Shown here: one piece after another, positions 1-64,000 of the stretch
Layout: every line of letters begins with the position of its first letter
Position numbering within the stretch: position 1 is the first letter of the stretch
Assembly (NCBI GenBank): GCA_043821485.1
Contig: JBDRCU010000037.1
Span: 28,746 to 92,745, forward strand
Source of the DNA: Parcubacteria group bacterium
GTDB taxonomy: Bacteria > Patescibacteriota > Minisyncoccia > 2-02-FULL-40-12 > IGHO2-01-FULL-4-A
DNA length: 64,000 nt
Direction: 5' to 3'
Translations under genes and position numbers: made by a program
The notes under the pieces: generated by a model
Databases searched by the model: none
Told to the model about the DNA's origin: nothing
What the model saw: the letters and a program-made list of their open reading frames with translations, nothing else

Positions 1-605
1 AGCAATGTTCGCGCATGCGTGCGGGATATTTTCCCACTGCGAAGCGAGTCTTTAATATTATCCGGCAAATCTAACAATCTCAAAGTATTGGCAACAACTT
101 CCCTGCTTTTACCTACTCGCGTAGCTATTACTTTTTGAGTCAGGCCAAAATCATTGGATAATCTTGCATAGGCATCTGCTTCTTCAAGCGGGCTAAGATC
201 TTCTCTCTGTAAATTCTCAACCAAAGCAACTTCCAGTTTAATTTTATCGTCGTCAAGATTATTCTTTATAATTACAGGTACATGAGGCATGCGCGCAAGC
301 TTGGCGGCACGCAACCTTCTCTCCCCTGCTATAAGTTCGTATTCAATATCGATACCTCTATTGGTTTCCTTCTCTACCTTGGATACGAGTAATGGCTGAA
401 GAACTCCATGTCTCTTAATCGACGCTGCAAGCTCCTTCAGGCCTGATTTATCAAATGCCTGTCTTGGCTGTTCGCTATTCGGCTGTATCTTGCCTGTCTC
501 AACATAGAAAATATCCTCTTTCTTATTTGGAACACTCTGAGGCGGTCTTGATTGTGTTGGTATCAATGATTCAAGTCCTTTACCCAAGCCAAATAGTTTC
601 TTCAT
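1..605 (-). CDS. parB: Chromosome partitioning protein ParB, partial; the C-terminus runs off the window start
   Basis: The reverse-strand translation starts MKKLFGLGKGLESLIP and contains a GERRLRAAKLA ParB-box-like motif. It lies immediately downstream of parA on the same strand. Confidence 0.8.
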   Translation of the reverse strand, partial: MKKLFGLGKGLESLIPTQSRPPQSVPNKKEDIFYVETGKIQPNSEQPRQAFDKSGLKELAASIKRHGVLQPLLVSKVEKETNRGIDIEYELIAGERRLRAAKLARMPHVPVIIKNNLDDDKIKLEVALVENLQREDLSPLEEADAYARLSNDFGLTQKVIATRVGKSREVVANTLRLLDLPDNIKDSLRSGKISRTHARTL

Positions 606-609
606 AATA

Positions 610-1371
610 TTATGTTAATTGTATAACTTCACGGGCTAGATCTCTATAGGCCCTGGCTCCCCTGGAACCTTCATCAAATTGCAATATTGACTTGCCATAT
701 CCTGGCGCTTCTGCAAGCGATACTGATCTTGGAATTATTGATTCAAATACTCTGCCTGAAAACTTCTTTTGCAATTCATTCAAAACTTGCCGTGATAAAG
801 TATTGCGCCTGTCATACATTGTAGGCAACACTCCATATATTTGCAATTGAGGATTGAGTTGCTGTCGGACAAGATCAATCGTCTTTGTTAATTGTCCTAA
901 TCCTTCAAGTGCATAGTATTCACATTGCACAGGGATTATGAGTCCTTCAGCTGCAACAAGACCATTGATTGTGAGTATCCCAAGAGACGGCGGACTATCA
1001 ATTATTATATAGTCATAATTCGTACGAACTTTATCCAAAACTTCTTTAAGCTTGGTCTCACGATCTTCCATACTAATAAGTTCTACGTTTGCTCCTGCAA
1101 GACTGGCAGCGGCAGGAAGAACATCAAAACCCAATATTGAACTTCTGCGTATCAAACTATTCGGTTCTTTATCTCCTATTAAACTATGATAAAGATTTCC
1201 ATGATGATCAGCCATTTCAATACCAAGTCCAGCTGTTGCATTTGCCTGCGGATCAAGATCAACCAGAAGCACATATTTACCTGATGCAGCTAAGTAAGCG
1301 CCAAGATTAATAGCAGTAGTGGTTTTGCCCACTCCACCCTTTGCATTAATTGTTGCCAAAATCCGAGCCAT
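610..1371 (-). CDS. parA: ParA/Soj chromosome partitioning ATPase
   Basis: The ORF begins MARILATINAKGGVGKTTTAINLGAYLA, which carries the deviant Walker A motif KGGVGKTT. It is a 253-aa protein sitting upstream of parB. Confidence 0.9.
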   Translation of the reverse strand: MARILATINAKGGVGKTTTAINLGAYLAASGKYVLLVDLDPQANATAGLGIEMADHHGNLYHSLIGDKEPNSLIRRSSILGFDVLPAAASLAGANVELISMEDRETKLKEVLDKVRTNYDYIIIDSPPSLGILTINGLVAAEGLIIPVQCEYYALEGLGQLTKTIDLVRQQLNPQLQIYGVLPTMYDRRNTLSRQVLNELQKKFSGRVFESIIPRSVSLAEAPGYGKSILQFDEGSRGARAYRDLAREVIQLT

Positions 1372-1469
1372 AGTATGACACTATGATACCGTTAATATTC
1401 TCTTGTGCCAAGAGTACAACGGAGACTCTACGTTGAAAAAACGGGGTTCAATGGTATAATCCAAAACAA

Positions 1470-1556
1470 GCCCGGGTGTTGGAATCGGTAGACAAGATGG
1501 TCTCAAAAACCATTGTCCGAAAGGGCGTGCGAGTTCGACTCTCGCCCCGGGCACCA
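1470..1556 (+). tRNA. tRNA-Leu (anticodon CAA), type II with long variable arm, CCA encoded
   Basis: The acceptor stem is GCCCGGG paired with CCCGGGC. The anticodon stem ATGGT/ACCAT carries a CTCAAAA loop. The T-arm is CGAGTTCGACTCTCG and the gene ends in ACCA. Confidence 0.85.
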
Positions 1557-1618
1557 ATCATATCCTTTATCAACACACTTTAAAAACTAAGCTTTTCTAT
1601 TTAAGGTATAATTACAAT

Positions 1619-2131
1619 ATGAATTCAAAAGGATTTACACTCGTAGAGCTAATAGTTTCAATTGCAATTGTTGGCATTCTTGTAGTAATGATAAATATCA
1701 GACTGGATACTGTTCGGGCTAATGATCGGAATGCAAAAAGGCTATCTGACTTATTATATATCTCAACAGCGCTTGAGATGTATTACGATGATAATGATGA
1801 ATACCCGCAGGGATGTTTGGGCACAAGCCCGTCCGGACATGGATCAGACTTTGGCGATTGCGACACGAATTACATCACAAATTTAATAAACTATATCGAC
1901 CCCCTTCCAATAGATCCTTCCGGAGATGATCAATACGGCTATACATATCAGGTATCTGAAGACGGACAAAACTATAAGCTAAGAAATTGGCGTACAGTTG
2001 AACGCATCACTGTAGACAGAGATCATGCTTTTGCAAAATGCGCGCCTCATTGCACAGATGCTCATTGCGATAATAGCAGAGCACAAAAAAGTTTCGCTAT
2101 TTATACAAGCGGATATGCTTGTGTACAGTAA
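1619..2131 (+). CDS. Type IV pilin-like / pseudopilin with a prepilin-type N-terminal cleavage-methylation domain
   Basis: The N-terminus reads MNSKG|FTLVELIVSIAIVGIL. This matches the prepilin pattern of G-F at the cleavage site, E at +5 and a hydrophobic helix. Confidence 0.8.
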   Translation: MNSKGFTLVELIVSIAIVGILVVMINIRLDTVRANDRNAKRLSDLLYISTALEMYYDDNDEYPQGCLGTSPSGHGSDFGDCDTNYITNLINYIDPLPIDPSGDDQYGYTYQVSEDGQNYKLRNWRTVERITVDRDHAFAKCAPHCTDAHCDNSRAQKSFAIYTSGYACVQ

Positions 2132-2956
2132 TTAATTTTTAATAGCAAGTCTTACAGCATTCTTAAGTGCTGAAGAGATACCGATTGGTCCCACTCCCCC
2201 GGGAACAGGCGTTATAATAGACGCTTTGTTTTTTACTTCTTCAAAAACAACATTTCCCACGATCTGGCCATCAATCTTTTCATATCCAAAATCAATCACA
2301 ATAGCGCCTTCAGCTACCATATCCCCTGTTATTATCCCTGCTTTGTTTGCACCGGCAATAATGATATCGGCATGAATACTATGTTCTTTCTGATCAAGAG
2401 TATGCTCATTTAATATAGTTACTGTTGCACCGAGTGACGCAAGCCAATGTGCAATGGGCTTGCCAATAAGGATGCCATAACCAAATACTTTGCAATTCTT
2501 ACCTTTGGGATCTACATTATACTTTTCAAAAATAGCCTTCACTGCTTCAACAGATGGAGGCAAAATTTCTGATCGCCCTACAAAAAATGATCCTTGTGCT
2601 TTCTGTGATAACATGTCAGGATCTTTTTCTTCCGGAATTGCATTAAGAACATATTGCGTATTGATAGCCTCTGGAAAAGGAAGCTCAGCTATTATTGCAT
2701 GGTTTACAGAAGACTTTGCAATATCAACTACTTTTTTGCGAAAGTTCTGGCTGGTGATATCAGCTTCCATCTCATAGATACGCGATTCAATGCCAATACT
2801 CTTCCCTGCAGTACGCTTCATCTCAAGATATTTTTTTGATTCAGGATTGCCGGAAACATAAATCATTGCCAAACGAAGAGGCTTTGATCGCGACTTTAAT
2901 AGTTCTGCAGTTTGAGCAAGTATTTCGTCAGCTATTTTTTTACCCTCAACAATCAT
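2132..2956 (-). CDS. folD: Bifunctional methylenetetrahydrofolate dehydrogenase / methenyl-THF cyclohydrolase FolD
   Basis: The 274-aa product contains the FolD-like motifs GKNCKVFGYGILIGKPIA and PVPGGVGPIG. Confidence 0.88.
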   Translation of the reverse strand: MIVEGKKIADEILAQTAELLKSRSKPLRLAMIYVSGNPESKKYLEMKRTAGKSIGIESRIYEMEADITSQNFRKKVVDIAKSSVNHAIIAELPFPEAINTQYVLNAIPEEKDPDMLSQKAQGSFFVGRSEILPPSVEAVKAIFEKYNVDPKGKNCKVFGYGILIGKPIAHWLASLGATVTILNEHTLDQKEHSIHADIIIAGANKAGIITGDMVAEGAIVIDFGYEKIDGQIVGNVVFEEVKNKASIITPVPGGVGPIGISSALKNAVRLAIKN

Positions 2957-2961
2957 ATGGA

Positions 2962-3606
2962 TTAAAATTTTGTATTAAGAATCTTCTCTAAATCTGCAGG
3001 CTTAGCCGGACCTATTCGAAGGATGCGTGGTTTAATTTTTGAAAAATCAATTATGGTGGAAGGCGTGGACGAAGGCAATACTCCGGCATCTAATATCAGA
3101 TCGGGTTTCCACAATTGATCCTTGAATGATTCCAGTATCTTAGCTGGATCATCTGAACCTGCTTCTCCTGAAATATTAGCAGAAGTTACAGCAAGTGGAT
3201 AGCCGAATTTACCAAGAATTGAATCTATAAGAGGATAATCCGGAATACGGACAGCTACAGTTGGCTTTCCTTGCGTAACGTCATTGGGTATTATTGCTTT
3301 TTTTATAAGGACAACTGTTATTGGTCCGGGCCAAAGCTTATCCAAAACTGATTCAAGTTTCGGAGGAATAAAAGCAACTTCACGCAACCATTTCATATTA
3401 CGAACAAAAACTGGAAGAGGCTTAGTGCTAGACCTGCCTTTAATCTTATACAACTGCCTTGCCACATACGGATCGCATGCATTACATCCAAGCCCGTATA
3501 CTGTATCTGTTGGAAATACAACTGATCCGCCTTTCTTAAAGACATCAACAGCTGCGCGCACAGCATCAATATTATCTCCTTTTTGATTAAGTCGAATAAT
3601 TTTCAT
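2962..3606 (-). CDS. tsaC: L-threonylcarbamoyladenylate synthase (YrdC/Sua5 family, TsaC)
   Basis: The YrdC-domain motif FPTDTVYGLGCNA is present. The product is 214 aa. Confidence 0.85.
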   Translation of the reverse strand: MKIIRLNQKGDNIDAVRAAVDVFKKGGSVVFPTDTVYGLGCNACDPYVARQLYKIKGRSSTKPLPVFVRNMKWLREVAFIPPKLESVLDKLWPGPITVVLIKKAIIPNDVTQGKPTVAVRIPDYPLIDSILGKFGYPLAVTSANISGEAGSDDPAKILESFKDQLWKPDLILDAGVLPSSTPSTIIDFSKIKPRILRIGPAKPADLEKILNTKF

Positions 3607-3610
3607 AATA

Positions 3611-4618
3611 CTATTTCAATCCTGAGTCTGTCTCTATAGCAAGAGAGCTCAAACCTGCATTTATTAATCTTTTATTATATCCAGGTATTATACGTCCTTC
3701 AGGAGAAGACGGATGAAATTCAAGCTGGTTGTCATTGTACGTAATGCGTCCTTTATTCACAGACTTCTTATTTCCTGATTCAATTCTTCGTATTTGATAT
3801 GATCGTATATGCTTTTCTATAAATTTACCAATAGACAAATCCAAAATCCATTCAAATGTATTAGCAATCCAGCTTGGCTTAATATCTGTCATTTCTGTAT
3901 CCCATCTATATATATAATCCAGTAACCATCTGTTTTGTTCTTTAAACTCAATAACAATATCATCATTCAATGCCAGCATTGGAATAAGATTTGCATAGAG
4001 CTGTGCAGTATACATACTATGAAATGGAATATCCAAAGATTTATCAGTTATGAAATGATTTGCGCAAACTTTATCAGGCGCAATAAAATGTTTATTTGTG
4101 CGTCGCACTCCAAGACACGACAAAACAAATGATATCAAAAAACGCACTGTCCATATGTATCCTTTTCGCGTAATTACGAATATATCAAGGTCGCTCAATT
4201 CACTGGTATTACCCAAAGCAAGCGAACCAGAAGCAGAAATTGCTTTTACAAATGGCACGTGTCTCAACCACGAAACTGCATCCTTGGTTTTATCAATCTT
4301 ATCCCCTGCTAAGCGATACTTCTTTCTGCGAAGCGGGATAAGATATCTACGACCAAAGAGAAAATAGAAATTTCTGAATTTTGATACATTGCCTTGATTA
4401 ACAAGCCTATCAAGCGAATCTCTGACAGCATTCTCGCTAATATCTGATGGATCGTTATCTCCCCTGTTATTGCCACTCTCTGAATGCCTAATTTTCACCA
4501 AATATCTAAAAACCTCCCTTGCAGTCAAAGGCCAGTCCAAAGTGTCATAATATGCCAATGTTGCTATGATATTGTTTTCCACTATTGCAAGCCTAGCCGA
4601 AAACGTATCATTTAACAA
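3611..4618 (-). CDS. Polymerase-beta-superfamily nucleotidyltransferase domain protein (function unknown)
   Basis: The motif GSLALGNTSELSDLDIFVI fits the GS-x(n)-[DE]h[DE]h nucleotidyltransferase signature. The product is 335 aa. Confidence 0.55.
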   Translation of the reverse strand: MLNDTFSARLAIVENNIIATLAYYDTLDWPLTAREVFRYLVKIRHSESGNNRGDNDPSDISENAVRDSLDRLVNQGNVSKFRNFYFLFGRRYLIPLRRKKYRLAGDKIDKTKDAVSWLRHVPFVKAISASGSLALGNTSELSDLDIFVITRKGYIWTVRFLISFVLSCLGVRRTNKHFIAPDKVCANHFITDKSLDIPFHSMYTAQLYANLIPMLALNDDIVIEFKEQNRWLLDYIYRWDTEMTDIKPSWIANTFEWILDLSIGKFIEKHIRSYQIRRIESGNKKSVNKGRITYNDNQLEFHPSSPEGRIIPGYNKRLINAGLSSLAIETDSGLK

Positions 4619-4646
4619 TATCGTCTAATCCTGCTATAATATCTCT

Positions 4647-4985
4647 ATGTACGTTATTCGAATATTACTTGCAAACATTGTAGCAGTCTGGGTTGCCGAC
4701 TATTTTATAGACGGCTTTTGGGTTTCAGGAGACTTGAAAGAACTCCTCATTGCTGGTATCATCCTGGGGCTGATATTCCTGATCATAAAGCCTTTACTCA
4801 AGCTTGTTTCGCTCCCTTTGATCTGGATCACAGCAGGGCTATTCACCCTCGTAATATATGGCTTTCTCATCTGGGTTGTAGCTTATTTCATGTCCTCAAT
4901 GTCAGTGGCCCTATATATGCCACTGATCTGGGCGACTCTCATAATAGCGATAATCAATTACATAGCCAGAGGATTCAAACTCTAA
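4647..4985 (+). CDS. Small integral membrane protein, DUF360/YvlD-like (phage-holin family IV-like)
   Basis: The 112-aa product has 3-4 predicted TM helices. The GDLKELLIAGIILGLIFLIIKPLL pattern is typical of this family. Confidence 0.5.
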   Translation: MYVIRILLANIVAVWVADYFIDGFWVSGDLKELLIAGIILGLIFLIIKPLLKLVSLPLIWITAGLFTLVIYGFLIWVVAYFMSSMSVALYMPLIWATLIIAIINYIARGFKL

Positions 4986-4998
4986 GGCTTCAAAAAAT

Positions 4999-5217
4999 AT
5001 GGATGCATTTACGATTATTCAAACCTCCCTTGCTATCCTTTTGATAGTAACTATATTACTACAGCAAAAAGGCGCAGGCATGGGCGGTGCGATAGGAGGC
5101 GCTGGTTCAGAAGCAGGTTTTTCAACACGACGCGGTACAGAAAAAACGGTATTCACCGCAAGTATTATTATTGGTATTCTCTTTTTTGCTTTTTCTGTAA
5201 CTAGACTACTTCTATAG
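4999..5217 (+). CDS. secG: Preprotein translocase subunit SecG
   Basis: The 72-aa product has two TM segments joined by a Gly-rich loop, LLQQKGAGMGGAIGGAGSEAGFSTRRG. Confidence 0.7.
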   Translation: MDAFTIIQTSLAILLIVTILLQQKGAGMGGAIGGAGSEAGFSTRRGTEKTVFTASIIIGILFFAFSVTRLLL

Positions 5218-5262
5218 GTTCCTCTTTTGATATGCATAACTCCTAGTTACGCATTTTAATTT

Positions 5263-7101
5263 ATGTCTGCTTACGACTTCAAACAATTAGATAATTTTTT
5301 CACCGGTAAAAACAAAGATAAAATTATATCTGGGAAATTTCATTTCATAACAAAACACTTCCCTACCAAAAAACAATTCCTGTACTTACCGAAGGTTCTT
5401 TCCCAAAAAGAAAGATACGCACTGCTTGCATCCATACTCGTAGCAGTCATTGCACTAATAACAATTCCCGTATGTGCCTACTACCACTTTACAGAACCAA
5501 CTCCTACCCATGGGGGGTCTTTCACCGAAGGCATCCTTGGAGAACCGCAAAACATTAATCCTTTACTCATCAATACAAGAGAGGTAGACACCGATCTTGT
5601 CCGATTAATATATTCCGGATTAGTCAGACTAGATGACAAAGGAAACATCCATCCTGGATTGGCAGAATCCTATACCATTTCAGATAGCGGTCTTGAATAC
5701 ACCTTCAATCTTCGACAGGATGCATTATGGCATGACGGTACTCCTGTTACAGCTGATGATATAGTATTCACTATACTCACGGTGCAAAATCTCGATGTTG
5801 ACAGTCCTCAAAGACTCAATTGGCAAGGAGTGGACGTTGAAAAAATTGACGAACAAACAATCAAATTAACTCTAAAAAACCCTCTTGCCCAATTCATCTA
5901 TACAACAACCATGGGAATTCTCCCTAAGCATGTATGGGAATCTGTATCTGCAGAAAATTTCAAAAGCACGAATCTGAATATCGAAGCAATAGGCTCAGGC
6001 CCTTATCGAATTAATGATATCGGACGAGGTGGAGGAGGAAGTGTTACTTCTATGACATTATCTTCATTCAGAAACTACTATTTAGAAGGGCCGTATATAG
6101 CAAAAATAGAGTTACATTTTTTTACGTCGCTTGATGATATGATATCAGCATATAATTCTGGCAAGATAGATACGATCGAGTTGCCTCTGCAAAGACGTCT
6201 TAGCGATCTTAATATCTCACAAAGATCAAAGATACAAACCGTAGACCAACACAGCTATTTCACTGTATTCTTTAACGAAAACCAAAATGAGATCTTTGCC
6301 GAAGATGACATACGTCTGGCATTGAATTATGGTACAGATAAACAAGCCATAATTGATACAGAACTTCTAGGACATGGCAGTGTTGTGGATTCTCCCTTAC
6401 TCCCTAAAATAACTGGAATAGAAAAACCTGAAAATATTTATCCTTACGATCAATCCCTTGGAATACATCTCCTTGAAAAAAATAACTGGAATATTTCCGG
6501 AGACCAAAAGATTCGTGAAAGGCTGAACGAATCCACAGAAGACGTCGAACAACTTTCCATAAAGCTAACCACACTCAATATGCTTGGCCTGCCGGAAGTA
6601 GCAGGAGAACTCAAATCCCAATGGGAAGAACTGGGATTCTCCGTCACAATAGAAACTCTATCAATACCCGAAATTCAAAAAGTAATTCAAGAACGAGACT
6701 TTGAGGCATTCCTATTCGGTGAAGTTATCCCCCTTGGATTAAACCAATTCAGTTTCTGGCATTCATCACAATCTCGATCCCCCGGTCTGAATATAGCCCT
6801 CTATGACAATCCCAGCGTAGACAAACTTCTTGAAGAAGCTAGGAGAACCATGGACGAGGTTAAACGCCTTGAAAAATACAATGAAATACAAAATATAATT
6901 ATTGGGGACGCTCCCGTAGTATTCCTATACAGCCCCAAGTACCTGTATATACAGCCTTCTGCCATAAAAAATGGTGAAATAACAGTAATCAATACTTCTC
7001 CTGATAGATTCAATGATATCCATGAATGGTACATAGAAACCAAGCGCATAAGGCCTACGGCAGACAAAACAACCCCTACTCCATCTCAAGACTTGCAATA
7101 A
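5263..7101 (+). CDS. ABC transporter substrate-binding protein, family 5 (peptide/nickel, OppA/DppA-like), membrane anchored
   Basis: An N-terminal TM anchor is followed by a conserved SBP_bac_5-like N-lobe, ILGEPQNINPLL...YSGLVRLDDKGNIHPGLAESY...WHDGTPVTADDIVFT. Confidence 0.78.
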   Translation: MSAYDFKQLDNFFTGKNKDKIISGKFHFITKHFPTKKQFLYLPKVLSQKERYALLASILVAVIALITIPVCAYYHFTEPTPTHGGSFTEGILGEPQNINPLLINTREVDTDLVRLIYSGLVRLDDKGNIHPGLAESYTISDSGLEYTFNLRQDALWHDGTPVTADDIVFTILTVQNLDVDSPQRLNWQGVDVEKIDEQTIKLTLKNPLAQFIYTTTMGILPKHVWESVSAENFKSTNLNIEAIGSGPYRINDIGRGGGGSVTSMTLSSFRNYYLEGPYIAKIELHFFTSLDDMISAYNSGKIDTIELPLQRRLSDLNISQRSKIQTVDQHSYFTVFFNENQNEIFAEDDIRLALNYGTDKQAIIDTELLGHGSVVDSPLLPKITGIEKPENIYPYDQSLGIHLLEKNNWNISGDQKIRERLNESTEDVEQLSIKLTTLNMLGLPEVAGELKSQWEELGFSVTIETLSIPEIQKVIQERDFEAFLFGEVIPLGLNQFSFWHSSQSRSPGLNIALYDNPSVDKLLEEARRTMDEVKRLEKYNEIQNIIIGDAPVVFLYSPKYLYIQPSAIKNGEITVINTSPDRFNDIHEWYIETKRIRPTADKTTPTPSQDLQ

Positions 7102-7202
7102 ATCAGATACTTGATATAATAGGCATACCATTAAACAGCATCTCGATTATTAAGACTTACTTACGATAAGCAACTTCTCTCTATATAGTTATGTTTCTTT
7201 TT

Positions 7203-7286
7203 GCCCGGGTGGTGGAATTGGCAGACACGCAGCGTTCAGAACGCTGTGAGCGCAAGCTCATGCGAGTTCGAGTCTCGCCTCGGGCA
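7203..7286 (+). tRNA. tRNA-Leu (anticodon CAG), type II
   Basis: The acceptor GCCCGGG/CTCGGGC has one G-U pair. The anticodon stem CAGCG/CGCTG carries a TTCAGAA loop. There is a long variable arm and a GCGAGTTCGAGTCTCGC T-arm. No CCA is encoded. Confidence 0.85.
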
Positions 7287-7372
7287 CAGCACTCTAAACT
7301 AGATATTAATTAATAGGACTCTCTCATCTGGCTCATATCAAATGTGCCAAGTGCAAATGTCCAAACTAAAGA

Positions 7373-9319
7373 ATGACAGGAAATAAATCGAAAGCACGCG
7401 TCCAGCTGGACGCAGAACCGGTCGAACCTAAAGAAGGAATCAAAAAAAATACATCCAGACGCAGACATATTCGCAGATCATCGAGTCCGTCTTCGCATGT
7501 AAAAGATACAATAAGGACTGCTCGCAGTGAATCCCAGACATCTCCGCGCAGAGCAACTCGCAAAGGACCTCGCCTGCGAGACAATCGCCGGCCTCCAAGC
7601 GGACTTAAACAATTAGTCCGGCTCAAACGTAAAACCAAAGATACTGCAGAAGGCTATGACGATTCACTAAAATATACTCCTCTGGGAGGTCTCGGTGAAA
7701 TCGGACGAAATATGGCTGTACTAGAATACAAGGATGAGATACTTCTCATTGATGCTGGTTTTGGTTTTCCAGAAAATGACCAACCCGGAATTGATTACAA
7801 TATTCCGAACATCAATTATCTAAAGGGTAAAGAGAAAAAAATTCAGGCACTTCTGATAACTCATGGTCACTATGATCACATTGGCGCACTCCCTTACATA
7901 ATGGACAAAATCGGCAATCCACCGATCTACTCATCACGGCTTACGGGAGCAATCGTAAAAAAACGCCATCTGGAATTCCCCCATCTTCCAGAGCTTGATA
8001 TAACAGAGGTTGACCACAAAGACACTATTAAGGTTGGCCAGTACTTTGAAATAGAATTTGTGCATGTTAATCACAATATGCCTGAAGACTTAGCTATGTA
8101 CATCAAAACTCCTGCAGGAACCATATTCCATACAAGTGATTTTAAATTTGATCCAACACCTCTTAATGAAGCTCCTACAGATATCGAATATCTTAAAGAA
8201 GTTGGAAAACGCGGAATCACATTACTTTTGTCTGATTCAACTGGAGCAGAAAAGCCTGGCGAATCAATATCAGAATCAGAAATTAGCAAAAACTTGGAAG
8301 AAATATACAAAACAGCCAAAGGCAGAATCATAGCGGCAACATTCGCATCCCTGATAAACCGTGTCCAACAAATGATTACATTGTCCGAAAAATATGGAAG
8401 AAAAGTAATCATAGATGGCTATAGTATGAAAAGTAATATAGAAATAATGAAAGAGCTTGGAGAAATCAGAATGAAAAAAGATACCCAAATCACTCCTGAC
8501 CAAATAGACAATTATCCCGACAATCAGATAATGGTAATTGGAACAGGTGCGCAAGGAGAAGAACGCGCTGTTATGATGCGCATTGCTTCTGGCGAACATA
8601 GACACGTAAGACTCCGCGCCGAAGATACTGTAATATTTTCATCTTCCGTAATTCCGGGGAATGAACGAACTGTACAGCGCTTACAGGATTTACTCTATAG
8701 AATGGATGTAAATGTATTCCATTATCAAATGATGGACATCCATGCAGGTGGTCATGCACTTCAGGATGATTTGAGAAAAATGATACAAATAATGAAGCCT
8801 AAATTCTTCATGCCTATTCACGGATATTATTCAATGATGGTTGTTCATGGCAGATTGGCACAGGAAGAAGGTATAAGCAAAGATAATGTACTCATTCCTG
8901 ACAATGGAAATATTATCCATATAACACCTAATGAATGGTGGTACGACAAGAAATCCGCAGAAATAGAGAACATCATGGTAGATGGTCTGGGCGTTGGAGA
9001 TGTCGGCAATGTTGTCATTCGAGACAGACAAGTACTTGCAGAAGAAGGCATGTTTGTAATCATTTCTCTAATCAATGGCCGAACAGGTGCAGTACAAGGA
9101 AGCCCTGATATCATTTCACGCGGATTTGTCTATCTTAAAGATAATAAGGAACTTCTGACAGAAGTACGCAACAAGGTTAAAGAGATTGTAAAGAAAACCA
9201 CCACAAGACCAATCAATACAACTGATCTCAAAAATAGTATCCGTGAAGAAATTGGTTTATTCCTTTTCAAAAAGACAGAACGACGTCCGATGATATTGCC
9301 TGTCGTGATAGAAGTGTAA
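7373..9319 (+). CDS. rnj: Ribonuclease J (metallo-beta-lactamase / beta-CASP) with an N-terminal Arg/Ser-rich extension of about 100 aa
   Basis: The core starts LKYTPLGGLGEIGRNMAVLEY and carries the zinc-binding motif HGHYDHIG. Confidence 0.88.
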   Translation: MTGNKSKARVQLDAEPVEPKEGIKKNTSRRRHIRRSSSPSSHVKDTIRTARSESQTSPRRATRKGPRLRDNRRPPSGLKQLVRLKRKTKDTAEGYDDSLKYTPLGGLGEIGRNMAVLEYKDEILLIDAGFGFPENDQPGIDYNIPNINYLKGKEKKIQALLITHGHYDHIGALPYIMDKIGNPPIYSSRLTGAIVKKRHLEFPHLPELDITEVDHKDTIKVGQYFEIEFVHVNHNMPEDLAMYIKTPAGTIFHTSDFKFDPTPLNEAPTDIEYLKEVGKRGITLLLSDSTGAEKPGESISESEISKNLEEIYKTAKGRIIAATFASLINRVQQMITLSEKYGRKVIIDGYSMKSNIEIMKELGEIRMKKDTQITPDQIDNYPDNQIMVIGTGAQGEERAVMMRIASGEHRHVRLRAEDTVIFSSSVIPGNERTVQRLQDLLYRMDVNVFHYQMMDIHAGGHALQDDLRKMIQIMKPKFFMPIHGYYSMMVVHGRLAQEEGISKDNVLIPDNGNIIHITPNEWWYDKKSAEIENIMVDGLGVGDVGNVVIRDRQVLAEEGMFVIISLINGRTGAVQGSPDIISRGFVYLKDNKELLTEVRNKVKEIVKKTTTRPINTTDLKNSIREEIGLFLFKKTERRPMILPVVIEV

Positions 9320-9409
9320 AACGTAAGAAAATCTTGATATTTTCGTCATATTCTATACAATATATCCCCCTCTAAATAGCTAATGCTACAGGGAGGGAGA
9401 TATTTTATT

Positions 9410-11170
9410 ATGGGAAGATTTAAAAGACTAATCCCCTATATTTGGCCGCATATCAAGCGGTATCCATGGTCATTCTATCTGACCTTTATTGGCTATGGCA
9501 TAGGATGGGGCTTAACGGGACTCCTTGTCCCATTCATATATAAAGATATCGTTGATGTCATCTCTGGGGCGACTGACCCATCTTTGGTAGCAGACCCATT
9601 ACTCGGTCTGATTTTCAAGCTTCTTGTCATAATTGTTATCTACAACATACTCTTCCGCATATCAGATTGGAGTATTATACGTTTTCAAAGCAAGATCCAA
9701 CGCGATCTTATCTCATATCTATTTGAAGAACTAGGAAAACATTCCTATAAGTTTTTTGTTAATGAATTTGCAGGAAGTCTGGTGACAAAAATAAAACGAT
9801 TCATAAGAGCGCTGGACCGCATGCATGATCGTATAACTTTTGATTTCTGGAATGCGATTATACAGCTTGCTGGGATGTTTGTTATTTTGTTTTATGTCAA
9901 TACAATAATTGGAATAATATTTCTATCCTGGTCTATAATTTTTATTGTATTAACAATCCTAAGCGTTAAATATCGAATCAAATACGATCTTGCCGAAGCT
10001 AAGGAAGATTCAAAGATAACAGGACTTCTGGCTGACACGATAACAAACATTCTTAACATCAAAATGTTTGCTAAGAGTGACTACGAGAATACCAGATTCA
10101 GAGAAAGCGCAGAAATACAACACAAAGCCAGATATGCAGCCTGGAACTTCAATATGAAAATATATGCAGTGCAAGCTGTATTCATCGGAGCTCTTGAAAT
10201 TAGCGGGATGTTTGTAGCGATTAAACTCTGGCTGGCAGGATCTATATCCCTAGGTACGATTGTCCTCATTCAAAGCTACTTTGGAATAATCTTCAACCGT
10301 ACATGGAACCTTGGAAGAGCAATGTCCGAATTCAGCAAAGCCCTATCCGATGCTGATGAAATGATTGATATACTGGAAGAACCTATAGGGATTAAGGATC
10401 CTCTCAAACCTAAAAAAGTGAAAATCAAAGAAGGCAATATCTCTCTTGATGACATGACCTTCTGCTATGGCGAGAAAGGTGAAGATGTCTTCTCTAAGTT
10501 CAATTTGGATATTCCATCTGGTCAACACATAGGTATTATTGGCCATTCAGGATCGGGTAAAACGACCATAACTAAACTTCTTTTAAGATTCGCAGACATA
10601 CAAAAAGGCAGTATTAAGATTGACGGACAGGATATACGTCATATCACACAGGACGATCTTAGATCTGAGATTGCATACGTACCACAGGATCCGATACTAT
10701 TCCATCGAAGTCTTGAAGAAAATATTCGTTATGGAAATCTCAAGGCAACCGAAGAAGAAGTTATTGAAGTTGCTAAGAAAGCCCATGCACATGAATTCAT
10801 CTCTGCCCTACCGAAAGGATACAACACTTTGGTTGGCGAGCGCGGAATTAAATTATCTGGAGGAGAACGCCAGCGTGTTGCAATTGCACGAGCCATGTTA
10901 AAAAACACCCCAATCTTAATCCTAGACGAAGCAACAAGCTCGCTTGATGCAGTTAGTGAAAAATTGATTCAGGAAGCATTCAAAGAATTAATGAAAAACC
11001 GCACAACTATAGTCATTGCTCACAGACTCTCAACTATCCAGAAATTGGACAGGATTATCGTACTTGAAGACGGAATTATAGAAGAAGAAGGCACGCATAA
11101 CGAACTTATTAAAAAAGAAGGTATCTACCACAATTATTGGACTCACCAAGCAGGAGGGTTCATAGAATAA
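9410..11170 (+). CDS. ABC transporter ATP-binding/permease fusion (exporter, MsbA-like)
   Basis: A 6-TM domain is followed by Walker A GHSGSGKTT, the signature LSGGERQRVAIARA and a Walker B-like ILILDEATSSLD motif. The start is chosen at the ATG at 9410, which follows a GGGAGGGAG Shine-Dalgarno site. Confidence 0.9.
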   Translation: MGRFKRLIPYIWPHIKRYPWSFYLTFIGYGIGWGLTGLLVPFIYKDIVDVISGATDPSLVADPLLGLIFKLLVIIVIYNILFRISDWSIIRFQSKIQRDLISYLFEELGKHSYKFFVNEFAGSLVTKIKRFIRALDRMHDRITFDFWNAIIQLAGMFVILFYVNTIIGIIFLSWSIIFIVLTILSVKYRIKYDLAEAKEDSKITGLLADTITNILNIKMFAKSDYENTRFRESAEIQHKARYAAWNFNMKIYAVQAVFIGALEISGMFVAIKLWLAGSISLGTIVLIQSYFGIIFNRTWNLGRAMSEFSKALSDADEMIDILEEPIGIKDPLKPKKVKIKEGNISLDDMTFCYGEKGEDVFSKFNLDIPSGQHIGIIGHSGSGKTTITKLLLRFADIQKGSIKIDGQDIRHITQDDLRSEIAYVPQDPILFHRSLEENIRYGNLKATEEEVIEVAKKAHAHEFISALPKGYNTLVGERGIKLSGGERQRVAIARAMLKNTPILILDEATSSLDAVSEKLIQEAFKELMKNRTTIVIAHRLSTIQKLDRIIVLEDGIIEEEGTHNELIKKEGIYHNYWTHQAGGFIE

Positions 11171-11174
11171 GCTT

Positions 11175-11219
11175 GCAAAATAAAACGCAAAACGGGCTGG
11201 TCCCCATGGACCGGCCCGT
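11175..11219 (-). terminator. Rho-independent terminator for the minus-strand gene at 11273..11671
   Basis: A GC-rich imperfect hairpin, ACGGGCTGGTCC-CCAT-GGACCGGCCCGT, is followed on the minus strand by a T-rich tract (TTTTGCGTTTTATTTTG). Confidence 0.6.
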
Positions 11220-11272
11220 CGCAAGAACATTTGAAAGTATATTATTACCTCCTACTGAATCCAGTACTACTT

Positions 11273-11671
11273 CTATGGAGGCAGGATATCCAATAAAACA
11301 TCCTGAGCCAAGGGGCCTGATACTCTGACAGCATGACCAGTCCTGATCGGCTGACCTTCGGGAGATTTCACCATATCGTATGGCGAGATTTTCATCTGGA
11401 CTCGACAGGTCTCGTCTCCCAGAAGGATCTCCACGCAAATAGCGCCCTTCGATTCCCTGACTTCAAGGGTAAGGTTGCGCTCCCCGGACCCAAAGCCTGC
11501 ACTATGAAGCTCTAGGCCCTGACCCACGATTCGCACAGGAACCACGACTCTGGAGCACCCCTTAATGATACCTGTGACGGACTCTTTTCTCTCTCCTCCT
11601 CCCCCGTCGAAAGTACGTACTTCCGGCTCCTTGGGCCCTTTTGTGATGACGCTCTTCCTTGCTTCAGTCAT
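11273..11671 (-). CDS. Hypothetical protein (132 aa) in GC-rich island A, with a possible small beta-barrel/OB-like fold
   Basis: The ATG is at 11671 (MTEARKSV...), 6 nt downstream of a GGAGG Shine-Dalgarno site, and the gene has its own terminator. GC content is far above background. The longer in-frame upstream extension would overlap trpS and lacks a Shine-Dalgarno site. Confidence 0.55.
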   Translation of the reverse strand: MTEARKSVITKGPKEPEVRTFDGGGGERKESVTGIIKGCSRVVVPVRIVGQGLELHSAGFGSGERNLTLEVRESKGAICVEILLGDETCRVQMKISPYDMVKSPEGQPIRTGHAVRVSGPLAQDVLLDILPP

Positions 11672-11758
11672 GGCTTTCCCTCCACATCTCTGATATACAG
11701 AGCATACTACATAGTTACAATTCTCGGATATATCGTCAATATCTGCTATAATCAAAAT

Positions 11759-12736
11759 ATGAAAATATTCTCTGGTATACGGCCTTCGGGCAAGCTCCAT
11801 CTAGGAAACTATCTTGGAGCAGTAAAAAATTGGATCGAACTGCAAGACAAACCTGATACAAAACAGGTTATTTATGCTGTTGTTGATTATCATGGTATTA
11901 CCACTCCATTTGCTCCGGCGACCTATCATGAACAAATCACAGACGCAATCCTTGATTATCTTGCTGCTGGCGTGGATCCAACTAAATCCTTAATTATCAG
12001 ACAATCCAAGGTACCCGCTCATACAGAACTTGCATGGATATTTAATACAATTACGCCCATAAGCTGGCTTGAACGTTTGCCAACCTACAAAGAGAAGCTG
12101 GAACAAACTCATGGCAAATACAATCATCTTGGCTTACTCTCCTATCCAGTTCTCATGGCTTCCGACATATTAATATACATGTCAGATGCAGTTCCCGTTG
12201 GAGACGATCAAAAAGCCCACATCGATATTACGAATGAAATCGGCAAGAAGTTCAATTCAATGTTTGGCGAAACATTTCCTGCAGTAAAGATGCTTCGTAC
12301 AAAAGGAGAACGCATTAAATCTCTCCAAGATGCAGATAAAAAAATGTCTAAAACCGGAGATGAAAGTATAGCCTTAACAGATGACCCAGATACAGTTGCA
12401 AAAAAGATCAAAAAAGCAGTCACTGATTCCGGAAGTAAGATTACATTTGACGAAAAAAAGAAGCCAGCAATATCAAATTTGCTGACTATCTATCACCTGC
12501 TCACGGATAAACCAATATCATCCATCGAATCCGAATACGAAGGCAAAACATATGCTGATTTTAAAAATGATCTTGCAGAAGCAACAATAGAATTTATAAA
12601 ACCATTTCAGGAGAAACGTAAAGAATTCGAAAACAATATGGATGAAGTTCGTAAAATTATGACAGACTCAGAGGAAAAGGCTAATGAAATAGCAAACAAA
12701 AATCTAGCTCACATCAAAGAAAAGATAGGATTGTAG
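11759..12736 (+). CDS. trpS: Tryptophan--tRNA ligase
   Basis: The N-terminus is MKIFSGIRPSGKLHLGNYLGA (HIGH-type region), and there is a KMSKT (KMSKS) motif. Confidence 0.92.
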   Translation: MKIFSGIRPSGKLHLGNYLGAVKNWIELQDKPDTKQVIYAVVDYHGITTPFAPATYHEQITDAILDYLAAGVDPTKSLIIRQSKVPAHTELAWIFNTITPISWLERLPTYKEKLEQTHGKYNHLGLLSYPVLMASDILIYMSDAVPVGDDQKAHIDITNEIGKKFNSMFGETFPAVKMLRTKGERIKSLQDADKKMSKTGDESIALTDDPDTVAKKIKKAVTDSGSKITFDEKKKPAISNLLTIYHLLTDKPISSIESEYEGKTYADFKNDLAEATIEFIKPFQEKRKEFENNMDEVRKIMTDSEEKANEIANKNLAHIKEKIGL

Positions 12737-12887
12737 ACATAATACCAGACAACATATACATATTCTGTCAAGGTTTACTGTTTATACAAAGTATGGTTAA
12801 ATAAAGATAGAATCATATATTCATAAAAATGAGACAGAAAACTGTCTTATTTGTAGTACCTTAACAGTGAGTTTGTTTCAGTTTGTT

Positions 12888-12933
12888 GGATGGGATTCAT
12901 AGTTCGCATGTGTGTGGATTATGAATCCCATCC
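12888..12933. repeat. Perfect 13-bp inverted repeat (GGATGGGATTCAT ... ATGAATCCCATCC) with a 20-nt spacer
   Basis: Read directly from the sequence. The repeat lies about 70 nt upstream of the lipoprotein gene in island B. Confidence 0.6.
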
Positions 12934-13001
12934 GACGCAATTCTGTAGCGGATGAAGAAGGGACTCGGCCATTGCGGCTAGAGCCCAGAAGGAGACAGAC
13001 G

Positions 13002-13496
13002 ATGAAGTACAAGCTTCTCGTATCCGTGTTCGCGCTCCTGGCGGCTTCGCTACTGATGGCTGGGTGCGGTGGCAGTGGACCGACTAACTCCCTGGTCCAG
13101 CAGACCGTGCAGTCGGTCAGGATCGTAATGCCTGTTGACAGGGCGACGAGCCAAGAATCTCCGCCCGGACTGAGGAGCAACGGCTACACAAGCTTCTTGG
13201 TGGAAACAAAGGGTCATACCAACAGCCCGACTCTTCAGGCTTTCTTCGAGGAATGGTCTGCTATCGAAGGGGAGCCTCTATCTCTGACAGCGCACTTCAA
13301 AGACCTCGAGATACAGAACAACACACCTTCCCCCTCCGCGAACTGGAAGGTTATACCCCCGCAAGATTGGCCCAAAGCGACGCTCACCCGGCTATACATC
13401 TCGGTTCAACCTAAAGATCCCCGGACTGGCGATGGAGTAGGCGGAGATTACATCTGGGTCTATATCAACGGGCTCCCCACTGATCCGGCTGGCTAA
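13002..13496 (+). CDS. Putative lipoprotein (164 aa) in GC-rich island B
   Basis: The product starts MKYKLLVSVFALLAASLLMAGC, a signal peptide with an LMAGC lipobox. The RBS context is AAGGAGACAGACGATG. GC content is high. Confidence 0.65.
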   Translation: MKYKLLVSVFALLAASLLMAGCGGSGPTNSLVQQTVQSVRIVMPVDRATSQESPPGLRSNGYTSFLVETKGHTNSPTLQAFFEEWSAIEGEPLSLTAHFKDLEIQNNTPSPSANWKVIPPQDWPKATLTRLYISVQPKDPRTGDGVGGDYIWVYINGLPTDPAG

Positions 13497-13521
13497 CAAA
13501 ACCGAAACAAACTCCGAACCG

Positions 13522-13568
13522 ACGGACCGTCACCATCCTATCCTATATGGTGGCAACGGTCCGTTTTT
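13522..13568 (+). terminator. Rho-independent terminator after the island-B lipoprotein
   Basis: The hairpin ACGGACCGTCACCAT...ATGGTG..ACGGTCCGT is followed by TTTTT. Confidence 0.65.
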
Positions 13569-13633
13569 AAATACAAGAATCCATCAACAAGCTAAGCATA
13601 GAACTATCTGCTAAAAGATATATAATAAAGATA

Positions 13634-14983
13634 ATGAAATATTCACGTATATTTATCTTTTGTATAATCGTAATTCTACTTTTTACATTTCTATTTTTTG
13701 AAAAAGCACCTACAACTAATGCAGTAGGGACTTGTTATTGGACAAATGAATGTGGCAATCAGCAAAGGTTTGTTTACTGTCTTGAGCCAACTACTGTTTG
13801 CTCCTGTGAAAGGGGCGAAACCATACAATGCCAACCTCCAGACCCCAGCATCGTAGAACGTATAGATTGCGAATGTATAGATCCAAGCACCCCAACCCCC
13901 ACCCCCACTCCAACTCCTACACCAAGTGGAACCCCTACTTCAACACCTACTTCAACTCCAACTTCCACACCAACCCCAACACCTCCACCCACCCCAACCC
14001 TCAACGTCTATCTCTGGGCTACTCCTAATACAGGGGCTCCTCCTTTAGAGGTTCTCCTTGAAGCAAATATTTCTGGTACTGCAACAGGGAAGATCAATTA
14101 CTGGATGTGGTGGGATTGTACAAGTACAACTACAAGTCCTTCAACAGCTGCAGGCATATGCGGTGAATTACCTGATAACCCTTCTTCCGGTAGCTGTGCA
14201 AGTAATGAGCATGGAATCAAATGCAAGGAGATATACGATAATCCTCTACAGGTTGTACATGAATATATTGGTTTGGGCAGCTATACTCCCAAGGTAATAG
14301 TTTCTCGAAGTACTGCACCAAATGACGAAGATAGAGCTTCTGTTGATGTAATGATACCTCCTACTGCAACAATAGATACTCTTGTTCCCCCTAACTACTG
14401 CATATCAGGTCCTGCAACTCAGGTTAACTGGATATATTATGATCAAGGCGGATCGCCTCAGAAATATTACAGGGTACAGGTAGATAACAATTCAGATTTC
14501 AGCAGTCCGGAAAAAGATTCAGGAAAGGTGCAATCCGGTTCAAATTCATACTTTGCAAGCGGTCTTGGCTTCGGGGAAACATATTACGTGCGCGTAAGAG
14601 TCTGGAATCAAGACAATGTTAAATCTGCTTGGAGCGGATCTGAATCATTTTCAACTCCTGCTTATGCAGCGCCTAATATTGAATTCAGCTGGATACCAGA
14701 AGATCCTGCAGTAGAAACTGTAGTGGAATTTAGTGATGATTCTACTGTATATGGAGGGTCGCCAATATGGAGTTGGGATTTTAACTGTACTGTAGAGCCT
14801 CTTGAATGCGATCTTTCTGAATCTTCAGATCAAAATCCAAACAATGTATTCCATATACAAGATGATTATTCTATAAACCTTGAAATATCAGATGGATTGC
14901 ATACATGCAATGAAACTCAATTGCTTTCAGTGCCTGCAGAGAATCCAATACCCTATTGGATAGAGGTGGGGCCGTGGGATTAA
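13634..14983 (+). CDS. Secreted/cell-surface protein with a Cys-rich N-domain, a Pro/Thr-rich linker and a C-terminal beta-rich (FN3/PKD-like) region
   Basis: The product has a signal peptide, MKYSRIFIFCIIVILLFTFLFF. A (TP)n/(TPTS)n linker lies at about 13,890-13,990. The protein has many Cys residues. Confidence 0.65.
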   Translation: MKYSRIFIFCIIVILLFTFLFFEKAPTTNAVGTCYWTNECGNQQRFVYCLEPTTVCSCERGETIQCQPPDPSIVERIDCECIDPSTPTPTPTPTPTPSGTPTSTPTSTPTSTPTPTPPPTPTLNVYLWATPNTGAPPLEVLLEANISGTATGKINYWMWWDCTSTTTSPSTAAGICGELPDNPSSGSCASNEHGIKCKEIYDNPLQVVHEYIGLGSYTPKVIVSRSTAPNDEDRASVDVMIPPTATIDTLVPPNYCISGPATQVNWIYYDQGGSPQKYYRVQVDNNSDFSSPEKDSGKVQSGSNSYFASGLGFGETYYVRVRVWNQDNVKSAWSGSESFSTPAYAAPNIEFSWIPEDPAVETVVEFSDDSTVYGGSPIWSWDFNCTVEPLECDLSESSDQNPNNVFHIQDDYSINLEISDGLHTCNETQLLSVPAENPIPYWIEVGPWD

Positions 14984-16233
14984 TGGGTCAATAGATCAAT
15001 CAACTCCTGTTTCTTTTGTTCAAAAAGTTCTTTTGTTTTTGCTTCAACAATACAAATTACAGCAGGATGAGTGCTTGATGGCCTAATAAGCATTCTCCAG
15101 TCCGGATAAGTTATATCCACGCCGTCTAATTCATTTATGCCTCCTTCCGGATATTTTTCTTTAAATTCTGCCAAAATCTCATCCATGGATCTAGGTAATT
15201 CAGAAAGTCCATATTCAATCTCACCGGAATTAAACCAACTGTCTATTGAACTAGTCAATGTCTTAGCATCTGTATCTGTAATCTCTAATAGATATAGAAT
15301 AAGAACCATCGTCAATGCTACACTCTCAACAAATCCCATTGCTTTAAACATGTAGTGCCCTGAAAACTCTGCTCCAAATTCAGCGTCATTATCCCGCATA
15401 GTTTGTTTAATAAATGCATGTCCGGTCTTTGAAAGTATCGGAGTGATATTGTGATGCTTTACGTAATCAAGCACTGAATGTGAAAATTTTACATCATGGA
15501 CCATAGCTTGTCCTTTAAAATAGCTTCGGGCAATAATAGCGCCTAATATATCCCCTCTTACCTTAATGTTATCCTTATCACCTACCTGAATGCGATCACC
15601 ATCAGGGTCGCAAGTAAATATTATATCCGGATTGTTGTAATCCATTGTCACGCCAAGCTCAAGCAATATAGCTCCCAGCTCATCAACTATCATTGAATTT
15701 GCCTCAAGCTTCACTCTTCGCTTAAACTGCATCGGTTTAATCCCTGATGCTTTAATGACAGCCTCCGTGTGGTCTGCCTTAATATCCTTACTGATTACCT
15801 TGCCTTTAGGCATGAGTGGTTCTACTCTGCGAGTACGTAACATCTGTTTTAAAATATCAAAATTATCATTGTCTCCCCCTATCACCACAGCATCCTTACC
15901 AACAGGCTTAAACCCGTTATATTCATCTCCCAAATGAGATGCTGTTATCATCACTCCCCCGTCAGCACCTTCATTGATTACGCCAAAGTAGCACAAGGGC
16001 GTACTCGTTACTCCAATATTTACAACGTCACAACCTGCGTGTGTAATTCCTTCAATCATCTTACCTGCAAGAGTTGCAGATGTATCACGCATATCGTGAG
16101 CAATTACAATCTTGCGAGCCTGTAAAAATTCAACCAAAACAATGCCAAATTGATATGCAAATTCATCATCAAATTCCTGGCCATAAAGACCTCGAATATC
16201 ATAAGCTCTGAATATATCTGGATTAAAAATCAT
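14980..16233 (-). CDS. Phosphoglucomutase/phosphomannomutase family protein
   Basis: The N-terminus is MIFNPDIFRAYDIRGLYGQEF. An active-site region TASHLGDEYNGFK (TASHNP-like) is present. The product is 417 aa. Confidence 0.85.
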   Translation of the reverse strand: MIFNPDIFRAYDIRGLYGQEFDDEFAYQFGIVLVEFLQARKIVIAHDMRDTSATLAGKMIEGITHAGCDVVNIGVTSTPLCYFGVINEGADGGVMITASHLGDEYNGFKPVGKDAVVIGGDNDNFDILKQMLRTRRVEPLMPKGKVISKDIKADHTEAVIKASGIKPMQFKRRVKLEANSMIVDELGAILLELGVTMDYNNPDIIFTCDPDGDRIQVGDKDNIKVRGDILGAIIARSYFKGQAMVHDVKFSHSVLDYVKHHNITPILSKTGHAFIKQTMRDNDAEFGAEFSGHYMFKAMGFVESVALTMVLILYLLEITDTDAKTLTSSIDSWFNSGEIEYGLSELPRSMDEILAEFKEKYPEGGINELDGVDITYPDWRMLIRPSSTHPAVICIVEAKTKELFEQKKQELIDLLTH

Positions 16234-16319
16234 AAAGTGTGTAAGGGGTATATAACCATAAAATCAGGCCTAGGTCAAAAATCATTCACAATACAAGATC
16301 ATCATGCTAGTATTTCCCT

Positions 16320-17669
16320 ATGCAATTATCTGATATTAAACACGTCCATATGATAGGCATTAAAGGCACAGGCATGTCTGCTTTGGCTTTAATGCTCACT
16401 AAATTTGGTATTCGAGTCTCCGGATCTGATACGAAAGACTCGTTTCTGCTTCTGGATAAGAAGAATTTTGTTAAAAACAGGATTAAAATATTTCCTGAAT
16501 TCAAAGCAAAGAATATCTCCAAAGAAGTAGATCTTGCGATAGTATCCACTTCGCATAATAAAGGGGGTAATCCTGAAGTTAAAGAAATTAAACGCCGAGG
16601 AATTAAGTTAATAACCTATCCTCAGATGCTTAGCATGATTACACGCGAACTCCCATCAATTGCAATTATTGGAAGCCATGGCAAGACTACTACTACGAAT
16701 CTGCTCGGACATATAGCTTTGAATAATGGCATTCGTTCTGCAGTACTTTCTGGACCAACAAGCCAACAAGTCTTAAATGAAGCAAAAAAAGATCCTGAAT
16801 CATTTATCTTCGAAGCTGATGAGTATGAGAACAAACTTCGCCACTACAATCCGCAAATGGTAATACTCACCAGTGTTGATTACGATCATCCTGATTTTTT
16901 CAAAACTCCGACGCAATACAAAAATGTTTTTAAAAATTTCATAAAACGTATTCCCAAAACAGGTCTGCTAATCTACTGCGCTGACGACAAAAATGTTCGC
17001 GAGGTTGCCAAACTAGCAAAATGCAAAACATTAGCATACGGAATATCCAGCCATGCCAAAATCAAAACCAGAATCATCAAACCTCATCTATTTGAGGTAC
17101 TACACGGCAGAAACAAAGCCCGTATCAAAACGCCTCTCATTGGCACACACAATAGCCTGAATGCCACGGCAGTGCTCCTCGCCTCTCGCGAACTTGGCAT
17201 AACCAACAAACAATTTCAAAAATCCCTTTCCACATTCAAAGGCTCTCCTAGAAGATTAGAGAAAATATCTACAAAACCGCTTATCTATGACGACTACGGA
17301 CATCATCCGAATGAAATCCGTGCAGCTATAAGGGCTCTTCGCGACGAGTATCCAAAGCATGAAATCTGGACAGTGTTTCAACCTCACACCTATACACGAA
17401 CTAAAAAATTCCTTAAAGAATTTGGCAAATCGTTTGAAGATTCAGATCACACCATAGTATTAGATATATGGGGTTCGGCAAGAGAAGATTCTGGTATGGT
17501 ACATTCAACGGATCTAATGTTTGAAATTGGCAAAAATGGAGATACCGTATACCATCTCCCTTCAATGAAAAAGGCTGCCCGATTCCTAAAAAACATTATG
17601 AAAAAGGATACCCTAATCCTAACAATCGGCGCAGGCGATATCTGGAAAATCCATGAATTGCTAGTTTAG
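16320..17669 (+). CDS. murC: UDP-N-acetylmuramate--L-alanine ligase (Mur ligase family, MurC-like)
   Basis: The N-terminal motif is HMIGIKGTGMSALALML..SGSD. An ATP-binding motif GSHGKTTTT is present. Confidence 0.82.
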   Translation: MQLSDIKHVHMIGIKGTGMSALALMLTKFGIRVSGSDTKDSFLLLDKKNFVKNRIKIFPEFKAKNISKEVDLAIVSTSHNKGGNPEVKEIKRRGIKLITYPQMLSMITRELPSIAIIGSHGKTTTTNLLGHIALNNGIRSAVLSGPTSQQVLNEAKKDPESFIFEADEYENKLRHYNPQMVILTSVDYDHPDFFKTPTQYKNVFKNFIKRIPKTGLLIYCADDKNVREVAKLAKCKTLAYGISSHAKIKTRIIKPHLFEVLHGRNKARIKTPLIGTHNSLNATAVLLASRELGITNKQFQKSLSTFKGSPRRLEKISTKPLIYDDYGHHPNEIRAAIRALRDEYPKHEIWTVFQPHTYTRTKKFLKEFGKSFEDSDHTIVLDIWGSAREDSGMVHSTDLMFEIGKNGDTVYHLPSMKKAARFLKNIMKKDTLILTIGAGDIWKIHELLV

Positions 17670-17942
17670 AATAGCAAGAGCCCTCTTATCGAGGGTCTCT
17701 GTAGGTACGAATTAGATACTCCACGGTCCCTCTCCCACCCTATTATGGAATCAAGACCGTGGAGCACTCGCGTCTTACTCCGTGAACTATAATAATATAA
17801 CAAATCTCCTATGCTTTCAATTGGTATAGTCAGGACACAATGAAACAAATTCCCTTTTATTTTAAAATTAAATTACCTCCGCCTGATTGGAGGACTATAC
17901 GAAAAAAGTCTTTATAGAAAAAATACTGTGTAAAAAATTACC

Positions 17943-18914
17943 CTAGAATTTGGGGGAGCCAAAGAAGTTCGGATGGGTTTTAACTTTACCACCTATTTTT
18001 GAGCAAATATGCTTCTTCTGAGCACAAGACACCCTGAGACTAGGCAGAGATCTATTTGTAACCTTTGATACCTCTTTAAGTGTCATAAGTTTTTCTACTT
18101 TTTCGTTATAGCGATTACATATAACAACATCCATAGATATAGCCAGGCTTTTACTGATTAGATTTTCAAGTTGAACTAAGGGTTTTATAAATGGACTAAT
18201 CTTTTTACCACTATAAAGCATCTCGCTAACTATAAGATCGGCCTCTTCTAAGGCCCCTATGTATATTTTTTTATCTTTTTCGGAACCTTTAAACGCTATA
18301 TTTGGAAACCCATGACCAACAAGAATAAAATTTATAAGTATTCTACCCACTCTACCGTTCCCGTCTGGAAATGGATGTATTTGTTCAAACATATCGTGGA
18401 TTACCGCTATTTTTCGTATTAGATTATTGGTAGAAGCATTTATTATTTTAATTAACTTTTCTATATGTTTTTCTATTTCGTGTGGGTGTGATGTTTTAAC
18501 TTTCGCTCCTGTAATCTCAATGTCCCCTTTTCTCCACTCACCCGGAGACCAACTAAAATATGGGTCACCCCTAAACATCATGGAATGCATTTGTCTTATA
18601 ATTGCCTTACTAACACTAAATTGTTTAGTCTTGTATTGTTGAAAGGCTAATTCATAATTAGCCAAAGCGGCATCAAAATAACCAAGAACTTTATATCCCG
18701 TTTGTGTATATTTAGGATCCCCCAAGATATCCTTGATTTCTGCACGACTAACAAAATACCCTTCAATCATAAGAGAGTTTCGTGTGTCTTCTTCTAGTAA
18801 GGCAAGCCACTCTTTATTTCTCACTGAAACTGTTTCTATTCCTCCTAATTTTTCGAACCACGTATGTCTTAATTGTGTAGCAGTATTTGGAATAATTCCT
18901 TGTTTTGGGGTCAT
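17943..18914 (-). CDS. Fic/DOC family protein (putative AMPylase)
   Basis: The canonical Fic motif HPFPDGNGRVGR (HxFx[DN]GNGRxxR) is present. The product is 323 aa. Confidence 0.85.
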   Translation of the reverse strand: MTPKQGIIPNTATQLRHTWFEKLGGIETVSVRNKEWLALLEEDTRNSLMIEGYFVSRAEIKDILGDPKYTQTGYKVLGYFDAALANYELAFQQYKTKQFSVSKAIIRQMHSMMFRGDPYFSWSPGEWRKGDIEITGAKVKTSHPHEIEKHIEKLIKIINASTNNLIRKIAVIHDMFEQIHPFPDGNGRVGRILINFILVGHGFPNIAFKGSEKDKKIYIGALEEADLIVSEMLYSGKKISPFIKPLVQLENLISKSLAISMDVVICNRYNEKVEKLMTLKEVSKVTNRSLPSLRVSCAQKKHICSKIGGKVKTHPNFFGSPKF

Positions 18915-19190
18915 GTTAGATATAATTGATTATTATTTAAATCATGAAAATACGTTGTATTTCCACAATATACCCATATTATCATATAATTTCATAGATG
19001 TCCAGATAGCTAAAAAGTACCCAATTGTGCTTATAAATAAGGACTTTTTTGCATATTTAATTTTAACGCATTTTTTCAAAATTATACATTTTTTACTCAT
19101 TATTCGGAAAACTGAGAGTACTGGGAACTTTCTAATTCTAGAGTTTTCTTCCTTTAATAATCCCTAAAAATCCTATATAGTACAAAGACT

Positions 19191-20150
19191 ATGCAACTTG
19201 GAATCGTCGGCCTGCCTAATGTGGGTAAATCCACATTATTCCAGGCCCTGACAAACAAAGAAATTGATATATCGAATTATCCTTTTACTACAATAGATCC
19301 AAATGTAGGTATTGTTACTGTTCCGGATGAAAGACTTGAAAAGCTAACCGAATTATCTAACTCGAAAAAAACCATCCCAACAGCAATTGAATTTGTAGAT
19401 ATTGCAGGGCTTGTAAAAGGCGCTGCAGATGGAGAAGGCCTTGGTAATCAATTTTTGGCCAATATTCGCGAGGTGGATGCAATCGTACATGTTGTACGCG
19501 CTTTTGTGGATGAGGATATCACACATGTCCATAATACAATCGATCCTGCAAATGATATTGAAATAATTGAAATCGAACTAGGATTAGCAGATATGCAAAC
19601 CAAGGAAGCCCGTGAAAAGAAGAGGGACAAAAAGGACATCCCTCCCCTAGAACTCCTCACCGATAAAAAAATCATTTACGCCCTGAATGTTTCAGAAAAA
19701 CAATTAAAGGATGGCTGGAAACCAGATGAAAAAATATTAAAAGCTATGAAAGGAAGCGACTACGTCGTCGTATCCAATACATTTGAACTCCTTCTCTCCA
19801 AGTCTGATTCCGAAGAAAAGAAAGAATATTTAGCAGACATGGGGATTGAACAGTCTGGTTTGGATGAACTAATACAAAAGTGTTACCACACACTCGGACT
19901 AATAACTTTCTTAACTACAGGAGAAGACGAAACACGTGCATGGACCGCAAAGAAGGGAGATCTTATCCCCTATGCAGTTAGTGCTATACATACAGATTTT
20001 GAACGTCTATTTATCCGCGCAGATGTTATTAACTGGGAAGAATTAATAAAAATAGGTTCATGGAGTAAAGCAAGAAACTTAGGGAAAATAAAAACAGTCG
20101 GCAAAGACTATGTCATTAATGAAGGCGATGTTGTGGAAGTGAAGATATAA
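19191..20150 (+). CDS. ychF: Ribosome-binding ATPase YchF (Obg-like GTPase family)
   Basis: The N-terminus is MQLGIVGLPNVGKSTLFQALT...NYPFTTIDPNVG (G1/G2 motifs). A C-terminal TGS-like domain is present. Confidence 0.9.
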   Translation: MQLGIVGLPNVGKSTLFQALTNKEIDISNYPFTTIDPNVGIVTVPDERLEKLTELSNSKKTIPTAIEFVDIAGLVKGAADGEGLGNQFLANIREVDAIVHVVRAFVDEDITHVHNTIDPANDIEIIEIELGLADMQTKEAREKKRDKKDIPPLELLTDKKIIYALNVSEKQLKDGWKPDEKILKAMKGSDYVVVSNTFELLLSKSDSEEKKEYLADMGIEQSGLDELIQKCYHTLGLITFLTTGEDETRAWTAKKGDLIPYAVSAIHTDFERLFIRADVINWEELIKIGSWSKARNLGKIKTVGKDYVINEGDVVEVKI

Positions 20151-20160
20151 AAAGAGGAAA

Positions 20161-20195
20161 GCTCGCAGAGGAGCATTCCTACCACTCCTGCGAGC
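20161..20195. terminator. Stem-loop (GCTCGCAGAGGAG...CTCCTGCGAGC) immediately after ychF, probably a bidirectional terminator
   Basis: The inverted repeat was read directly. On the minus strand it is followed by a T-rich tract, so it would serve the minus-strand island-C gene. Confidence 0.5.
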
Positions 20196-20225
20196 AAGGA
20201 AAGAACAATAATAGGATACTGATTT

Positions 20226-20477
20226 CTACCTTCTTTCTACCGGCTCCACGGATTTCACCGTCCGCGACAAGAAGGACTTTTTCCTGTTGTCGATTTCGAC
20301 CTGCAGACTTTCTGAATTTGTCATACGGGGATTCAGTTCGTCAGGCACTTCGATCGCGACCAGTTCGCGTGAACTGAACGGACTTTCTTCGCCCTCTGTA
20401 ATCGGCCTACATCCTACCTTCCTGAGTTCTTCAGGAAAATCACTAGGAGCAATCGGATGCAACGTAACCCTATACAT
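20226..20477 (-). CDS. Small hypothetical protein (83 aa) in GC-rich island C
   Basis: The ATG follows a GAGGAGGGGATCAGA Shine-Dalgarno context. The product starts MYRVTLHPIAPSDFPEELRK. A hairpin lies downstream. Confidence 0.45.
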   Translation of the reverse strand: MYRVTLHPIAPSDFPEELRKVGCRPITEGEESPFSSRELVAIEVPDELNPRMTNSESLQVEIDNRKKSFLSRTVKSVEPVERR

Positions 20478-20551
20478 TCTGATCCCCTCCTCTCAACTCT
20501 TTGATAACGGATCCCTCAGAAAAGAAACTATCCTATTATCTCAAACGTCCT

Positions 20552-20586
20552 CCAAAAACGCAAGAAGCCCCGGGGGAGGGCTTCTT
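20552..20586 (-). terminator. Rho-independent terminator between the two island-C genes
   Basis: On the minus strand the hairpin AAGAAGCCC-loop-GGGCTTCTT is followed by GCGTTTTT. Confidence 0.55.
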
Positions 20587-20619
20587 GGCCTTCCTCCTCC
20601 GGAGCTACTGGAACTGGAC

Positions 20620-20886
20620 TCAGATCTTCGTGGAAGTCCTGAGCTTTGGGGGAATCTTGTCTAATCCCTTCTTGGGAACCGAGTACAAAGGTGGTACCTT
20701 CTTACAACCCTTAATTCGTATCACGGGTTTCAGTCCTGCGAACGCTCCTCTCGGCTCTGCTTCTCCTCTTGCTTTCCCCAAAGCAATTGCTGAAGCCTCG
20801 GCAGAAGAAAAACCCTCCTGACGAACCTTGCGATTTTCCCCTCCTATGGAGAGGGTAACTTCAAAAATCCCCGAGGAATGACTCAT
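20620..20886 (-). CDS. Small hypothetical protein (88 aa) in GC-rich island C
   Basis: The start is taken at the second ATG (MSHSSGIFEVTLSIGG...), which follows a GGGAGGA Shine-Dalgarno site with 8-nt spacing. The product is a small, possibly alpha/beta protein with a Lys/Pro-rich C-terminal tail. Confidence 0.45.
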   Translation of the reverse strand: MSHSSGIFEVTLSIGGENRKVRQEGFSSAEASAIALGKARGEAEPRGAFAGLKPVIRIKGCKKVPPLYSVPKKGLDKIPPKLRTSTKI

Positions 20887-20958
20887 GATGCCTGATCCTC
20901 CCATTCGGTAGATATCTCAATTATTCCATAAAAAAAAGATCCCGTCTTTCCACAGGTG

Positions 20959-21807
20959 TTAATATCCAAAAAGTTTCAGTTTCTTCTCAATCATTTCCTT
21001 TGTTGCTTCAACTGCTGGTTTTGCAAATTCGTAAGGCGTGGCAGACTCATCATCTTTGGCTAATTCTTCTTCCATTGCATCATGATATGCGATGCGTAGT
21101 TCAGTATTTACATGGACATTGGTTACTCCATGAGCAATTGCTGCTTCGACTTCTTCATCAGACAAGCCCGATCCCCCATGAAGTACGATATGTACATCAG
21201 GAACAACTTCACGAATAGATCTTAAAACATCAATATCTAAATGCATTGTCTGATCTGTTGTAATCCCATGCACATTCCCGAATGCAATTGCCAAACGATC
21301 GATCCCTGTTTTTTCGACAAATTCTTCTGCTTCCTTAGGTTTAGTGTAATCTTCGTGAAAAATTTCAACTTTTTCCTGAACTTTCGAACTTCCGCGCAGA
21401 TATCCCAGCTCCCCTTCAACCATCATGTCTGGATTTTTAGACTTTGCATATTTGACAACTTCTTTTGTAAGTTCAATATTACGTTCAAAAGGCAGAGCTG
21501 ATGCATCAATATGTATTGTGTCATAACCCGCATCCACCGCTCTTGTTGCGGTTTGCCAACCTTTATGATGATCTGCATTAAGAAAAATCGGATGGCCTGC
21601 TTCTTGATATGATTTAACCAAAGCCACAGCCTGATTGTAACCAACAAACAATGCTTCATTTTCAGAAGTAGCAACCATGAGCGGCGATCCGAGTTCTTTA
21701 GCAGTCTCAACAAAAGCCTTTAATTGATCTGCAAATGAAAAATTAAAATGACCGATGGCCCAATGCTCGTCTCTCGCTTGTTTAAAATATTCTTTTAGGG
21801 ATTTCAT
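20959..21807 (-). CDS. fba: Class II ketose-bisphosphate aldolase (fructose-/tagatose-bisphosphate aldolase family)
   Basis: The product starts MKSLKEYFKQARDEHWAIGHFNF and contains ...NADHH... and ...HGGSG... motifs typical of class II aldolases. Confidence 0.82.
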   Translation of the reverse strand: MKSLKEYFKQARDEHWAIGHFNFSFADQLKAFVETAKELGSPLMVATSENEALFVGYNQAVALVKSYQEAGHPIFLNADHHKGWQTATRAVDAGYDTIHIDASALPFERNIELTKEVVKYAKSKNPDMMVEGELGYLRGSSKVQEKVEIFHEDYTKPKEAEEFVEKTGIDRLAIAFGNVHGITTDQTMHLDIDVLRSIREVVPDVHIVLHGGSGLSDEEVEAAIAHGVTNVHVNTELRIAYHDAMEEELAKDDESATPYEFAKPAVEATKEMIEKKLKLFGY

Positions 21808-23057
21808 AATGTTATGAATCCGCGCACAAGATTCTCTTCAATCAATTCATTTAATTTATCACGTCCTAGATATTCAATAAATATCTTATTCCACAATGCT
21901 TCTTCCTGATGGTATAAATACTTGACTGTGCCTTTCTTAACCAAAGACATAGCAAGGTCAATCAGATCAAAACTTACTAAGCGTTCTCCTCCATTTTCTT
22001 TAAAAAAATCTCCTACAAAATCCAGTCCCTGCCAATATCCATAAGCATGCCCTTCTGCACCGGGAATGGATGTTAACTTGCCCAAATCCCCTTCTGCATT
22101 ATACCAGTGTTCTGCTTCAGGATTTACATGCGGTTCAAAAAGTCTAAAATCATTTTCATCATCCTTAGCCAAATATCTCTGAATTATACGAAATGTAATA
22201 GCTCCTTCCTGCGGAGTTGGTTCATCTGATACATCCCCTCTTAACAAGGATTGCACGCTTGGAATAAACTCATCACCTTTACCTGCAAAGTGCCGGAATA
22301 ACCGAGAATAAAAAGGCACTTCATTCAAATAATGGAAAAGTAATGTGAACATGCGCATTGTTTCTCCTGGCGCATCCACAGTAATAGGTGTTATGAATAT
22401 GATTCCATATTCCTTAAGATGGCTTAAGTTATGGTATTTCTTTTTCATAAACTTTTCTGCGACATCAAGCCACTTTGTATCAAGTACCAATACTTCAACA
22501 TCACGCTCTTCAAAGTCATCAGGGGTAAGATCTTTATAAGGCTCGTCAAAAAATTTATGCATCCATTCATTATCCTGCGCAAATCTAAGAGATGAAAATA
22601 CTGAAGCAAATCCTTCTTTTTTAACAAGCTCGGCAACACTGGAATATCCAAAGTGATCGAGCAAATTCTGCGGAGGATGAGATTCAAGCATTTCAATTGC
22701 TTTTTCTTTTTTAATAAAAAATCCCTTGCCGGGTTTACTTAGCTCAAGAGCAGTATCGCACATTCTTCCGCAGACTGGCGACATCTTCCTCAAATCAGGC
22801 TTTCCAAGAAATTCAAAAAGCTGTTTATCCATGAAAGACAAACGTTCAATAAGGGAATTATAGATATCGTCAGCCTTGGCTTCGTTCCTGTCTATACCAA
22901 GCTCTTTAAGAGTTCTTCCAATCAGAAGATCGTTCTCTTCAATAACATTCTGGATCACGCCCTCTTTGCCTGTTATCCCCTGCATCTTATCAGCAAGGCC
23001 TTTGAGTACTTCCGGCTTAGTACGAAGAATCCGAGCTAATTTATCATAATTATCCAT
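21804..23057 (-). CDS. Hypothetical protein (417 aa) co-located with sugar-phosphate enzymes
   Basis: This is a long ORF with no recognised motif. It overlaps fba by 4 nt, which suggests an operon. Confidence 0.55.
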   Translation of the reverse strand: MDNYDKLARILRTKPEVLKGLADKMQGITGKEGVIQNVIEENDLLIGRTLKELGIDRNEAKADDIYNSLIERLSFMDKQLFEFLGKPDLRKMSPVCGRMCDTALELSKPGKGFFIKKEKAIEMLESHPPQNLLDHFGYSSVAELVKKEGFASVFSSLRFAQDNEWMHKFFDEPYKDLTPDDFEERDVEVLVLDTKWLDVAEKFMKKKYHNLSHLKEYGIIFITPITVDAPGETMRMFTLLFHYLNEVPFYSRLFRHFAGKGDEFIPSVQSLLRGDVSDEPTPQEGAITFRIIQRYLAKDDENDFRLFEPHVNPEAEHWYNAEGDLGKLTSIPGAEGHAYGYWQGLDFVGDFFKENGGERLVSFDLIDLAMSLVKKGTVKYLYHQEEALWNKIFIEYLGRDKLNELIEENLVRGFITL

Positions 23058-23220
23058 ATTTAAATTATACCTTAAAAACCTGATAAAAAGGAGCTAATAT
23101 TAGACCATGCTTGTGCTGTCTTGACAATGTATATTAGAAGTGATATATATAGATTATCGTGAACAACGTATTAATCTCCTTCTAACTCCTGGCTCGTCTG
23201 AGCTGGGGAAAGGAACAGAG

Positions 23221-23346
23221 ATGCATCGTAACAAGGATCGGGGCCTACGAGCCCCCAAGAATAAGAGGACATTGAACCACAGTTTCAACCACATCGGCAC
23301 CGCCAACATCGCCACCGACGCCAGCGCCGGCCACCTGTCCGGCTGA
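23221..23346 (+). CDS. Candidate micro-ORF (41 aa) in GC-rich island D
   Basis: ATG preceded by AAAGGAACAGAG. The peptide is MHRNKDRGLRAPKNKRTLNHSFNHIGTANIATDASAGHLSG. A second 11-codon ORF, MHPRPQIRGPP, starts at about 23,388 with an AGAAGGAGACGACG-ATG context. Coding status is uncertain. Confidence 0.3.
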   Translation: MHRNKDRGLRAPKNKRTLNHSFNHIGTANIATDASAGHLSG

Positions 23347-23432
23347 GACAGCAGCCGCGCACGGCAGAAGGAGACGACGATGCACCCGCGACCGCAGATC
23401 AGGGGTCCCCCGTAGGATCCCACGTTCTCCCC

Positions 23433-23467
23433 GGGGCCGCCCCAGAAAGGCGGCCCTTTCACTTTTA
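23433..23467 (+). terminator. Rho-independent terminator (GGGGCCGCC-CCAGAAA-GGCGGCCC then TTTCACTTTT)
   Basis: The hairpin and T tract were read directly. The element is oriented for the plus strand at the end of island D. Confidence 0.55.
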
Positions 23468-24442
23468 GATAACCTCCACTTCCACCAACGGCCATTCACT
23501 AGTTTCGTCTTTCTTCAATATCCCGTCTTTAGCGCCAAACTTTGATACAACAGAAGAAGCGTTTGCAACAGCAAACTGTATAGCTTTAGTAATATCTTCA
23601 CTTCTCATATATTCTGCAACAAAACCAGAAGCAAAGGCGTCCCCTGCCCCTGTACGTTCTTCTATGGGTGAATCCGGAATCCCTGCTTTGTATTTTTTGC
23701 CTTCTTTATCTATAACAAGCACGCCCTCTATTCCTCCACTGACTGATACAATCCCTCCAACTATCTCATGTAGCTTGGATGCAATACCATCCCAGTCTTC
23801 TCTTTTTATTCCTGTTAATTGAGATCCTTCTTCCCTATTGCATGTAAATATATCCATATCGCCTGCAACTTTGAGTAATGCATCCGGACCATCCTTGAAC
23901 ATACTTCCTGTTGTATTGATTGCTAATTTAATTCCCTTGCTTTTCGCATGCTCAACAAGCTTATACATAACATCCCAATTATTCCCTACTGAACCCAGAT
24001 ACAACCACTTAGCATCTATCTTATCCAAATCAATTTTATTAACATCAAAATGCTGTGCCTCTCCTTTATAATTAAGGATCGTTCTACTTCCAGATGAATG
24101 CACCAGAATCACTGAATACGATGTTATATTATCATCATGCTTTTGTATTAAACTCGTATCAACTCCTTCATTCTCTAATACCTCGATAATCTCTTTACCG
24201 TCCTTATCCGCACCTATTATACAAATACTTGCAACATTGTGTCCTTGCCTTGCAAAAGTCACTGCTGAATTTGTTCCTCCTCCGCCAGTCGAGAATACAA
24301 TCTTATCTATATCAATCTTTGAACCAAGCGGGAAACACTCTATCTCCCCTGTTGGAGAATCTTCGCTTTTTGCAATAATAAAGCTATCATCTTCCATGAA
24401 AACATCTTTTGTTGCTGATCCTATTGTTATTACGTCAAACAT
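23465..24442 (-). CDS. PfkB-family carbohydrate kinase (ribokinase-like)
   Basis: The N-terminus is MFDVITIGSATKDVF. The GG motif STGGGGTNSA and the anion-hole motif GAGDAFASGF are present. Confidence 0.85.
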   Translation of the reverse strand: MFDVITIGSATKDVFMEDDSFIIAKSEDSPTGEIECFPLGSKIDIDKIVFSTGGGGTNSAVTFARQGHNVASICIIGADKDGKEIIEVLENEGVDTSLIQKHDDNITSYSVILVHSSGSRTILNYKGEAQHFDVNKIDLDKIDAKWLYLGSVGNNWDVMYKLVEHAKSKGIKLAINTTGSMFKDGPDALLKVAGDMDIFTCNREEGSQLTGIKREDWDGIASKLHEIVGGIVSVSGGIEGVLVIDKEGKKYKAGIPDSPIEERTGAGDAFASGFVAEYMRSEDITKAIQFAVANASSVVSKFGAKDGILKKDETSEWPLVEVEVI

Positions 24443-25079
24443 TCTCTATAGATGACCTTAAGTTGCTGATTGCTTTGTCTACATCACTACTAGTAAAAAT
24501 ATAACTTCCTGAGACAAACATACTCACACCAACCTTCGCAAGAAGCGGTGCAGTCACCGGAGTTATACCACCATCTACTTCTATGGGTATGTCTGGATAC
24601 ATATAGTTGAAGTCTTGAATTTTTTCTATAACGTCCTGAACAAAATCAGATCCATAGAATCCAGGCTCAACAGTCATGAAATGAACAAAATCAATTTGAT
24701 CGATAATATCTTCAATATCATCAGCTGGTGTTTCAGGATTTAATGCAACTCCTACCATAACGTCATTTTCTTTCAAAATATTTATTACCTCTTCAGGCTT
24801 GCTCGTAGCTTCAATGTGGAAAATGAATTTATCTGCTTGCGTATCCAGCCAGTGAGACACATGATTCTCCGGTTTGGAAACCATCAGATGCACTCCTATA
24901 CTAATGTCTGTCTCTAATTCTTTAAGTTGAGGATATCCTTCGATTGTAGCATTAGGTACAAAAATACCATCAGTAATATCCAAATGTATACGATCAACAT
25001 ACGACTCCACCTTTGCCAGATGTTCCTGGAATTCTTCAGCTGTATTTACAAGAATGGATGGAATTATTTCCTTCTCCAT
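24435..25079 (-). CDS. rpe: Ribulose-phosphate 3-epimerase
   Basis: The motif HLDITDGIFVPN matches HxDxMDGxFVPN. The product is 214 aa. Confidence 0.88.
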   Translation of the reverse strand: MEKEIIPSILVNTAEEFQEHLAKVESYVDRIHLDITDGIFVPNATIEGYPQLKELETDISIGVHLMVSKPENHVSHWLDTQADKFIFHIEATSKPEEVINILKENDVMVGVALNPETPADDIEDIIDQIDFVHFMTVEPGFYGSDFVQDVIEKIQDFNYMYPDIPIEVDGGITPVTAPLLAKVGVSMFVSGSYIFTSSDVDKAISNLRSSIENV

Positions 25080-25081
25080 TT

Positions 25082-25537
25082 TTATATTTGTTGTTCTATT
25101 TTACTAATTTTATCTATTCGTCTTTTGTGACGTTCTTGATTACTAAACTCCGTATCCAACCATAGCTTTATCATAGCCTTTGCATTTTCTTCGTCAAGGA
25201 ACCCTGCACCAAGGGATAATACATTTGCATCATTATCTTCACGAGAAAGCCTAATCAAATCTGCATCACCTCCATAATATACGACTGCGCGTACGTTTTT
25301 ATACTTATTTGCAACTATAGCTTCTGCCTGACCACTCCTGCCAAGTACAATGCCTTTGCTATTAACAGGGTCTTCTGAAACCCTAACTCCCACTAAAGAT
25401 ACAAAATCTGGATAATCATCATCTTTGTCATAACTATCAGGCCCCATGTCTTCAAATCCAAAACGCCACTCAGTGAGCCATTCTTTAATCTTTGCCTTCA
25501 ATTCATAACCTCTATGGTCAGATGCTAAATAGATCAT
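25082..25537 (-). CDS. rpiB: Ribose-5-phosphate isomerase B (RpiB/LacAB family)
   Basis: The N-terminus is MIYLASDHRGYELK. The product is 151 aa. Confidence 0.88.
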   Translation of the reverse strand: MIYLASDHRGYELKAKIKEWLTEWRFGFEDMGPDSYDKDDDYPDFVSLVGVRVSEDPVNSKGIVLGRSGQAEAIVANKYKNVRAVVYYGGDADLIRLSREDNDANVLSLGAGFLDEENAKAMIKLWLDTEFSNQERHKRRIDKISKIEQQI

Positions 25538-26526
25538 GACTCTAGTTTATTCAAATATGAGACTGCTGACAATAGGGCTGTTGTTCCTTGCCCAACTGCT
25601 ATAGCTATTTGATTATATGGAATGTTTGTAACATCTCCTGCAGCATAAAGCCCTGACACATTGGTCTCACCCGCCATATTTACAATAATTTGTTTAAAAT
25701 TGTCTTTTTCTGTATCTTCTGGCACTAAATCAGAATTAGGAATCATTCCTATGTGAACAAATATACCCTCAACATCGAGTGTCTGCTCAATGCCTGCTTC
25801 GTCGGTATATTTAAGCCCTGTGACAAAGTCAGTTCCCATAATTTCAGTAGTCTTTGCACTGTATATGACTGTTACATTTTTCTTTGATCTTAAATTATTA
25901 ATCAACATCTGATCTCCTTTAAACTTTGGATTTTTATTAATCACATAAACTTTCTCTGCGATTCCCGAAAGCATAAGCCCTGATTCAAGCGCGGAATTAC
26001 CTCCACCAACTGTTGCTACAGTTTTACCGGTAAATAGCGGACCATCGCAGGTCGTGCAATAACTAACTCCTTTATTTCTAAACTCTTTTTCACCAGGCAT
26101 TCCAAGCTGACGCGGATGTACGCCAGTTGCTACAATAACTGTCTTAGCAAGATAACCACATTTAGGCGCACCGTTAGTCGCCGGATCAATACGTTCAGAA
26201 GCCATCTTTGATTCTTTGCCTTTGCCTGGAGTTATACAGAACAATCCATCTTCTTGCTTGACTATATGAGCTACTTCAACACCTTCTTCAATATCGACAT
26301 TGTAATGTCTAAGGTGTTCCTTAAATTTCATAGTCAACTCAACACCGTCGATCTTCGTAAAACCGGGATAATTTCCTATCTCTCCTGATACTACTACTTC
26401 TCCTCCAAAATCTTTTGTAATTATTTTAAAGTTAAGACCCCGTCTTGCGGCGTATATTCCTGCAGCTGTTGCAGCTGCCGATCCTCCGACAATAAGGAGG
26501 TCTAGAGGTTTACTATTTTGATCCAT
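25534..26526 (-). CDS. trxB: Thioredoxin reductase-like FAD/NAD(P)-binding disulfide oxidoreductase
   Basis: A GxGxxA FAD-binding motif LIVGGSAAATAAGIYAARRG is present. A redox-active CTTCDG motif is present. A GG motif precedes a second Rossmann fold. Confidence 0.8.
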   Translation of the reverse strand: MDQNSKPLDLLIVGGSAAATAAGIYAARRGLNFKIITKDFGGEVVVSGEIGNYPGFTKIDGVELTMKFKEHLRHYNVDIEEGVEVAHIVKQEDGLFCITPGKGKESKMASERIDPATNGAPKCGYLAKTVIVATGVHPRQLGMPGEKEFRNKGVSYCTTCDGPLFTGKTVATVGGGNSALESGLMLSGIAEKVYVINKNPKFKGDQMLINNLRSKKNVTVIYSAKTTEIMGTDFVTGLKYTDEAGIEQTLDVEGIFVHIGMIPNSDLVPEDTEKDNFKQIIVNMAGETNVSGLYAAGDVTNIPYNQIAIAVGQGTTALLSAVSYLNKLES

Positions 26527-27966
26527 AATTATAGTATATCATTAGTGCCAAATCTTCTAAAACAATTAAAAGAATCTCCTTATCTATCGATACTGTCCAT
26601 AATATTCTTGAGTCTCCTCACTCATTTTCTATTTTTCAGCCATCCAGGCCAAGTGGTATTCGATGAAGTTCACTTCGGCCGTTTTGTAACAGGCTACTTC
26701 ACTCATGAATACTTTTTTGACATTCATCCCCCGCTTGGCAAACTCCTTATAGCTGGCATGGGCTATATTGCTGGCTTTAAACCGGGCATAAGCTTTGAAA
26801 CGATTGGCAATGCTTTTCCAGATAACACTTATGTCTGGCTCCGATTGCTTCCATCTCTTGCCGGAGCTCTTATCGCCCCTGTCATATACCTATTGCTTCG
26901 TGAGCTTAAATTTTCCAAAGCCATGTCATGGCTCGCAGGCATATTGATTGTATTCGAAAGCGCTCTATTAGTACAATCCCGATTCATGCTGCTCGATGCA
27001 TTCCTGCTTCTGTTTGGATTTGTCGCCTTTCTTCTATATGCACGATTCCATAATACAGATAAACTGCGCTATCTTATTGGAGCATTCATATTCGCAGGAT
27101 TATCCTTGTCTATCAAGTGGACAGGTCTGACATTTCTTGGCGTTATTGGATTGATTGAAATAATTAAAATTCTCAAAAACTTCACTTGGCAAAAATTCTG
27201 GCGTTTGTTTGGCGTAACTGCATTAGCCCTCATCATATACTTCTCATTTTTTGTTATACATTTTCATCTATTATACAAATCCGGCCAAGGAGATGCATTT
27301 AGTTCTTCTGAATTCCAAAAAACGCTTCAAGACAGCAACTACGAGAACGATAATACCATTGATAACTGGAATAGCAATCCAATAACAAAAGATCTTAAAA
27401 AATTTATAGAGCTAAACTCGACAATGCTTGGATCAAATTCCGGACTCAATGCAACTCATCCATATTCAAGCAAATGGTATACTTGGCCATTCATGCAGAG
27501 ACCAATGTTTTACTGGAGCGACTTTACTTCTGCAGATCAAGCACCCGACGAGAAGGATCACAACGATCGAATCTATCTAATCGGCAACCCTGTCATTTGG
27601 TGGGGATCAACTTTTGCAATGCTATATTTTATCCTTATTGCTCTGTCTGAACTTCCTTCAGTTCTTCTCAAAAAGAAAAAGACAGACAAATTCATGTGGA
27701 TATTGATTGGCGTATATATAGCCAGCCTGCTTCCATTTATCGGAGTCTCACGAGTATTATTTTTGTATCATTACTTCACCTCACTAATCCTAGCCATCAT
27801 TGCTCTTGCTTATCTTCTAGACAATTTACCGAACAAAAAACGGATTATTATTCCGTTCCTTGCTTTATCTATAGCTGCATTCATATTCTTCTCCCCTATC
27901 ATATACGGCCTGACAATCCCTGAATGGCTGTATAATCTTCAAGCTTGGTTCCCAAGCTGGAGGTAA
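26518..27966 (+). CDS. GT-C glycosyltransferase, PMT/family-39-like (dolichyl-phosphate-mannose protein mannosyltransferase-like)
   Basis: The product is a polytopic membrane protein. A DEVHFGRF...HPPLGKLL first-loop motif is present. Confidence 0.72.
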   Translation: MIHNYSISLVPNLLKQLKESPYLSILSIIFLSLLTHFLFFSHPGQVVFDEVHFGRFVTGYFTHEYFFDIHPPLGKLLIAGMGYIAGFKPGISFETIGNAFPDNTYVWLRLLPSLAGALIAPVIYLLLRELKFSKAMSWLAGILIVFESALLVQSRFMLLDAFLLLFGFVAFLLYARFHNTDKLRYLIGAFIFAGLSLSIKWTGLTFLGVIGLIEIIKILKNFTWQKFWRLFGVTALALIIYFSFFVIHFHLLYKSGQGDAFSSSEFQKTLQDSNYENDNTIDNWNSNPITKDLKKFIELNSTMLGSNSGLNATHPYSSKWYTWPFMQRPMFYWSDFTSADQAPDEKDHNDRIYLIGNPVIWWGSTFAMLYFILIALSELPSVLLKKKKTDKFMWILIGVYIASLLPFIGVSRVLFLYHYFTSLILAIIALAYLLDNLPNKKRIIIPFLALSIAAFIFFSPIIYGLTIPEWLYNLQAWFPSWR

Positions 27967-27976
27967 ATATCCGAAT

Positions 27977-28594
27977 CTACAGCTTTATTTCTCTTACCTT
28001 AAGATACAGCTCTTCAGCACGCTCCCAGTCAAAATTATTCCAGAATACTTCAATGTAGGCTTTTCGATCTGCACCGAAATCCATGAAGTAAGCATGTTCG
28101 TAGACATCTAAGACTATAACCGGAATTGCTCCCCATACTCCTCCTTGATTATGCGAGTCACCATTATACTGCATAATCTTCCCTCGTCTTGGATCCCATG
28201 CAAGTACTGCCCAGCCACGAGATGCCATTGCACATTCAGTCATATATTTAATTCCATCTTTAACGCTTCCCCATTTTTCCTCTATTGCTTTTGACAATTC
28301 TGGAGCTTTATTTGAATCACCATCTCCTCCTAATACATCGAAATACCATTCATGCAGATACATACCATTAACAGAAAAAGTCTCTGCCTGCTTTAATGCG
28401 CGGAGTTCACTATATGTTTGATTGCCTTGAGCCTCTCCGCTTATTAGTTTGTCGCGTAGCTTTCCAAGACCACTCCATACTTCTTCTGCTTTCTCAACAT
28501 AACCAACATAAAGTTTGTCATGATGCGTCTCAATTGTTTCCTTAGAAATTCCCTTGAGAGAATCTTTATCGAATTTTAATGGTTTAGGTTCCAT
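27977..28594 (-). CDS. sodA: Fe/Mn superoxide dismutase
   Basis: A C-terminal LDVYEHAYF motif (DVWEHAYY-like) is present. The product is 205 aa. Confidence 0.9.
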   Translation of the reverse strand: MEPKPLKFDKDSLKGISKETIETHHDKLYVGYVEKAEEVWSGLGKLRDKLISGEAQGNQTYSELRALKQAETFSVNGMYLHEWYFDVLGGDGDSNKAPELSKAIEEKWGSVKDGIKYMTECAMASRGWAVLAWDPRRGKIMQYNGDSHNQGGVWGAIPVIVLDVYEHAYFMDFGADRKAYIEVFWNNFDWERAEELYLKVREIKL

Positions 28595-28612
28595 TTTAAA
28601 TATTGCACTGCC

Positions 28613-28900
28613 CTAATTAGGTATTTTCTCTGTCATATCTCCGGATAATAATTTTTCTATCATGACTTTGTCAAAACCAATAACATATTGATCTCCTATC
28701 TGAATTACTGGCACGCCCATTTGATGCGTATTGTCGAACATCTCCTGACGTTTCTCAGCATCAACTGCTACATCATACTCCTCATACTTAATATTATTTT
28801 CCTTAAAGTATTCTTTTGCCATTTTACAATATCCGCAAGCAGGCGTTGTGTAAATTGCCACTTTCTTTGCACCATTTGATGCCTTGTTTGTATTTGTCAT
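28613..28900 (-). CDS. Glutaredoxin-like (NrdH/Grx) thioredoxin-fold protein
   Basis: A CGYC active site (YTTPACGYCKMAKEYF) is present. The product is 95 aa. Confidence 0.75.
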   Translation of the reverse strand: MTNTNKASNGAKKVAIYTTPACGYCKMAKEYFKENNIKYEEYDVAVDAEKRQEMFDNTHQMGVPVIQIGDQYVIGFDKVMIEKLLSGDMTEKIPN

Positions 28901-29026
28901 TTTCTTATTATTAATTATTGATATATAGATGCCTTATTAAGACTACTAATCCCCTGTTTGGGTTGCAGGAGTTTGTATCTCAACTATTTTTATTATATCA
29001 TACTCGTCAATCTCTCTAATATTTAA

Positions 29027-29488
29027 ATGTGGTATAATCTAGACACTATGGGATTCTTACTAAAAACAGCGTTATTTATCGTAATAGTAGTACTCGTAGG
29101 AGGATATATCTCCTACAATTATGACGATCTGAAACAAAAAACAACGGAGTTTATTAATCCGGCAATTAAGGAAGACAGGCTTTTGACCGAGCTTATGGAT
29201 GGCCTAGAGGGCCTCGGAGCGGATATAGCAGGGCTTGATCTCTCTGGCGAATCTTCTGAAATACGGGATGTATTAGAACGCAGTCAACAACTAATAGCAG
29301 AATCGGAAGCAAAGATCGTAGAAGTTAAAGGAATAAACGATAAAAAGATATCAACGATCAGTTCAGGCATAGGACGAATAAACGATCTCATCAGAAAACC
29401 TATTGAAATCTTCACAGACCCCGCACCAGCAGCATCATTCTCATATGAAACGGATGACGGCGAATATACTTGCGAATTAAATCAGTAA
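29027..29488 (+). CDS. Hypothetical membrane-anchored protein
   Basis: An N-terminal TM helix is followed by a coiled/charged region. No motif was recognised. Confidence 0.45.
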   Translation: MWYNLDTMGFLLKTALFIVIVVLVGGYISYNYDDLKQKTTEFINPAIKEDRLLTELMDGLEGLGADIAGLDLSGESSEIRDVLERSQQLIAESEAKIVEVKGINDKKISTISSGIGRINDLIRKPIEIFTDPAPAASFSYETDDGEYTCELNQ

Positions 29489-29568
29489 TCAAAACGAAAA
29501 CGCCGCTCGACAGTGCGAGTTTTGTTTTCGCACTACCTTACGACGTGTCGTGGTACATGTTTTTCCTC

Positions 29569-30108
29569 CTATCCCTGGAAGGTTTCAGTTGCCGCGCCAT
29601 TGGCATTGGGCCAGCGGCGCTTGAAAAGTATCGGAACGAGGATCCTGACGGGGACCTTATGTAAGGCACCCTCCAGCCACAGGATTACCTTGAGTCCTGG
29701 GAAGAAGTGATTCAGACGCTCACAGCAAGTCTGACACAAGTTGGCGACATGGATATCTCCAGTCTGCTTCTTTCTGTGAACTGTCACCAACGTTACCGGT
29801 TTCCCGTTCCTCTTAGCAGCACAGTGCATGAGCCCCACTTCGGCACAGCTCGAGGACTGACCTATGGGAGTATCGAGTTGGAGACCATCGAACTCATTGC
29901 CCTGGCTGTCGACGCTAAGCGCGTACAGCTGGTGAAAGCCATGCTGGTAATATCCCTCCAGTGCAGCCTTGGCCCGTTCGACAAGTCTCTCATCTTCCCT
30001 GGTCATCGGCTCTTCAAACTTCAGAATCATCTGGACGTGTGCACTGTGGCATATCGTTTCCAGCTTTTGCCACTCTTCTTGGTCTGGTTTGTCGGGTTTC
30101 TCGCCCAT
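29569..30108 (-). CDS. Cytidine/deoxycytidylate deaminase-fold protein (tetrameric CDA / blasticidin-S deaminase-like) in GC-rich island E
   Basis: Zinc ligand motifs SCAEV (CxE) and CQTCC (CxxC) are present. Their spacing, and the flanking pattern AKAAL..Y..GFHQLYAL...G......TP, match the homotetrameric cytidine deaminase pattern. The ATG at 30108 follows an AAGGGAG Shine-Dalgarno site. Confidence 0.7.
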   Translation of the reverse strand: MGEKPDKPDQEEWQKLETICHSAHVQMILKFEEPMTREDERLVERAKAALEGYYQHGFHQLYALSVDSQGNEFDGLQLDTPIGQSSSCAEVGLMHCAAKRNGKPVTLVTVHRKKQTGDIHVANLCQTCCERLNHFFPGLKVILWLEGALHKVPVRILVPILFKRRWPNANGAATETFQG

Positions 30109-30188
30109 CGGGTTCTCCCTTCTTCTAAATCCTGAGTTCCACGACAATAACAGACTATGATTTAAATGTCAAATCTACTTAATTCTAT

Positions 30189-30953
30189 TTATTCAAATGA
30201 AATCGAGTTTATTATGGTTTCTATAGGCTCTTCTCTGTCTTGTTGTGAAATTACAAAAGTATAATCCGGACCAGAAACTAATATCAGTCTCACAGCAGAA
30301 CAATTCCAATAATCGGAGCGCATGATTACCTGATATGCATCTTTATTACTAAAATTTATATACCCCTCAGAGATAACACAATCACTAGGTATGGGTTTCC
30401 CCTGTTTATTAATCATAAAATCCCTCCATTCTGTCAGGTTTATTTTCCAGTCATAAATATCAATAGGCTCTTCGTTGTTTTCTATATATCCCTCTGGATA
30501 ACAGATTGAAAATCCAAATCTTTCACTGACTTCTTTAATCCAGTCATTCGGACAAGACGACATAAACTTGTTAGCTGCTTCTATTGAGACACTCTCATCT
30601 AACGAGCCTCCTCCCCTACCCCCAGCCAAAGGTTGAACAGACATGAATACATCTCCGTTTTCATCAAGGCCTACTTCGCTTCCCATAATTTGTATTTCTT
30701 GATCATCAGTAATATCTAAAGTAGATTCCGATATGGACTTTGGATAAAATCCAGCCACAAGCAATACTAGGATACCAAAAGCAAATGCGTATTTAAAAGC
30801 ATGGTTCCAAGAAAATGAACTTGGATGCGCCACCACCGCATCTTCTTCCGGCAAAGATTCCAACATCTTAATCATTGCCTCTTTCGAAGGCTTTGCTTCC
30901 CTATATCTTTTCAGAGAATCCCTTATTAATTTTTCTGCTTTTTCATCATTCAT
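30189..30953 (-). CDS. Putative anti-sigma factor (single TM), co-transcribed with the ECF sigma factor
   Basis: The gene overlaps the sigma gene stop by 8 nt. A central TM helix AFAFGILVLLVAGF is present. Confidence 0.5.
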   Translation of the reverse strand: MNDEKAEKLIRDSLKRYREAKPSKEAMIKMLESLPEEDAVVAHPSSFSWNHAFKYAFAFGILVLLVAGFYPKSISESTLDITDDQEIQIMGSEVGLDENGDVFMSVQPLAGGRGGGSLDESVSIEAANKFMSSCPNDWIKEVSERFGFSICYPEGYIENNEEPIDIYDWKINLTEWRDFMINKQGKPIPSDCVISEGYINFSNKDAYQVIMRSDYWNCSAVRLILVSGPDYTFVISQQDREEPIETIINSISFE

Positions 30954-31512
30954 GATTTTGTTCTAATTTTTCTTTTAATTTCTTTATTGCTCTTGATTGT
31001 AATTGCCTTATTGCATCTTCTTTCTTCCCTGTTATCTCTGCTATCTCCTTATTTGATAAATCATTCACAAACTTCAATGTTATAATTTCTTTCTGCTCAT
31101 CAGTTAATCCCTCAATGCATTCCATTACAGTACGAATCTCATCTTTTTTAATTAATTCTAAATTTAATCCATCGCTCGAATCCGGAATATTTTGCATCAT
31201 ACTTTCTGGTTCTTCAAAAAGCATTTCTTTCTTCTTCTTCCAACCGTCAATCACAGTATTGCGTGCAATTGTAAAAAAATATGCCAATGGATCACTGCTA
31301 GTCTCTCTGAATCTGTCAATTGCCTTGAAAGCTTTTACAAAAACAATCTGCACGATATCCTCTGATTCTTCTTTGCTCCGTACTCTGTGATAAACATAAC
31401 GATAAATCGGCGTGAAATATATGTCATACAAAATCCCAAATGCCTGGCTATCGCCTGCTTTTGCCTTCAGAATCAATTGTTTCGGATCTTCGTTTCCATT
31501 ACCACTGGTCAT
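30946..31512 (-). CDS. ECF-type RNA polymerase sigma-70 family factor
   Basis: The sigma-70 region 2 pattern YRYVYHRV...EDIVQIVFVKAF is present. A region-4 HTH is present. The product is 188 aa. Confidence 0.85.
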   Translation of the reverse strand: MTSGNGNEDPKQLILKAKAGDSQAFGILYDIYFTPIYRYVYHRVRSKEESEDIVQIVFVKAFKAIDRFRETSSDPLAYFFTIARNTVIDGWKKKKEMLFEEPESMMQNIPDSSDGLNLELIKKDEIRTVMECIEGLTDEQKEIITLKFVNDLSNKEIAEITGKKEDAIRQLQSRAIKKLKEKLEQNHE

Positions 31513-31606
31513 ATAACGATTATACTATAAATGTTGTGATTCGGAGTATATTCGATTGTTTAATATTGTCAAAATGTTATAATGGAGGGGTGTTTAAACA
31601 GTATAT

Positions 31607-32605
31607 ATGAAATATCCGCAAAGAGTACAGTTTCCAAAAGGGAAACAAAAAGAATTCCTATTTAATATAAAGAGAGTTCTCAAATGGGATACAAATGAGA
31701 TTGCGAATTTAGTAGGATTATCTACTCGTACTATACGTGACTGGCAAAGAGAAAAACTACTCATGTCATTACCAGCATTTAATAAGCTACTGAATGAATC
31801 TGGTATCCCTAAACCCAAAGGAATCAAAATCAGAGATCCATTTTGGTATACACAAGATGGAGGCATGAGAGGATATATAGCTTTAATAAAAAAGTACGGT
31901 CATTTCCCCAAAAATGAGAAAAAGCGAAAAGAGAAGTGGTATGAATGGTGGAATACCAAAGGCAAATACAGTCATCCACTTACAGTCTCCTCCCCCATCT
32001 CCCGACCTAGAAAATCTAAGGATCTAGCTGAGATGACCGGTATACTCCTAGGTGATGGTGGTATAACAAAAAACCAAGTTATTGTCACTTTAAATTGCAG
32101 AGATGACAAAGAATACTCAGAATACGTATATACACTAATGCAGAAATTATTTGGGGTGACTCCAAGTGTATATAGGCAGGAAGAAGCTTCTGTTAATAAG
32201 ATAGCGATATCCCGCGTCCAACTTGTAAAATACTGTGTAGAAAACTTGGGATTGGTTATCGGTGATAAAATAAGACAGCAAATAGATATACCCAAATGGG
32301 TTAAAGCTAATCAGAAATACAGCATCGCATGTCTTAGAGGCCTAGTAGATACAGACGGTTCTATATTCCTGGAATGTCATAAAATAAAAGGAAAGAAGTA
32401 TTGTTATCAACGCTTGAATTTCACTAGTCTTTCTGAGCCATTGCGGAAATCAGTTTTTAAGATATATACAAAATTAGGATTAACTCCAAAATTAAGAAAC
32501 AACAGATCCGTACAGATTGAAAAAAAGGAAGAAATAGCGTACTATTTCCGTACAGTAGACACAAGTAATCCTAAACATCGTAGACGCTTTGGAGGAGTCG
32601 GATAG
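31607..32605 (+). CDS. Free-standing HTH + double-motif LAGLIDADG endonuclease-like protein
   Basis: The N-terminal HTH is EIANLVGLSTRTIRDWQ. LAGLIDADG motif 1 is LAEMTGILLGDGGI. LAGLIDADG motif 2 is LRGLVDTDGSI. The 3' end overlaps tRNA-Ser by 15 nt. Confidence 0.75.
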   Translation: MKYPQRVQFPKGKQKEFLFNIKRVLKWDTNEIANLVGLSTRTIRDWQREKLLMSLPAFNKLLNESGIPKPKGIKIRDPFWYTQDGGMRGYIALIKKYGHFPKNEKKRKEKWYEWWNTKGKYSHPLTVSSPISRPRKSKDLAEMTGILLGDGGITKNQVIVTLNCRDDKEYSEYVYTLMQKLFGVTPSVYRQEEASVNKIAISRVQLVKYCVENLGLVIGDKIRQQIDIPKWVKANQKYSIACLRGLVDTDGSIFLECHKIKGKKYCYQRLNFTSLSEPLRKSVFKIYTKLGLTPKLRNNRSVQIEKKEEIAYYFRTVDTSNPKHRRRFGGVG

Positions 32606-32674
32606 TGGTTTATTCCAGCTGATTTGAAATCAGCCGGCCGCAAGGCCTCGTGGGTTCGAATCCCACCTCCTCCG
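32591..32674 (+). tRNA. tRNA-Ser (anticodon TGA), type II
   Basis: The acceptor is GGAGGAG/CTCCTCC. The anticodon stem GCTGA/TCAGC carries a TTTGAAA loop. The variable arm is GGCCGCAAGGCC and the T-arm is GTGGGTTCGAATCCCAC. No CCA is encoded. Confidence 0.8.
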
Positions 32675-32758
32675 CATGTTGATCTGTACCCCATAAAGTG
32701 GACACGGGGTATGGTCTATATGTTTTCTTTTGTTAACATTAATCATTAACAAAAGAAT

Positions 32759-33196
32759 ATGAGAACAATATATTCAAGCGAGGAAATCGCCAAGTTAAAA
32801 CAAAATCCATGTGTATTTAATTGCACAGAAAGGTTGATCAATTACACCTACGAGTTCAAGAAGCGCGCATTAAAATTGCATGCACAAGGAGTAAGTGCGA
32901 GGGAGATATGGAAGCGATCGGGCTTCGATGTCGATAAATGGAAAAAGCATTACTTCAAAGGAACTCTCCGTGATTGGAAGAAGATCGTAGAGAAAAATGG
33001 GGTCGAAGGGTTATTAAAACCTGATGGTATACAATTCGACAGAGGACCGAACAAGACTGACAAAGACAAATTAAAACGTCTGGAACTTCAGGTTAGATAT
33101 CTTGAAGCAGAAAACGATTTTTTAGCCAAACTCCGGGCCAAAAGAGCGGAGTCAAACTCAGGCCGTGTGAGAAATACAGAATCATCAAAGAATTAA
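32759..33196 (+). CDS. IS3-family transposase OrfA (HTH / leucine-zipper)
   Basis: The 145-aa product has a C-terminal heptad Leu repeat LKRLELQVRYLEAENDFLAKL. Confidence 0.85.
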   Translation: MRTIYSSEEIAKLKQNPCVFNCTERLINYTYEFKKRALKLHAQGVSAREIWKRSGFDVDKWKKHYFKGTLRDWKKIVEKNGVEGLLKPDGIQFDRGPNKTDKDKLKRLELQVRYLEAENDFLAKLRAKRAESNSGRVRNTESSKN

Positions 33197-34020
33197 ATGA
33201 TGATGCCAGTGTTCTTTGTTCATTAGCATATGTCTCCAGGAGTGGATACTACAAATGGTTACGAACTGCGGATCTGCCGGACAAGGACTATCCTGATTAT
33301 TTAAAAATCAAGAAGGTATTTGACAAAGGTAAGGGCAAATACGGCTGGAGAGCGATTAAAATGAGGATTCCAGCGATGAATCACAAGAAGATACAGCGGA
33401 TCATGAGGAAGTATGAATTGGTTGCCAAAGTGAGGAAAAGAAACCCATACAAGGCAATCATGAAAGAACGACTAGAACACAGGATATTCCCCAACAAACT
33501 CCAGAGAGAGTTTAATCAGACAATACCTCGCACCGTATTTTGCACCGACATCACCTATCTGCCGTTTAATCAACGGTTTGCCTACCTCTCAGTGGTAAAG
33601 GATGTTGCGACCGGTGAGGTGGTGGCATGGAGTGTGTCATCCGGTCTTGAGATGACACTGGTAACAGAAACAATCGAACAAATGGAGCCATGTGAAAATG
33701 CGCTGATCCATTCCGACCAAGGGTTCCACTACACCAATCCGTTGTTCATTGAGAACGTAAAGGAGCTCAGAATGAACCAATCAATGTCTGGTAAAGGAAA
33801 CTGCATAGACAATGCACCGATTGAATCCTTTTTTGGCCACATGAAAGACGAGCTGGATTACAAATCCTGCACATCTTTAGAAGAATTGCGTTTGAGAATT
33901 GAAGAATATATGAGATACTACAATTACGAAAGAAAGCAGTGGACAAGGAACAAGATGGCTCCGATTGAGTACAGAGATCATCTTTTGGCTCAATCAGAGG
34001 GGCAGGTGGTGTGTTCCTAA
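33118..34020 (+). CDS. IS3-family transposase OrfB (DDE integrase core), expressed by -1 frameshift from orfA
   Basis: The -1 frame is open from about 33,106. A candidate slippery heptamer T_TTT_TTA lies at 33,118-33,124. The product carries the rve-domain motifs HSDQGFHYT and MSGKGNCIDNAPIESFF. The first in-frame ATG is at 33,361. Confidence 0.78.
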   Translation, partial: FFSQTPGQKSGVKLRPCEKYRIIKELNDDASVLCSLAYVSRSGYYKWLRTADLPDKDYPDYLKIKKVFDKGKGKYGWRAIKMRIPAMNHKKIQRIMRKYELVAKVRKRNPYKAIMKERLEHRIFPNKLQREFNQTIPRTVFCTDITYLPFNQRFAYLSVVKDVATGEVVAWSVSSGLEMTLVTETIEQMEPCENALIHSDQGFHYTNPLFIENVKELRMNQSMSGKGNCIDNAPIESFFGHMKDELDYKSCTSLEELRLRIEEYMRYYNYERKQWTRNKMAPIEYRDHLLAQSEGQVVCS

Positions 34021-34079
34021 AGTGTCTACTAAATGGGGTACGGATCACAATTTACAATTTCAGAGTTTTCTTTGGTGGC

Positions 34080-35135
34080 TTAATAAATTGTACTCCACCG
34101 ATTTACAAAGAGTTTATTTTCCCCAGGAACAACTTGCCAAATATCGCCTGTTCGATCAACGTGAAGTAATTTTACTACCCAAATACTGTAATCGCTATTT
34201 GGAATATCAAAAGTAGTTGATAAATTGCCAGATGAATTATATCTGCGAACTTGTAATTTTACACCGGCTCCGTCACTTATCTCTGCCTGGATATAAAAAT
34301 TACCATTTTGATCTTCGCTCAAAAAAACTAGCGAGCGCAATCCATTTATTCCTACTACGATAGTTTTCTCTGTAATACCGGCTTGGCTGATAATATCTAC
34401 TGTGCCCCCGCCCGTATAATTGGTTTTATACCTTTTCCCACTCAAGCCGTAGATTCCGTCTATCTTTGTCACGCTTTCTGATTTTAAATTTCCTTCTGTT
34501 AAAGAAATAAGGTAGCTATTCTGTTGACTGTCAGTAATATATAATTTGTTGTCAAATATATATAATTCACCGTATGTATTTTTACTTGAAGAAATTTCAG
34601 AAAAAGCAGAGGGGTTTTCAATTTTACCCAACAAAGAACCGCTACCATCGTACTTGTATAGTGAGTAACGGGAACCCTGCGCGTAGCCATAAACATTATC
34701 GTCATCATCAACGACGATATCTACGAGTGATTGAGCTGTATTTATAATTGATAATTGTTTTCCACTAGAGTCAAAAACTTTTACCCTGCTGTTCTGGAAA
34801 TCAGTTATATAGAGATAATTTCTTTTGTCGGTAGAAAAGGACGATGGCCCCGACCCGCCCGCGACTCGCATAATACCGAATTGTTGTTCACCATCGCCAT
34901 AATCAAAGCTTTCCGAGACCATTTTCTTATAATTCGTATATGCCGAAGAAGTTGGTTGATTAGAGAGTTGAGATGTCGGATTAGATTCGAACGTGTTTGC
35001 TGCTTGCGTAGGAATCAGCGTTGGCTGCTGAGCAATTGGTTCCGACTTTTTTACAAAAACAAAATACCCAACTACACCTACAAGTAGGATGATTGCTACG
35101 ACCAAAATTATGTTTTTAAATCCTTTTTGATTCAT
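34080..35135 (-). CDS. Membrane-anchored protein with beta-propeller-like (NHL-type) repeats
   Basis: An N-terminal TM is followed by a Ser/Thr/Gln-rich linker. Repeated ...YITD.QN.RV.VFD..G... segments follow. The product is 351 aa. Confidence 0.5.
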   Translation of the reverse strand: MNQKGFKNIILVVAIILLVGVVGYFVFVKKSEPIAQQPTLIPTQAANTFESNPTSQLSNQPTSSAYTNYKKMVSESFDYGDGEQQFGIMRVAGGSGPSSFSTDKRNYLYITDFQNSRVKVFDSSGKQLSIINTAQSLVDIVVDDDDNVYGYAQGSRYSLYKYDGSGSLLGKIENPSAFSEISSSKNTYGELYIFDNKLYITDSQQNSYLISLTEGNLKSESVTKIDGIYGLSGKRYKTNYTGGGTVDIISQAGITEKTIVVGINGLRSLVFLSEDQNGNFYIQAEISDGAGVKLQVRRYNSSGNLSTTFDIPNSDYSIWVVKLLHVDRTGDIWQVVPGENKLFVNRWSTIY

Positions 35136-35255
35136 ATGTTTAGAATTATTAGTTAATAATTTTTATAACTTTATGAAAAAAATTCTTTTACCTCTACAGA
35201 TGCTCCTACAGAATTCAGTTCAAGCTATTTTTAATACACACCGCATAAACAGCTC

Positions 35256-35597
35256 TTAATTCCTCCTTTGTCTCTGCTCCCGAGTATCTGAAATATCATT
35301 TATTACAGCCTCTATATCTACTCTGTCTCTTATTTGTTTAGGTAATTTACGAAATAGTTCTCTTATTTTAATTGACTCTGTAGCATGCCCTGTATCAAAA
35401 TATATTCTAATAGTATCAAGAATATCCTGTATACACATTTTCTTATCTCTGTATAATTCAAAATTGTTTGACGGGGACCTCGTCATTTCTACACTTATCT
35501 TCGATCCTGCTATTACCAAAAATTTTCGAAAATCGTTCGAAGTAGTACATTTGTCTCCTTCCTGAAAACTTTCTCTTTTAATGGCTCGTTCGTTCAT
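35256..35597 (-). CDS. Hypothetical protein
   Basis: The only support is a 113-aa ORF. Confidence 0.4.
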   Translation of the reverse strand: MNERAIKRESFQEGDKCTTSNDFRKFLVIAGSKISVEMTRSPSNNFELYRDKKMCIQDILDTIRIYFDTGHATESIKIRELFRKLPKQIRDRVDIEAVINDISDTREQRQRRN

Positions 35598-35611
35598 ATA
35601 TGGGATTATAT

Positions 35612-36073
35612 TTACTTCTTGCTAGGATCCCCGTCAGGATCAAATGGATTATATTCACCTTCTTCTTCAAGTTTTGCCAATCTAGAAAGTTCTTTTACGC
35701 GCTCTTTCTCTATTCCAATAATATCTAGTATCCTCAATGTCATCTTTCTCGGTATCATACCTTCAGGAAGTCCGTCTAAAGCCTCAGTAACATTTTCGGT
35801 TTTACCCTCTTCAATAAATCTCTTTATTCTCTCTAGCGCTACGAAAACACTATCTTTAGATATAGGCTTATTTCCTTGTGATAAATTTTTATTCCATACA
35901 TCTATTTCATCCCCAAGTTCTGCCTTGGCATTTTCTATCTTTTTTCTTATTATCTCTTTTCGGGAAGGTTCTCTCTCTGGATCAAATTTTCCTTTTTCTC
36001 CCATAATAATCAAAAAATTAATTATTAACAATGATGTCAGCATAACATGCCTGTATCTGCGGTCAAATTGCAA
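35612..36073 (-). CDS. Hypothetical protein (N-terminal TM, charged C-terminal region)
   Basis: The only support is the ORF. The start is uncertain, with alternative ATGs at about 36,043 and 36,004. Confidence 0.4.
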   Translation of the reverse strand: MQFDRRYRHVMLTSLLIINFLIIMGEKGKFDPEREPSRKEIIRKKIENAKAELGDEIDVWNKNLSQGNKPISKDSVFVALERIKRFIEEGKTENVTEALDGLPEGMIPRKMTLRILDIIGIEKERVKELSRLAKLEEEGEYNPFDPDGDPSKK

Positions 36074-36103
36074 TATCTACAATATAAGAACGTCTAATAT
36101 ATT

Positions 36104-36385
36104 ATGACTTCCATTGCATTAGCAACAATTCTATATGGAATCTTTGGCGGACTCATACGCGGAGTAGTTGGCATTGCCAAATATCTTGAAAAAAACAAAA
36201 AAGAGAAAAAACTTCGCTGGGGCTATTTCATTTTTAGCCTCATGGTCGCAGGATTCATAGGAGCTATCGCAGGCGCAATATTAAAAGATGTAGGCTGGGA
36301 GATCGCATTGGTCGCCGGCTACGCAGGTACGGATTTCCTAGAAAGCCTATACAAAATCCGCGCAAAACAAGGCTTTGAGATCTAG
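36104..36385 (+). CDS. Small membrane protein
   Basis: The 93-aa ORF encodes two predicted TM helices. Confidence 0.45.
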   Translation: MTSIALATILYGIFGGLIRGVVGIAKYLEKNKKEKKLRWGYFIFSLMVAGFIGAIAGAILKDVGWEIALVAGYAGTDFLESLYKIRAKQGFEI

Positions 36386-36466
36386 AGCTTGTACTTTAGT
36401 CTCCATCTGCAGTAAAATGGTTATATAAATAACTAATTGCGTTAGCTTTTAGCTGACTCCAAATAT

Positions 36467-36880
36467 ATGAAAGTTCGACGTTTAGGAATACTGTCAACAG
36501 CTCTTACTGTTGCCACTTTGCAAGCGCTTCTAGGATTCTTTATAGCTCTATTCATATTATTAATGAACCTGGGCTTAGGCATAGTTTTCAGTGGAGCGAC
36601 AGGAGATCAATCTGCACTGGGAGCATTTCTAGGAATAGGGGCCGTATTAATAATTGTCCTTCCAATAATGCAATGGGTAGGAGGTTTCATAATGACTATC
36701 ATACTAGTAGCTATATATAATCTAGTAGCTGGATGGACCGGGGGTATAGATTTGCAATTTGAACAGCAACAGACATATCAGCCTGTACCACCTCAATCAG
36801 TACAGCAAACACCGCCACCGGTAGCACCTGAACAACAAATGCCTCCTCAGGCACCGCCTCAAATACCTCCAGCACAATAA
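36467..36880 (+). CDS. Membrane protein with a Gln/Pro-rich C-terminal tail
   Basis: Three to four TM helices are followed by QQQTYQPVPPQSVQQTPPPVAPEQQMPPQAPPQIPPAQ. Confidence 0.5.
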   Translation: MKVRRLGILSTALTVATLQALLGFFIALFILLMNLGLGIVFSGATGDQSALGAFLGIGAVLIIVLPIMQWVGGFIMTIILVAIYNLVAGWTGGIDLQFEQQQTYQPVPPQSVQQTPPPVAPEQQMPPQAPPQIPPAQ

Positions 36881-36881
36881 T

Positions 36882-39800
36882 CTACAAAGAAGACAGCGCT
36901 CTCACGTCTTCTGCTAAAAACTTCGGTACGCCGTCTTTGTCATTGAGTCGTCCATTCACTATCAACACTTTGTTTTCTTCGAATACTTCTGGCTGAGCAT
37001 CGAATACCGTAGGGAATACAACTACTTCAATCTTTGATGTCATATCTTCAATCCACGCAAATGCCATTGGTTTGCCAGTTTTAGTTGTTATCTTTTGAAC
37101 CTTCGTTATCATGCCTGCAATCTTAGTAGGACTCTTCTTTTTCTTCGATATTACTTCTCCAATATTCGTAAGTCCATTATGCTGTTGAAGTTGTCTTTCA
37201 TAATCTTTCATTGGATGTCCTGATAGAAAAAGACCTAATAATTCTTTTTCCCAAAACAATTTTTCAAGAGATGGAGCAGGGGGCTCATCTTTTAAAGTCA
37301 GAGGGGGCATTGTCACTCCATTACCCGATGCCATATCAAAAAGACTTCCTTGTTTGGCTTCCTGTGCTTTTTGATGTTCGCGTGCGTGCTTTAACAATTG
37401 ATCAATATTCCCTAATAGCATTGCTCGTTCTCCAAAAGAATCCATTGCTCCGCATTTAATAAGACTCTCAAGAGATTTACGATTCAAATCCTTGTCACGA
37501 ACTCGAGTCACAAAGTTTTCTATTGAATCAAATTTCCCATTAACATCACGTTCACTGACAATTGCCTGGACAACATTTACTCCTACATTTTTAACTACTG
37601 CTAATCCAAATCGAATATCTTCGCGTACCTTGCCTTCAACTTCTTCACGAATCACAGAAAATTTCTCATCACTAAAATTAATATCCGGAGACAATACCTT
37701 AATATTCATTGAACGGCATTCTTCGACAAGAAAAGCGATGCGTTCTATGTCATTAAAATGTGAATTCATTAATGCTGCCATGAATTCTACAGGGTAATGA
37801 GCTTTCAAATATGCAGTCTGATAGGCGATAGTGGCATAACATGCTGCATGCGATCTATTAAATGCATATCTATTAAATGGCTCCACAAGCTCCCAAAAAC
37901 GCTGTGCAACTTGTTTGGGAGTACCGACTTCGTCTGCTCCTCTTTTGAACTTTTCTTCCTGCTTCATAAGAAGATCTCTTATCTTCTTGCCTACTGCTTT
38001 GCGCAAAATGTCTGCTTCAGCAAGGCTGAATCCTGCAAGGACACGTACTGCTTGAAGAAGCTGTTCCTGATACACCATAATTCCGTAAGTATTCTCAAGA
38101 ATTGGTTCAAGAGAGGGATGTAAATATTCAATGATTTTCTTGCCATGCTTGCGTGCAATATAATCGGGAATAAGCTCCATGGGGCCTGGACGATACAAAG
38201 ATACCATTACAATGATATCCTCAATATTTGTTGGTTTTAATTCGCGCAAATAACGCTTCATTCCTGAACTTTCGAGTTGAAAAACTCCTGTGGTCTGTGC
38301 TTTTTGTAAAAGTCTGAAAGTCTTCTGATCATCAAGGGGTAGATTGTCAATGTCAATCTCAACTCCATAATTCTTTTTAATAAGCATTAATGCATTATGA
38401 ATTATGGTCAAATTAGAAAGTCCCAAAAAATCCATCTTTAATAATCCCAAACTCTCAACTGCGTGCATTTCGTATTGAGTAATAATGTCGCCTTCATGCG
38501 TGCCTTTTTGCAATGGAACATATTCAGTAATTGGTTCCGGAGTTATTACAACTGCACATGCATGAGTAGAGCAATGGCGTGCAACGCCTTCTAATTGCAT
38601 TGCTGAATTAAGCAACGTATGCGCGTCTTCATTCGTATCATAAAGCTGTTTTAATTCAGTTACATTTTTTACACACTTTTTGAGGTAACCGATATTTTCA
38701 CCTTGCTGAGGATTGAATGGAATCATTTTTGCAATACGATCGCAGAAATCATAAGAGAAACCGAGCGCGCGTCCCGCATCACGAATACTTCCCCGCGCAG
38801 CCATAGTTCCAAATGTAATAATTTGAGCAAAGTGATCACTCCCATATTTATTACGCACATAATCAAAAACCTCATTGCGTCTGGCATCATCAAAATCAAG
38901 ATCAATATCAGGCATACCAATACGTTCTGGATTTAAAAATCGTTCAAAGAGAAGTTTGTACTTGAGTGGATCAATATTTGTAATATTTAAAACATAGGAG
39001 ACCAGACTTCCTGCCGCAGATCCGCGCCCCGGTCCGACAATGATTCCCTGACTCTTGGCCCAGTTTACGAAATCAGCAACAATCAAAAAATATGAAGCAA
39101 ATTCGGTTTTCTTAATAACACCTAACTCATATTCGAGACGCTCAAGCGCTTCATGATTATCTTTTTGAACGTATCTTTTTCCTACTCCTTCAAGCGCCAA
39201 TTCCTTCAAACGCTCATCTGCTGTATGCCCTTCTGGCAAAGGGAATGGGGGAAGCTGTATTTTGCCAAGTTCTATTTCAACATTGCATCTGTCGGCAATC
39301 TTGCCGGTATTCTCAAGCGCATCCGGAGTATCTTTAAACTTTTCTGCCATTTCCTCTTGAGACATAAAAGAAAAATCATCCGAGCGAAGACTAAGCCTAT
39401 CCTTATCTCCAACTTGATTGCCTGTTTGCACTGCAAGAAGTATATCGTGAGCATCTGCATCATCTGAATTTAAATAATGTGAATCCTGCGTTGCAACAAG
39501 GGGAATATTTAATTCACGAGCAAGTGGCACTATCTTTTTATTAACAACGCCTTGCTCTTCAATCCCAGGATGATGCTGAATCTCAAGGAAATAGTTTTCC
39601 TTTCCAAAGATTTCCTGATATTCAGAAATGAGTTTGCGTGCTTTGTCATCATTTCCGGAAAGAAGCGTACGTGGCACTTCCCCTGAAAGACATCCTGATA
39701 ATGCTATCAATCCTTCACTATGTTTACGCAAAAAATCTTTATCAACTCGAGGACGATAATAATATCCTTCCAAATGCGCTGCAGTAACAATTTTAATAAG

Positions 39801-40121
39801 GTTCTTGTAACCCACGTTATTCTCTGCAAGGGCAACGAGATGATAATAGCCACGCCCTTTCTCTGTCGGCTGTTTATCATACATATTTGGAGAAACATAG
39901 ATTTCACAACCAATGATTGGCTTAATTCCTGCCTTTTTACACGCCTGATAGAACTCAATAGCTCCATAAAGTACCCCGTGATCAGTGATGGCAACTGCAT
40001 CCATTCCAATGTCTTTGACTTTCTTTACAAGCTGATCTATGCGTGTTAATCCGTCTAAAAGTGAAAAATGGGTATGATTGTGCAGATGTACAAATCTCAT
40101 AGTAAAGAAATTGTAGCACAT
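36882..40121 (-). CDS. dnaE: DNA polymerase III alpha subunit (DnaE)
   Basis: An N-terminal PHP domain, FVHLHNHTHFSLLDG, is present. The polymerase core motifs GPGRGSAAGSLVSYVLNIT and IGMPDIDLDF are present. The product is 1079 aa. Confidence 0.93.
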   Translation of the reverse strand: MCYNFFTMRFVHLHNHTHFSLLDGLTRIDQLVKKVKDIGMDAVAITDHGVLYGAIEFYQACKKAGIKPIIGCEIYVSPNMYDKQPTEKGRGYYHLVALAENNVGYKNLIKIVTAAHLEGYYYRPRVDKDFLRKHSEGLIALSGCLSGEVPRTLLSGNDDKARKLISEYQEIFGKENYFLEIQHHPGIEEQGVVNKKIVPLARELNIPLVATQDSHYLNSDDADAHDILLAVQTGNQVGDKDRLSLRSDDFSFMSQEEMAEKFKDTPDALENTGKIADRCNVEIELGKIQLPPFPLPEGHTADERLKELALEGVGKRYVQKDNHEALERLEYELGVIKKTEFASYFLIVADFVNWAKSQGIIVGPGRGSAAGSLVSYVLNITNIDPLKYKLLFERFLNPERIGMPDIDLDFDDARRNEVFDYVRNKYGSDHFAQIITFGTMAARGSIRDAGRALGFSYDFCDRIAKMIPFNPQQGENIGYLKKCVKNVTELKQLYDTNEDAHTLLNSAMQLEGVARHCSTHACAVVITPEPITEYVPLQKGTHEGDIITQYEMHAVESLGLLKMDFLGLSNLTIIHNALMLIKKNYGVEIDIDNLPLDDQKTFRLLQKAQTTGVFQLESSGMKRYLRELKPTNIEDIIVMVSLYRPGPMELIPDYIARKHGKKIIEYLHPSLEPILENTYGIMVYQEQLLQAVRVLAGFSLAEADILRKAVGKKIRDLLMKQEEKFKRGADEVGTPKQVAQRFWELVEPFNRYAFNRSHAACYATIAYQTAYLKAHYPVEFMAALMNSHFNDIERIAFLVEECRSMNIKVLSPDINFSDEKFSVIREEVEGKVREDIRFGLAVVKNVGVNVVQAIVSERDVNGKFDSIENFVTRVRDKDLNRKSLESLIKCGAMDSFGERAMLLGNIDQLLKHAREHQKAQEAKQGSLFDMASGNGVTMPPLTLKDEPPAPSLEKLFWEKELLGLFLSGHPMKDYERQLQQHNGLTNIGEVISKKKKSPTKIAGMITKVQKITTKTGKPMAFAWIEDMTSKIEVVVFPTVFDAQPEVFEENKVLIVNGRLNDKDGVPKFLAEDVRALSSL

Positions 40122-40188
40122 GCAGGATACTACTCAAAAACGATATTATAGTTGCAATCTTGGCTATTTATGGTAATATCTCCCTACT

Positions 40189-40413
40189 ATGCCCGTACCA
40201 AAAAAACACGGAACTTCAGGAAAGATGCGCAGACGACGCAGCCATAGCGCACTGAAGAAAACAACACTTACAACATGCAGTCACTGTAAAAAACCCGCTC
40301 TTCCTCATCGGGTTTGCAAGCAATGCGGTTTTTACAAAGACCAGGAAGTTGTTAATGTACTTGCGAAAGAATTAAAGAGACAGGAAAAACGCAAAAAGAA
40401 AGGAGGGAAGTAA
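40189..40413 (+). CDS. rpmF: 50S ribosomal protein bL32
   Basis: The N-terminus is MPVPKKHGTSGKMRRRRSHSAL. The zinc-ribbon cysteines C..C...HRVC..CG are present. Confidence 0.8.
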   Translation: MPVPKKHGTSGKMRRRRSHSALKKTTLTTCSHCKKPALPHRVCKQCGFYKDQEVVNVLAKELKRQEKRKKKGGK

Positions 40414-40432
40414 TAGCTCACTAAAATAGTCT

Positions 40433-40912
40433 ATGGCATCACGTCACTTATCACGTTCAATAGTAATGCAGACACTTTATGAATGGGATTTTCATGGCAA
40501 AAACAATGCCATGCTTAAAGATATTGTTGAACATAATCTGAATGAATTCGCTCCGGGAATGGATAGTGTCAAATTCGTACGCAGTCTTGTTGAGGGAACC
40601 GTAAACAAAATTTCTGAAATAGATACCATAATAGAGAAGGCTGCACCGCAATGGCCTATTGAGCAGATTGCAATGGTTGACCGAGCAGTACTTCGCCTTG
40701 GCATCTATGAATTGCTTTTTGGAAATCATGACGAGGTACCGCCAAAGGTTGCAATAAATGAGGCTATAGAACTTGGAAAATCATTCGGAGGCGAATCATC
40801 AGGAAGATTTATCAACGGCGTTATGGGAACAATCTATCGAGAGATAGGTGAACCTCGTAAAGACGAAATTAGTAAAAGAAAAAAGAAAGAACAAGAAAAT
40901 GTAAACAAATAA
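40433..40912 (+). CDS. nusB: Transcription antitermination factor NusB
   Basis: NusB-family pattern [19 protein letters not shown] ... RLGIYELLF is present. The product is 159 aa. Confidence 0.85.
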
Positions 40913-40976
40913 TTTAGTGACCAGCGGCTAGTTTTTAGCAAGGCTAAATACTCACCAGTGATCACTACGGAACTCC

Positions 40977-41675
40977 ATGGAAGAATTTAAGCTCGACGAA
41001 CTTCAGCAGAGTATTGGCCTGCAATTTAACGATAAAGACCTATTACTTAAGGCCCTGACTCATCGTTCTTATTTAAATGAGAACACTTCGTGGCATCTGG
41101 ACCATAATGAACGTTTGGAATTTTTGGGTGATGCGGTACTGGAACTGGTTGTCACGGAATATCTTTATGGCAATTATCCTAATCCCGAAGGAGAACTCAC
41201 TAATTGGAGGGCTGCTTTAGTGAATTCAGTCATGCTTGCAAATATTGCGAAGAAGTTTAATCTTAATGATTACCTGCTACTGTCCAAAGGGGAAGCCAAA
41301 GACGAAGGGCGTGCGCGCCAGTATATTCTTGCAAATGCAGTTGAAGCATTAATTGGAGCCATACATTTGGATAGCGGATATGAGGCAGTGCGCAAATTCA
41401 TAACCACCTTCATTCTGGATGAACTTGAATTGATTTTAAAAGACAAGAAATATAGGGATCACAAAAGTCTTTTTCAGGAAGAATCGCAAGAACGCGAAGG
41501 AGTAACCCCAAACTATGAGGTGCTTGAAGAGTGGGGACCAGATCATGATAAAAATTTCAAAGTTGGAGCTTATCTTGAACGAACCCTCATAGCAGAGGGC
41601 GAGGGACATTCAAAACAAGAAGCCCAGCAGGAAGCTGCTAGAAACGCTCTAATTGTTAAAGGTTGGGATGAATAA
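40977..41675 (+). CDS. rnc: Ribonuclease III
   Basis: The RNase III signature ERLEFLGDAVLELVV is present. A C-terminal dsRBD is present. Confidence 0.92.
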   Translation: MEEFKLDELQQSIGLQFNDKDLLLKALTHRSYLNENTSWHLDHNERLEFLGDAVLELVVTEYLYGNYPNPEGELTNWRAALVNSVMLANIAKKFNLNDYLLLSKGEAKDEGRARQYILANAVEALIGAIHLDSGYEAVRKFITTFILDELELILKDKKYRDHKSLFQEESQEREGVTPNYEVLEEWGPDHDKNFKVGAYLERTLIAEGEGHSKQEAQQEAARNALIVKGWDE

Positions 41676-41693
41676 AAATATTAAATAAATATT

Positions 41694-42116
41694 ATGAATA
41701 AAAAATACATATTATCAATAATTATCTTAGTGCTTGCTGCAGTAGTACTGTATATAGCACTGGATGCAAGATCGATTGCTGAAGATACATCTAATGGTGA
41801 TGTGTCGATGAATGGGGAAACGCTAGATGCGACTCTGCATATTGATGGCATTTCATACGATGCATCAATGTCTCTAGGTGACACAGTTATTGACCTTATG
41901 ACAAACGTAGCAGAGAATGAAGACGATTTTAAATTTACTGGCACAGAATATGAAGGAATGGGATTCTTTGTTGAATCCATCAATGGAATTTCCAGCACTA
42001 ACGATATGTATTGGATTTACTATATAAATGACAAGAGTGCCCAAGTCGGAGCATCACAGTATGAGTTGGTTGACGGGGACGTTATCGAGTGGAAATTTGA
42101 AGAAAGCGACTTCTAA
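41694..42116 (+). CDS. Hypothetical exported protein (N-terminal signal anchor; DUF4430-like C-terminal region)
   Basis: The product starts MNKKYILSIIILVLAAVVLYIAL. No other motif was recognised. Confidence 0.45.
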   Translation: MNKKYILSIIILVLAAVVLYIALDARSIAEDTSNGDVSMNGETLDATLHIDGISYDASMSLGDTVIDLMTNVAENEDDFKFTGTEYEGMGFFVESINGISSTNDMYWIYYINDKSAQVGASQYELVDGDVIEWKFEESDF

Positions 42117-42118
42117 TT

Positions 42119-42667
42119 ATGGAATCTAATAGAAATATAATCTGGATTTTTGTTATCCTTATGGTGCTTAGTGCATTGATGCGTTTTGTTCCGCACATGC
42201 CGAATGTTACGCCTGTTGGCGCGCTTGCTCTTACTGCCGGACTTTATCTGCGTCGAAGCTGGGCTGTAATACCTGCCATACTTGTTATGGTTTTCACAGA
42301 CATTTTTGTCGGATTGTATCATCCCGGAATTATGTTATCTGTCTATGGAGGTTTTGTAATTATGGCTCTTATGGCTAGCACTGCAAAAGGAGAATCTAAA
42401 ACGCATATGATTGCCCCTGTCCTGGCTGGATCAATGATGTTTTTCCTAATAACCAATGCTGCTGTATGGTGGTTTTCTGGATTCTACGAACACACTGCAA
42501 GCGGTCTTATGCAAAGCTATACTCTAGCATTGCCATTTTTTAGAAATAGCTTAATCGGTAATTTTGTCTATACAGCACTGTTCGTTGCTGTTATTGAATA
42601 TGCATATGCTATCCAATCAAACCATGCTACTGCGAAGATAAGAAAAGGGAACGAGATTGACCAATAG
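42119..42667 (+). CDS. Polytopic membrane protein (possibly an ECF-transporter S-component-like substrate carrier)
   Basis: The 182-aa product has 5-6 TM helices. No defining motif was recognised. Confidence 0.45.
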   Translation: MESNRNIIWIFVILMVLSALMRFVPHMPNVTPVGALALTAGLYLRRSWAVIPAILVMVFTDIFVGLYHPGIMLSVYGGFVIMALMASTAKGESKTHMIAPVLAGSMMFFLITNAAVWWFSGFYEHTASGLMQSYTLALPFFRNSLIGNFVYTALFVAVIEYAYAIQSNHATAKIRKGNEIDQ

Positions 42668-42711
42668 CCATATTTCTGGTATCGTCTCTAGACATTAATT
42701 AAATAAATGCC

Positions 42712-43182
42712 ATGTTAAAAATTCGACTGCAACGCATTGGAAAGAAAAAACAAGCTTACTACAAAGTCGTAGTAACAGAACATACTCGCAAGCCAAAAGG
42801 CCAGTATCTTGAATTGCTTGGATCCTATGATCCTCATGCTAAAAAGATTGAAGTTGACGCTGAACGCGTTAAGCACTGGTTATCCCATGGAGCAAAGGCT
42901 TCTGCCACTGTGCATAATCTAATGGTGGGACATAATATAATAGAAGGGAAAAAAGTTACATCTTGGAAACCTAAAAAGAAGAAAGTGGAAGAATCTGAAG
43001 GGAAGGCAGATGCCCCTAAAAAAGAGGAGGTTAAGACAGAAGAAGTAAAAGAAGAAACAAAAACAGATGAGCCAGAAGCAGAAGCGGAGACAAAACCAGA
43101 ATTAGAATCAAAAGAAGGGGAAATAAAGGAAGAAGTAAAAGAGGAGCCGAAGGAAGAACCAAAAGAGGAAAAGAAAGATTGA
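42712..43182 (+). CDS. rpsP: 30S ribosomal protein bS16 with a long Lys/Glu-rich C-terminal extension
   Basis: The N-terminus is MLKIRLQRIGKKKQAYYKVVV. The extension after residue 90 or so is about 60 aa of KE-rich low complexity. Confidence 0.9.
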   Translation: MLKIRLQRIGKKKQAYYKVVVTEHTRKPKGQYLELLGSYDPHAKKIEVDAERVKHWLSHGAKASATVHNLMVGHNIIEGKKVTSWKPKKKKVEESEGKADAPKKEEVKTEEVKEETKTDEPEAEAETKPELESKEGEIKEEVKEEPKEEPKEEKKD

Positions 43183-43301
43183 CACAAGTCCCGTCCAGCG
43201 CTATATTAATACTCGCATATACCATAATAACGAAAAGCAGAAAACAGCATTGCGTTGACAATATACTGTAATCGGAATGCCTGTAAGATCTGCCCCCTAC
43301 A

Positions 43302-43670
43302 ATGGAAGAATACGATAAAGAGTTTGTCGAATATATTGTTAAAGGCATAGTAAACATCCCTGACAAAGTCGAGGTTTCAAGAAAGGTTGACGAGATGGGA
43401 GTACTGCTTGAGGTCAAAGTAGATCCAAGTGATATGGGTTTACTCATCGGACGAAGTGGTGCAACTGCCAAAGCCATCCGCGTACTAGCACGTATAGTTG
43501 GAATGAGAAACAATGCACGTGTAAATCTCCGTATCATTGAGCCAGAAGGAAGTACACGAGGCCCAGGTGCAAGCGCTCCAAATAATTCTGCATCTGCACC
43601 AGTCCCAGTACCTGCACAAGGTGAGAAATCAACAAGCATCGACGACGTAGTAAATAACCTCGGAGTCTAA
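43302..43670 (+). CDS. KH-domain RNA-binding protein (YlqC/UPF0109-like) in the rpsP-trmD operon
   Basis: The KH GxxG loop LIGRSGATAKAIR is present. The gene order rpsP-KH-trmD is classic. Confidence 0.78.
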   Translation: MEEYDKEFVEYIVKGIVNIPDKVEVSRKVDEMGVLLEVKVDPSDMGLLIGRSGATAKAIRVLARIVGMRNNARVNLRIIEPEGSTRGPGASAPNNSASAPVPVPAQGEKSTSIDDVVNNLGV

Positions 43671-43746
43671 AAGCAATTATAATCAAAACCGCCGCAAGGC
43701 GGTTTTGATATTGCATAAAATGACAAAAGTGAGTAGGGTAATATGT

Positions 43747-44439
43747 ATGAAAATAGACATCATAACAATCTTCCCAAATCTATTTGATAACTTCTTAAAC
43801 GAAAGCCTAATTGCGCGTGCTCAAAAGAAAAAACTTGTGCGTATAACTGCACACGATTTGCGCAAATGGACCAAGGATAATCACAAAACTGTAGATGGCA
43901 AACCATATGGCGGGGGAGCTGGAATGGTTCTTATGGTTAATCCAATAATGAAAGCTGTAAACAAACTTAAAAGCAAAAAGAAAAAGATACGAGTCATATC
44001 AATGTCTGCTAAGGGCAAAACTTTCAATCAAGCGATGGCACGCAAATGGTCTAAATTTGATCAATTAATTTTCATATGCGGACGATATGAAGGCATAGAT
44101 GAAAGGGTTAATAAATATGTTGCTGATGAAGAAATTTCAATAGGCAACTATGTTTTGTTTGGAGGAGAAATTCCAGCAATGGTAATAACTGAAGCAGTGA
44201 CACGTTTAATTCCTGGATCCATTGGCAAACAAGAATCTCTAAAAGATGAATCTTTCAATGTCACTGGAACAGTTCAAAAACAGCTATCTGAATTCCTAGA
44301 ATACCCTCATTACACCCGACCAGAGACAATAGAAATCAATGGCAAAAAACGCCACGTCCCAAAAGTACTGCTTTCCGGCAATCACAAAGAAGTAGAGAAA
44401 TGGCGCAAAAAACAGTCAAAAATTGCCAAAAAAATTTAA
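43747..44439 (+). CDS. trmD: tRNA (guanine37-N1)-methyltransferase TrmD
   Basis: The N-terminus is MKIDIITIFPNLF. The SPOUT-fold motif GRYEGIDERV is present. Confidence 0.88.
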   Translation: MKIDIITIFPNLFDNFLNESLIARAQKKKLVRITAHDLRKWTKDNHKTVDGKPYGGGAGMVLMVNPIMKAVNKLKSKKKKIRVISMSAKGKTFNQAMARKWSKFDQLIFICGRYEGIDERVNKYVADEEISIGNYVLFGGEIPAMVITEAVTRLIPGSIGKQESLKDESFNVTGTVQKQLSEFLEYPHYTRPETIEINGKKRHVPKVLLSGNHKEVEKWRKKQSKIAKKI

Positions 44440-44689
44440 TTCCTATAGACTTTATAATATGAAAAAAGAACTTCAAAATCTCATTGAAAAATCAGAACTG
44501 AATGATGAAGATAAAAAAATCTGGTTTTCTGTAATTCAATCGCTTAATGACAAAATGACTGTTAAGTTTCATGAGGTTATTTTGACAAATCCAGACAATC
44601 TTCCTCAAATAACATCCCTTATTAAAGAATTCCAAGAAGCTATAGGAAACAAAGATTTAGCTAAAATAGATAAATTATTAGAAAAATGA
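44423..44689 (+). CDS. Hypothetical protein
   Basis: The only support is a short ORF in operon context. The ORF is 267 nt (88 codons), or 76 aa if it starts at the alternative ATG at 44459. Confidence 0.4.
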   Translation: MPKKFNSYRLYNMKKELQNLIEKSELNDEDKKIWFSVIQSLNDKMTVKFHEVILTNPDNLPQITSLIKEFQEAIGNKDLAKIDKLLEK

Positions 44690-45573
44690 GAAGAGAAGAA
44701 GCCTTCCAACCAAATAAATCAGAGACTAAAAAGACTTTCAAAGAAAGTCTGTCTCTTCGTACGAAAGAGCTTAAACACAGAAGTAATAGAGTACTGATTG
44801 CACTTACTGCAGCGTTACTACTTTCTGGTTTTGCAGGTGTAGCTGAAGCAGGAATGAAAGATTTCTTCAAAGGAAAAGGTAGGGAAATACTTAATACCGG
44901 CAGAAGGGTGGGCATAGATAGGACCAAGAAAGAATTCAAGTATCAATTAGATAAAAAAATACTAGAACGCAGATTAAAAGAAAAGGACAAAGAATTTACC
45001 AGACTGATGAGAGAGCTTATAAAATATGACGAGAAGATACTGATGCAAGGACTAAGTGCCCTACAAGAAGAACTGTCTCAAGACCTAGATCCTAAATTTG
45101 ACGATGTATTAACTTCACTTGAACAGCAACGGGCTTTTGCTACAAAAATTATCCAGCTTGATTTAGAAATTGCAGATATGGAACAGGGAGTAAAAACAGA
45201 GGAAGAAACAGGTGGTTCAATAGAAGAAAAAAGACGCGAACGCGATATACTCCTTAAAGCATATGAAAAATCTCTTGTAGAAATGAATACGGAATTAGAA
45301 CAAGCCTTACAAAATGAAGAAAAGAATCCTCTTAAAGAACTTCTGGAAGAACAGGGATGTGGGATAGATACGCTTCATACAACAAGAGATGGAATGACAT
45401 CTGTAGAATTTTATGCAACAGTCGAACCTATGCGCGAACATGCACAAGGAGCTAGAGCAGAGATTCAAGAACTCGAAGGACAAATGGATCAACAAGGAAA
45501 AGCAATAAGAGAGGAGCATAAGGAAGCAGGAAGTGGAGCACTAGATAGAACCCTAGATATTATATTTAGATAA
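44686..45573 (+). CDS. Hypothetical coiled-coil protein with a signal-anchor
   Basis: The 295-aa product has a TM at about residue 35-55. The rest is charged heptad-like sequence. Confidence 0.45.
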   Translation: MRREEAFQPNKSETKKTFKESLSLRTKELKHRSNRVLIALTAALLLSGFAGVAEAGMKDFFKGKGREILNTGRRVGIDRTKKEFKYQLDKKILERRLKEKDKEFTRLMRELIKYDEKILMQGLSALQEELSQDLDPKFDDVLTSLEQQRAFATKIIQLDLEIADMEQGVKTEEETGGSIEEKRRERDILLKAYEKSLVEMNTELEQALQNEEKNPLKELLEEQGCGIDTLHTTRDGMTSVEFYATVEPMREHAQGARAEIQELEGQMDQQGKAIREEHKEAGSGALDRTLDIIFR

Positions 45574-45593
45574 AATATAGAAATTTGTCGATA

Positions 45594-45623
45594 TAAAAAC
45601 CCTTAGAACAAGGGTTTTTTGTT
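45594..45623 (+). terminator. Rho-independent terminator (AAAACCCTT-AGAAC-AAGGGTTTTTTG)
   Basis: A perfect hairpin with a T tract, read directly. Confidence 0.7.
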
Positions 45624-45625
45624 TC

Positions 45626-45654
45626 TTGACTTTGACCCTAAAATACTATATAAT
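45626..45654 (+). promoter_or_regulatory. Consensus sigma70-type promoter TTGACT-17nt-TATAAT for the island-F gene
   Basis: TTGACT lies at 45626-45631 and TATAAT at 45649-45654, separated by a 17-nt spacer. The element is about 70 nt upstream of the ATG. Confidence 0.6.
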
Positions 45655-45724
45655 ATATACAACTCTGCGAGGTCCGTAAGGAATTTCATAGAACGTACAT
45701 TCCGAAAACGAGAGGAGAAAGGTC

Positions 45725-46387
45725 ATGCGTTACGCGGGCCTATTCCTGTTGGTGGTCGCCATCATGGCGACCCTCACAATCAACTCCGAACCCGCCTTCG
45801 CCGGAGACCTGTTCGACAGGATCCTTAGCGAGGGCTTGGCTGGCACCGATCGAGACCACGTCGTCACGACTGCCCGCCAGACGATCCGCGAGGACAGCGA
45901 CATCCGTGACCCCGGAACAACTGGAAGCATCTACGAAGGGGTCGACATCACAAACAAGGTACTTGGAAATCCTTACGGTGGCGGGGGAACCAAGGGAACG
46001 CTAACCCGCCTAGGTGGAGCTGGACTGTTCTACTTCCTGGACAGTACGGGTCGCATTCGACATCCGAGTCATACACGTCAATCGGCGGATGTCGTCAAGC
46101 AGATCGAAGCCAAACCCGATACCGTGACCCGACCGACACCGGACCCAAGCATGGAGTGGTCTCTCAACAACGTGACGACCGACAAAACCATGGTCGTCTA
46201 CTACCAGAACGAGATGCTCTTCGTGCTCAACGGCGGAGAGTCGAACTTCCATGCGATTCCTCTGAGCTGGAACTCCACCCGCTTCAGGGCGGAGATCCTG
46301 GAACAGGATCCATCGACTGGCGCCCTTGTTCGCAGTGCTGCGACCAGAACGGCCACCGGAAGCTACGGCTTCAACTTCTCCGACTAG
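45725..46387 (+). CDS. Hypothetical secreted protein (220 aa) in GC-rich island F
   Basis: A signal peptide MRYAGLFLLVVAIMATLTINSEPAFAG is present. The RBS context is GAGGAGAAAGGTC. GC content is high. Confidence 0.6.
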   Translation: MRYAGLFLLVVAIMATLTINSEPAFAGDLFDRILSEGLAGTDRDHVVTTARQTIREDSDIRDPGTTGSIYEGVDITNKVLGNPYGGGGTKGTLTRLGGAGLFYFLDSTGRIRHPSHTRQSADVVKQIEAKPDTVTRPTPDPSMEWSLNNVTTDKTMVVYYQNEMLFVLNGGESNFHAIPLSWNSTRFRAEILEQDPSTGALVRSAATRTATGSYGFNFSD

Positions 46388-46438
46388 CCGGCCATGAGAC
46401 CGGCAACAAGTACCGACATCAGGGCCGGACCTCCAACA

Positions 46439-46462
46439 GGGGGCACCGGCCCCCTTTTTTTT
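46439..46462 (+). terminator. Strong rho-independent terminator (GGGGGC-ACCG-GCCCCC then T8)
   Basis: Read directly. It sits immediately before the rRNA promoter region. Confidence 0.7.
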
Positions 46463-46694
46463 ATAAAACCCTTGACTTACCTAGGTCATTCTAATACACT
46501 GTATGGGTACTATGAATTAACACAAAACATACATCTTCATAGCATTTATGAAGGCTCGGGATTGTCCCTCAATGGGATGGTCCCGAGTCTTTAATGACAG
46601 AACATTAACAACTTTACAGCCAACGATACGTATATTCGTATCGTTAACTAGATCAATGAAAGATAGTTTGAGTAAATCTCAACTATTCTTATAA

Positions 46695-46734
<40 letters not shown>

Positions 46735-48113
46735 GATAAGGCATGCAAGTCGAACGGGCAATCTTCGGATTGTCAGTGGCGAACGAGTTAGTAACGCCTT
46801 GGTACCTACCCTATACTCAAGAATAACTCCGAGAAATCGGAGCTAATACTTGATAGTCTCGAAAGAGTAAAGATTTATCGGTATAGGAGGGGCCTAGGTC
46901 CTATCAGCTTGTTGGTGAGGTAACGGCTCACCAAGGCTATGACGGGTAGGGGATGTGAGAGCATGATCCCCAACGAGGGAACTGAGAACGGTCCTTACAC
47001 CTACGGGTGGCCGCAGTCGAGAATATTGGACAATGCGCGAAAGCGTGATCCAGCGACGCCGCGTGCAGGAAGAAGGCCTTCGGGTTGTAAACTGCTTTTA
47101 TGTGGGAAGAATTTTGACGGTACCACAAGAATAAGGGGCTGCTAACTTCGTGCCAGCAGCAGCGGTAATACGAAGGCCCCAAGCGTTATCCGGAATTATT
47201 GGGCGTAAAGGGCAGGTAGCCGGTTGGTATAGTCTGATGTTAAATCTCATGGCTCAACTATGAGACCGCATCAGAAACGTATCAGCTAGAGCAAGTCAGA
47301 GGCATACGGAACGTGCGGTGTAGGGGTGAAATCCGTTGATATCGCACGGAACACCAAAAGCGAAGGCAGTATGCTGGGGCTTTGCTGACGGTCAACTGCG
47401 AAAGCGTGGGGATAGAAAAGGATTAGATACCCTTGTATTCCACGCCCTAAACGATCCAGACTAGCTATCGGGAGCATCGACCCTCCCGGTGGCGAAGCTA
47501 ACGCGTTAAGTCTGGCGCCTGGGAAGTACGATCGCAAGATTAAAACTCAAAGGAATAGGCGGGGATTCGCACAAGCGGTGGATCGCGTGGTTTAATTCGA
47601 TACAAAGCGAAGAACCTCACCAAGGTTAGACATCATAGTGAAAGCCTTCTGAAAAGTTGGCCCCTTTTATAGCACTATGACAGGTGGTGCACGGCTGTCG
47701 TCAGCTCGTCGAGTGATCGGTTCTCTTAAGTGAGGAAACGAGCGCAACCCCTGTCGTCTGTTACAAGTGTCAGACGATACTGCCTGGGATAACCAGGAGG
47801 AAGGAGGGGATGACGTCAAGTCAGCGTGTCCTTTGATACCTTGGGCTACACACGCGATACAATGGGTGTTAACAATGGGTTGCCAAACCGCGAGGTGGAG
47901 CTAATCCCATCAAATGCGCCCTCAGTTCGGATAGGAGGCTGAAACTTGCCTCCTTGAAGTTGGAATCGCTAGTAATCGCAGATCAGAATGCTGCGGTGAA
48001 TACGTTCTCGAATCTTGCACTCACTGCCCGTCACATCAGGGAAGCCGGAAATACCCAAAGCACCATAAATTCTAATGGTACTACGGTAGGTTCGGTAACA
48101 AGGATGAAGTCGT

Positions 48114-49017
48114 AGAGATTAAGAAATAAAATTTGCGACCTGTCAAGAGTAATCTGGCAGAAAAACCCGACTAATATCGGTGAAACCTAAATCTTAAAAT
48201 GTTATAATTAAGATATGGTAATACCGAGGAAAGCTAGGAGAATCACATATTCAACTGAAATAAGAGAGCTAAAAAAGAGACTAAAACTAGATGAGTCACA
48301 AAAGGCTATAGTGATAGGCAGTATATTGGGCGATGCAACATTAGAGCTCAATTGGTCAAAAACCAACTGCCGAATGAGAATTGATCATTCTATAAAACAA
48401 GAGGATTACGTACGACTAAAGTATACAATCCTCAAGGACTGGGTACTTACTGAACCTAAATACTACAAGCCTCATAGGTCCATATGGTTCCGAACAATAA
48501 GTCATCCCAACCTTACTGAACTATGGAAAATATTCTACAAGAACAAGAAAAAAATTATACCAGAAAATATAGCTGAACTAATCCAAAACCCCCTTACTGT
48601 TGCAACATGGTTTATGGATGATGGTAATGTACGAAGACGAAATTCACGTATAATTTCCTACGACCTCAATACTCAATCGTTCACATACGCAGAAAATGAA
48701 AAACTTCTGAACGCCTTGAAAACGGTCTATGGAATATCTTGCAGTCTACATAAAAATCATAACAGACATAGAATATATATCGGTACCAATGAAAAAAATA
48801 AATTCCAAAAGATAATACGTAAATTATCAACACCATCTCTTAAATACAAACTTCAGTGAATATGTGATTCTCTTGGCCCCGTAGAGACTTCTCGTACTCT
48901 GGCCCCATAGCAGAACGAGGGATAGCTGTACGTAGACAGCTATAATACGTCGGCCCCAGTTATTAAAAACTGGGTGAAGATATAGTCCATGCTCGTGGAA
49001 ACACGGGAATAAACATG
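48114..49017 (+). other. Intervening sequence (probable group I intron) in the 16S rRNA at an E. coli ~1506-equivalent site
   Basis: Exon 1 ends ...GAAGTCGT and exon 2 starts AACAAGGCACGG, which restores the universal GAAGTCGTAACAAGG. A U precedes the 5' splice site and the intron ends in G. The boundaries are approximate, within a few nt. Confidence 0.6.
48215..48859 (+). CDS. Intron-encoded double-motif LAGLIDADG homing endonuclease
   Basis: Motif 1 is IVIGSILGDATLE. Motif 2 is TVATWFMDDGNV. The ORF lies wholly inside the 16S insertion. Confidence 0.85.
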   Translation: MVIPRKARRITYSTEIRELKKRLKLDESQKAIVIGSILGDATLELNWSKTNCRMRIDHSIKQEDYVRLKYTILKDWVLTEPKYYKPHRSIWFRTISHPNLTELWKIFYKNKKKIIPENIAELIQNPLTVATWFMDDGNVRRRNSRIISYDLNTQSFTYAENEKLLNALKTVYGISCSLHKNHNRHRIYIGTNEKNKFQKIIRKLSTPSLKYKLQ

Positions 49018-49261
49018 AACAAGGCACGGCTAGGAGAACCTGGTCGTGGATCACCTCCTTTCTATACAAAAACTCCTGCTTTATGCAGGTGCTGTATAGA
49101 AACATTAGGTGTCGATATAGGTTGTGCGAGGTTTGTTCGTCGATAGACAAGCACCTCGTACAAACTAAGGCTGGCTGATACAGCCCAATCTATCAGCGTT
49201 TGATGCTACCGAAAAGCACACTATCTAGTTAATGATACAAATAGACGTATAAACTCTAAAC

Positions 49262-49290
49262 AAAATAGCCTTAAGGGGCTATTTTGTTTG
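49262..49290 (+). terminator. Rho-independent terminator downstream of the 16S rRNA (AAATAGCC-TTAAGG-GGCTATTT then TGTTTG)
   Basis: Read directly. No 23S or tRNA follows. Confidence 0.6.
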
Positions 49291-49377
49291 ACTTATCTTT
49301 ACTTTGATATTAGACTGACCTTGTACGATAACAAATTTAATATAAATATCATGGGATTTGCAAAAGGAGAACCCTCT

Positions 49378-49650
49378 ATGGAAAAATCTATAGCCAAAGA
49401 AATGATAGAACAGATCGAAGATACATGGGCAGATGCAAAGCGTGGGATTGAAATTCTTGAAGCCAGAGGACACAGTCAGACAAAAGAACTGAAAAAAGAA
49501 TTAAGTAAATTGATGGTAGAAGATTTAGACGAGGCAGAAGATGCTAGAGACAAAGAAGTAAACGAAGATAGTCCACAAAGAGAAGGATATCAAGGCTTCA
49601 ACAAGCGCAATGCATTTGTTACAAAACTAAATAAACTTCTTAAAGAATAA
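49378..49650 (+). CDS. Hypothetical acidic protein (90 aa)
   Basis: An AAAGGAG Shine-Dalgarno site lies 9 nt upstream of the ATG. A hairpin terminator follows at about 49,664-49,692. Confidence 0.45.
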   Translation: MEKSIAKEMIEQIEDTWADAKRGIEILEARGHSQTKELKKELSKLMVEDLDEAEDARDKEVNEDSPQREGYQGFNKRNAFVTKLNKLLKE

Positions 49651-49709
49651 TTCTACCCATAATAAAACAGCGCAATATGGCGCTGTTTTATTATTACTAT
49701 TTTATCCAA

Positions 49710-50528
49710 CTACTTAATCTGATAAGTTAGAGTAACATTCACAGTTACTTCATTTTCTCCGGGTTCAATTGAAGGCATAGATCCTCCTCCGCCTCGTCCT
49801 GCTTCCATGTACACAGCAGAATCATACATAGGATAACCCATATATCCTTCATTGAAATTAACTATCTTGCCTAGATCAAGACCAACCTGATCTTCGAGTT
49901 CCCTAGCCTTCTTCTTGGCGTCCTCAATGGCAAGCTCTCTGGCTTCCGCTTGCAATTCGTCTGGGTCGTCAATATCGAATCTGAATGAATCCACTCGATT
50001 AGCTCCTTCGTCTACAACACCATCAAGAATTTCACTAACTATATCTAAATCACGAATCTTTACTTCAATGCTTTCAGTGACAGTATACCCAACAATACTT
50101 TGTGATACTGGCTGGGGTAGATAAGGATATATTTCTGCTGAGCCTCCTCCGCCCCGTCCAACTGCTTCATCGCTTCCATATTTAGGATAAATATTATAAC
50201 CTGTTGTTTTAATATCTTCCTTGTCTATATCTTTACTCTTTAAATAGTCAATAACATCTTGAGACTTCTCTGAATTCTCTTCTTGCGCATCTTCAGATGT
50301 ATCAGCTTCAGTTACAATACTTAAACGAACAATTGCAACATCAGGAACTGCATACACAGTACCTTGACCGCTGAAAGATACTACATTCTGCGTAGTGCCT
50401 GCGTCAGACAAATATCCTACTAGACTAAAGCCTAATATTATCAAAACCACAACAAATATAGCCGAAGCCCAAAGAAGAAATCCTTTTGCATTTTCAATTT
50501 TTGTATCCATATTTCTAAAAACAGTCAA
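49710..50528 (-). CDS. SIMPL-domain (DUF541) protein, membrane anchored
   Basis: An N-terminal TM is present. A duplicated ...GQGTVYAVPDVAIVRLSI... / ...YTVTESIEVKIRDLD... SIMPL-like pattern is present. Confidence 0.75.
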   Translation of the reverse strand: MTVFRNMDTKIENAKGFLLWASAIFVVVLIILGFSLVGYLSDAGTTQNVVSFSGQGTVYAVPDVAIVRLSIVTEADTSEDAQEENSEKSQDVIDYLKSKDIDKEDIKTTGYNIYPKYGSDEAVGRGGGGSAEIYPYLPQPVSQSIVGYTVTESIEVKIRDLDIVSEILDGVVDEGANRVDSFRFDIDDPDELQAEARELAIEDAKKKARELEDQVGLDLGKIVNFNEGYMGYPMYDSAVYMEAGRGGGGSMPSIEPGENEVTVNVTLTYQIK

Positions 50529-50607
50529 AGCTGTTTAATTAATAGTATTTATGATATATCTAACGCTACAGAAATGATTCTGTGACAGTGGTATAATAGC
50601 ATTTTGT

Positions 50608-51084
50608 ATGCCTAAAAAACAGACACTCAAAAAACAAATTTATTTAATACTTCACGACATACGCAGTGCCTGGAATGTAGGGTCTATGTTTCGTACTGCC
50701 GATGGCGCAGGAATAGATAAAATATATTTAACCGGCTACACAGCCACCCCTGAACATCCCAAAGTTCTCAAGACTTCTCTTGGCGCAGAAGGTTTTGTCC
50801 TATGGGAGCGATACAAACCCCTTGGAAAATTAATTAAGAAATTGCAAAAAGACGGCATACAAGTGCTTGCTCTTGAACAACATCCAAAAAGCAAAAACAT
50901 ATTCAAATACAAACCCAAATATCCCATTGCACTCGTAGTAGGAAATGAAATACGCGGAGTCGTCAAAACAACTCTTGCAAAAGTAGATGATATACTAGAA
51001 ATACCAATGCATGGCCAAAAAGAAAACCTAAACGTAGCAGTTGCTGCTGGTATAGCGCTGTACGCTATAAGGAAGAAAAAATGA
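50608..51084 (+). CDS. SpoU-family (SPOUT) tRNA/rRNA 2'-O-methyltransferase
   Basis: The SpoU motifs LILHDIRSAWNVGSMFRTADGAG and VVGNEIRGV are present. The product is 158 aa. Confidence 0.8.
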   Translation: MPKKQTLKKQIYLILHDIRSAWNVGSMFRTADGAGIDKIYLTGYTATPEHPKVLKTSLGAEGFVLWERYKPLGKLIKKLQKDGIQVLALEQHPKSKNIFKYKPKYPIALVVGNEIRGVVKTTLAKVDDILEIPMHGQKENLNVAVAAGIALYAIRKKK

Positions 51085-52835
51085 TCAAACTCTCAAAATT
51101 AAAACACTGGACACTGACCCTAATACCTTTATTGATACTGGGGATATTAATGTATCTCCACGTAGATCTACTTCTCAAAACATTTGTAATAGACGGGACG
51201 GGCCATATCCGTACTGCAATATCCGGATATGGTGATATCCCTCTGCACCTAACACAGGTGAGTAAATTTGCCTTCGGTGATTTTAATCTTAGTGAACCAA
51301 TTTTCTATGGCAATAACCTACAATATCCATTTATCATAAACCTCATTAGCGGACTATTGCTCAAACTTACATCATTATGGAGATTATCATTTCTATTGCC
51401 TGTAATAGTGCTCGCCGTATTAAATATATTTCTTGCATATTCCATATATCGCAAACTTATCTCAAACAAGATTTTAGCAACCCTGGCTGTTGTCGTGTTT
51501 TTGGTAGGTTCTGGATTTGGGGGATGGAGTATTATCCAAGACGCAATAGGCGAGGGCCATACATTGAACTCATTTATAGGAATGCTAAGTGAAGAGAATA
51601 TATCTACAGCTACTAGATGGGACGCGCAATATCCTGAACAAAATATTGGCTATGGAGCACCCATGAGCCTTTTTTTCTTACATCAACGTCCTTTCATCAT
51701 GGGGCTAACCTGTTTTCTAACTTTAATAACACTTCTTCTTGCCCTAAAGGACAAACCCAGTACTAAATATGCAATCCTTGCGGGAATCATCTATGGCATC
51801 TTGCCACTCGTTCACGCTCATACATTCATGATATTCACAGTAGCAATGCTAGTAGTTTTAATTCTCTCTCTGTATAGATCTGATAAACTCTATCTTAAAA
51901 AATTACTAATCATTTTGGGTATAGCAATCTTAATTGCAACACCACAGGTACTTTATCTAATGGGGGACAAAGCAGGTGTCTCCACGGAATCTGAATTCTT
52001 AAATTTCCGTATTGGCTGGATGGTAGAACCAACCATTGGATCAGCACAATTCCCTGATGAGAATCGTACCGTCTTTAGTCTAAGTTACCTCAAGTTTATT
52101 ATGATAAATTTGGGAATACTCTTCCCTGCATTTATTCTCGCTCTAATACTGATCCTCCTTCCCAAAAAACTAAACAAAAAAATATTTAATAAAACATCTC
52201 GCACACTATTGCTGGCAGCGGCATTGTCAGCTATTTTCATTTTTCTTGCAGCCCAGCTAATCCGCTTCCAACCATGGGACTATGATAATAATAAGATTTT
52301 TGTATATTGGCAGTTTTTTGCAGTGCCTTTGGTCTTCCTATTGCTCTACCAGCTGTACAAACATACAAAATTAATCGGAGGAACTATCATTGCAGTCTTT
52401 CTCGTATTCTCCCTTTTCTCAGGAATTATTGATCTGACTCCAAGATATACATCCAAGACAGAGAACCTACCGGTAATCTATGACATCCATGCACAAAACC
52501 TTGCCCAATATGTACGCACTAATACCTCAAAACACGACTTAGTGTTAACAGGCGCCTCTCACCTCAACCCAGTGATAGCCCTTGCTGGCAAAGAAACACT
52601 TGTTGGATTTCCTGGCTGGCTATGGACGCGTGGGATTGACTATGGAGATCGCTTGCAAAAAATAGAAGACTTCTACAAAAACCCCTCGCAAGACCAGATA
52701 CTTAAAGAGTTTCCCATTTCATACATACTACTCGATTTACAGACAAATACTGACTACAAAGCAGACTTAAATACTTTTGATAATCTCTACACAAAAGTCT
52801 TTGAATCGGGACAATACACCTTATACAAAATCTAA
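51081..52835 (+). CDS. Large polytopic membrane protein (GT-C-like glycosyltransferase candidate)
   Basis: The 584-aa product has more than 12 predicted TM helices. No catalytic motif was recognised. Confidence 0.5.
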   Translation: MIKLSKLKHWTLTLIPLLILGILMYLHVDLLLKTFVIDGTGHIRTAISGYGDIPLHLTQVSKFAFGDFNLSEPIFYGNNLQYPFIINLISGLLLKLTSLWRLSFLLPVIVLAVLNIFLAYSIYRKLISNKILATLAVVVFLVGSGFGGWSIIQDAIGEGHTLNSFIGMLSEENISTATRWDAQYPEQNIGYGAPMSLFFLHQRPFIMGLTCFLTLITLLLALKDKPSTKYAILAGIIYGILPLVHAHTFMIFTVAMLVVLILSLYRSDKLYLKKLLIILGIAILIATPQVLYLMGDKAGVSTESEFLNFRIGWMVEPTIGSAQFPDENRTVFSLSYLKFIMINLGILFPAFILALILILLPKKLNKKIFNKTSRTLLLAAALSAIFIFLAAQLIRFQPWDYDNNKIFVYWQFFAVPLVFLLLYQLYKHTKLIGGTIIAVFLVFSLFSGIIDLTPRYTSKTENLPVIYDIHAQNLAQYVRTNTSKHDLVLTGASHLNPVIALAGKETLVGFPGWLWTRGIDYGDRLQKIEDFYKNPSQDQILKEFPISYILLDLQTNTDYKADLNTFDNLYTKVFESGQYTLYKI

Positions 52836-53465
52836 ATGACCCTACCGTCTCACAAGTTAGAACAACGACTTTTTAGAAATGGTTACAAATCTATCTGCGC
52901 AGTAGATGAAGTTGGAGTTGGATGTCTTGCGGGTCCAGTGGTAGCATGCACAGTCCGCATTAAAAAACCCTTTCTAAAACAGAAAAATATCCTTAAAAAT
53001 GTCCGCGATTCAAAACTTTTAACACCTCGGCAAAGAGAAAAACTCTACGCCCAACTTATTAATAATAGATATATAACACACTCAATTTCTTATTCGCTTC
53101 CCCGAACAATAGATAAATACAATATCTATAATGCCTCGCGAAATACAATGAAACGATCTGCGCAAAACATTATTTCGCTTAATAGCGTCTTACTTGTGGA
53201 TGGCCCCAGAGAATTAAAGAATATGCATCTTCCACAGCAAGCCATAATAAAAGGAGATAGAAAGGTTATTGTAATTGCATGCGCATCAGTAATTGCGAAG
53301 GTTCATCGCGACAGAATGATGAAACGATATGCCAAGCGCTATCCCGGATACGGACTTGAACAGCACAAAGGATATGGAACTAAATATCATATTGCGCAAC
53401 TCGCATCTCTTGGTCCATCCAAAATACATCGCAAATCATTTGCTCCTGTGGCAAGACTCTTGTAA
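52836..53465 (+). CDS. rnhB: Ribonuclease HII
   Basis: The N-terminal catalytic motif CAVDEVGVGCLAGPVVA is present. The product is 209 aa. Confidence 0.9.
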   Translation: MTLPSHKLEQRLFRNGYKSICAVDEVGVGCLAGPVVACTVRIKKPFLKQKNILKNVRDSKLLTPRQREKLYAQLINNRYITHSISYSLPRTIDKYNIYNASRNTMKRSAQNIISLNSVLLVDGPRELKNMHLPQQAIIKGDRKVIVIACASVIAKVHRDRMMKRYAKRYPGYGLEQHKGYGTKYHIAQLASLGPSKIHRKSFAPVARLL

Positions 53466-53474
53466 AATTAAGGT

Positions 53475-54485
53475 ATGGCACAACCTAAAATAGCTATTAA
53501 CGGTTTCGGACGAATCGGTCGTATGTTTTTTCGACATGCCTGGGACAATCCTGATTTAGATATTGTTGCGATAAATGATCTAGGCGATCTTGATAATCTT
53601 GCATATCTTTTGAAATATGATTCAGTTTACAAAACGTTTGAAAAAGAAATTAAAACAAAAAATGGCAATCTCATCGTTGACGGACAGGAAATAGAAGTTC
53701 TTCAGGAAAGAGAACCTTCTAAGCTTCCTTGGTCCGAACTTGGCGTTGATATTGTTGTTGAAGCAACTGGTGCATTTACAACATTGGAGAAAGCAAAAGC
53801 TCATCTACATGCAGGGGCTAAGCGTGTAGTAATAACTGCTCCAGCGAAGGACGATATAACTCCAACTGCAACGCCCAATGTAGGAGAGGATCGTTTATCA
53901 GATGAGAATGTAACATCCAATGCATCTTGCACTACAAATGCAGTAGCACCAATTATGGCCATAATGTCTAATAATCCTGGTGTTAAGAAAGCTCTCCTTA
54001 ATACAATACATGGCTATACAGCAACACAGGGACTTATTGATGGACCTTCAAAGAAAGATTTTCGACGAGGTCGCGCAGCAGCTCAAAACATCATACCTTC
54101 AAGCACTGGAGCAGCAATAGCCACTACCAAAGCACTACCTAACTTAAAGGGCAAATTTGACGGCATTGCAATGAGAGTACCCGTAATAACAGGTTCGATT
54201 ATAGACGTAACTTTTATAGCAGAGAAATCAGTTTCAGTCGAAGATATTAATAATATATTCCGTGAAAAAGCAAAATCTGATGAATGGAAAGGAATCCTTG
54301 CGGTCACAGAAGAACCTATTGTCTCTTCTGATATTATCGGCAATAGCCATGGATCAATTATAGACTTATCTATGACCCGAGTTGTTGATGGAGACTTAGT
54401 CAAAGTCTGTGCTTGGTATGACAATGAATGGGGATATGCTTCAATGCTTGTTAAACATGTCAAAACAGTAGCTAAAATGCTTTAA
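53475..54485 (+). CDS. gap: Glyceraldehyde-3-phosphate dehydrogenase
   Basis: The N-terminus is KIAINGFGRIGR. The active site SNASCTTNA is present. Confidence 0.93.
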   Translation: MAQPKIAINGFGRIGRMFFRHAWDNPDLDIVAINDLGDLDNLAYLLKYDSVYKTFEKEIKTKNGNLIVDGQEIEVLQEREPSKLPWSELGVDIVVEATGAFTTLEKAKAHLHAGAKRVVITAPAKDDITPTATPNVGEDRLSDENVTSNASCTTNAVAPIMAIMSNNPGVKKALLNTIHGYTATQGLIDGPSKKDFRRGRAAAQNIIPSSTGAAIATTKALPNLKGKFDGIAMRVPVITGSIIDVTFIAEKSVSVEDINNIFREKAKSDEWKGILAVTEEPIVSSDIIGNSHGSIIDLSMTRVVDGDLVKVCAWYDNEWGYASMLVKHVKTVAKML

Positions 54486-54497
54486 TTTTTAAACGAC

Positions 54498-55385
54498 ATG
54501 CCTCACGTACATGATGAAAAAATTAAAGAGCTAGAAATTATGGCGAATAAAATTCGTCAGTCTATTATTGAGATGCTGACTACTGCAGGAAGCGGTCATA
54601 CAGCTGGCCCGCTTGGCATGGCTGATGTTTTCACAGCCTTGTATTTCCATACACTGAATCATGATCCAAAGAATCCCGAATGGGAAAACAGGGATAGACT
54701 TCTTCTGTCTGCCGGCCATATCGTACCAGTTCAATATTCAGCAATGGCGCATGCTGGATATTTTCCGATGAGAGAGCTCAATACTCTGCGCAAGCTTGGC
54801 TCGCGTCTTCAAGGCCATCCGGAACGCTTAAGGCTTCCTGGGATCGAAACAACTCCGGGTCCACTGGGAGAAGGCTTATCTCAGGCATGCGGAATGGCTT
54901 ACGGAGCAAGAATGGATAAAAAATGGTTTAGAATTTATTGCATAATGTCAGACGGGGAACAACAAGAAGGCAATACGTGGGAAGCAATCATGTTTGCAGG
55001 CAAAAATCGTTTATCCAATATCACTGCAATAATGGATCGTAACAATATACAAATAGACGGAATAGTTGAAGACATCATGCCTCTTGAACCGCTTCGCGAA
55101 AGATATGAATCATTCGGATGGCATGTACTCGAAATTAACGGACATGATTTTGAAGATATCATAAGTGCTTGTGAACAAGCTCATGCAATAACGACTAAAC
55201 CTGTTCTTATCATTGCCCATACAATTCCTGGCAAAGGCATTCCTGAAATTGAATTTGATTATCGCTGGCATGGAGTACCTCCGGGCAAAGGGCCTGGGGA
55301 TAAAGTTCCTCAAGATGAGCAAAAGAAGCATTTCTTGCATGATTTAAGGACTTTAAAAGGAAAAATAGAAAGCGAGCATCAATAA
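54498..55385 (+). CDS. Transketolase, N-terminal (TPP-binding) subunit of a split transketolase
   Basis: The motifs GHTAGPLGMADV and DGEQQEGNTWEA are present. The product is 295 aa. Confidence 0.88.
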   Translation: MPHVHDEKIKELEIMANKIRQSIIEMLTTAGSGHTAGPLGMADVFTALYFHTLNHDPKNPEWENRDRLLLSAGHIVPVQYSAMAHAGYFPMRELNTLRKLGSRLQGHPERLRLPGIETTPGPLGEGLSQACGMAYGARMDKKWFRIYCIMSDGEQQEGNTWEAIMFAGKNRLSNITAIMDRNNIQIDGIVEDIMPLEPLRERYESFGWHVLEINGHDFEDIISACEQAHAITTKPVLIIAHTIPGKGIPEIEFDYRWHGVPPGKGPGDKVPQDEQKKHFLHDLRTLKGKIESEHQ

Positions 55386-55430
55386 AAATGGATTTTGTGA
55401 TAAAATATAGATTAGAAGGGAGGTGACGTT

Positions 55431-55634
55431 ATGAAAGAAAGCGGAAATTTATCAAAACTATTATGGGGTCTTATGTGGATTGCTGCAATCCTGTTTTGGA
55501 TATCAGTAGTATTCCTAGACAACAGCATATTCGGCATAAGCAGTGAACACCTATGGAAAGAAATAGTCGTATTTGGAATATTACTATTTGCAGTATGTTG
55601 TTCGCGTTGCCGAGGAGGTTCGTGCGAAAAATAG
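55431..55634 (+). CDS. Small membrane protein (67 aa) between the transketolase halves
   Basis: An AGGGAGGTGA Shine-Dalgarno site is present. Two TM helices are predicted. A C-terminal CCSRCRGGSCEK motif is present. Confidence 0.4.
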   Translation: MKESGNLSKLLWGLMWIAAILFWISVVFLDNSIFGISSEHLWKEIVVFGILLFAVCCSRCRGGSCEK

Positions 55635-55659
55635 TAAAAGGTCTGCACACTAAACTATT

Positions 55660-56658
55660 ATGATTAATTCCAATGCAAAATTGGCAATTGGTGTTTTTGG
55701 CAAGGAAACGCCTGAATTTATTCCCATACGAGATGGGTATGGCAAAGGCGTAGTTGAAGCCGGCCAAAAAGATGAACGCATAGTTGTACTATGCGCTGAT
55801 TTAACTGAATCTACCCGCTCTCATTGGTTTAAAGAACAATTCCCTGAGCGATTCATAGAAATGGGCGTTGCAGAACAAAATCTTGCAACAGTAGGTGCCG
55901 GACTTGCTGGTTACGGTAAAATTCCATTTATTGCATCCTATGCAACTTTTTCACCAGGAAGAAATTGGGAACAAATTCGAACAACTGCATGTCTTAATGA
56001 CTTACCTGTAAAAGTCGTTGGCGCACATGCAGGCGTTTCAGTTGGCCCGGACGGAGCAACGCATCAGGCGCTTGAAGACATAGCACTAATGCGCGTACTT
56101 CCCGGAATGACAGTAGTTATACCATGTGATGCAATTGAAACACACAAGGCAACACTAGCCCTTGCACATGACGATAAACATCCGGGATATTTAAGATTGG
56201 CCCGAGAGAAATCTCCAGTTATTACCACACAAGACACGCCATTTGAAATAGGGAAGGCAGAAATATTTAGAGAAGGAGATGACGTCACACTTATTGCTTG
56301 CGGACCTCTTGTGTATAATGCACTTGTTGCAGCAGAAGAATTATCCAAAGAAAACATCAATGCAACGGTGATTAATAATCACACGATCAAGCCCTTAGAT
56401 GAACAAACAATAATAGATTCCGCTAAAAAGACAGGAGCAGTAGTCACAATCGAAGAACATCAAATCGCAGGAGGTCTTGGTTCTGCAATTGCAGAATTGC
56501 TCAGCCAGCATCAGCCAACACCGCAAGAATTTATCGGTATGAAAGATACTTTTGGCGAATCAGGGACGCCAGAAGAACTCTACAAACACTTTGGTCTTGA
56601 TTCAGAATCTATAAAAGAAGCTGTTAAAAAAGTTTTATCCAGAAAACAAAACCTTTGA
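55660..56658 (+). CDS. Transketolase, C-terminal (pyrimidine-binding) subunit
   Basis: The motifs GVAEQNL and ...GPDGATHQ... are present. The product is 332 aa. Confidence 0.88.
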   Translation: MINSNAKLAIGVFGKETPEFIPIRDGYGKGVVEAGQKDERIVVLCADLTESTRSHWFKEQFPERFIEMGVAEQNLATVGAGLAGYGKIPFIASYATFSPGRNWEQIRTTACLNDLPVKVVGAHAGVSVGPDGATHQALEDIALMRVLPGMTVVIPCDAIETHKATLALAHDDKHPGYLRLAREKSPVITTQDTPFEIGKAEIFREGDDVTLIACGPLVYNALVAAEELSKENINATVINNHTIKPLDEQTIIDSAKKTGAVVTIEEHQIAGGLGSAIAELLSQHQPTPQEFIGMKDTFGESGTPEELYKHFGLDSESIKEAVKKVLSRKQNL

Positions 56659-56699
56659 TTTTTAATGACTTTTCTGCTATTTTACTGGAACAGAAATGA

Positions 56700-56772
56700 G
56701 GGCGTGTAGCTCAGCGGTAGTAGCGCGTCACTGATAATGACGAGGCCGCAGGTTCGATCCCTGCCACGCCCA
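56700..56772 (+). tRNA. tRNA-Ile (anticodon GAT)
   Basis: The acceptor is GGGCGTG/CACGCCC. The anticodon stem CGTCA/TGACG carries a CTGATAA loop. The T-arm is GCAGGTTCGATCCCTGC. Confidence 0.85.
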
Positions 56773-56841
56773 CCGCGAAAACAACAATCTTTATTGATTG
56801 TTGTTTTTGTTTATTTAACGTCATGCTATACTAAAATAACT

Positions 56842-57639
56842 ATGCTTAAAAAAACCACAAGACCAAAACCAAGTACAAAAGAAATGCGTGAAGGAAAATT
56901 TAATCTACCTGCTTCCAAACTTCAGCTCATAGAAGAAGACGCTCCAACAAGAGATTTTCGCTCTTCATTTCACTGGAGAGTATTTCGTATAATGGCTGAA
57001 TTTGTTGATGGCTGGCAATTCCTTGCAGATTTTAAACGATCCGTAACATTCTTTGGTTCAGCACGATTTAAACCCGAAAGTCCATGGTACCAGCAAGCTC
57101 GTGAACTCGCTAGCAAGTTAGCTGACGATGGTTTTGATGTCATTACAGGCGGAGGCCCGGGTATCATGGAAGCTGCAAACCAAGGAGCGCATGAGTCTCA
57201 CACTAATTCTCTTGGATTAATTGAAGACGACAGAAGAGGAGATTCAAGGGGCGATTCAATAGGATTAAACATCAGATTGCCATTCGAACAACGTATTAAT
57301 AAATATGTTGAGAAAGCAGTTGCCTTCCATTATTTCTTTGTACGAAAAGTAATGCTTACATATTATGCACAAGCCTACATCTATTTCCCCGGAGGATTTG
57401 GAACTCTGGACGAAGCATTTGAAGTTATAACCTTGGTACAAACAAAAAAGATACCTCGCATACCTATCGTATTTGTTGGCAAAGGCTACTGGGGGAAACT
57501 GGATGACTTTATGAAAAATACAGTATATGGCGAATACAAAGCAATAGACAAGGGAGATATGGACATTTATACCATTGTTGACACAGTTGAAGATGCCTAC
57601 AAGATTATAAAAAAATCCCCGCCAAGAAAGGTTTTCTGA
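56842..57639 (+). CDS. LOG-family protein (cytokinin riboside 5'-monophosphate phosphoribohydrolase-like; TIGR00730)
   Basis: The motifs VTFFGSAR and GGGPGIMEAANQGA are present. The start is taken at the ATG at 56842 to avoid overlap with tRNA-Ile. Confidence 0.8.
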   Translation: MLKKTTRPKPSTKEMREGKFNLPASKLQLIEEDAPTRDFRSSFHWRVFRIMAEFVDGWQFLADFKRSVTFFGSARFKPESPWYQQARELASKLADDGFDVITGGGPGIMEAANQGAHESHTNSLGLIEDDRRGDSRGDSIGLNIRLPFEQRINKYVEKAVAFHYFFVRKVMLTYYAQAYIYFPGGFGTLDEAFEVITLVQTKKIPRIPIVFVGKGYWGKLDDFMKNTVYGEYKAIDKGDMDIYTIVDTVEDAYKIIKKSPPRKVF

Positions 57640-57705
57640 TATCAAAAGCTTCCCCAAAAACTCAAAATGTGTTATAACATAAGACGCCCATAAAACATCT
57701 TATTA

Positions 57706-57778
57706 GGGCCCGTAGCTCAGTTGGTAGAGCGCCTCACTTGCACTGAGGAGGCCGGGGGTTCGAATCCTCTCGGGTCCA
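57706..57778 (+). tRNA. tRNA-Ala (anticodon TGC), with the G3:U70 identity pair
   Basis: The acceptor is GGGCCCG/CGGGTCC. The anticodon stem CCTCA/TGAGG carries a CTTGCAC loop. A TTCGAAT T-loop is present. Confidence 0.85.
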
Positions 57779-57780
57779 CG

Positions 57781-58104
57781 ATGAATGATAAGAAAAATAG
57801 AATTTGCGAAATTAATGTGCCAGTCAATGATAAATACTGGGATGGCTGGAGCGTACTCCACGTTTTTGTAGGAGTTCTATTGGCTTGGGTAATGAATCCA
57901 TTTATTGCGCTCTTTGTTATGATTTTGTACGAACCATTCGAAGTGCGTGTTATTTGTCCATGGATTTACAAACGCCATGGTATCGTTTTTGGAAACGAGT
58001 CTGCCAAAAATATCCTCATGGATATTATGTTTGATGCAATAGGTATCTTAATTGGCTTCTATATACTGCGAGGCGTTGTAAATTCCCCTTTCATCCTATT
58101 CTAA
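57781..58104 (+). CDS. Small membrane protein (107 aa)
   Basis: The ORF starts immediately after tRNA-Ala. Three TM helices are predicted. Confidence 0.4.
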   Translation: MNDKKNRICEINVPVNDKYWDGWSVLHVFVGVLLAWVMNPFIALFVMILYEPFEVRVICPWIYKRHGIVFGNESAKNILMDIMFDAIGILIGFYILRGVVNSPFILF

Positions 58105-58262
58105 TTATTCGAAGTAAGTGACCTCTAGATATCTTTAATCAAAGTTTTCCATACATCCCGAAACGGTCCACCATATTGAATTAGTCGCCTCGCTCTTGTT
58201 GACAATAGTATATGCATCATGCTAGTATTGTAATACAAATTATTACAGTAAGTAGAAGGAAT

Positions 58263-58469
58263 ATGCGAAATATCATCAATATATCTCTCCCCCCAAGTCT
58301 CGCACAAACCGTACACAAGGAAGTACGCCAGGGGAAATATGCCAGTACAAGCGAATTTTTTCGCTATCTTTTGCGCAGGCATCAACTGGCACAAGAACTT
58401 AAACAAGAACGAAAAATATTTGAAAAAGGCAAAGGGAAGACTCTCAAATCACTTCGAGTCCTGCGCTAA
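58263..58469 (+). CDS. Ribbon-helix-helix (CopG/ParD-like) antitoxin
   Basis: The N-terminal RHH pattern is MRNIINISLPPSLAQTVHKEVRQGKYASTSEFFRYLLRR. Confidence 0.7.
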   Translation: MRNIINISLPPSLAQTVHKEVRQGKYASTSEFFRYLLRRHQLAQELKQERKIFEKGKGKTLKSLRVLR

Positions 58470-58479
58470 ATTACAGAAT

Positions 58480-58734
58480 ATGAAAATTCTCTATTTGCCC
58501 AGATTTGCCCGAGAATACAAAAAGCTCCCTGAAAATATAAAAAAGCTTGCTGAAAAAAGAGAGACAAATTTCCGTAAAAATCCTTTTAACTCAATTCTAA
58601 AAACGCATAAACTGCATGGTGAACTATCAGAATTCTGGTCTTTTTCTATTAACTGGGAATATAGAATTATTTTTGATTTTGCAGACGAGAATACCGTGAG
58701 ATTCTATAGAATCGGAACTCATGACCTTTATTAA
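58480..58734 (+). CDS. RelE/ParE-superfamily toxin (mRNA interferase-like)
   Basis: The 84-aa product carries ...HKLHGELSEFWSFSINWEYRIIFDF...RIGTHDLY. It begins 11 nt after the antitoxin stop. Confidence 0.7.
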   Translation: MKILYLPRFAREYKKLPENIKKLAEKRETNFRKNPFNSILKTHKLHGELSEFWSFSINWEYRIIFDFADENTVRFYRIGTHDLY

Positions 58735-58803
58735 AATTAATTTACCAAACCAAGCCTACCTGAATATGCTATAATATCTATAAAGATACTTCGTATCGTT
58801 TTT

Positions 58804-59172
58804 ATGGTATTAGTTAAATATTTAATTTGGCACTATAGTATTGCACCGCGTAATATAGTGGCCATTATGCTTAATTATGTTGTGGGAACATGGCATAACT
58901 TTTTAATTGTTAGGCATCTGCGTACACTGTTTGCTCCTTGGCATAGAACAAAGCCCGAAGAAATTCTCAAACCCAAAACACTAGGAGATAAAATGGGCAA
59001 TTTTGTCGTAGATATTTTCATAAGACTCATAGCTGCAGTACTTCGCCTTGGGATCGTACTCACTGGTTTGATATATGAGATATTAATCATCGCTGTATTT
59101 ATTGTATTCCTGGTTGTGTGGTTAGCATGGCCTGCAATATTGGTCTTATCAATTAGACAATTTTTTGTATAA
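58804..59172 (+). CDS. Small membrane protein
   Basis: The 122-aa ORF has hydrophobic segments. Confidence 0.4.
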   Translation: MVLVKYLIWHYSIAPRNIVAIMLNYVVGTWHNFLIVRHLRTLFAPWHRTKPEEILKPKTLGDKMGNFVVDIFIRLIAAVLRLGIVLTGLIYEILIIAVFIVFLVVWLAWPAILVLSIRQFFV

Positions 59173-59178
59173 CGCAAC

Positions 59179-61677
59179 ATGAATACCAAAATATTCCAAT
59201 CAATAAAAACTTTCAAATACATTCCTCTGCGAGTAATCGTATTTTGGCGCATTGTGCTCCTTATCTTGGGCAGTGCAGGTTCAATCGGATATCTTGCTCG
59301 ATATTTTAATTATATAACTTTAGATTCCAACCTTATTGATCTCTCTACCTTCATCCTTCTTCCAATCGGAATCACAATTTTGTTCTTTGAAATCTTTTTA
59401 AAATTCCATATCATAGATCCCCCTATAAAAGACGATGCTTCTATTGAAGAACGCTTTGATTTCAATACACGAAAGATCCTTTATCACGCTTACAATATTC
59501 ATCCAAAAGGTGGCATAACAATACCAGATCTTACATTAGCACTCTTAAAAGATCCTTCTGCTCGAATCCTTTGGGCGCGCATGGGTATAAATCCTGCTGA
59601 TGTTGGGGAGTTCTTTGCTCAAAATATTAATCAGCACGAGACAAGTACTGAACAACAAAAAGACTATACCGATCTCATTGTAGCCCTAGATGTGATACGC
59701 GAGGATAGTAAATCCAAACGAATATACATGGCAGACCTCTTTGTGGTCCTTTTTGATCTTGATCCGCTATTACAACAATTCTTGCTTCAAGCCGATATCA
59801 GCAGGGAAGACCTGAGTTCCATAGCTACTTGGTATGATGCAAAAAAGCAATATATTCAACGCTCCAGACGCTTCTGGATGCGCGAGAGACAGCTTGAGAA
59901 GCGCCCAGTAGGTCTTGGCTGGGCATATGGCTATACACCCGCATTGAGCCGTTTTGCACATGATATTAGCGCCCAATTCGAGGGTACGGATAAGAAGCTC
60001 TGGCTTGTAGGACGCGAAGATGAATTAGTCCAAATAGAGCGTATCCTGTCAAGATCAAGAGAAAATAATGTCCTACTGGTTGGCCCTCCCGGAGTAGGAA
60101 AACAGACAACAGTTCATGGCCTGGCTCAACGCATAATACATAATCACAGTCTTCCTGGCCTTGCATATAAACGAGTATTTGAACTTGACGTAGCATCAAT
60201 CATGTCATCATCTTCTTCGCCTCAAGAAATCGAAGCTCTACTACTCACAGTTCTTCATGATGCTACCAAAGCGGGAAACATCATACTTTTCATAAATGAT
60301 TTTCAAAATGTAATCGGCCTTACTGACAGCATGGGCAGTACTGACATGTCAGAAATTTTAAAACCCTATCTTGAATCCAGTGCAATCCAAATCCTTGCAA
60401 CAATTGACGACGAACATTATCACACCATAGTTGAACGCAGACCGGACATACTTAAGGTTTTTGAAAAAATCGATATTGCAGAGCCTAACGAGACAGATAC
60501 AATACGTATTCTTCAAACTATGCTTCCGTACATGGAAGCTCATGAAAAAATATTAATTACGCATCAGGCATTAAGAGCTGTGGTTCTCAAATCGGGCGCA
60601 TTCATACAGGACAGGCCATTCCCTGAAAAAGCAATTGACCTGCTTACAGAAGTTGTAGCTGATGTTAAAACAGGAGACAGACAGCTTGTGCAGAAAGATG
60701 ATGTCGATAAAGTAATCAGTCAGAAGACGCACATTCCGCTTGGATCTCTCACAGAAGGCGAAAAAGAAAAACTTCAGCATCTCAAAGAACTTCTGCACGA
60801 AGATGTGGTCAATCAGGAACAAGCCGTGATAGAAGTCTCAAGAACAATTACCCGCTTGCGCGCAGGTATAACTAGCATAAAGAAGCCTGCCGGTAGTTTC
60901 CTATTTACCGGACCCACCGGAGTAGGCAAGACCTTAACTGCACGAACTCTTGCTAAAGTGTACTTCGGAAGCGAAGAGAATATGATACGTTTTGATATGT
61001 CAGAATATCAAAATTCGGATGCAATGGATCGCTTCCTTGGATCTCCTAAAACAGGAGAGGCGAGCCGATTCCTTAATGCAACCAGAGACAATCCTTATGC
61101 GGTATTACTTTTTGATGAATTCGAAAAAGCTCATCCGTCTATACATAATTTATTCTTACAAATTCTGGATGAAGGCTCTATGACAGATGCTTATGGCAAA
61201 AAAGTATCTCTCAAACAGCATATAATTATTGCTACATCGAATGCGGGGGCTGAACATATTCGTGAAATGATAAAACAGGATATTGATCCCGCATCAGAAC
61301 AAGCACAACTGATTGATTACCTATTACAAAACAGCCTATTCAGACCTGAACTTTTAAACAGGTTTGATGACGTTATAATATTTCATCCTTTAACTGATAA
61401 GCATCTCCACGAAGTTGCTTCGCGTCTTCTTGAAAAACTAGCCAAACGACTCAAAGAACAAAATTACTATCTAACTATTACTGCGGATTTAATTTCTTAC
61501 GTTGCACGCAAAGGATACAATCCACAGTTTGGCGCACGCCCTATGCAACGCTTAATACAAGATACCGCAGAGGTCTGGGTAGCAGAGGCAATACTCAATA
61601 AAAGAATCAAAAAAGGAGAGCAGTTTGAAATTGATATGAATGCTATGGAAAAGGGGCAACTGCATGATACACTGTAG
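59179..61677 (+). CDS. Clp-family AAA+ ATPase (ClpC/ClpB-like, two nucleotide-binding domains) with a hydrophobic N-terminus
   Basis: NBD1 Walker A is VLLVGPPGVGKQT. NBD2 Walker A is FLFTGPTGVGKT. NBD2 Walker B is LLFDEFEKAH. A sensor-2 GARPMQR motif is present. Residues 20-70 or so are hydrophobic. Confidence 0.88.
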   Translation: MNTKIFQSIKTFKYIPLRVIVFWRIVLLILGSAGSIGYLARYFNYITLDSNLIDLSTFILLPIGITILFFEIFLKFHIIDPPIKDDASIEERFDFNTRKILYHAYNIHPKGGITIPDLTLALLKDPSARILWARMGINPADVGEFFAQNINQHETSTEQQKDYTDLIVALDVIREDSKSKRIYMADLFVVLFDLDPLLQQFLLQADISREDLSSIATWYDAKKQYIQRSRRFWMRERQLEKRPVGLGWAYGYTPALSRFAHDISAQFEGTDKKLWLVGREDELVQIERILSRSRENNVLLVGPPGVGKQTTVHGLAQRIIHNHSLPGLAYKRVFELDVASIMSSSSSPQEIEALLLTVLHDATKAGNIILFINDFQNVIGLTDSMGSTDMSEILKPYLESSAIQILATIDDEHYHTIVERRPDILKVFEKIDIAEPNETDTIRILQTMLPYMEAHEKILITHQALRAVVLKSGAFIQDRPFPEKAIDLLTEVVADVKTGDRQLVQKDDVDKVISQKTHIPLGSLTEGEKEKLQHLKELLHEDVVNQEQAVIEVSRTITRLRAGITSIKKPAGSFLFTGPTGVGKTLTARTLAKVYFGSEENMIRFDMSEYQNSDAMDRFLGSPKTGEASRFLNATRDNPYAVLLFDEFEKAHPSIHNLFLQILDEGSMTDAYGKKVSLKQHIIIATSNAGAEHIREMIKQDIDPASEQAQLIDYLLQNSLFRPELLNRFDDVIIFHPLTDKHLHEVASRLLEKLAKRLKEQNYYLTITADLISYVARKGYNPQFGARPMQRLIQDTAEVWVAEAILNKRIKKGEQFEIDMNAMEKGQLHDTL

Positions 61678-61682
61678 CAACG

Positions 61683-63638
61683 TTGTTTTATCGCATGGAT
61701 AGAAAAGAAGCTATATTAAAAGATTTAAATAAAGAACAAATTAAAGCAGTCCAGACAATTACTGGACCTGTTTTAATTTTGGCTGGAGCTGGGTCAGGTA
61801 AGACCCGCGCTTTAACGCATAGAATTGCATACATGATAGAAGACGGAATAAGCCCTCATAATATTCTTGCTGTAACATTTACAAACAGAGCTGCGAAAGA
61901 GATGAAAGAACGTATTAACAAACTCTTGTCAGGCAAAGATAAGTCAGTCATGCCAGTAATAGGGACGTTTCATTCTGTATGTTTGCGCATACTGCGAGCC
62001 CAAGCACAACATCTTGGATATGATCCCGGTTTTGTAATATATGATACAGATGATCAAGTCAGTGTTGTAAAAAATATTCTGGAAAATCTTGGCATTGACC
62101 AAAAACGCTTTAAACCTCAAACAATGCTGAATAAAATTTCAACATTAAAAAATGAACTCATAACATCAGCAAAATTTGAACCAGAAGCAAATTCCTATAC
62201 ACAAAAGCTCCTTCAAACAATTTACGAAGCATACCAAGACACGCTTAAAAAAATGAATGCCATGGATTTTGATGATTTAATAATGAATTGCGTTCAATTA
62301 TTCCAAACCAATCCTGAAATTCTGGAAAAGTATCAGGACATGTTCAACTATATATTAATTGACGAATATCAGGACACCAATCATGCTCAATATGTTTGGG
62401 TTAAGCTCCTTGCACGCAAACACAGAAACGTTGCAGTCGTAGGCGACGATAATCAGAGTATTTACGGATGGAGGCAAGCCGACATACGGAATATTTTAGA
62501 TTTTGAAAAAGATTATCCGGAAGCCGTAGTCATTTCACTTGAACAGAATTACAGATCAACACAAACTATACTAGATGCAGCCAACAATGTTATTAGCAAC
62601 AACAAGATGCAGAAGCTAAAAAATCTTTGGACAGATAATTCCAAGGGCGAAGCTGTGATTATCAAAGAAGCCATGGACCATCATCAGGAAGCTAAATATA
62701 TAGTGGAAATGATACAAGGAAAACCCGAGATTCTGAAACATGGCGCAATCCTTTATCGCACTCATGCACAATCACGAAATCTTGAAGAAGCATTAGTCAG
62801 GCATGGAATTCCATATTCAATCTTTGGAGGCATTAAATTCTATGAAAGACGCGAAGTAAAAGACGTACTTGCTTATCTGCGCCTTACTCTTAATCCTCGC
62901 GATCAAGTTAGTTTTGGAAGAATCTATAACGTACCTACGCGCGGGCTTGGAGCTACAACTTACAAAAAACTCCTATCCATGGATCTGCCCCTTGATGAAT
63001 TACTTAGTTCAAACTTATTAGATAAGGAATTTAATAAAAAGCAGATTGAAAAACTTCATGCTTTAGATGAATTATTACAAAAGATAGGCAGTCAGGCTAA
63101 AACTATGCCTGCTTCAAAATTAGTCTTAAGTTTATTAAAACTGCTTGATTACAAGAGATATATAGATGACGGAACTCCGGAAGGAGAAGTTAGATGGGAT
63201 AATGTTAAAGAAATTATAACAGCAGCGCAAAAATATGATGAGATAGAACCGCCTCGCGGACTTGAGGCATTCCTTGAAGAAGTAGCTTTGCTTCAAGATA
63301 CGGATACAAAACGCGGACACGAGACAGGAATTCGCATGATGACCCTGCACTCTGCAAAAGGCCTTGAATTTGATACTGTATTTATGGTTGGTATGGAGGA
63401 AGGGATATTTCCTCATGCACGAAGCCTGTATGACGTGGACGAGCTTGAAGAAGAACGCCGTCTCTGTTATGTAGGGATTACACGGGCAGAGAGGGAACTC
63501 CATATGATCTATTGCAGACATAGAAATCTATACGGTTCTTATCAAATGAACCCTCCCTCAAGATTCATATTGGAAGTACCTGAAGAACTGATAGAATTTA
63601 AGCATATTGATGATGAGGACTATGTCGTTAAATATTAA
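61683..63638 (+). CDS. UvrD/PcrA/Rep-family DNA helicase
   Basis: Walker A LILAGAGSGKTRAL is present. The helicase motifs YILIDEYQDTN and VGDDNQSIYGWR are present. Confidence 0.92.
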   Translation: MFYRMDRKEAILKDLNKEQIKAVQTITGPVLILAGAGSGKTRALTHRIAYMIEDGISPHNILAVTFTNRAAKEMKERINKLLSGKDKSVMPVIGTFHSVCLRILRAQAQHLGYDPGFVIYDTDDQVSVVKNILENLGIDQKRFKPQTMLNKISTLKNELITSAKFEPEANSYTQKLLQTIYEAYQDTLKKMNAMDFDDLIMNCVQLFQTNPEILEKYQDMFNYILIDEYQDTNHAQYVWVKLLARKHRNVAVVGDDNQSIYGWRQADIRNILDFEKDYPEAVVISLEQNYRSTQTILDAANNVISNNKMQKLKNLWTDNSKGEAVIIKEAMDHHQEAKYIVEMIQGKPEILKHGAILYRTHAQSRNLEEALVRHGIPYSIFGGIKFYERREVKDVLAYLRLTLNPRDQVSFGRIYNVPTRGLGATTYKKLLSMDLPLDELLSSNLLDKEFNKKQIEKLHALDELLQKIGSQAKTMPASKLVLSLLKLLDYKRYIDDGTPEGEVRWDNVKEIITAAQKYDEIEPPRGLEAFLEEVALLQDTDTKRGHETGIRMMTLHSAKGLEFDTVFMVGMEEGIFPHARSLYDVDELEEERRLCYVGITRAERELHMIYCRHRNLYGSYQMNPPSRFILEVPEELIEFKHIDDEDYVVKY

Positions 63639-64000
63639 ACAAATTTTAAGAGAATTAAAGATAACTCCCAATAAACGACTGGGACAAAATTTTCTTATGA
63701 ACGAAGGAATCTACAAAAGACTCATTGATGCAGTAGAGCCAGTTGCGGGGGACACAATAGTTGAAGTGGGTCCCGGACTTGGAACACTCACTGAATACTT
63801 AGCACAAACAAATACGAATATATTAGCTATTGAGAAGGATGCAAAGCTAGCTCAATACCTTACTGAAAAATATGAGTCTCAAAATCGCGTCACAATAATC
63901 AAAGACGATATCCTTGAATTTGATCCAGCTAAATACGGCCTCAAGACAGACAAATACAAAATCGTCGGCAACATCCCTTATTATTTAACTACCCGCCTAT
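63622..64000 (+). CDS. rsmA: 16S rRNA (adenine1518/1519-N6)-dimethyltransferase RsmA/KsgA, partial; runs off the window end
   Basis: The motifs KRLGQNFLMNEG and VEVGPGLGTLTEYL are present. The start overlaps the helicase stop. Confidence 0.8.
   Translation, partial: MSLNIKQILRELKITPNKRLGQNFLMNEGIYKRLIDAVEPVAGDTIVEVGPGLGTLTEYLAQTNTNILAIEKDAKLAQYLTEKYESQNRVTIIKDDILEFDPAKYGLKTDKYKIVGNIPYYLTTRL

What the first reader, a model, noticed from the sequence alone, without database searches (positions are those of the whole stretch)
11170..11720. Island A: GC-rich 132-aa protein with a possible OB/IF1-like segment
The minus-strand ORF (ATG 11671, SD GGAGG) is wedged between an ABC exporter and trpS, with a dedicated terminator at 11175-11219. 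The sequence ...ICVEILLGDETCRVQMKISPYDMVK... weakly resembles the conserved ...[23 protein letters not shown]... segment of IF1/S1-like OB folds. The rest (Gly-rich GGGGERKE; GFGSGERN) is unassignable. It is a compositional outlier like the other islands.
Basis: inference. Interest (0 to 1): 0.5.

Follow-up and report, generated by a model that had tools for sequence, protein, structure and literature searches.

The report
Orphan GC-rich gene, not IF1
This is a small, well-formed but completely orphan protein gene, probably picked up from a GC-richer source and dropped into a variable spot of an AT-rich Parcubacteria genome; its resemblance to translation factor IF1 is a short local match that no test supports as homology.

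Summary
The description holds. A 132-codon minus-strand ORF (11273-11671) follows a GGAGG Shine-Dalgarno (SD) site 7 nt before the ATG and precedes a strong intrinsic terminator (11177-11219). It lies between an ABC exporter and trpS and has 53.6% GC in a 39.7% GC window. ORF length, SD site, period-3 signal and GC enrichment confined to the CDS favour a real coding gene. Local RNA-fold z-scores are near 0 and Rfam finds nothing, so a structured RNA or trpS leader is unlikely.

The protein has no homologue: only itself among 5.8 bn clusters and 1.84 bn representatives, and nothing in metagenome, viral, phage, plasmid, Pfam, NCBIfam, PHROGs, PADLOC or PDB searches. The IF1 resemblance is real but tiny: 23 columns, a score reached by 3 of 2000 shuffles in a one-to-one test, and 6.4 bits against an IF1 mini-profile. 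AlphaFold2 gives pLDDT 34-39, so the fold is undetermined.

More than 25 Yanofskybacteria-like relatives keep RNase J-trpS-PGM synteny, often with RNase J abutting trpS. The exporter and this gene therefore sit in a plasticity hotspot. Host genes are mostly SD-less or leaderless, whereas islands A, B and F carry strong SD sites.

Verdict: a horizontally acquired orphan accessory gene of unknown function. Low interest.

The parts
11273..11671 (-). CDS of the orphan 132-aa protein (14.1 kDa, pI 7.7). It has no signal peptide and no transmembrane segment. A Lys/Glu/Gly-rich N-terminal stretch of about 32 residues precedes a beta-rich domain of about 100 residues.
   Evidence: Translation. ORF-length shuffles. 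GC1/2/3 = 0.61/0.46/0.55 and the best codon score in this frame. One stop in this frame against 3-10 in the others, and a period-3 signal of 2.75. Composition. Strands in the low-confidence AlphaFold2 models.
11679..11683 (-). Shine-Dalgarno GGAGG, 7 nt upstream of ATG 11671.
   Evidence: Sequence. SD-like motifs are rare before native genes here, 5 of 55. The host 16S keeps the anti-SD GGATCACCTCCTT at 49048-49060.
11177..11219 (-). Intrinsic terminator: a 12-position GC-rich stem with one mismatch, loop ATGG, then a T-rich tract. The T-tract is present only on the minus strand, so it serves this gene.
   Evidence: Sequence. Terminator scan. Local fold z-scores of -3.4 to -4.6 for windows that contain it.
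11672..11758 (.). AT-rich (35.6% GC) divergent intergenic region shared with trpS. On the + strand, a perfect TATAAT at 11747-11752 ends 6 nt before the trpS ATG, which suggests a leaderless trpS. On the - strand, a candidate promoter is TTGTAA (11720-11715), 17 nt, TATATC (11697-11692); this is inferred only.
   Evidence: Sequence. GC. The consensus scan found no canonical minus-strand promoter here.
11220..11272 (-). AT-rich (30% GC) 3' untranslated spacer between the stop codon and the terminator. It holds a second AGGAGG (11252) with no usable start codon at SD distance.
9383..11170 (+). Convergent neighbour: an ABC exporter (fused transmembrane and ATPase domains). Like island A, it is absent from the RNase J-trpS junction of most relatives.
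   Evidence: Pfam. Synteny.
11759..12736 (+). Divergent neighbour: trpS, a conserved core gene that anchors the synteny.
   Evidence: Pfam. 70 related loci.

Best explanation
Island A is a genuine, monocistronic, protein-coding orphan gene of foreign origin. It sits in a genome-plasticity hotspot between RNase J and trpS in a Yanofskybacteria-like Parcubacteria (CPR) genome.

Shown:
- A 132-codon ORF whose GC enrichment (53.6%, GC3 0.55 against a host GC3 of 0.32) starts and stops with the CDS.
- A GGAGG SD site at ideal spacing, in a genome whose own genes are mostly SD-less or leaderless.
- A dedicated Rho-independent terminator.
- Absence of the gene from the same junction in relatives.
- No detectable homologue in any database searched.

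Inferred:
- The gene came by horizontal transfer from an SD-using, GC-richer gene pool. The same pool probably supplied the window's other GC-rich single-gene units and an IS3-type transposase.
- It is transcribed from the short divergent intergenic region, translated through the SD site, and terminated at its own hairpin.
- Its product is a soluble cytoplasmic 14-kDa protein with a disordered charged N-terminal tail and a beta-rich domain of about 100 residues.
- The product most likely acts by binding a partner rather than by catalysis, as a dispensable accessory factor. No catalytic or metal-binding motif is recognisable.

Its specific function cannot be assigned. It is not a detectable member of the IF1/S1 OB family.
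For: Coding:
- ORF length beats shuffles: 10 of 5000 for at least 175 open codons, 28 of 5000 for an ATG-ORF of at least 132.
- This frame has 1 stop against 3-10 in the others, and a period-3 signal of 2.75. Islands C and D, which have no convincing ORF, give 0.8 and 1.6.
- GC1>GC3>GC2, and this frame scores best on codon usage.
- SD site and terminator are present.
- GC steps coincide with the start and stop codons.

Foreign origin:
- Synonymous codon usage favours the pooled usage of the other islands by +17 bits. Host genes score -60 to -93 bits per 130 codons on the same test.
- SD-like motifs precede only 5 of 55 native-like genes, and 16 of 55 have TATAAT directly before the start. Islands A, B and F all have strong SD sites.
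- Another GC3-rich ORF is an rve transposase.
- Orphan genes normally match the host's GC (PMC11293555, abstract).
- Horizontal transfer of single genes and islands is common in Patescibacteria (PMC12455944, abstract).

Hotspot:
- More than 25 relatives keep RNase J and trpS next to each other, and 16 of them also show PGM beyond trpS. In several of them RNase J directly abuts trpS.
- Where a gap exists, it holds unrelated cargo.
- Six-frame phmmer of A against all 70 loci finds nothing.

Orphan status.

Not RNA: Rfam finds nothing at gathering score or at E<=10, and local z-scores across the ORF body are about 0.
Against: - There is no homologue, so there is no evidence of purifying selection and no covariation or conservation test of any kind.
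- No expression data are available.
- The period-3 signal is weak compared with host genes (2.75 against 11-14, although the gene is short).
- No mobility gene, flanking repeat or target-site duplication marks the insertion.
- The donor is unknown.
- The partner-binding accessory role is inference from the absence of motifs, not a positive result.
- AlphaFold2 could not fold the protein. That is expected for a single sequence, but it is also what a non-protein ORF would give.
Confidence: 0.65

Rival explanations
1. One reading: the C-terminal part is an IF1/S1-like (or other, for example TOBE-like) OB-fold, so the protein binds RNA, the ribosome or a small ligand.
For: - The local match to IF1 is better than chance in a one-to-one test: SW score 44 is reached by 3 of 2000 shuffles.
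- Against an IF1 mini-profile, A ranks 2nd of 2001 sequences (A plus 2000 shuffles).
- The low-confidence AlphaFold2 models place a beta-hairpin, a short helix at PYDMV and a further strand there. From memory, this is the local topology of IF1 beta4, 3-10 helix and beta5.
- BLASTP also aligned KGAICVEILLG with a ModE Mop/TOBE strand, but at E = 9.7.
Against: - Only 19-23 residues match.
- The mini-profile score is 6.4 bits.
- BLASTP against IF1 gives E = 2.7.
- No Pfam family (including eIF-1a, S1 and TOBE) appears for the whole protein or its sub-domains at E<=10.
- No PDB chain appears at E<=10.
- Foldseek gives no OB fold among the 50 best matches listed and nothing below E = 1.
- The protein is about twice the size of IF1, is not conserved in relatives, and sits in a variable hotspot.
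Confidence: 0.07
2. It is not a functional gene. The region is a stretch of foreign GC-rich DNA, or a decaying remnant, that carries an open frame which is not translated or makes a product of no use.
For: - There is no homologue among about 15 billion proteins.
- Codon usage is far from the host's.
- The period-3 signal is weak.
- AlphaFold2 gives no confident fold.
- Neighbouring islands C and D are GC-rich without convincing ORFs.
Against: - The open frame is too long for its composition, p about 0.002-0.006.
- GGAGG lies exactly 7 nt before the ATG, in a genome that rarely has SD sites.
- The terminator follows directly after the ORF.
- The GC-rich stretch coincides with the ORF boundaries.
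- Island E, which has the same style, has two homologues of about 50% identity that are still intact ORFs.
Confidence: 0.2
3. The region is a structured non-coding RNA, or a cis-regulatory leader of trpS such as a T-box on the + strand, and the ORF is incidental.
For: - The whole 551-nt minus strand folds with z = -3.15.
- GC-rich islands in AT-rich genomes are often RNA genes.
- From general knowledge, trpS is T-box regulated in some phyla.
Against: - The z-score comes from the terminator hairpin. Windows across the ORF body have z between -0.5 and +0.5, apart from one window at -2.1.
- The + strand has z = -1.42.
- Rfam finds nothing at gathering score, and only three sub-threshold matches (E 0.8-2.5, 11-16 bits against gathering scores of 40-50) at E<=10, with no T-box.
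- trpS has TATAAT 6 nt before its ATG, which suggests a leaderless gene.
- In several relatives RNase J abuts trpS with no leader.
Confidence: 0.03

Closest known systems
Translation initiation factor IF1 / S1-like OB fold (Pfam eIF-1a PF01176, S1 PF00575)
   Same: A local motif of about 20 residues, (I/V)(L)xGD...V...(S/T)PYD(L/M)xK. It aligns with IF1 beta4-beta5 better than shuffled sequence does. The protein is small, soluble and beta-rich.
   Different: - There is no profile-level match.
- The match covers about a quarter of the IF1 domain.
- The protein is 132 aa with an extra N-terminal half.
- It is not conserved in any relative.
- It lies in a variable hotspot rather than a conserved translation-gene context.
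- The fold is not established.
Lineage-specific orphan ('cloud') genes in small genomic islets acquired by horizontal transfer
   Same: - No homologues.
- Atypical GC and codon usage.
- Absent from the syntenic site of relatives.
- Located at a junction that carries different cargo in different lineages.
- Horizontal transfer of single genes is documented in Patescibacteria (PMC12455944).
   Different: - No integrase, repeat or tRNA marks the site.
- The GC shift is +14 points upward, whereas most prokaryotic orphans match the host's GC and virus-like ones are lower (PMC11293555, abstract).
- The GC shift is confined to the CDS.
Phage 'morons': single accessory genes with their own promoter and terminator and deviating composition (concept recalled from the lambdoid-phage literature, not checked here)
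   Same: A one-gene transcription unit bracketed by its own expression signals, with deviating base composition, inserted between conserved genes.
   Different: There is no prophage context around island A. There is no match to PHROGs, phage genomes or IMG/VR contigs.

Membership tests
IF1 / S1-like OB fold | Significant match to the family sequence profile (Pfam eIF-1a or S1) or to solved IF1 chains | tested here: not met
   - No Pfam family at E<=1 for the whole protein, nor at E<=10 for two C-terminal sub-domain segments and the 175-aa extended frame.
- No PDB chain at E<=10.
- BLASTP against E. coli IF1 gives E = 2.7.
IF1 / S1-like OB fold | Five-stranded OB beta-barrel | tested here: inconclusive
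   AlphaFold2 single-sequence models have pLDDT 34.0 (full length) and 38.8 (residues 33-132). Foldseek against PDB finds nothing below E = 1 and no OB protein among the 50 best matches listed.
IF1 / S1-like OB fold | Conserved across related genomes, as expected for a translation factor | tested here: not met
   There is no relative in 70 loci from related and other genomes. There is none in 5.8 bn clusters or 1.84 bn representatives.
TOBE / Mop OB domain (my own lead) | Match to the TOBE profile or to a Mop-domain protein | tested here: not met
   No Pfam hit at E<=10.
T-box or other cis-regulatory leader of trpS / structured ncRNA | Match to an Rfam covariance model, or folding stability above background | tested here: not met
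   - Rfam at gathering score and at E<=10 gives no meaningful hit.
- Local z-scores are about 0 outside the terminator.
- trpS appears leaderless.
- Several relatives lack any leader.
Horizontally acquired genomic islet / orphan accessory gene | Base composition and codon usage deviate from the host | tested here: met
   - CDS GC is 53.6% against 39.7% for the window.
- GC3 is 0.55 against 0.32.
- Synonymous usage scores +17 bits, against -60 to -93 bits for host genes.
Horizontally acquired genomic islet / orphan accessory gene | Absent from the orthologous position in related genomes | tested here: met
   More than 25 relatives keep RNase J next to trpS, and 16 of them also show PGM beyond trpS. 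None carries A, and the gap cargo differs between lineages.
Horizontally acquired genomic islet / orphan accessory gene | Mobility signatures (integrase, flanking direct or inverted repeats, tRNA target) | tested here: not met
   No significant repeats flank A. The islands share no sequence with each other. No tRNA lies nearby. The nearest transposase ORF is at 33361-34020.
Horizontally acquired genomic islet / orphan accessory gene | Identifiable donor lineage | tested here: not met
   No homologue exists in any collection searched.

The most novel reading that the evidence does not exclude
Island A would be one member of a distinct class of GC-rich, SD-led, single-gene transcription units. 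Islands A, B, E and F belong to it, and possibly others. Each carries its own expression signals, and the GC enrichment is confined to the CDS. They are scattered through an AT-rich CPR genome whose own genes are mostly leaderless or SD-less.

The class would reflect a separate, largely unsampled mobile gene pool (host-derived, phage-borne or otherwise) that keeps its composition after transfer. Island E supports this: its two homologues of about 50% identity are also GC-rich inside AT-rich, non-homologous flanks. On this reading, A would encode a protein family, and perhaps a fold, not yet represented anywhere.
Probability: 0.15. Interest if true: 0.5.

Novelty: new member of a known kind. 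Interest (0 to 1): 0.2.

Why it matters
In itself it matters little. It is one more hypothetical orphan protein in a candidate-phyla genome, and the IF1-like idea that made it attractive does not hold up.

Its value is as a clean example of a foreign gene. It has a GC-rich CDS, a strong SD site and its own terminator, and it sits in a genome whose native genes are AT-rich and largely leaderless.

If the set of such units in this genome shares an origin, it could show where episymbiotic CPR bacteria obtain new genes, and how such genes are expressed against a different translation-initiation background.

Tried and rejected
- Structured RNA or T-box leader. Rfam at gathering score and at E<=10, whole-region folds and sliding-window z-scores show that only the terminator is structured. 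Rejected.
- Homology searches. These were the k-mer/HMMER search of 5.8 bn clusters, full HMMER against 1.84 bn representatives, JGI metagenome and IMG/VR scans, tblastn and blastn against phages and plasmids, and six-frame phmmer against 70 related loci. They returned only the protein itself. The three extra HMMER hits (P0002-P0004) are long tandem-repeat proteins whose scores are summed over many repeats. Rejected as artefacts.
- Family libraries. Pfam, NCBIfam, PHROGs and PADLOC and PDB sequences gave nothing.
- IF1 homology. Tested with BLASTP, Smith-Waterman with shuffles, and a mini-HMM. There is a short local match only.
- TOBE/Mop lead of my own. Nothing significant.
- Structure. AlphaFold2 on the full length and on residues 33-132 plus Foldseek against PDB were uninformative.
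- Relatedness between islands A-F at DNA or protein level. None found.
- Flanking repeats around A. None meaningful.
- The look-up of encoding contigs for the annotated 160-aa product. Not on record.
- Literature search for Yanofskybacteria, horizontal transfer and GC content. No papers found.
Full report
OBSERVATION. GGAGG lies at 11683-11679, 7 nt before the ATG. Downstream, after a 53-nt AT-rich spacer, comes a 12-position GC-rich hairpin (11219-11192, one mismatch, loop ATGG). It is followed by TTTTGCGTTTTATTTT down to 11177. The T-tract exists only on the minus strand, so the terminator serves this ORF.

The neighbours are as described. An ABC_membrane + ABC_tran exporter lies at 9383-11170 (+) and is convergent. 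A class I Trp/Tyr tRNA synthetase, trpS, lies at 11759-12736 (+) and is divergent. The window averages 39.7% GC, and 11276-11700 is one of six stretches of about 375-850 bases that stay at or above 50% GC.

The open frame continues upstream to 11800 (175 codons). The public record annotates a 160-aa product ('hypothetical protein ABH833_02280, Parcubacteria group bacterium'), which implies a TTG start at about 11755. That extension is AT-rich native intergenic sequence overlapping the trpS promoter and start. ATG 11671 is the better start.

CODING GENE OR NOT.
- In 5000 dinucleotide-preserving shuffles of 11220-11800, an open frame of at least 175 codons arose 10 times and an ATG-ORF of at least 132 codons arose 28 times.
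- The reading frame has one stop, and the other five frames have 3-10.
- GC by codon position is 0.61/0.46/0.55. Of the six frames, this one scores best against host codon usage.
- The period-3 signal is 2.75. Islands C and D, which have no convincing ORF, give 0.8 and 1.6. The coding islands B, E and F give 3.1-9.8.
- GC enrichment begins and ends with the CDS. The CDS has 53.6% GC, the upstream intergenic region 35.6%, and the spacer between stop and terminator 30%.

Together with the SD site and the terminator, this makes a translated gene the best reading.

The RNA alternative fails. Rfam finds only 16S rRNA and tRNAs in the window at gathering score, and only three sub-threshold matches (E 0.8-2.5) in 11000-11900 at E<=10. 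The whole-region z-score of -3.15 on the minus strand comes from the terminator. In 150-nt windows across the ORF body, z lies between -0.5 and +0.5, with one window at -2.1, while the terminator windows reach -3.4 to -4.6. A T-box or other trpS leader on the plus strand is also excluded. The plus strand has z = -1.42, and trpS has a perfect TATAAT ending 6 nt before its ATG. In several relatives RNase J abuts trpS within about 20 nt.

HOMOLOGUES. None was found.
- The word-indexed HMMER search of 5.8 billion clusters returned only the protein itself.
- The exhaustive phmmer search of 1.84 billion representatives returned the protein itself plus three long tandem-repeat proteins: a 2460-aa protein of tandem ~90-residue repeats, a 769-aa protein with WD40-like 'VRIWD' repeats, and a 994-aa protein of tandem ~65-residue repeats. 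Their scores sum many sub-threshold repeats, so they are artefacts.
- Scans of JGI metagenome contigs and IMG/VR found nothing.
- tblastn and blastn against phage and plasmid collections found nothing.
- Pfam, NCBIfam, PHROGs and PADLOC gave no family.
- phmmer against all PDB chains gave nothing at E<=10.

THE IF1 RESEMBLANCE. Smith-Waterman (BLOSUM62, gap penalties 11/1) aligns VEILLGDETCRVQMKISPYDMVK with E. coli IF1 [20 protein letters not shown] at score 44, which 3 of 2000 shuffles reach. That ranks second among A plus 2000 shuffles.

This is a one-to-one p of about 1e-3 for a 20-residue stretch. A reader who implicitly compares against thousands of remembered families will find such matches by chance. 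Nothing at profile level supports it: BLASTP gives E = 2.7, and Pfam eIF-1a/S1 and PDB give nothing. My own alternative lead, a TOBE/Mop-type OB, also gave nothing.

AlphaFold2 without an alignment gave pLDDT 34.0 (full length) and 38.8 (residues 33-132), showing only a handful of strands. Foldseek against PDB found no match below E = 1 and no OB protein among the 50 best matches listed. The fold is undetermined, and membership of the IF1/S1 family is not supported.

CONTEXT.
- Relatives. The trpS protein recovered 70 loci. The closest are Yanofskybacteria-like Parcubacteria MAGs at 56-70% identity.
- Synteny. In more than 25 of them RNase J and trpS are adjacent, and in 16 of these a reverse-strand phosphoglucomutase/phosphomannomutase follows trpS. 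In several, RNase J ends within about 20 nt of trpS and the mutase starts right after it.
- This window. It has the ABC exporter and island A inserted on one side of trpS. On the other side it has island B and a 449-aa surface-type protein.
- Gap cargo. Where relatives have a gap between RNase J and trpS, it holds unrelated cargo: an EamA-like membrane protein, HExxH proteins, other small hypothetical proteins and, once, a 53%-identical ABC exporter. None resembles A.

The site is therefore a plasticity hotspot, and A is lineage-specific.

ORIGIN.
- A's synonymous codon usage fits the pooled usage of islands B, E and F better than the host's by 17 bits. Host genes score -60 to -93 bits per 130 codons on the same test.
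- Of 55 native-like ORFs, only 5 have an SD-like motif at the (longest-ORF) start. Sixteen have a TATAAT-like hexamer directly before the start codon, which is the signature of leaderless mRNAs. Some start calls may be wrong.
- Islands A, B and F all carry strong SD sites (GGAGG, AGGAG, GAGGAG) at proper spacing.
- The host can use them. Its 16S rRNA keeps GGATCACCTCCTT at 49048-49060, beyond an insertion of about 900 nt.
- Another GC3-rich ORF (33361-34020) is an IS3-type rve transposase, which shows that GC-richer mobile DNA does enter this genome.
- Large surveys find that prokaryotic orphans normally match their host's GC content (PMC11293555, abstract). A +14-point excess therefore argues for import rather than native birth.
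- Transfer of single genes and islands is frequent in Patescibacteria (PMC12455944, abstract).
- No mobility signature marks A itself, and the donor is unknown.

WHAT IT PROBABLY DOES. The product is 14.1 kDa with pI 7.7. It has no hydrophobic N-terminus or membrane segment, as read directly from the sequence. The first 32 or so residues (…KGPKEPEVRTFDGGGGERKE…) are charged and Gly-rich and are probably disordered. The rest is rich in Val, Ile, Gly and Arg and is predicted as strands. There is no CxxC, HExxH, P-loop or other recognisable catalytic or metal motif, again read from the sequence.

My best inference, at low confidence, is a soluble stand-alone beta-domain protein that works by binding a partner, as a dispensable accessory factor. 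Its expression is inferred as follows. Transcription starts in the 87-nt divergent intergenic region, where a candidate promoter is TTGTAA-17-TATATC at 11720-11692. Translation is SD-dependent. Termination occurs at the hairpin at 11177-11219. Everything beyond 'expressed small protein of foreign origin' is inference.

RIVALS.
- Non-functional foreign DNA carrying an untranslated ORF: about 0.2.
- IF1/S1- or TOBE-like OB protein: about 0.07.
- Structured RNA or trpS leader: about 0.03.

VERDICT. The IF1/OB interpretation is not supported. The feature is an ordinary, if tidy, horizontally acquired orphan gene: a new member of a known kind, of low interest (0.2). The more interesting thread is the class it belongs to, namely GC-rich, SD-led single-gene units in a leaderless AT-rich CPR genome. 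I give that reading about 15%, with moderate interest if it proves true.

Noticed in passing
window 46689-49063: The 16S rRNA gene is interrupted near its 3' end, after about 48115. The insertion is about 900 nt long. It carries a LAGLIDADG homing-endonuclease ORF (48215-48859, Pfam E = 6e-43) and a weak group-I-intron match (48758-49008, E = 9e-4). The true 3' end, with the anti-SD GGATCACCTCCTT, lies at 49048-49060. The Rfam 16S hit ending at 48143 is therefore mis-terminated.
   Followed up: partly
window, all genes (e.g. 11747-11761, 1607-1621, 25538-25550, 48203-48217): Native genes almost never have a Shine-Dalgarno motif: 5 of 55 at the longest-ORF starts. Many have a perfect TATAAT ending 6-7 nt before the ATG, which suggests widespread leaderless mRNAs. 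The GC-rich island genes A, B and F have strong SD sites instead.
   Followed up: partly
window 29569-30147 (-), island E; loci L071 187-792 and L072 275-796: - Island E encodes a 179-192-aa protein with a sub-threshold cytidine-deaminase match (NCBIfam 1e-12, below the cut-off).
- It has only two homologues (48-51% identity), both on short Logan contigs.
- In both contigs the CDS is again GC-rich (about 52-68% in 100-nt windows) inside flanks of 31-43% GC.
- Those flanks are not homologous to this window.
- The GC-rich state therefore appears to travel with the gene.
   Followed up: partly
window 45725-46387 (+), island F: A 220-aa protein with a hydrophobic, signal-peptide-like N-terminus and GC3 of 0.71. 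It has its own TTGACT-17-TATAAT promoter, a GAGGAG SD site and a strong terminator, and it lies immediately upstream of the 16S rRNA gene. It is a complete orphan: only itself among 5.8 bn clusters.
   Followed up: partly
window 12869-13564, island B: - A lipoprotein-like ORF (MKYKLL…LMAGCGGSG, start 13002).
- It has an AGGAGA SD site and a terminator hairpin at 13522-13564.
- The unit is bracketed by a 16-nt inverted repeat (12869-12884 / 13499-13514, 94% complementary).
- A 24-nt hairpin lies at 12885-12936.
- It is absent from the trpS-PGM junction of the relatives.
   Followed up: no
window 20151-20958 (island C) and 23120-23560 (island D): - These are GC-rich intergenic stretches; D reaches 71% GC.
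- Neither has a convincing ORF. Period-3 signals are 0.8 and 1.6, and C has only overlapping short ORFs.
- Neither has an Rfam match at E<=1.
- C folds with z = -3.7 (+) and -2.4 (-). D folds with z between -1.0 and -1.4.
- C could be an undescribed structured RNA.
   Followed up: partly
window 33361-34020 (+) and 4647-4985 (+): Two further ORFs have raised GC3 (0.54 and 0.50). The first is an IS3-type transposase fragment (rve/rve_2/rve_3, HTH_21). The second is a holin-like four-TM protein (Phage_holin_4_2).
   Followed up: no
loci L001-L035 (upstream of trpS, about 3000-6000 in locus coordinates): The RNase J-trpS junction is a variable hotspot across Yanofskybacteria-like genomes. It ranges from an 18-nt gap to about 2.9 kb. 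The inserts are unrelated small genes: a recurrent reverse-strand protein of about 180 aa with an 'FASEEG' motif in L004, L007 and L009, HExxH proteins in L006 and L017, EamA-like proteins in L023 and L028, and Cys-rich repeat ORFs in L024, L025 and L027.
   Followed up: partly

Follow-up and report, generated by a model that had tools for sequence, protein, structure and literature searches.

The window, that is, the whole 64-kb stretch that was analyzed, belongs to an AT-rich Parcubacteria genome of the Yanofskybacteria-like type. One of its GC-rich islands, island B, is an insert of approximately 700 bases with a single gene. The GC content of 12869-13572 is 54.0%, compared with 26.5% in the left flank and 27.9% in the right flank. 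The island occupies the gap between trpS (TIGR00233, 322 bits, exceeding the cut-off) and pmm, and its neighbors are housekeeping genes (RNase J, trpS, pmm and murC). Relatives, with up to ~70% TrpRS identity, have the common order RNase J - TrpRS - PMM(-) - MurC, and in those that have both genes the TrpRS-PMM spacing is mostly 0-250 bp. A search of genome and metagenome contigs for strain-level relatives, which would permit an empty-site comparison, returned none whose full-length TrpRS identity exceeded ~70%. The native-type AT-rich terminator of trpS (12832..12854, plus strand; AGACAG-AAAA-CTGTCT followed by TATTTGT) marks the left-hand end of native DNA; its hairpin is symmetric, and the terminator scan flagged it on the minus strand. 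A possible direct repeat of 22-24 bp, with its left copy at 12800..12823 (plus strand) and its right copy at 13624-13645, the start of the gene after island B, is weak (p = 0.02 and p = 0.025), and no direct repeats flank the other four islands.

The gene of the island (13002..13496, plus strand) encodes an orphan lipoprotein of 164 aa. The preliminary description had proposed this ORF, and we found it to be real: it starts with MKYKLLVSVFALLAASLLMAGC, encodes a signal peptide and lipobox in 13002-13067 (Cys22), and shows the coding pattern of GC by codon position (0.56/0.47/0.65). Its GC3 of 0.65 is far from the 0.28-0.32 of the neighboring genes and the ~0.3 of native genes. The N-terminus, MKYK-LLVSVFALLAASLL-MAG-C22, conforms to the PROSITE-style pattern of lipoprotein precursors, the substrates of Lgt and LspA, and there are weak NCBIfam matches to lipoprotein signal regions (E = 0.014-0.018). 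The residue at lipobox position -3 is Met, which is rarer there than Leu. The homology search that had been recommended for this protein identified it as an absolute orphan rather than a conserved native gene: the self-match was the only match both in a word-indexed search of 5.8e9 clustered proteins and in an exhaustive phmmer search of 1.84e9 representatives. Moreover, no family was found in Pfam, NCBIfam, PHROG, PADLOC or PDB sequences, and tblastn detected no relatives in phages and plasmids. Because the lipoprotein lacks any homologue, no donor can be named for island B. AlphaFold2 without an alignment gave an unusable model (pLDDT 37).

Upstream of the gene, the Shine-Dalgarno (SD) sequence AAGGAG (12989..12994, plus strand) lies 7 nt before the ATG, in agreement with the initiation context described earlier. 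The reported recurrence of this context was also observed, as CAGAAGGAGAC..GACGATG is present again at 23365-23382; there is no homology beyond it, and the five islands have no DNA in common besides this 11-nt SD context of islands B and C. All six island ORFs carry an SD, whereas even a 4-mer SD was found in only 6 of 53 native ORFs (Fisher p = 2e-5). A -10 box lies 3-13 nt from the ATG in 14 of the 53 native ORFs, and the sequence suggests that many native genes may produce leaderless transcripts. The anti-SD CCTCC is present in the genome. An Rfam 16S match ended before CCUCC, but we rejected the idea of a host without an anti-SD, as the 16S gene carries an insertion, and its true 3′ end, GGATCACCTCCTT at 49048-49060, contains the motif.

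Downstream of the gene, an intrinsic terminator (13521..13569, plus strand) consists of a GC-rich interrupted stem followed by U5. The strong terminator claimed for the lipoprotein gene was thereby verified, with a hairpin at 13521-13565 (-24 kcal/mol, z = -4.6) and then TTTTT; an internal loop in the stem had hidden it from a simple terminator scan. On both strands, the interval 12600-13700 was devoid of sigma-70-like promoters. Because of the GC contrast, the small size of this gap in relatives, the orphan protein and the SD-led start, island B is a compositionally foreign or lineage-specific single-gene unit rather than a conserved native gene. Together with the GC3, these features all fit the non-native, self-contained gene that the preliminary description had taken the island to be.

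The palindrome at the left border of the island was present as described: GGATGGGATTCAT occupies 12888-12900, and its exact reverse complement occupies 12921-12933. The perfect arms are actually 14 bp long (12888-12901 and 12920-12933) and are separated by an 18-nt spacer. Dinucleotide shuffling of the window (100 replicates) yielded 0.04 inverted repeats per window with perfect arms of ≥13 bp and a loop of ≤40 nt, and the palindrome is the sole long perfect inverted repeat in the window outside A-run/T-run terminator-type or AT-rich hairpins. Folding of this region, as had been advised, revealed a very stable plus-strand hairpin (12884..12937), of which the palindrome is the perfect 14-bp core. 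Pairing continues for 7 bp within the spacer and for 4 bp outside the arms, so that the stem has 25 contiguous pairs without bulges and ends in a UGUG loop (12909-12912). The energy is -38.6 kcal/mol on the plus strand (z = -9.8) and -24.3 kcal/mol on the minus strand, so that the plus-strand hairpin is more stable by 14 kcal/mol. All five non-Watson-Crick pairs are G·U on the plus strand and would be A·C on the minus strand. This G·T-only pairing through the spacer and outside the arms points to a hairpin at the transcript level rather than a duplex-DNA site, although the bias of five out of five toward one strand reaches only p ~0.03 under a null model of a DNA palindrome that decays by transitions. 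The hairpin had a pairing probability of 0.95-0.97 in every transcript context tried. As stated in the preliminary description, it is not a classical terminator: a U tract is present on neither side, since CAATTCTGTA follows on the plus strand and AACTGAAACA on the minus strand. No Rfam family matched the hairpin or island B at the gathering threshold, and relaxation to E ≤10 yielded generic miRNA-precursor hairpins far below threshold.

A second complementarity links the two ends of the predicted message. The 16-nt segment GAGTTTGTTTCAGTTT (12869..12884, plus strand) is complementary at 15 of 16 positions to AAACCGAAACAAACTC (13499..13514, plus strand), which starts 2 nt past the stop codon and forms an AT-rich patch amid GC-rich surroundings. 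None of 300 dinucleotide shuffles reached 15/16, and in the test of the leader against the 3′ UTR none of 500 did (p < 0.002); a duplexfold statistic for the UTR pairing was uninformative. In the full-length transcript, the predicted helix had a pairing probability of 0.92, which was the same with the three 5′ ends tried, and the MFE and centroid structures both contained it. However, its lone mismatch is A·C on the plus strand, which counts against RNA pairing on that strand. Such 5′-3′ UTR pairing is not common to all islands, as only island B passed (p < 0.002) and island D was marginal (p = 0.012, uncorrected for seven tests); convincing pairing was absent in islands A, C and E and in L071 and L072, two homologues of one of the other islands.

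The structure signal is limited to the UTRs, since the coding part has no unusual structure (z = +1.56); because the coding part folds no better than shuffles, we rejected the reading of island B as a structured non-coding RNA. A small second leader stem-loop (12960..12986, plus strand; GGGACUCGGCC...GGCUAGAGCCC) directly 5′ of the SD is weak and not significant (z = -1.4). An anti-SD switch was rejected as well: the SD is paired with the 5′ segment when the leader is folded in isolation, but this pairing falls to zero in longer transcripts. Moreover, the SD is predicted to be unpaired with a probability of 0.32-0.37, nearly the same with or without the closing helix, and therefore a translational switch is not supported.

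Overall, we propose that island B is a foreign or lineage-specific orphan-lipoprotein unit, in which the palindrome is a 5′-leader RNA hairpin within a 5′-3′-closed mRNA and has a role in stability or processing; we put this explanation at about an even chance. In the putative mechanism, the plus-strand transcript would fold the palindrome into the 25-bp hairpin in the predicted 5′ leader of the lipoprotein gene. Directly outside the hairpin, the 16-nt leader segment would pair with the segment just past the stop codon. The predicted mRNA would thus form a closed "panhandle", in the order closing helix, 5′ hairpin, leader, SD, ORF, closing helix and terminator, and the secreted orphan lipoprotein would be translated from the strong SD. 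The hairpin and helix would control the fate of the mRNA rather than DNA transactions. They may shield the mRNA 5′ end from the genome's RNase J, which is encoded in the window (TIGR00649, exceeding the cut-off). Alternatively, the hairpin may offer a two-turn dsRNA site to RNase III, whose cleavage would separate the lipoprotein message from trpS read-through. An RNase III substrate calls for at least ~20 bp of continuous dsRNA and the host enzyme; the hairpin provides 25 bp, and an rnc gene is present at 40977-41675 (TIGR02191, 246 bits against a cut-off of 166). The anatomy of the sequence, its statistics, the orphan status of the protein and the synteny gap are direct observations. From these we infer that transcription passes through the hairpin, that the 5′-3′ pairing forms in vivo, and that stability or processing is affected.

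Several alternatives compete with the closed-mRNA explanation. The hairpin could belong to trpS, as a U-less terminator, a read-through barrier or a 3′-end stabilizer that insulates the foreign gene. Its strand specificity is that of trpS, no promoter was found between trpS and the hairpin, and relatives have 18-19-bp hairpins right after trpS (5798-5839 in locus L003 and 1844-1883 in locus L080). However, trpS already has its own hairpin with a T-rich tail, and the island hairpin begins 148 nt past the trpS stop codon, compared with 2-5 nt in the relatives. The L003 hairpin is a classical A-run/GC-core/T-run bidirectional terminator and the L080 hairpin is a perfect DNA palindrome followed by TTT, whereas the island hairpin has no U tract. 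Additionally, the predicted pairing of the adjoining 16-nt segment with the 3′ UTR of the lipoprotein gene connects the region to the downstream message. We therefore consider assignment to trpS unlikely. To a similar degree, we find it improbable that the palindrome is functionless, with inverted repeats that arose as by-products of illegitimate insertion or as a recent inverted duplication decaying by transitions. The structure is unique and unconserved, every mismatch is a transition, as neutral decay predicts, and the lipoprotein gene is itself an orphan of unclear value. Against this, all five transitions in the hairpin preserve plus-strand pairing, the second, independent complementarity sits exactly at both UTRs, and its AT-rich 3′ arm matches the 5′ arm despite lying in GC-rich DNA.

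The preliminary description had suggested a DNA-level role for the palindrome, as an operator or a recombination site, and had named uniqueness and lack of conservation as evidence against it. No copy of the palindrome was found elsewhere in the 64-kb window, in 152 related loci, in IMG/VR or in JGI metagenomes, and the 24-base two-arm pattern had no match in IMG/VR or JGI metagenome contigs. Moreover, there is no adjacent regulator, integrase or transposase, no overlapping sigma-70-like promoter and no target-site duplication, and the proposal is not supported. A mobile-element end would nevertheless account for several features, with the 16-nt repeats as terminal inverted repeats and the hairpin as a subterminal single-stranded DNA structure (IS200/IS605, PATE, MITE or attC-like) that delivered the cassette. 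The hairpin coincides exactly with the jump in GC content, a 15/16 inverted repeat encloses the hairpin and the ORF, the right end of the island has a hairpin of its own, a weak direct repeat surrounds the whole insert (p ~0.02), and single-strand DNA hairpins likewise tolerate G·T pairs. A TIR transposon or MITE would have terminal inverted repeats, and such repeats are present (12869-12884 and 13499-13514); it would also show a target-site duplication and multiple copies, but the sequences abutting the repeats differ (TTAACAGT at 12861-12868 and CGAACCGA at 13515-13522), and no further exact copies occur in the window or the related loci. The 16-nt repeat is unmatched in the 152 related loci, and its 93 matches in IMG/VR, close to the estimated chance number, are nearly all single-copy and include no inverted pairs. 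Furthermore, the left and right hairpins are unrelated, the right one being a canonical terminator whose U tract lies outside the would-be right repeat. An IS200/IS605 or PATE element was rejected because its end hairpins would be unrelated, no further copy exists and no tnpA or tnpB lies in the neighborhood. An integron attC was likewise rejected, as the order of the core sites is reversed (5′-GTTGGAT...ATCCGAC-3′ against RYYYAAC...GTTRRRY), the stem lacks bulges, and there is neither an array nor an integrase. A mobile-element end is thus quite unlikely.

Recognition of the palindrome by a dimeric or tetrameric regulator of the lipoprotein gene is very unlikely. The arms are perfect over 14 bp, their centers are 32 bp apart, approximately three helical turns, which would place them on the same DNA face, and the site lies upstream of the ORF. 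However, the search for a cognate regulator revealed no such gene within or beside island B, no promoter-like site overlaps the palindrome, and the 64-kb window holds no second copy. Moreover, a duplex-DNA site gives no reason for G·T-only pairing in the spacer and outer flanks, and half-sites of such length and separation are generally unusual for an operator.

Island B may have company. The window contains five GC-rich SD-led islands. Homology searches with three of the island proteins showed two to be absolute orphans, and the third has only two homologues, with ~50% identity, both in islands of 58-65% GC with flanks of ~35-40% GC. In relatives, an SD precedes 14 of 26 ORFs whose GC3 is at least 0.15 above the locus median, compared with 38 of 471 typical ORFs (p = 1e-8). 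It is conceivable, though rather doubtful, that island B represents a recurrent class in Yanofskybacteria-like Parcubacteria, made up of small, GC-rich, SD-led, self-terminated and mostly orphan units in hosts that are largely SD-less. If GC-richness persists over such divergence, there could be a hidden GC-rich donor pool, such as a virus or mobile element, or selection for GC; GC-rich SD-led orphan units in episymbiont-type genomes could indicate an unsampled donor gene pool. If the class is true, the panhandle mRNA of island B could be an adaptation to a host whose genes mostly lack an SD and are often leaderless. On its own, island B matters little, as orphan genes with structured leaders, whether horizontally acquired or lineage-specific, are of a known kind. 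It would be a clean, small test case for the expression of a foreign SD-dependent gene in a mostly SD-less bacterium.

Among known systems, phage "morons" are self-contained promoter-gene-terminator units of deviant base composition located between conserved genes, and several of them, such as lambda bor, encode lipoproteins. Island B resembles them in that its one gene has its own terminator, differs strongly from its neighbors in GC content, is inserted between genes that lie next to each other in relatives, and encodes a lipoprotein. It differs from them in lying among housekeeping genes rather than in a prophage, and in having neither a recognizable promoter nor a phage homologue. Terminator, composition and insertion site are moron-like, whereas promoter and location are not. 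In Patescibacteria, individually transferred genes and genomic islands are reported to account for up to 13% of genome length (PMC12455944). Island B fits this category by composition and synteny, whereas its hairpin and panhandle anatomy are not described in that study. As an acquired gene, island B is of an ordinary kind; its predicted mRNA fold is unusually tidy.

This fold has counterparts in well-studied messages. Stem-loops at the 5′ end stabilize mRNAs in the E. coli ompA leader and the B. subtilis aprE and ermC leaders, and RNase III processes hairpins in T7 early mRNAs and in the rnc and pnp leaders. Similar to both groups, island B has a very stable hairpin in its predicted 5′ leader; the hairpin comprises 25 uninterrupted base pairs, approximately two turns of dsRNA, in a genome that encodes both RNase J and RNase III. 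It is longer and more perfect than typical stabilizers. Fold-back pairing between the 5′ and 3′ ends is a feature of hok/sok-type mRNAs. A type I toxin-antitoxin locus was nevertheless rejected for island B, which encodes a 164-aa lipoprotein rather than a small membrane toxin (under ~60 aa) and has no antisense promoter or other promoter-like site on the minus strand, no overlapping reading frame and no SD sequestered by the helix. What the two have in common is the predicted fold-back, in which the 5′ end of the mRNA pairs with the 3′ UTR and closes the message, and island B thus offers a test case for a predicted bacterial mRNA closed by 5′-3′ UTR pairing outside a toxin-antitoxin context.

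The window, with an overall GC content of 39.7%, comes from a 126-kb contig of a Parcubacteria-group MAG. Island B, the GC-rich insert at 12869-13572, lies among ordinary housekeeping genes, which NCBIfam matches confirmed to encode an RNase J family nuclease (7373-9319), an ABC exporter (9383-11170), TrpRS (trpS, 11759-12736), a phosphomutase (pmm, 14980-16233, minus strand) and MurC (16320-17669). This arrangement was compared with 70 genome and 80 metagenome loci containing TrpRS relatives, the best of which is approximately 70% identical over the full length. Most genome loci follow the order RNase J-TrpRS-PMM(-)-MurC, and the TrpRS-PMM gap in relatives with both genes is mostly 0-250 bp; in the window, it spans 2.2 kb, with room for island B and a secreted PKD/Ig-like protein. 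The latter (13634-14983) has a Thr/Pro-rich linker and native composition (GC3 0.28), and the trpS-pmm slot of the relatives contains neither its gene nor island B. The GC content of the island is 54.0%, compared with 26.5% and 27.9% in the intergenic DNA on either side, and GC3 is 0.65 in the lipoprotein ORF, compared with 0.32 in trpS, 0.28 in the next gene and 0.32 in pmm.

The lipoprotein gene reported in the preliminary description was recovered with all of its parts. The ORF at 13002-13496 encodes 164 aa (deposited as ABH833_02290), with a lipobox at Cys22 and an N-terminus (MKYKLLVSVFALLAASLLMAGC) of classical signal-peptide shape; AAGGAG stands 7 nt upstream of the ATG, and the terminator has an interrupted, GC-rich stem (13521-13565; -24 kcal/mol, z = -4.6) and then U5. 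The protein matched only itself among 5.8e9 clustered proteins and in an exhaustive phmmer search of 1.84e9 representatives, had no match in Pfam, NCBIfam, PHROG, PADLOC or PDB, and had no tblastn match in phage or plasmid collections. Its single-sequence AlphaFold model was uninformative (pLDDT 37). An SD of 4 nt or longer precedes 6 of the 6 ORFs of the five GC-rich islands in the window, compared with 6 of 53 native ORFs (Fisher p = 2e-5). Composition, SD use, the synteny gap and the orphan status of the protein therefore rule out a conserved native gene; the gene of island B is a foreign or lineage-specific orphan, and the earlier reading of the region as a foreign island is supported on the same grounds.

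The host does encode an anti-SD, since the true 3′ end of its 16S rRNA (GGATCACCTCCTT) was located at 49048-49060. An insertion of approximately 900 nt splits the 16S gene (46689-49061) close to the 3′ end, after approximately 48117; the 214-aa ORF in this insertion (48215-48859) had no NCBIfam match and is possibly a homing endonuclease. Of the 53 native ORFs counted, 14 carry a TATAAT-like box at a distance of 3-13 nt from the ATG, suggestive of leaderless transcripts. Numerous native genes have this box 6-8 nt 5′ of the ATG and no SD (for example, upstream of 1619, 11759, 23057(-), 31512(-) and 48215), a pattern suggesting that leaderless mRNAs are widespread in this organism.

The palindrome upstream of the lipoprotein ORF had been described with 13-bp arms. 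GGATGGGATTCAT does occupy 12888-12900, with its reverse complement occupying 12921-12933; the perfect arms are actually 14 bp with an 18-nt spacer, and 0.04 such inverted repeats are expected per shuffled window. Pairing continues for 7 pairs into the spacer and 4 outward, forming a hairpin of 25 contiguous pairs (12884-12908 with 12913-12937) with a UGUG loop. By our own calculation, eleven further consecutive Watson-Crick/G·U pairs are very unlikely under a random-sequence null (~2e-5). Each of the five imperfect pairs is a G·T on the plus strand, whereas minus-strand pairing would put A·C at the same positions; under a stricter null, in which a DNA palindrome decays through transitions, 5/5 on one strand has p ~0.03. 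The RNA hairpin energy is -38.6 kcal/mol (z = -9.8) for the plus strand versus -24.3 kcal/mol for the minus strand, and the predicted pairing probability is 0.95-0.97 in all transcript contexts folded.

A second element is absent from the preliminary description. Immediately 5′ of the hairpin, 12869-12884 (GAGTTTGTTTCAGTTT) is complementary at 15 of 16 positions to 13499-13514, which starts 2 nt past the lipoprotein stop codon. This score was reached in none of 300 dinucleotide shuffles of the island and none of 500 shuffles in a leader-versus-3′ UTR test. The resulting closing helix is present in both the MFE and centroid structures of the predicted fold of the whole 711-nt transcript, with a predicted pairing probability of 0.92 under each of three assumed 5′ ends. 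Shuffled versions of the coding region are, if anything, more structured than the region itself (z = +1.56), and the z of -5.3 for the whole-transcript fold therefore stems from the three UTR elements. A translational switch was rejected, as the SD is equally accessible with and without the closing helix; the 5′ segment is predicted to pair with the SD in short nascent transcripts only.

The palindrome had also been proposed to be an operator or a recombination site, and this proposal found no support. The window has no arm copies besides the two arms, and neither IMG/VR nor the JGI metagenome contigs contained the two-arm pattern (10-30-nt gap). The 16-nt repeat had no match among 152 related loci; its 93 matches in IMG/VR, approximately a chance number by our own estimate, are nearly all single-copy and include no inverted pair. 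Near island B, we found no gene for a regulator, an integrase or a transposase, no sigma-70-like promoter on either strand of 12600-13700, and no target-site duplication abutting the 16-nt repeats. A direct repeat of 22-24 bp (12800-12823 and 13624-13645) does bracket the insert, at a marginal p of ~0.02, and was not seen at the other four islands; the start region of the Ig/PKD-like gene is similar to 12800-12823. The core sites stand in the opposite order to those of an integron attC, and, unlike IS200/IS605 ends, the left and right hairpins of island B are unrelated to one another. The absence of a U tract on either side led us to reject an intrinsic terminator, as the preliminary description had done for a classical one, and trpS has its own AT-rich hairpin and T-rich tail at 12832-12854.

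The region had no Rfam match. The long hairpins surveyed in relatives are numerous and mainly of two classes, neither of which includes the island B hairpin: first, classical A-run/GC-core/T-run bidirectional terminators; second, perfect AT-rich DNA palindromes that usually separate divergent or adjacent genes. Intergenic palindromes of the second kind, 38-56 bp long, were found in the related loci L011 (4856-4895), L101 (2958-2997), L111 (923-962), L149 (4292-4347 and 4893-4932) and L088 (2246-2291). Some have CAT at one end and ATG at the other, as though a single palindrome combined two divergent leaderless gene starts with their -10 boxes. A second long plus-strand hairpin with G·U pairs (46549-46593; 20 bp, 5 G·U), possibly part of an rRNA leader, is situated between the terminator of island E and the 16S rRNA gene.

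All five GC-rich islands in the window are single-gene islands, and the four besides B, at 53-60% GC, all have a strong SD and a terminator rich in GC. Island A (11171-11745) holds a 132-aa ORF on the minus strand; island C (23150-23462), a 41-aa and an 11-aa ORF; island D (29489-30150), a cytidine-deaminase-like ORF on the minus strand with the promoter TTGACA-17-TATTGT; and island E (45655-46465), just upstream of the 16S gene, a 220-aa secreted protein with the promoter TTGACT-17-TATAAT. They share no DNA beyond an 11-nt SD context in B and C. The RBS context, already said to recur, has its second occurrence at 23365-23382: leaving aside a 1-2-nt indel, the initiation contexts of B (12986-13004) and C agree at 18 bases (CAGAAGGAGAC[A]GACGATG). 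In C only the 11-codon ORF follows, and no homology extends past this context; a shared donor or the decay of a gene may explain the resemblance. Island E likewise encodes an absolute orphan, and the island D protein has only two homologues (~50% identity; L071 187-792 and L072 275-796), both in islands of 58-65% GC with flanks of ~35-40%. These two islands have in common a conserved promoter and an approximately 110-nt leader, whose hairpin differs by one compensatory change, with ACCCAA/TTGGGT in L071 and ACCCCCA/TGGGGGT in L072. Across relatives, on crude gene calls, an SD precedes 14 of 26 ORFs with GC3 at least 0.15 over the locus median versus 38 of 471 typical ORFs (p = 1e-8). On a Yanofskybacteria-like metagenome contig, a GC-rich island contains a GC-rich ORF (GC3 0.71; L114 1796-3313) that is serine-recombinase-like on the basis of the N-terminal sequence alone, a hint that integrative elements of high GC content exist in this lineage. 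Together, the island E orphan, the island D homologues, the SD bias and this putative recombinase suggest that a GC-richer gene pool may feed these genomes.

Overall, the best-supported reading of island B is a transcript-level architecture, in which the predicted mRNA would run from the closing helix through the 25-bp 5′ hairpin, a short leader, the SD and the ORF to the other strand of the closing helix and the terminator. Protection of the 5′ end and RNase III processing are established roles of such elements, and the genome encodes both RNase J and RNase III (TIGR02191, 246 bits versus a cutoff of 166). By analogy, we infer that such stable folding close to the 5′ end could shield the message from 5′-end-dependent decay; alternatively, RNase III could cut the perfect duplex of two turns and so split the lipoprotein message from trpS read-through, which would account for the absence of a promoter. 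The predicted mRNA fold is neat, and island B itself appears to be a known kind of feature; individually transferred genes and islands have already been documented as numerous in Patescibacteria (PMC12455944).

Follow-up and report, generated by a model that had tools for sequence, protein, structure and literature searches.

Island C lies between the convergent genes for YchF and a class II fructose-bisphosphate aldolase, in a 64-kb window (the whole stretch of DNA that was analysed) of a metagenome-assembled genome from the Parcubacteria group. Its GC content is ~0.50, compared to 0.397 for the window, and the motif GGAGG is ∼10-fold enriched on its minus strand, which holds 7 of the window's 60 occurrences. 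An earlier note had described a GC-rich island with two tandem minus-strand ORFs, here C1 and C2, of 88 and 83 aa, each unit with its own Shine-Dalgarno (SD) site and terminator, and with the word GGATCAG in both SD contexts. All of these features were recovered: the ORFs, both SDs, the terminator between the ORFs and the hairpin at the ychF end lie as listed in Table 1, and GGATCAG is present in each SD context. The note had also regarded the last hairpin as shared with ychF. It is located as described, 11 nt past the ychF stop; because a U tract is present only on the minus-strand side, this hairpin would serve C2 more than ychF. At the other end, the weak hairpin on the minus strand ends the aldolase gene and is the upstream edge of the island.

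Table 1. Features of island C and its flanks, and other ORFs of GC-rich islands in the window
Feature	Position	Strand	Details
Island C	~20155-20930		about 780 nt; between the ychF and aldolase genes
ychF	19191..20150	+	
Class II fructose-bisphosphate aldolase gene	20959..21807	-	
Weak terminator hairpin	20941..20956	-	5 pairs, then ATCTTTTTTT; T8 run
Candidate extended -10 box of C1	20920..20928	-	TGGAATAAT; proposed from reading the sequence only
Upstream word TTGAGATA	20920..20913	-	after the candidate C1 -10 box; also upstream of C2
SD of C1	20902..20896	-	GGGAGGA; 9 nt before ATG 20886
ORF C1	20886..20620	-	88 aa, pI 10.3
Intrinsic terminator of C1	20553..20587	-	hairpin 20587..20561, 11 pairs; CAAGAAGCCC-loop-GGGCTTCTTG, then CGTTTTT
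Candidate extended -10 box of C2	20535..20543	-	TGAGATAAT; proposed in the same way as that of C1
Extended SD of C2	20492..20479	-	GAGGAGGGGATCAG; just before ATG 20477
ORF C2	20477..20226	-	83 aa, pI 5.4; without annotation in the source genome
Terminator hairpin of C2	20145..20195	-	stem 20195..20161, ~-20 kcal/mol; then UUUCCUCUUUUUAUAU, overlapping the ychF stop codon
Island ORF	11671	-	132 aa
Island ORF	13002	+	164 aa; lipoprotein signal (LLMAGC)
Island ORF	30108	-	179 aa; CAE...CxxC; blasticidin-S deaminase match in PDB, E = 8e-4
Island ORF	45725	+	220 aa; signal peptide, GC3 0.71, codon-position chi2 58

The C1 and C2 proteins

The source annotation carries C1 in a longer version of 94 aa that starts at 20904 (hypothetical protein ABH833_02320). 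We compared the two starts by the stability of the SD duplex with the 3′ tail of 16S rRNA, which was -12.2 kcal/mol for the start at 20886 and -3.7 kcal/mol for the annotated one. On this basis the true start is probably 20886, and the annotated start would lie six codons too far upstream. The N-terminal 45 residues of C1 were predicted to form a beta-hairpin and a helix (modelled residues 6-43). The C-terminal 43 residues make up a Lys/Pro-rich tail with a charge of +10.7, disordered in the model, and with this basic tail C1 may bind nucleic acid. The AlphaFold single-sequence model was of low confidence (pLDDT 55.9, pTM 0.39). The dodecin- or SpoVS-like character formerly ascribed to C1 found no backing in this model or in Pfam and NCBIfam, where no match was obtained at E ≤ 10; the best Foldseek match in the PDB had E = 0.81, and neither family was among the 50 matches listed. 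A search of C1 against PDB sequences returned nothing below E of about 1.

C2 has an SD duplex of -21.4 kcal/mol with the 16S 3′ tail; none of the 47 native genes had so strong a duplex, nor did any of the five remaining island ORFs for which it was measured. The protein was predicted to be mostly coil, with one helix at residues 55-72, and its AlphaFold single-sequence model was also of low confidence (pLDDT 64.9, pTM 0.25). C2 is absent from the protein collection, and the locus tags deduced for its neighbours from gene order (02315 for ychF and 02320 for C1) leave no gap for it. For the annotation of this genome, C2 is a likely small gene that is missing, next to a C1 start that is probably mis-set.

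Neither C1 nor C2 contains a signal peptide or a transmembrane segment, and the predictions describe both as small, soluble proteins of the cytoplasm that are disordered over most of their length. They have in common short collinear motifs, [FY]xVTL and FSSxExxAI, as well as upstream words. Tandem paralogy was rejected, as alignment scores between the two stayed at the level of shuffled sequences (protein, P = 0.17-0.4; DNA, P = 0.36). The upstream word TTGAGATA occurs across the window at chance level.

Chance, coding and structured RNA

We then asked how far the layout of the island departs from chance. In dinucleotide-shuffled versions of the island, open stretches of at least 83 codons occurred 1.45 times on average, so ORF length alone is at chance level. 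Exactly two SD + ATG sites are present on the minus strand of the island, and the ORFs that follow them both reach 83 codons or more. Combinations of an SD, an ATG and at least 80 codons, observed twice, had a mean of 0.011 in 5000 shuffles, and the probability of finding two or more was 0.0004. In both C1 and C2 the stop codon is followed by the terminator. The two gene-like units, each consisting of leader, strong SD, ATG, ORF and terminator, are statistically non-random.

The explanation toward which we lean, with moderate confidence, is that island C consists of accessory DNA of foreign type with two orphan genes for small proteins, which are independent of each other and rely on an SD to initiate translation. 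Each would form a transcription unit of its own on the minus strand, leading from a short leader through a strong SD, an ATG and a small ORF to its own intrinsic terminator, and both ORFs would be translated as orphan small proteins. No convincing sigma-70 promoter was found for the island. Start-site accessibility in the predicted transcripts was at the 92nd percentile for C1 and the 45th for C2, with no consistent signal.

Codon statistics gave at best weak signals of coding. Under a codon model of the native genes, the in-frame advantage was 0.017 per codon for C1 and 0.004 for C2, compared to 0.23-0.30 for native genes. The chi2 of nucleotide by codon position was 9.2 for C1 and 9.1 for C2 (P about 0.16 against shuffle-drawn ORFs), with a median of 20.5 for 85-codon chunks of native genes. 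By this measure the other island genes reach values of 10-43, and C1 and C2 are therefore only slightly weaker than these. The G1-G2 difference (0.14 for C1 and 0.13 for C2) was above the 95th percentile of shuffle ORFs (P about 0.02), but the measure is not specific because it also flagged an ORF on the plus strand. When the remaining island genes were used to train a codon model, it was uninformative, as every stop-free frame was scored "in frame."

The two longest open frames of the island, of 149 and 112 codons, are on the plus strand, and one could suppose that the real genes are the plus-strand ORFs at 20287..20664 (125 aa) and 20501..20821 (106 aa), downstream of ychF. In a relative (L093), the corresponding junction does hold an ORF of 127 aa that is oriented like ychF. 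However, the plus-strand ORFs have only TTG starts without an SD, overlap each other, extend through the terminator hairpin of C1 and the spacer between C1 and C2, and are unannotated. They have no similarity to the L093 ORF, and their codon-position chi2 values are 6.1 and 6.5. We give this assignment almost no credence.

In AT-rich genomes, an island of high GC content is a classic indication of structured RNA, and in island C the GC-rich part matches the region presumed to be transcribed. The island might accordingly encode one or two structured noncoding RNAs of ~375 and 390 nt, each ended by a terminator, with the ORFs as by-products of GC-rich sequence. The chance-level ORF length fits this idea, as does the folding energy of the 786-nt stretch (z = -2.98; -2.1 and -2.2 for its halves), where a 16S segment used as a control gave -2.0 and coding controls about 0. 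With the terminators removed, however, each half reached a z of only -1.15, and when the island and the whole window were searched by cmscan with Rfam 15, nothing rose above chance level, either with gathering thresholds or with the cutoff relaxed to E ≤ 10. Noncoding RNA would also leave unexplained the two optimally spaced strong SD + ATG sites, each opening the longest minus-strand frame (P = 4e-4). Compared with the known GC-rich structured RNAs of AT-rich genomes (tRNA, rRNA, and the large noncoding RNAs from screens of GC-rich intergenic regions), the island is alike in being bounded by terminators and in its modest fold excess; it differs in that it has no Rfam family, its fold excess comes mostly from the terminators, and it contains SD-led ORFs. 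We consider the RNA explanation unlikely.

Searches for relatives and the aldolase/ychF junction

Database searches placed neither protein in a family. In 5.8 billion proteins C1 found only its own annotation record, the 94-aa version being 100% identical solely to NCBI record ABH833_02320, which lies on a 126-kb contig. C2 found nothing in the same 5.8 billion proteins, nor in 1.84 billion representatives that were searched with C2 only. Pfam, NCBIfam, PHROGs and PADLOC gave no match for C1, C2 or the two plus-strand ORFs. No relative was found among PDB sequences, in phage and plasmid collections (searched as DNA and by tblastn), or among viral and metagenome contigs. The YchF relatives in genome contigs were at most 54% identical by best segment, and no close genome was obtained by this route. 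Marks of a mobile element were likewise absent, with no second copy of the island in the window and no phage or plasmid match. A MITE or other inverted-repeat element around C2 was considered and rejected, since its 11-nt perfect repeat (20208-20218 and 20529-20539) is near chance and occurs nowhere else.

We next compared the site across related genomes, in which the nearest aldolase relatives are 63-72% identical. The block formed by the genes for PfkB, a 417-aa protein and the aldolase is conserved in the relatives, and what follows it is not the same. In L081 and L083 the aldolase gene is followed by rplY (L25). The aldolase/ychF junction itself is kept in L089, L093 and L095 with different contents: in L095 convergent ychF follows the aldolase gene immediately, with nothing between; L089 has a 76-aa ORF (SD -17.8) and then convergent ychF; and L093 has its 127-aa ORF (SD -15.4), beyond which, as in the window, lie ychF and a Mur ligase. 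A small SD-led ORF (-15.5) in L087 is cut by the contig end, and in L084 the ORF has 105 aa, is rich in Lys and Glu, and lacks an SD. The native genes of these relatives have weak SDs.

None of these ORFs was detectably similar in sequence to those of island C. Homology of C1 or C2 to the post-aldolase ORFs of L084, L087, L089 and L093 was rejected, as BLASTP gave nothing and the best shuffle P was 0.05-0.1. By eye, the beta-hairpin/helix pattern of C1 resembles the L084 and L087 ORFs, a resemblance that was not significant. A remnant of ribosomal protein L25 was also rejected, as tblastn found nothing similar to L25 either in the island or elsewhere in the window. From the varying contents without similarity, we conclude that aldolase/ychF is an old junction that has repeatedly hosted different, lineage-specific, mostly strong-SD orphan ORFs. 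Island C is lineage-specific accessory DNA in a variable spot, and we infer that this DNA is foreign or recent in origin.

In a second explanation, the island is nonfunctional DNA made up of recently acquired or decaying foreign cassettes, whose ORFs, SDs and terminators were inherited from a donor, are still intact and are unselected here. The ORFs are singletons without relatives, the site varies freely among the relatives and is empty in L095, composition and codon usage are unadapted to the host, codon-position periodicity is weak, and C1 contains four internal SD-like motifs. On the other hand, both ORFs are intact, from an SD-led ATG to a stop just before the terminator, and six such cassettes, all intact, are found in 64 kb; small streamlined genomes usually shed useless DNA fast. 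We regard unselected cassettes as a rather improbable explanation.

The earlier note had also raised the possibility of an effector/immunity pair. More broadly, C1 and C2 could form a coupled module, either toxin-antitoxin or effector-immunity, in which the acidic C2 protein would neutralise the basic C1. The two genes are adjacent on the same strand, encode proteins of opposite net charge (pI 10.3 and 5.4), are accessory and strain-specific, and have GGATCAG and TTGAGATA in common upstream. Such modules are normally co-transcribed, but here a strong 11-pair terminator and a 142-nt spacer separate C1 from C2. Furthermore, the lack of PADLOC, PHROGs and Pfam matches and of a secretion signal or transmembrane segment in either protein argues against the pair, as does the finding that relatives hold one unrelated ORF or none at the site. 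We therefore find no support for the suggestion of a pair and think a coupled module very improbable.

SD use in the window and in known systems

Two independent SD-led genes, the explanation we prefer, can be set against SD use in the rest of the window. Among the 47 native AT-rich genes, none has a 5-mer SD at positions -18 to -3. Their duplexes with the 16S tail have a median of -3.5 kcal/mol, and only 5 of the 47 reach -8 kcal/mol. A TATAAT-like box is found 4-12 nt before the start in 13 of the 47, compared to 7% of all ATGs, and for this reason many native genes look leaderless. The 16S rRNA has nevertheless kept the anti-SD; its end, GGATCACCTCCTTTCT, is at 49052, after an insertion of ∼900 nt.

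Every ORF-bearing GC-rich island starts its ORF with a strong SD, and the six ORFs concerned have duplexes of -9.7 to -21.4 kcal/mol. The window thus contains at least six SD-led GC-rich orphan ORFs, C1 and C2 among them. Hypothetical-protein annotations exist for C1 and for three of the remaining four. All of these annotated proteins are singletons, the three other than C1 among 15 billion proteins. Three of the island ORFs (13002+, 30108- and 45725+) look like real proteins. Since the native genes are without SDs and often leaderless and the island ORFs are SD-led, initiation on the island ORFs would depend on pairing of the SD with the intact CACCUCCUUUC tail of 16S rRNA.

A reduced use of SD and anti-SD sequences has been reported from Parcubacteria, where just 48% of 16S genes were found to contain an anti-SD motif (PMC9297842). 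The genome studied here is like these Parcubacteria in that its native genes are essentially without SDs, but differs from them in keeping the anti-SD motif together with a minority of SD-led genes. Another parallel in the pattern of SD use is offered by the Flavobacteriales. Their rpsU (bS21) is one of the rare genes with a strong SD in a group that makes no use of SDs otherwise, and its translation takes place when the anti-SD is accessible (PMC7797042, PMC9976891, PMC13000453). In both cases the 16S anti-SD is kept, native genes lack SDs, and a few genes have unusually strong or extended ones. The resemblance is confined to this pattern and implies no common mechanism of anti-SD sequestration; C1 and C2 are not bS21 (no Pfam match), and the genes in question are GC-rich accessory genes here and core genes there.

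By extension, the genome might run two initiation modes, in which core genes would be leaderless or SD-independent and the GC-rich strong-SD orphans would be translated only when the anti-SD is available. The strong-SD orphans at the same junction in L087, L089 and L093 suggest that the pattern would be clade-wide rather than an accident of one genome. We hold the extension to two modes to be unlikely. If true, it would imply a switch like that of bS21 and the anti-SD, and the islands would be a separately gated accessory regulon, possibly one involved in host interaction.

In other respects C1 and C2 are ordinary orphan hypothetical genes, and such genes are commonplace in variable spots of CPR genomes. 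Like the ORFan genes for "hypothetical proteins" that Patescibacteria/CPR carry in accessory islands, they are small, have no homologue and an atypical composition, and occupy a variable intergenic spot, and C1 is already annotated as a "hypothetical protein." They differ from these ORFans in that C2 is unannotated and in their strong, extended SDs amid native genes that have none. A strong SD could therefore serve as a simple marker of accessory or recently acquired genes in this clade, and it raises the question of selective SD-dependent initiation in Patescibacteria.

GC-rich orphan ORFs and the start signals of native genes

Besides C1 and C2, the two Shine-Dalgarno (SD)-led orphans of the GC-rich island C, the window carries four GC-rich orphan ORFs, whose GC content is 0.54-0.58. 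Pfam returned matches for 0 of the 4. Three of them carry a hypothetical-protein annotation, and each of these three is a singleton in a set of 15 billion proteins. In the PDB, ORF 30108- matched a blasticidin-S deaminase (E = 8e-4).

A 5-mer SD was found at none of the 47 AT-rich native genes of the window, and 13 of these genes had a TATAAT-like box ending 4-12 nt 5' of the start codon, compared with 7% of all ATGs. Taken together, the absence of SDs and the excess of TATAAT-like boxes suggest that leaderless or SD-independent initiation is widespread among native genes, although the 16S rRNA retains the anti-SD, the complement of the SD at its 3' tail.

Positions of the features discussed (window coordinates)
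Feature	Position	Strand	Remarks
GC-rich orphan ORF 11671-	11273-11671	-	strong SD; terminator-like hairpin 3' of ORF
GC-rich orphan ORF 13002+	13002-13496	+	strong SD; terminator-like hairpin 3' of ORF; lipoprotein signal LLMAGC
GC-rich orphan ORF 30108-	29569-30108	-	strong SD; terminator-like hairpin 3' of ORF; CAE...CxxC motif
GC-rich orphan ORF 45725+	45725-46387	+	strong SD; terminator-like hairpin 3' of ORF; signal peptide
Native genes, example starts	1619, 11759, 50608	+
Native genes, example starts	23057, 26526, 31512	-
Inverted repeat of C2	20208-20218, 20529-20539
GC-rich intergenic island	23149-23464
16S rRNA gene	46689-49065
Insertion in 16S rRNA gene	48144-49030
214-aa ORF	48215..48859
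tRNA-Ile(GAT) to tRNA-Ala(TGC) region	56700-57779
300-aa ORF	56737..57639
tRNA-Leu	7203-7287
RNase J-like gene, long ORF	7373..9319
Basic stretch of RNase J-like ORF	7373-7722
YchF	19191-20150

The repeat around C2 and a GC-rich intergenic island

The C2 unit is exactly enclosed by a perfect 11-nt inverted repeat (ATAATAGGATA / TATCCTATTAT), which is near chance expectation and has no further copy in the window. GC content peaks, at up to 0.73 over 150 nt, in the intergenic island flanked by a PfkB-family kinase gene and a 417-aa gene, the most GC-rich island of the whole window. Neither an SD-led ORF nor a Pfam or Rfam match was found in this island, which is a candidate for a non-coding RNA or a further variable spot. 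The counterpart intergenic position in relatives is also GC-enriched (0.44 in contig L081 and 0.49 in L083), and a terminator hairpin opens each of these kinase/417-aa intergenic regions.

rRNA and tRNA genes

The 16S rRNA gene holds an insertion of ~900 nt after ...GAAGTCGTA, and the 214-aa ORF lies inside it. Rfam placed the 16S end at 48143, just before the insertion; the true 3' end, GGATCACCTCCTTTCT, is at ~49052. The tRNA-Ile(GAT) and tRNA-Ala(TGC) genes are found ~7.6 kb past this end, not immediately behind it, and between them sits the 300-aa ORF, which looks like a LOG/lysine-decarboxylase protein and has a PGGFGTLDE motif. Detection of 23S rRNA was negative across the 64-kb window.

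The RNase J-like gene and ychF

The RNase J-like ORF, directly preceded by tRNA-Leu, is GC-rich, very basic and of low complexity over its first ~110 aa. This stretch may be an N-terminal extension, or the ORF may be mis-extended across another GC-rich island. YchF has only 319 aa, all of which align to relatives, where they span 1035-1104 nt, equivalent to about 345-368 aa. From this alignment, up to about 50 internal residues appear to have been deleted in this copy. In L093, a relative's contig that shares the aldolase/ychF junction, a GC-rich, Arg/Gly/Ala-rich stretch at about 5130-5355 is fused 5' of the true YchF start (MLSIGIVGLPN), and the protein called 'YchF' there, with this stretch included, is 440 aa long. 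Thus, GC-rich islands adjacent to ychF occur beyond the source genome.
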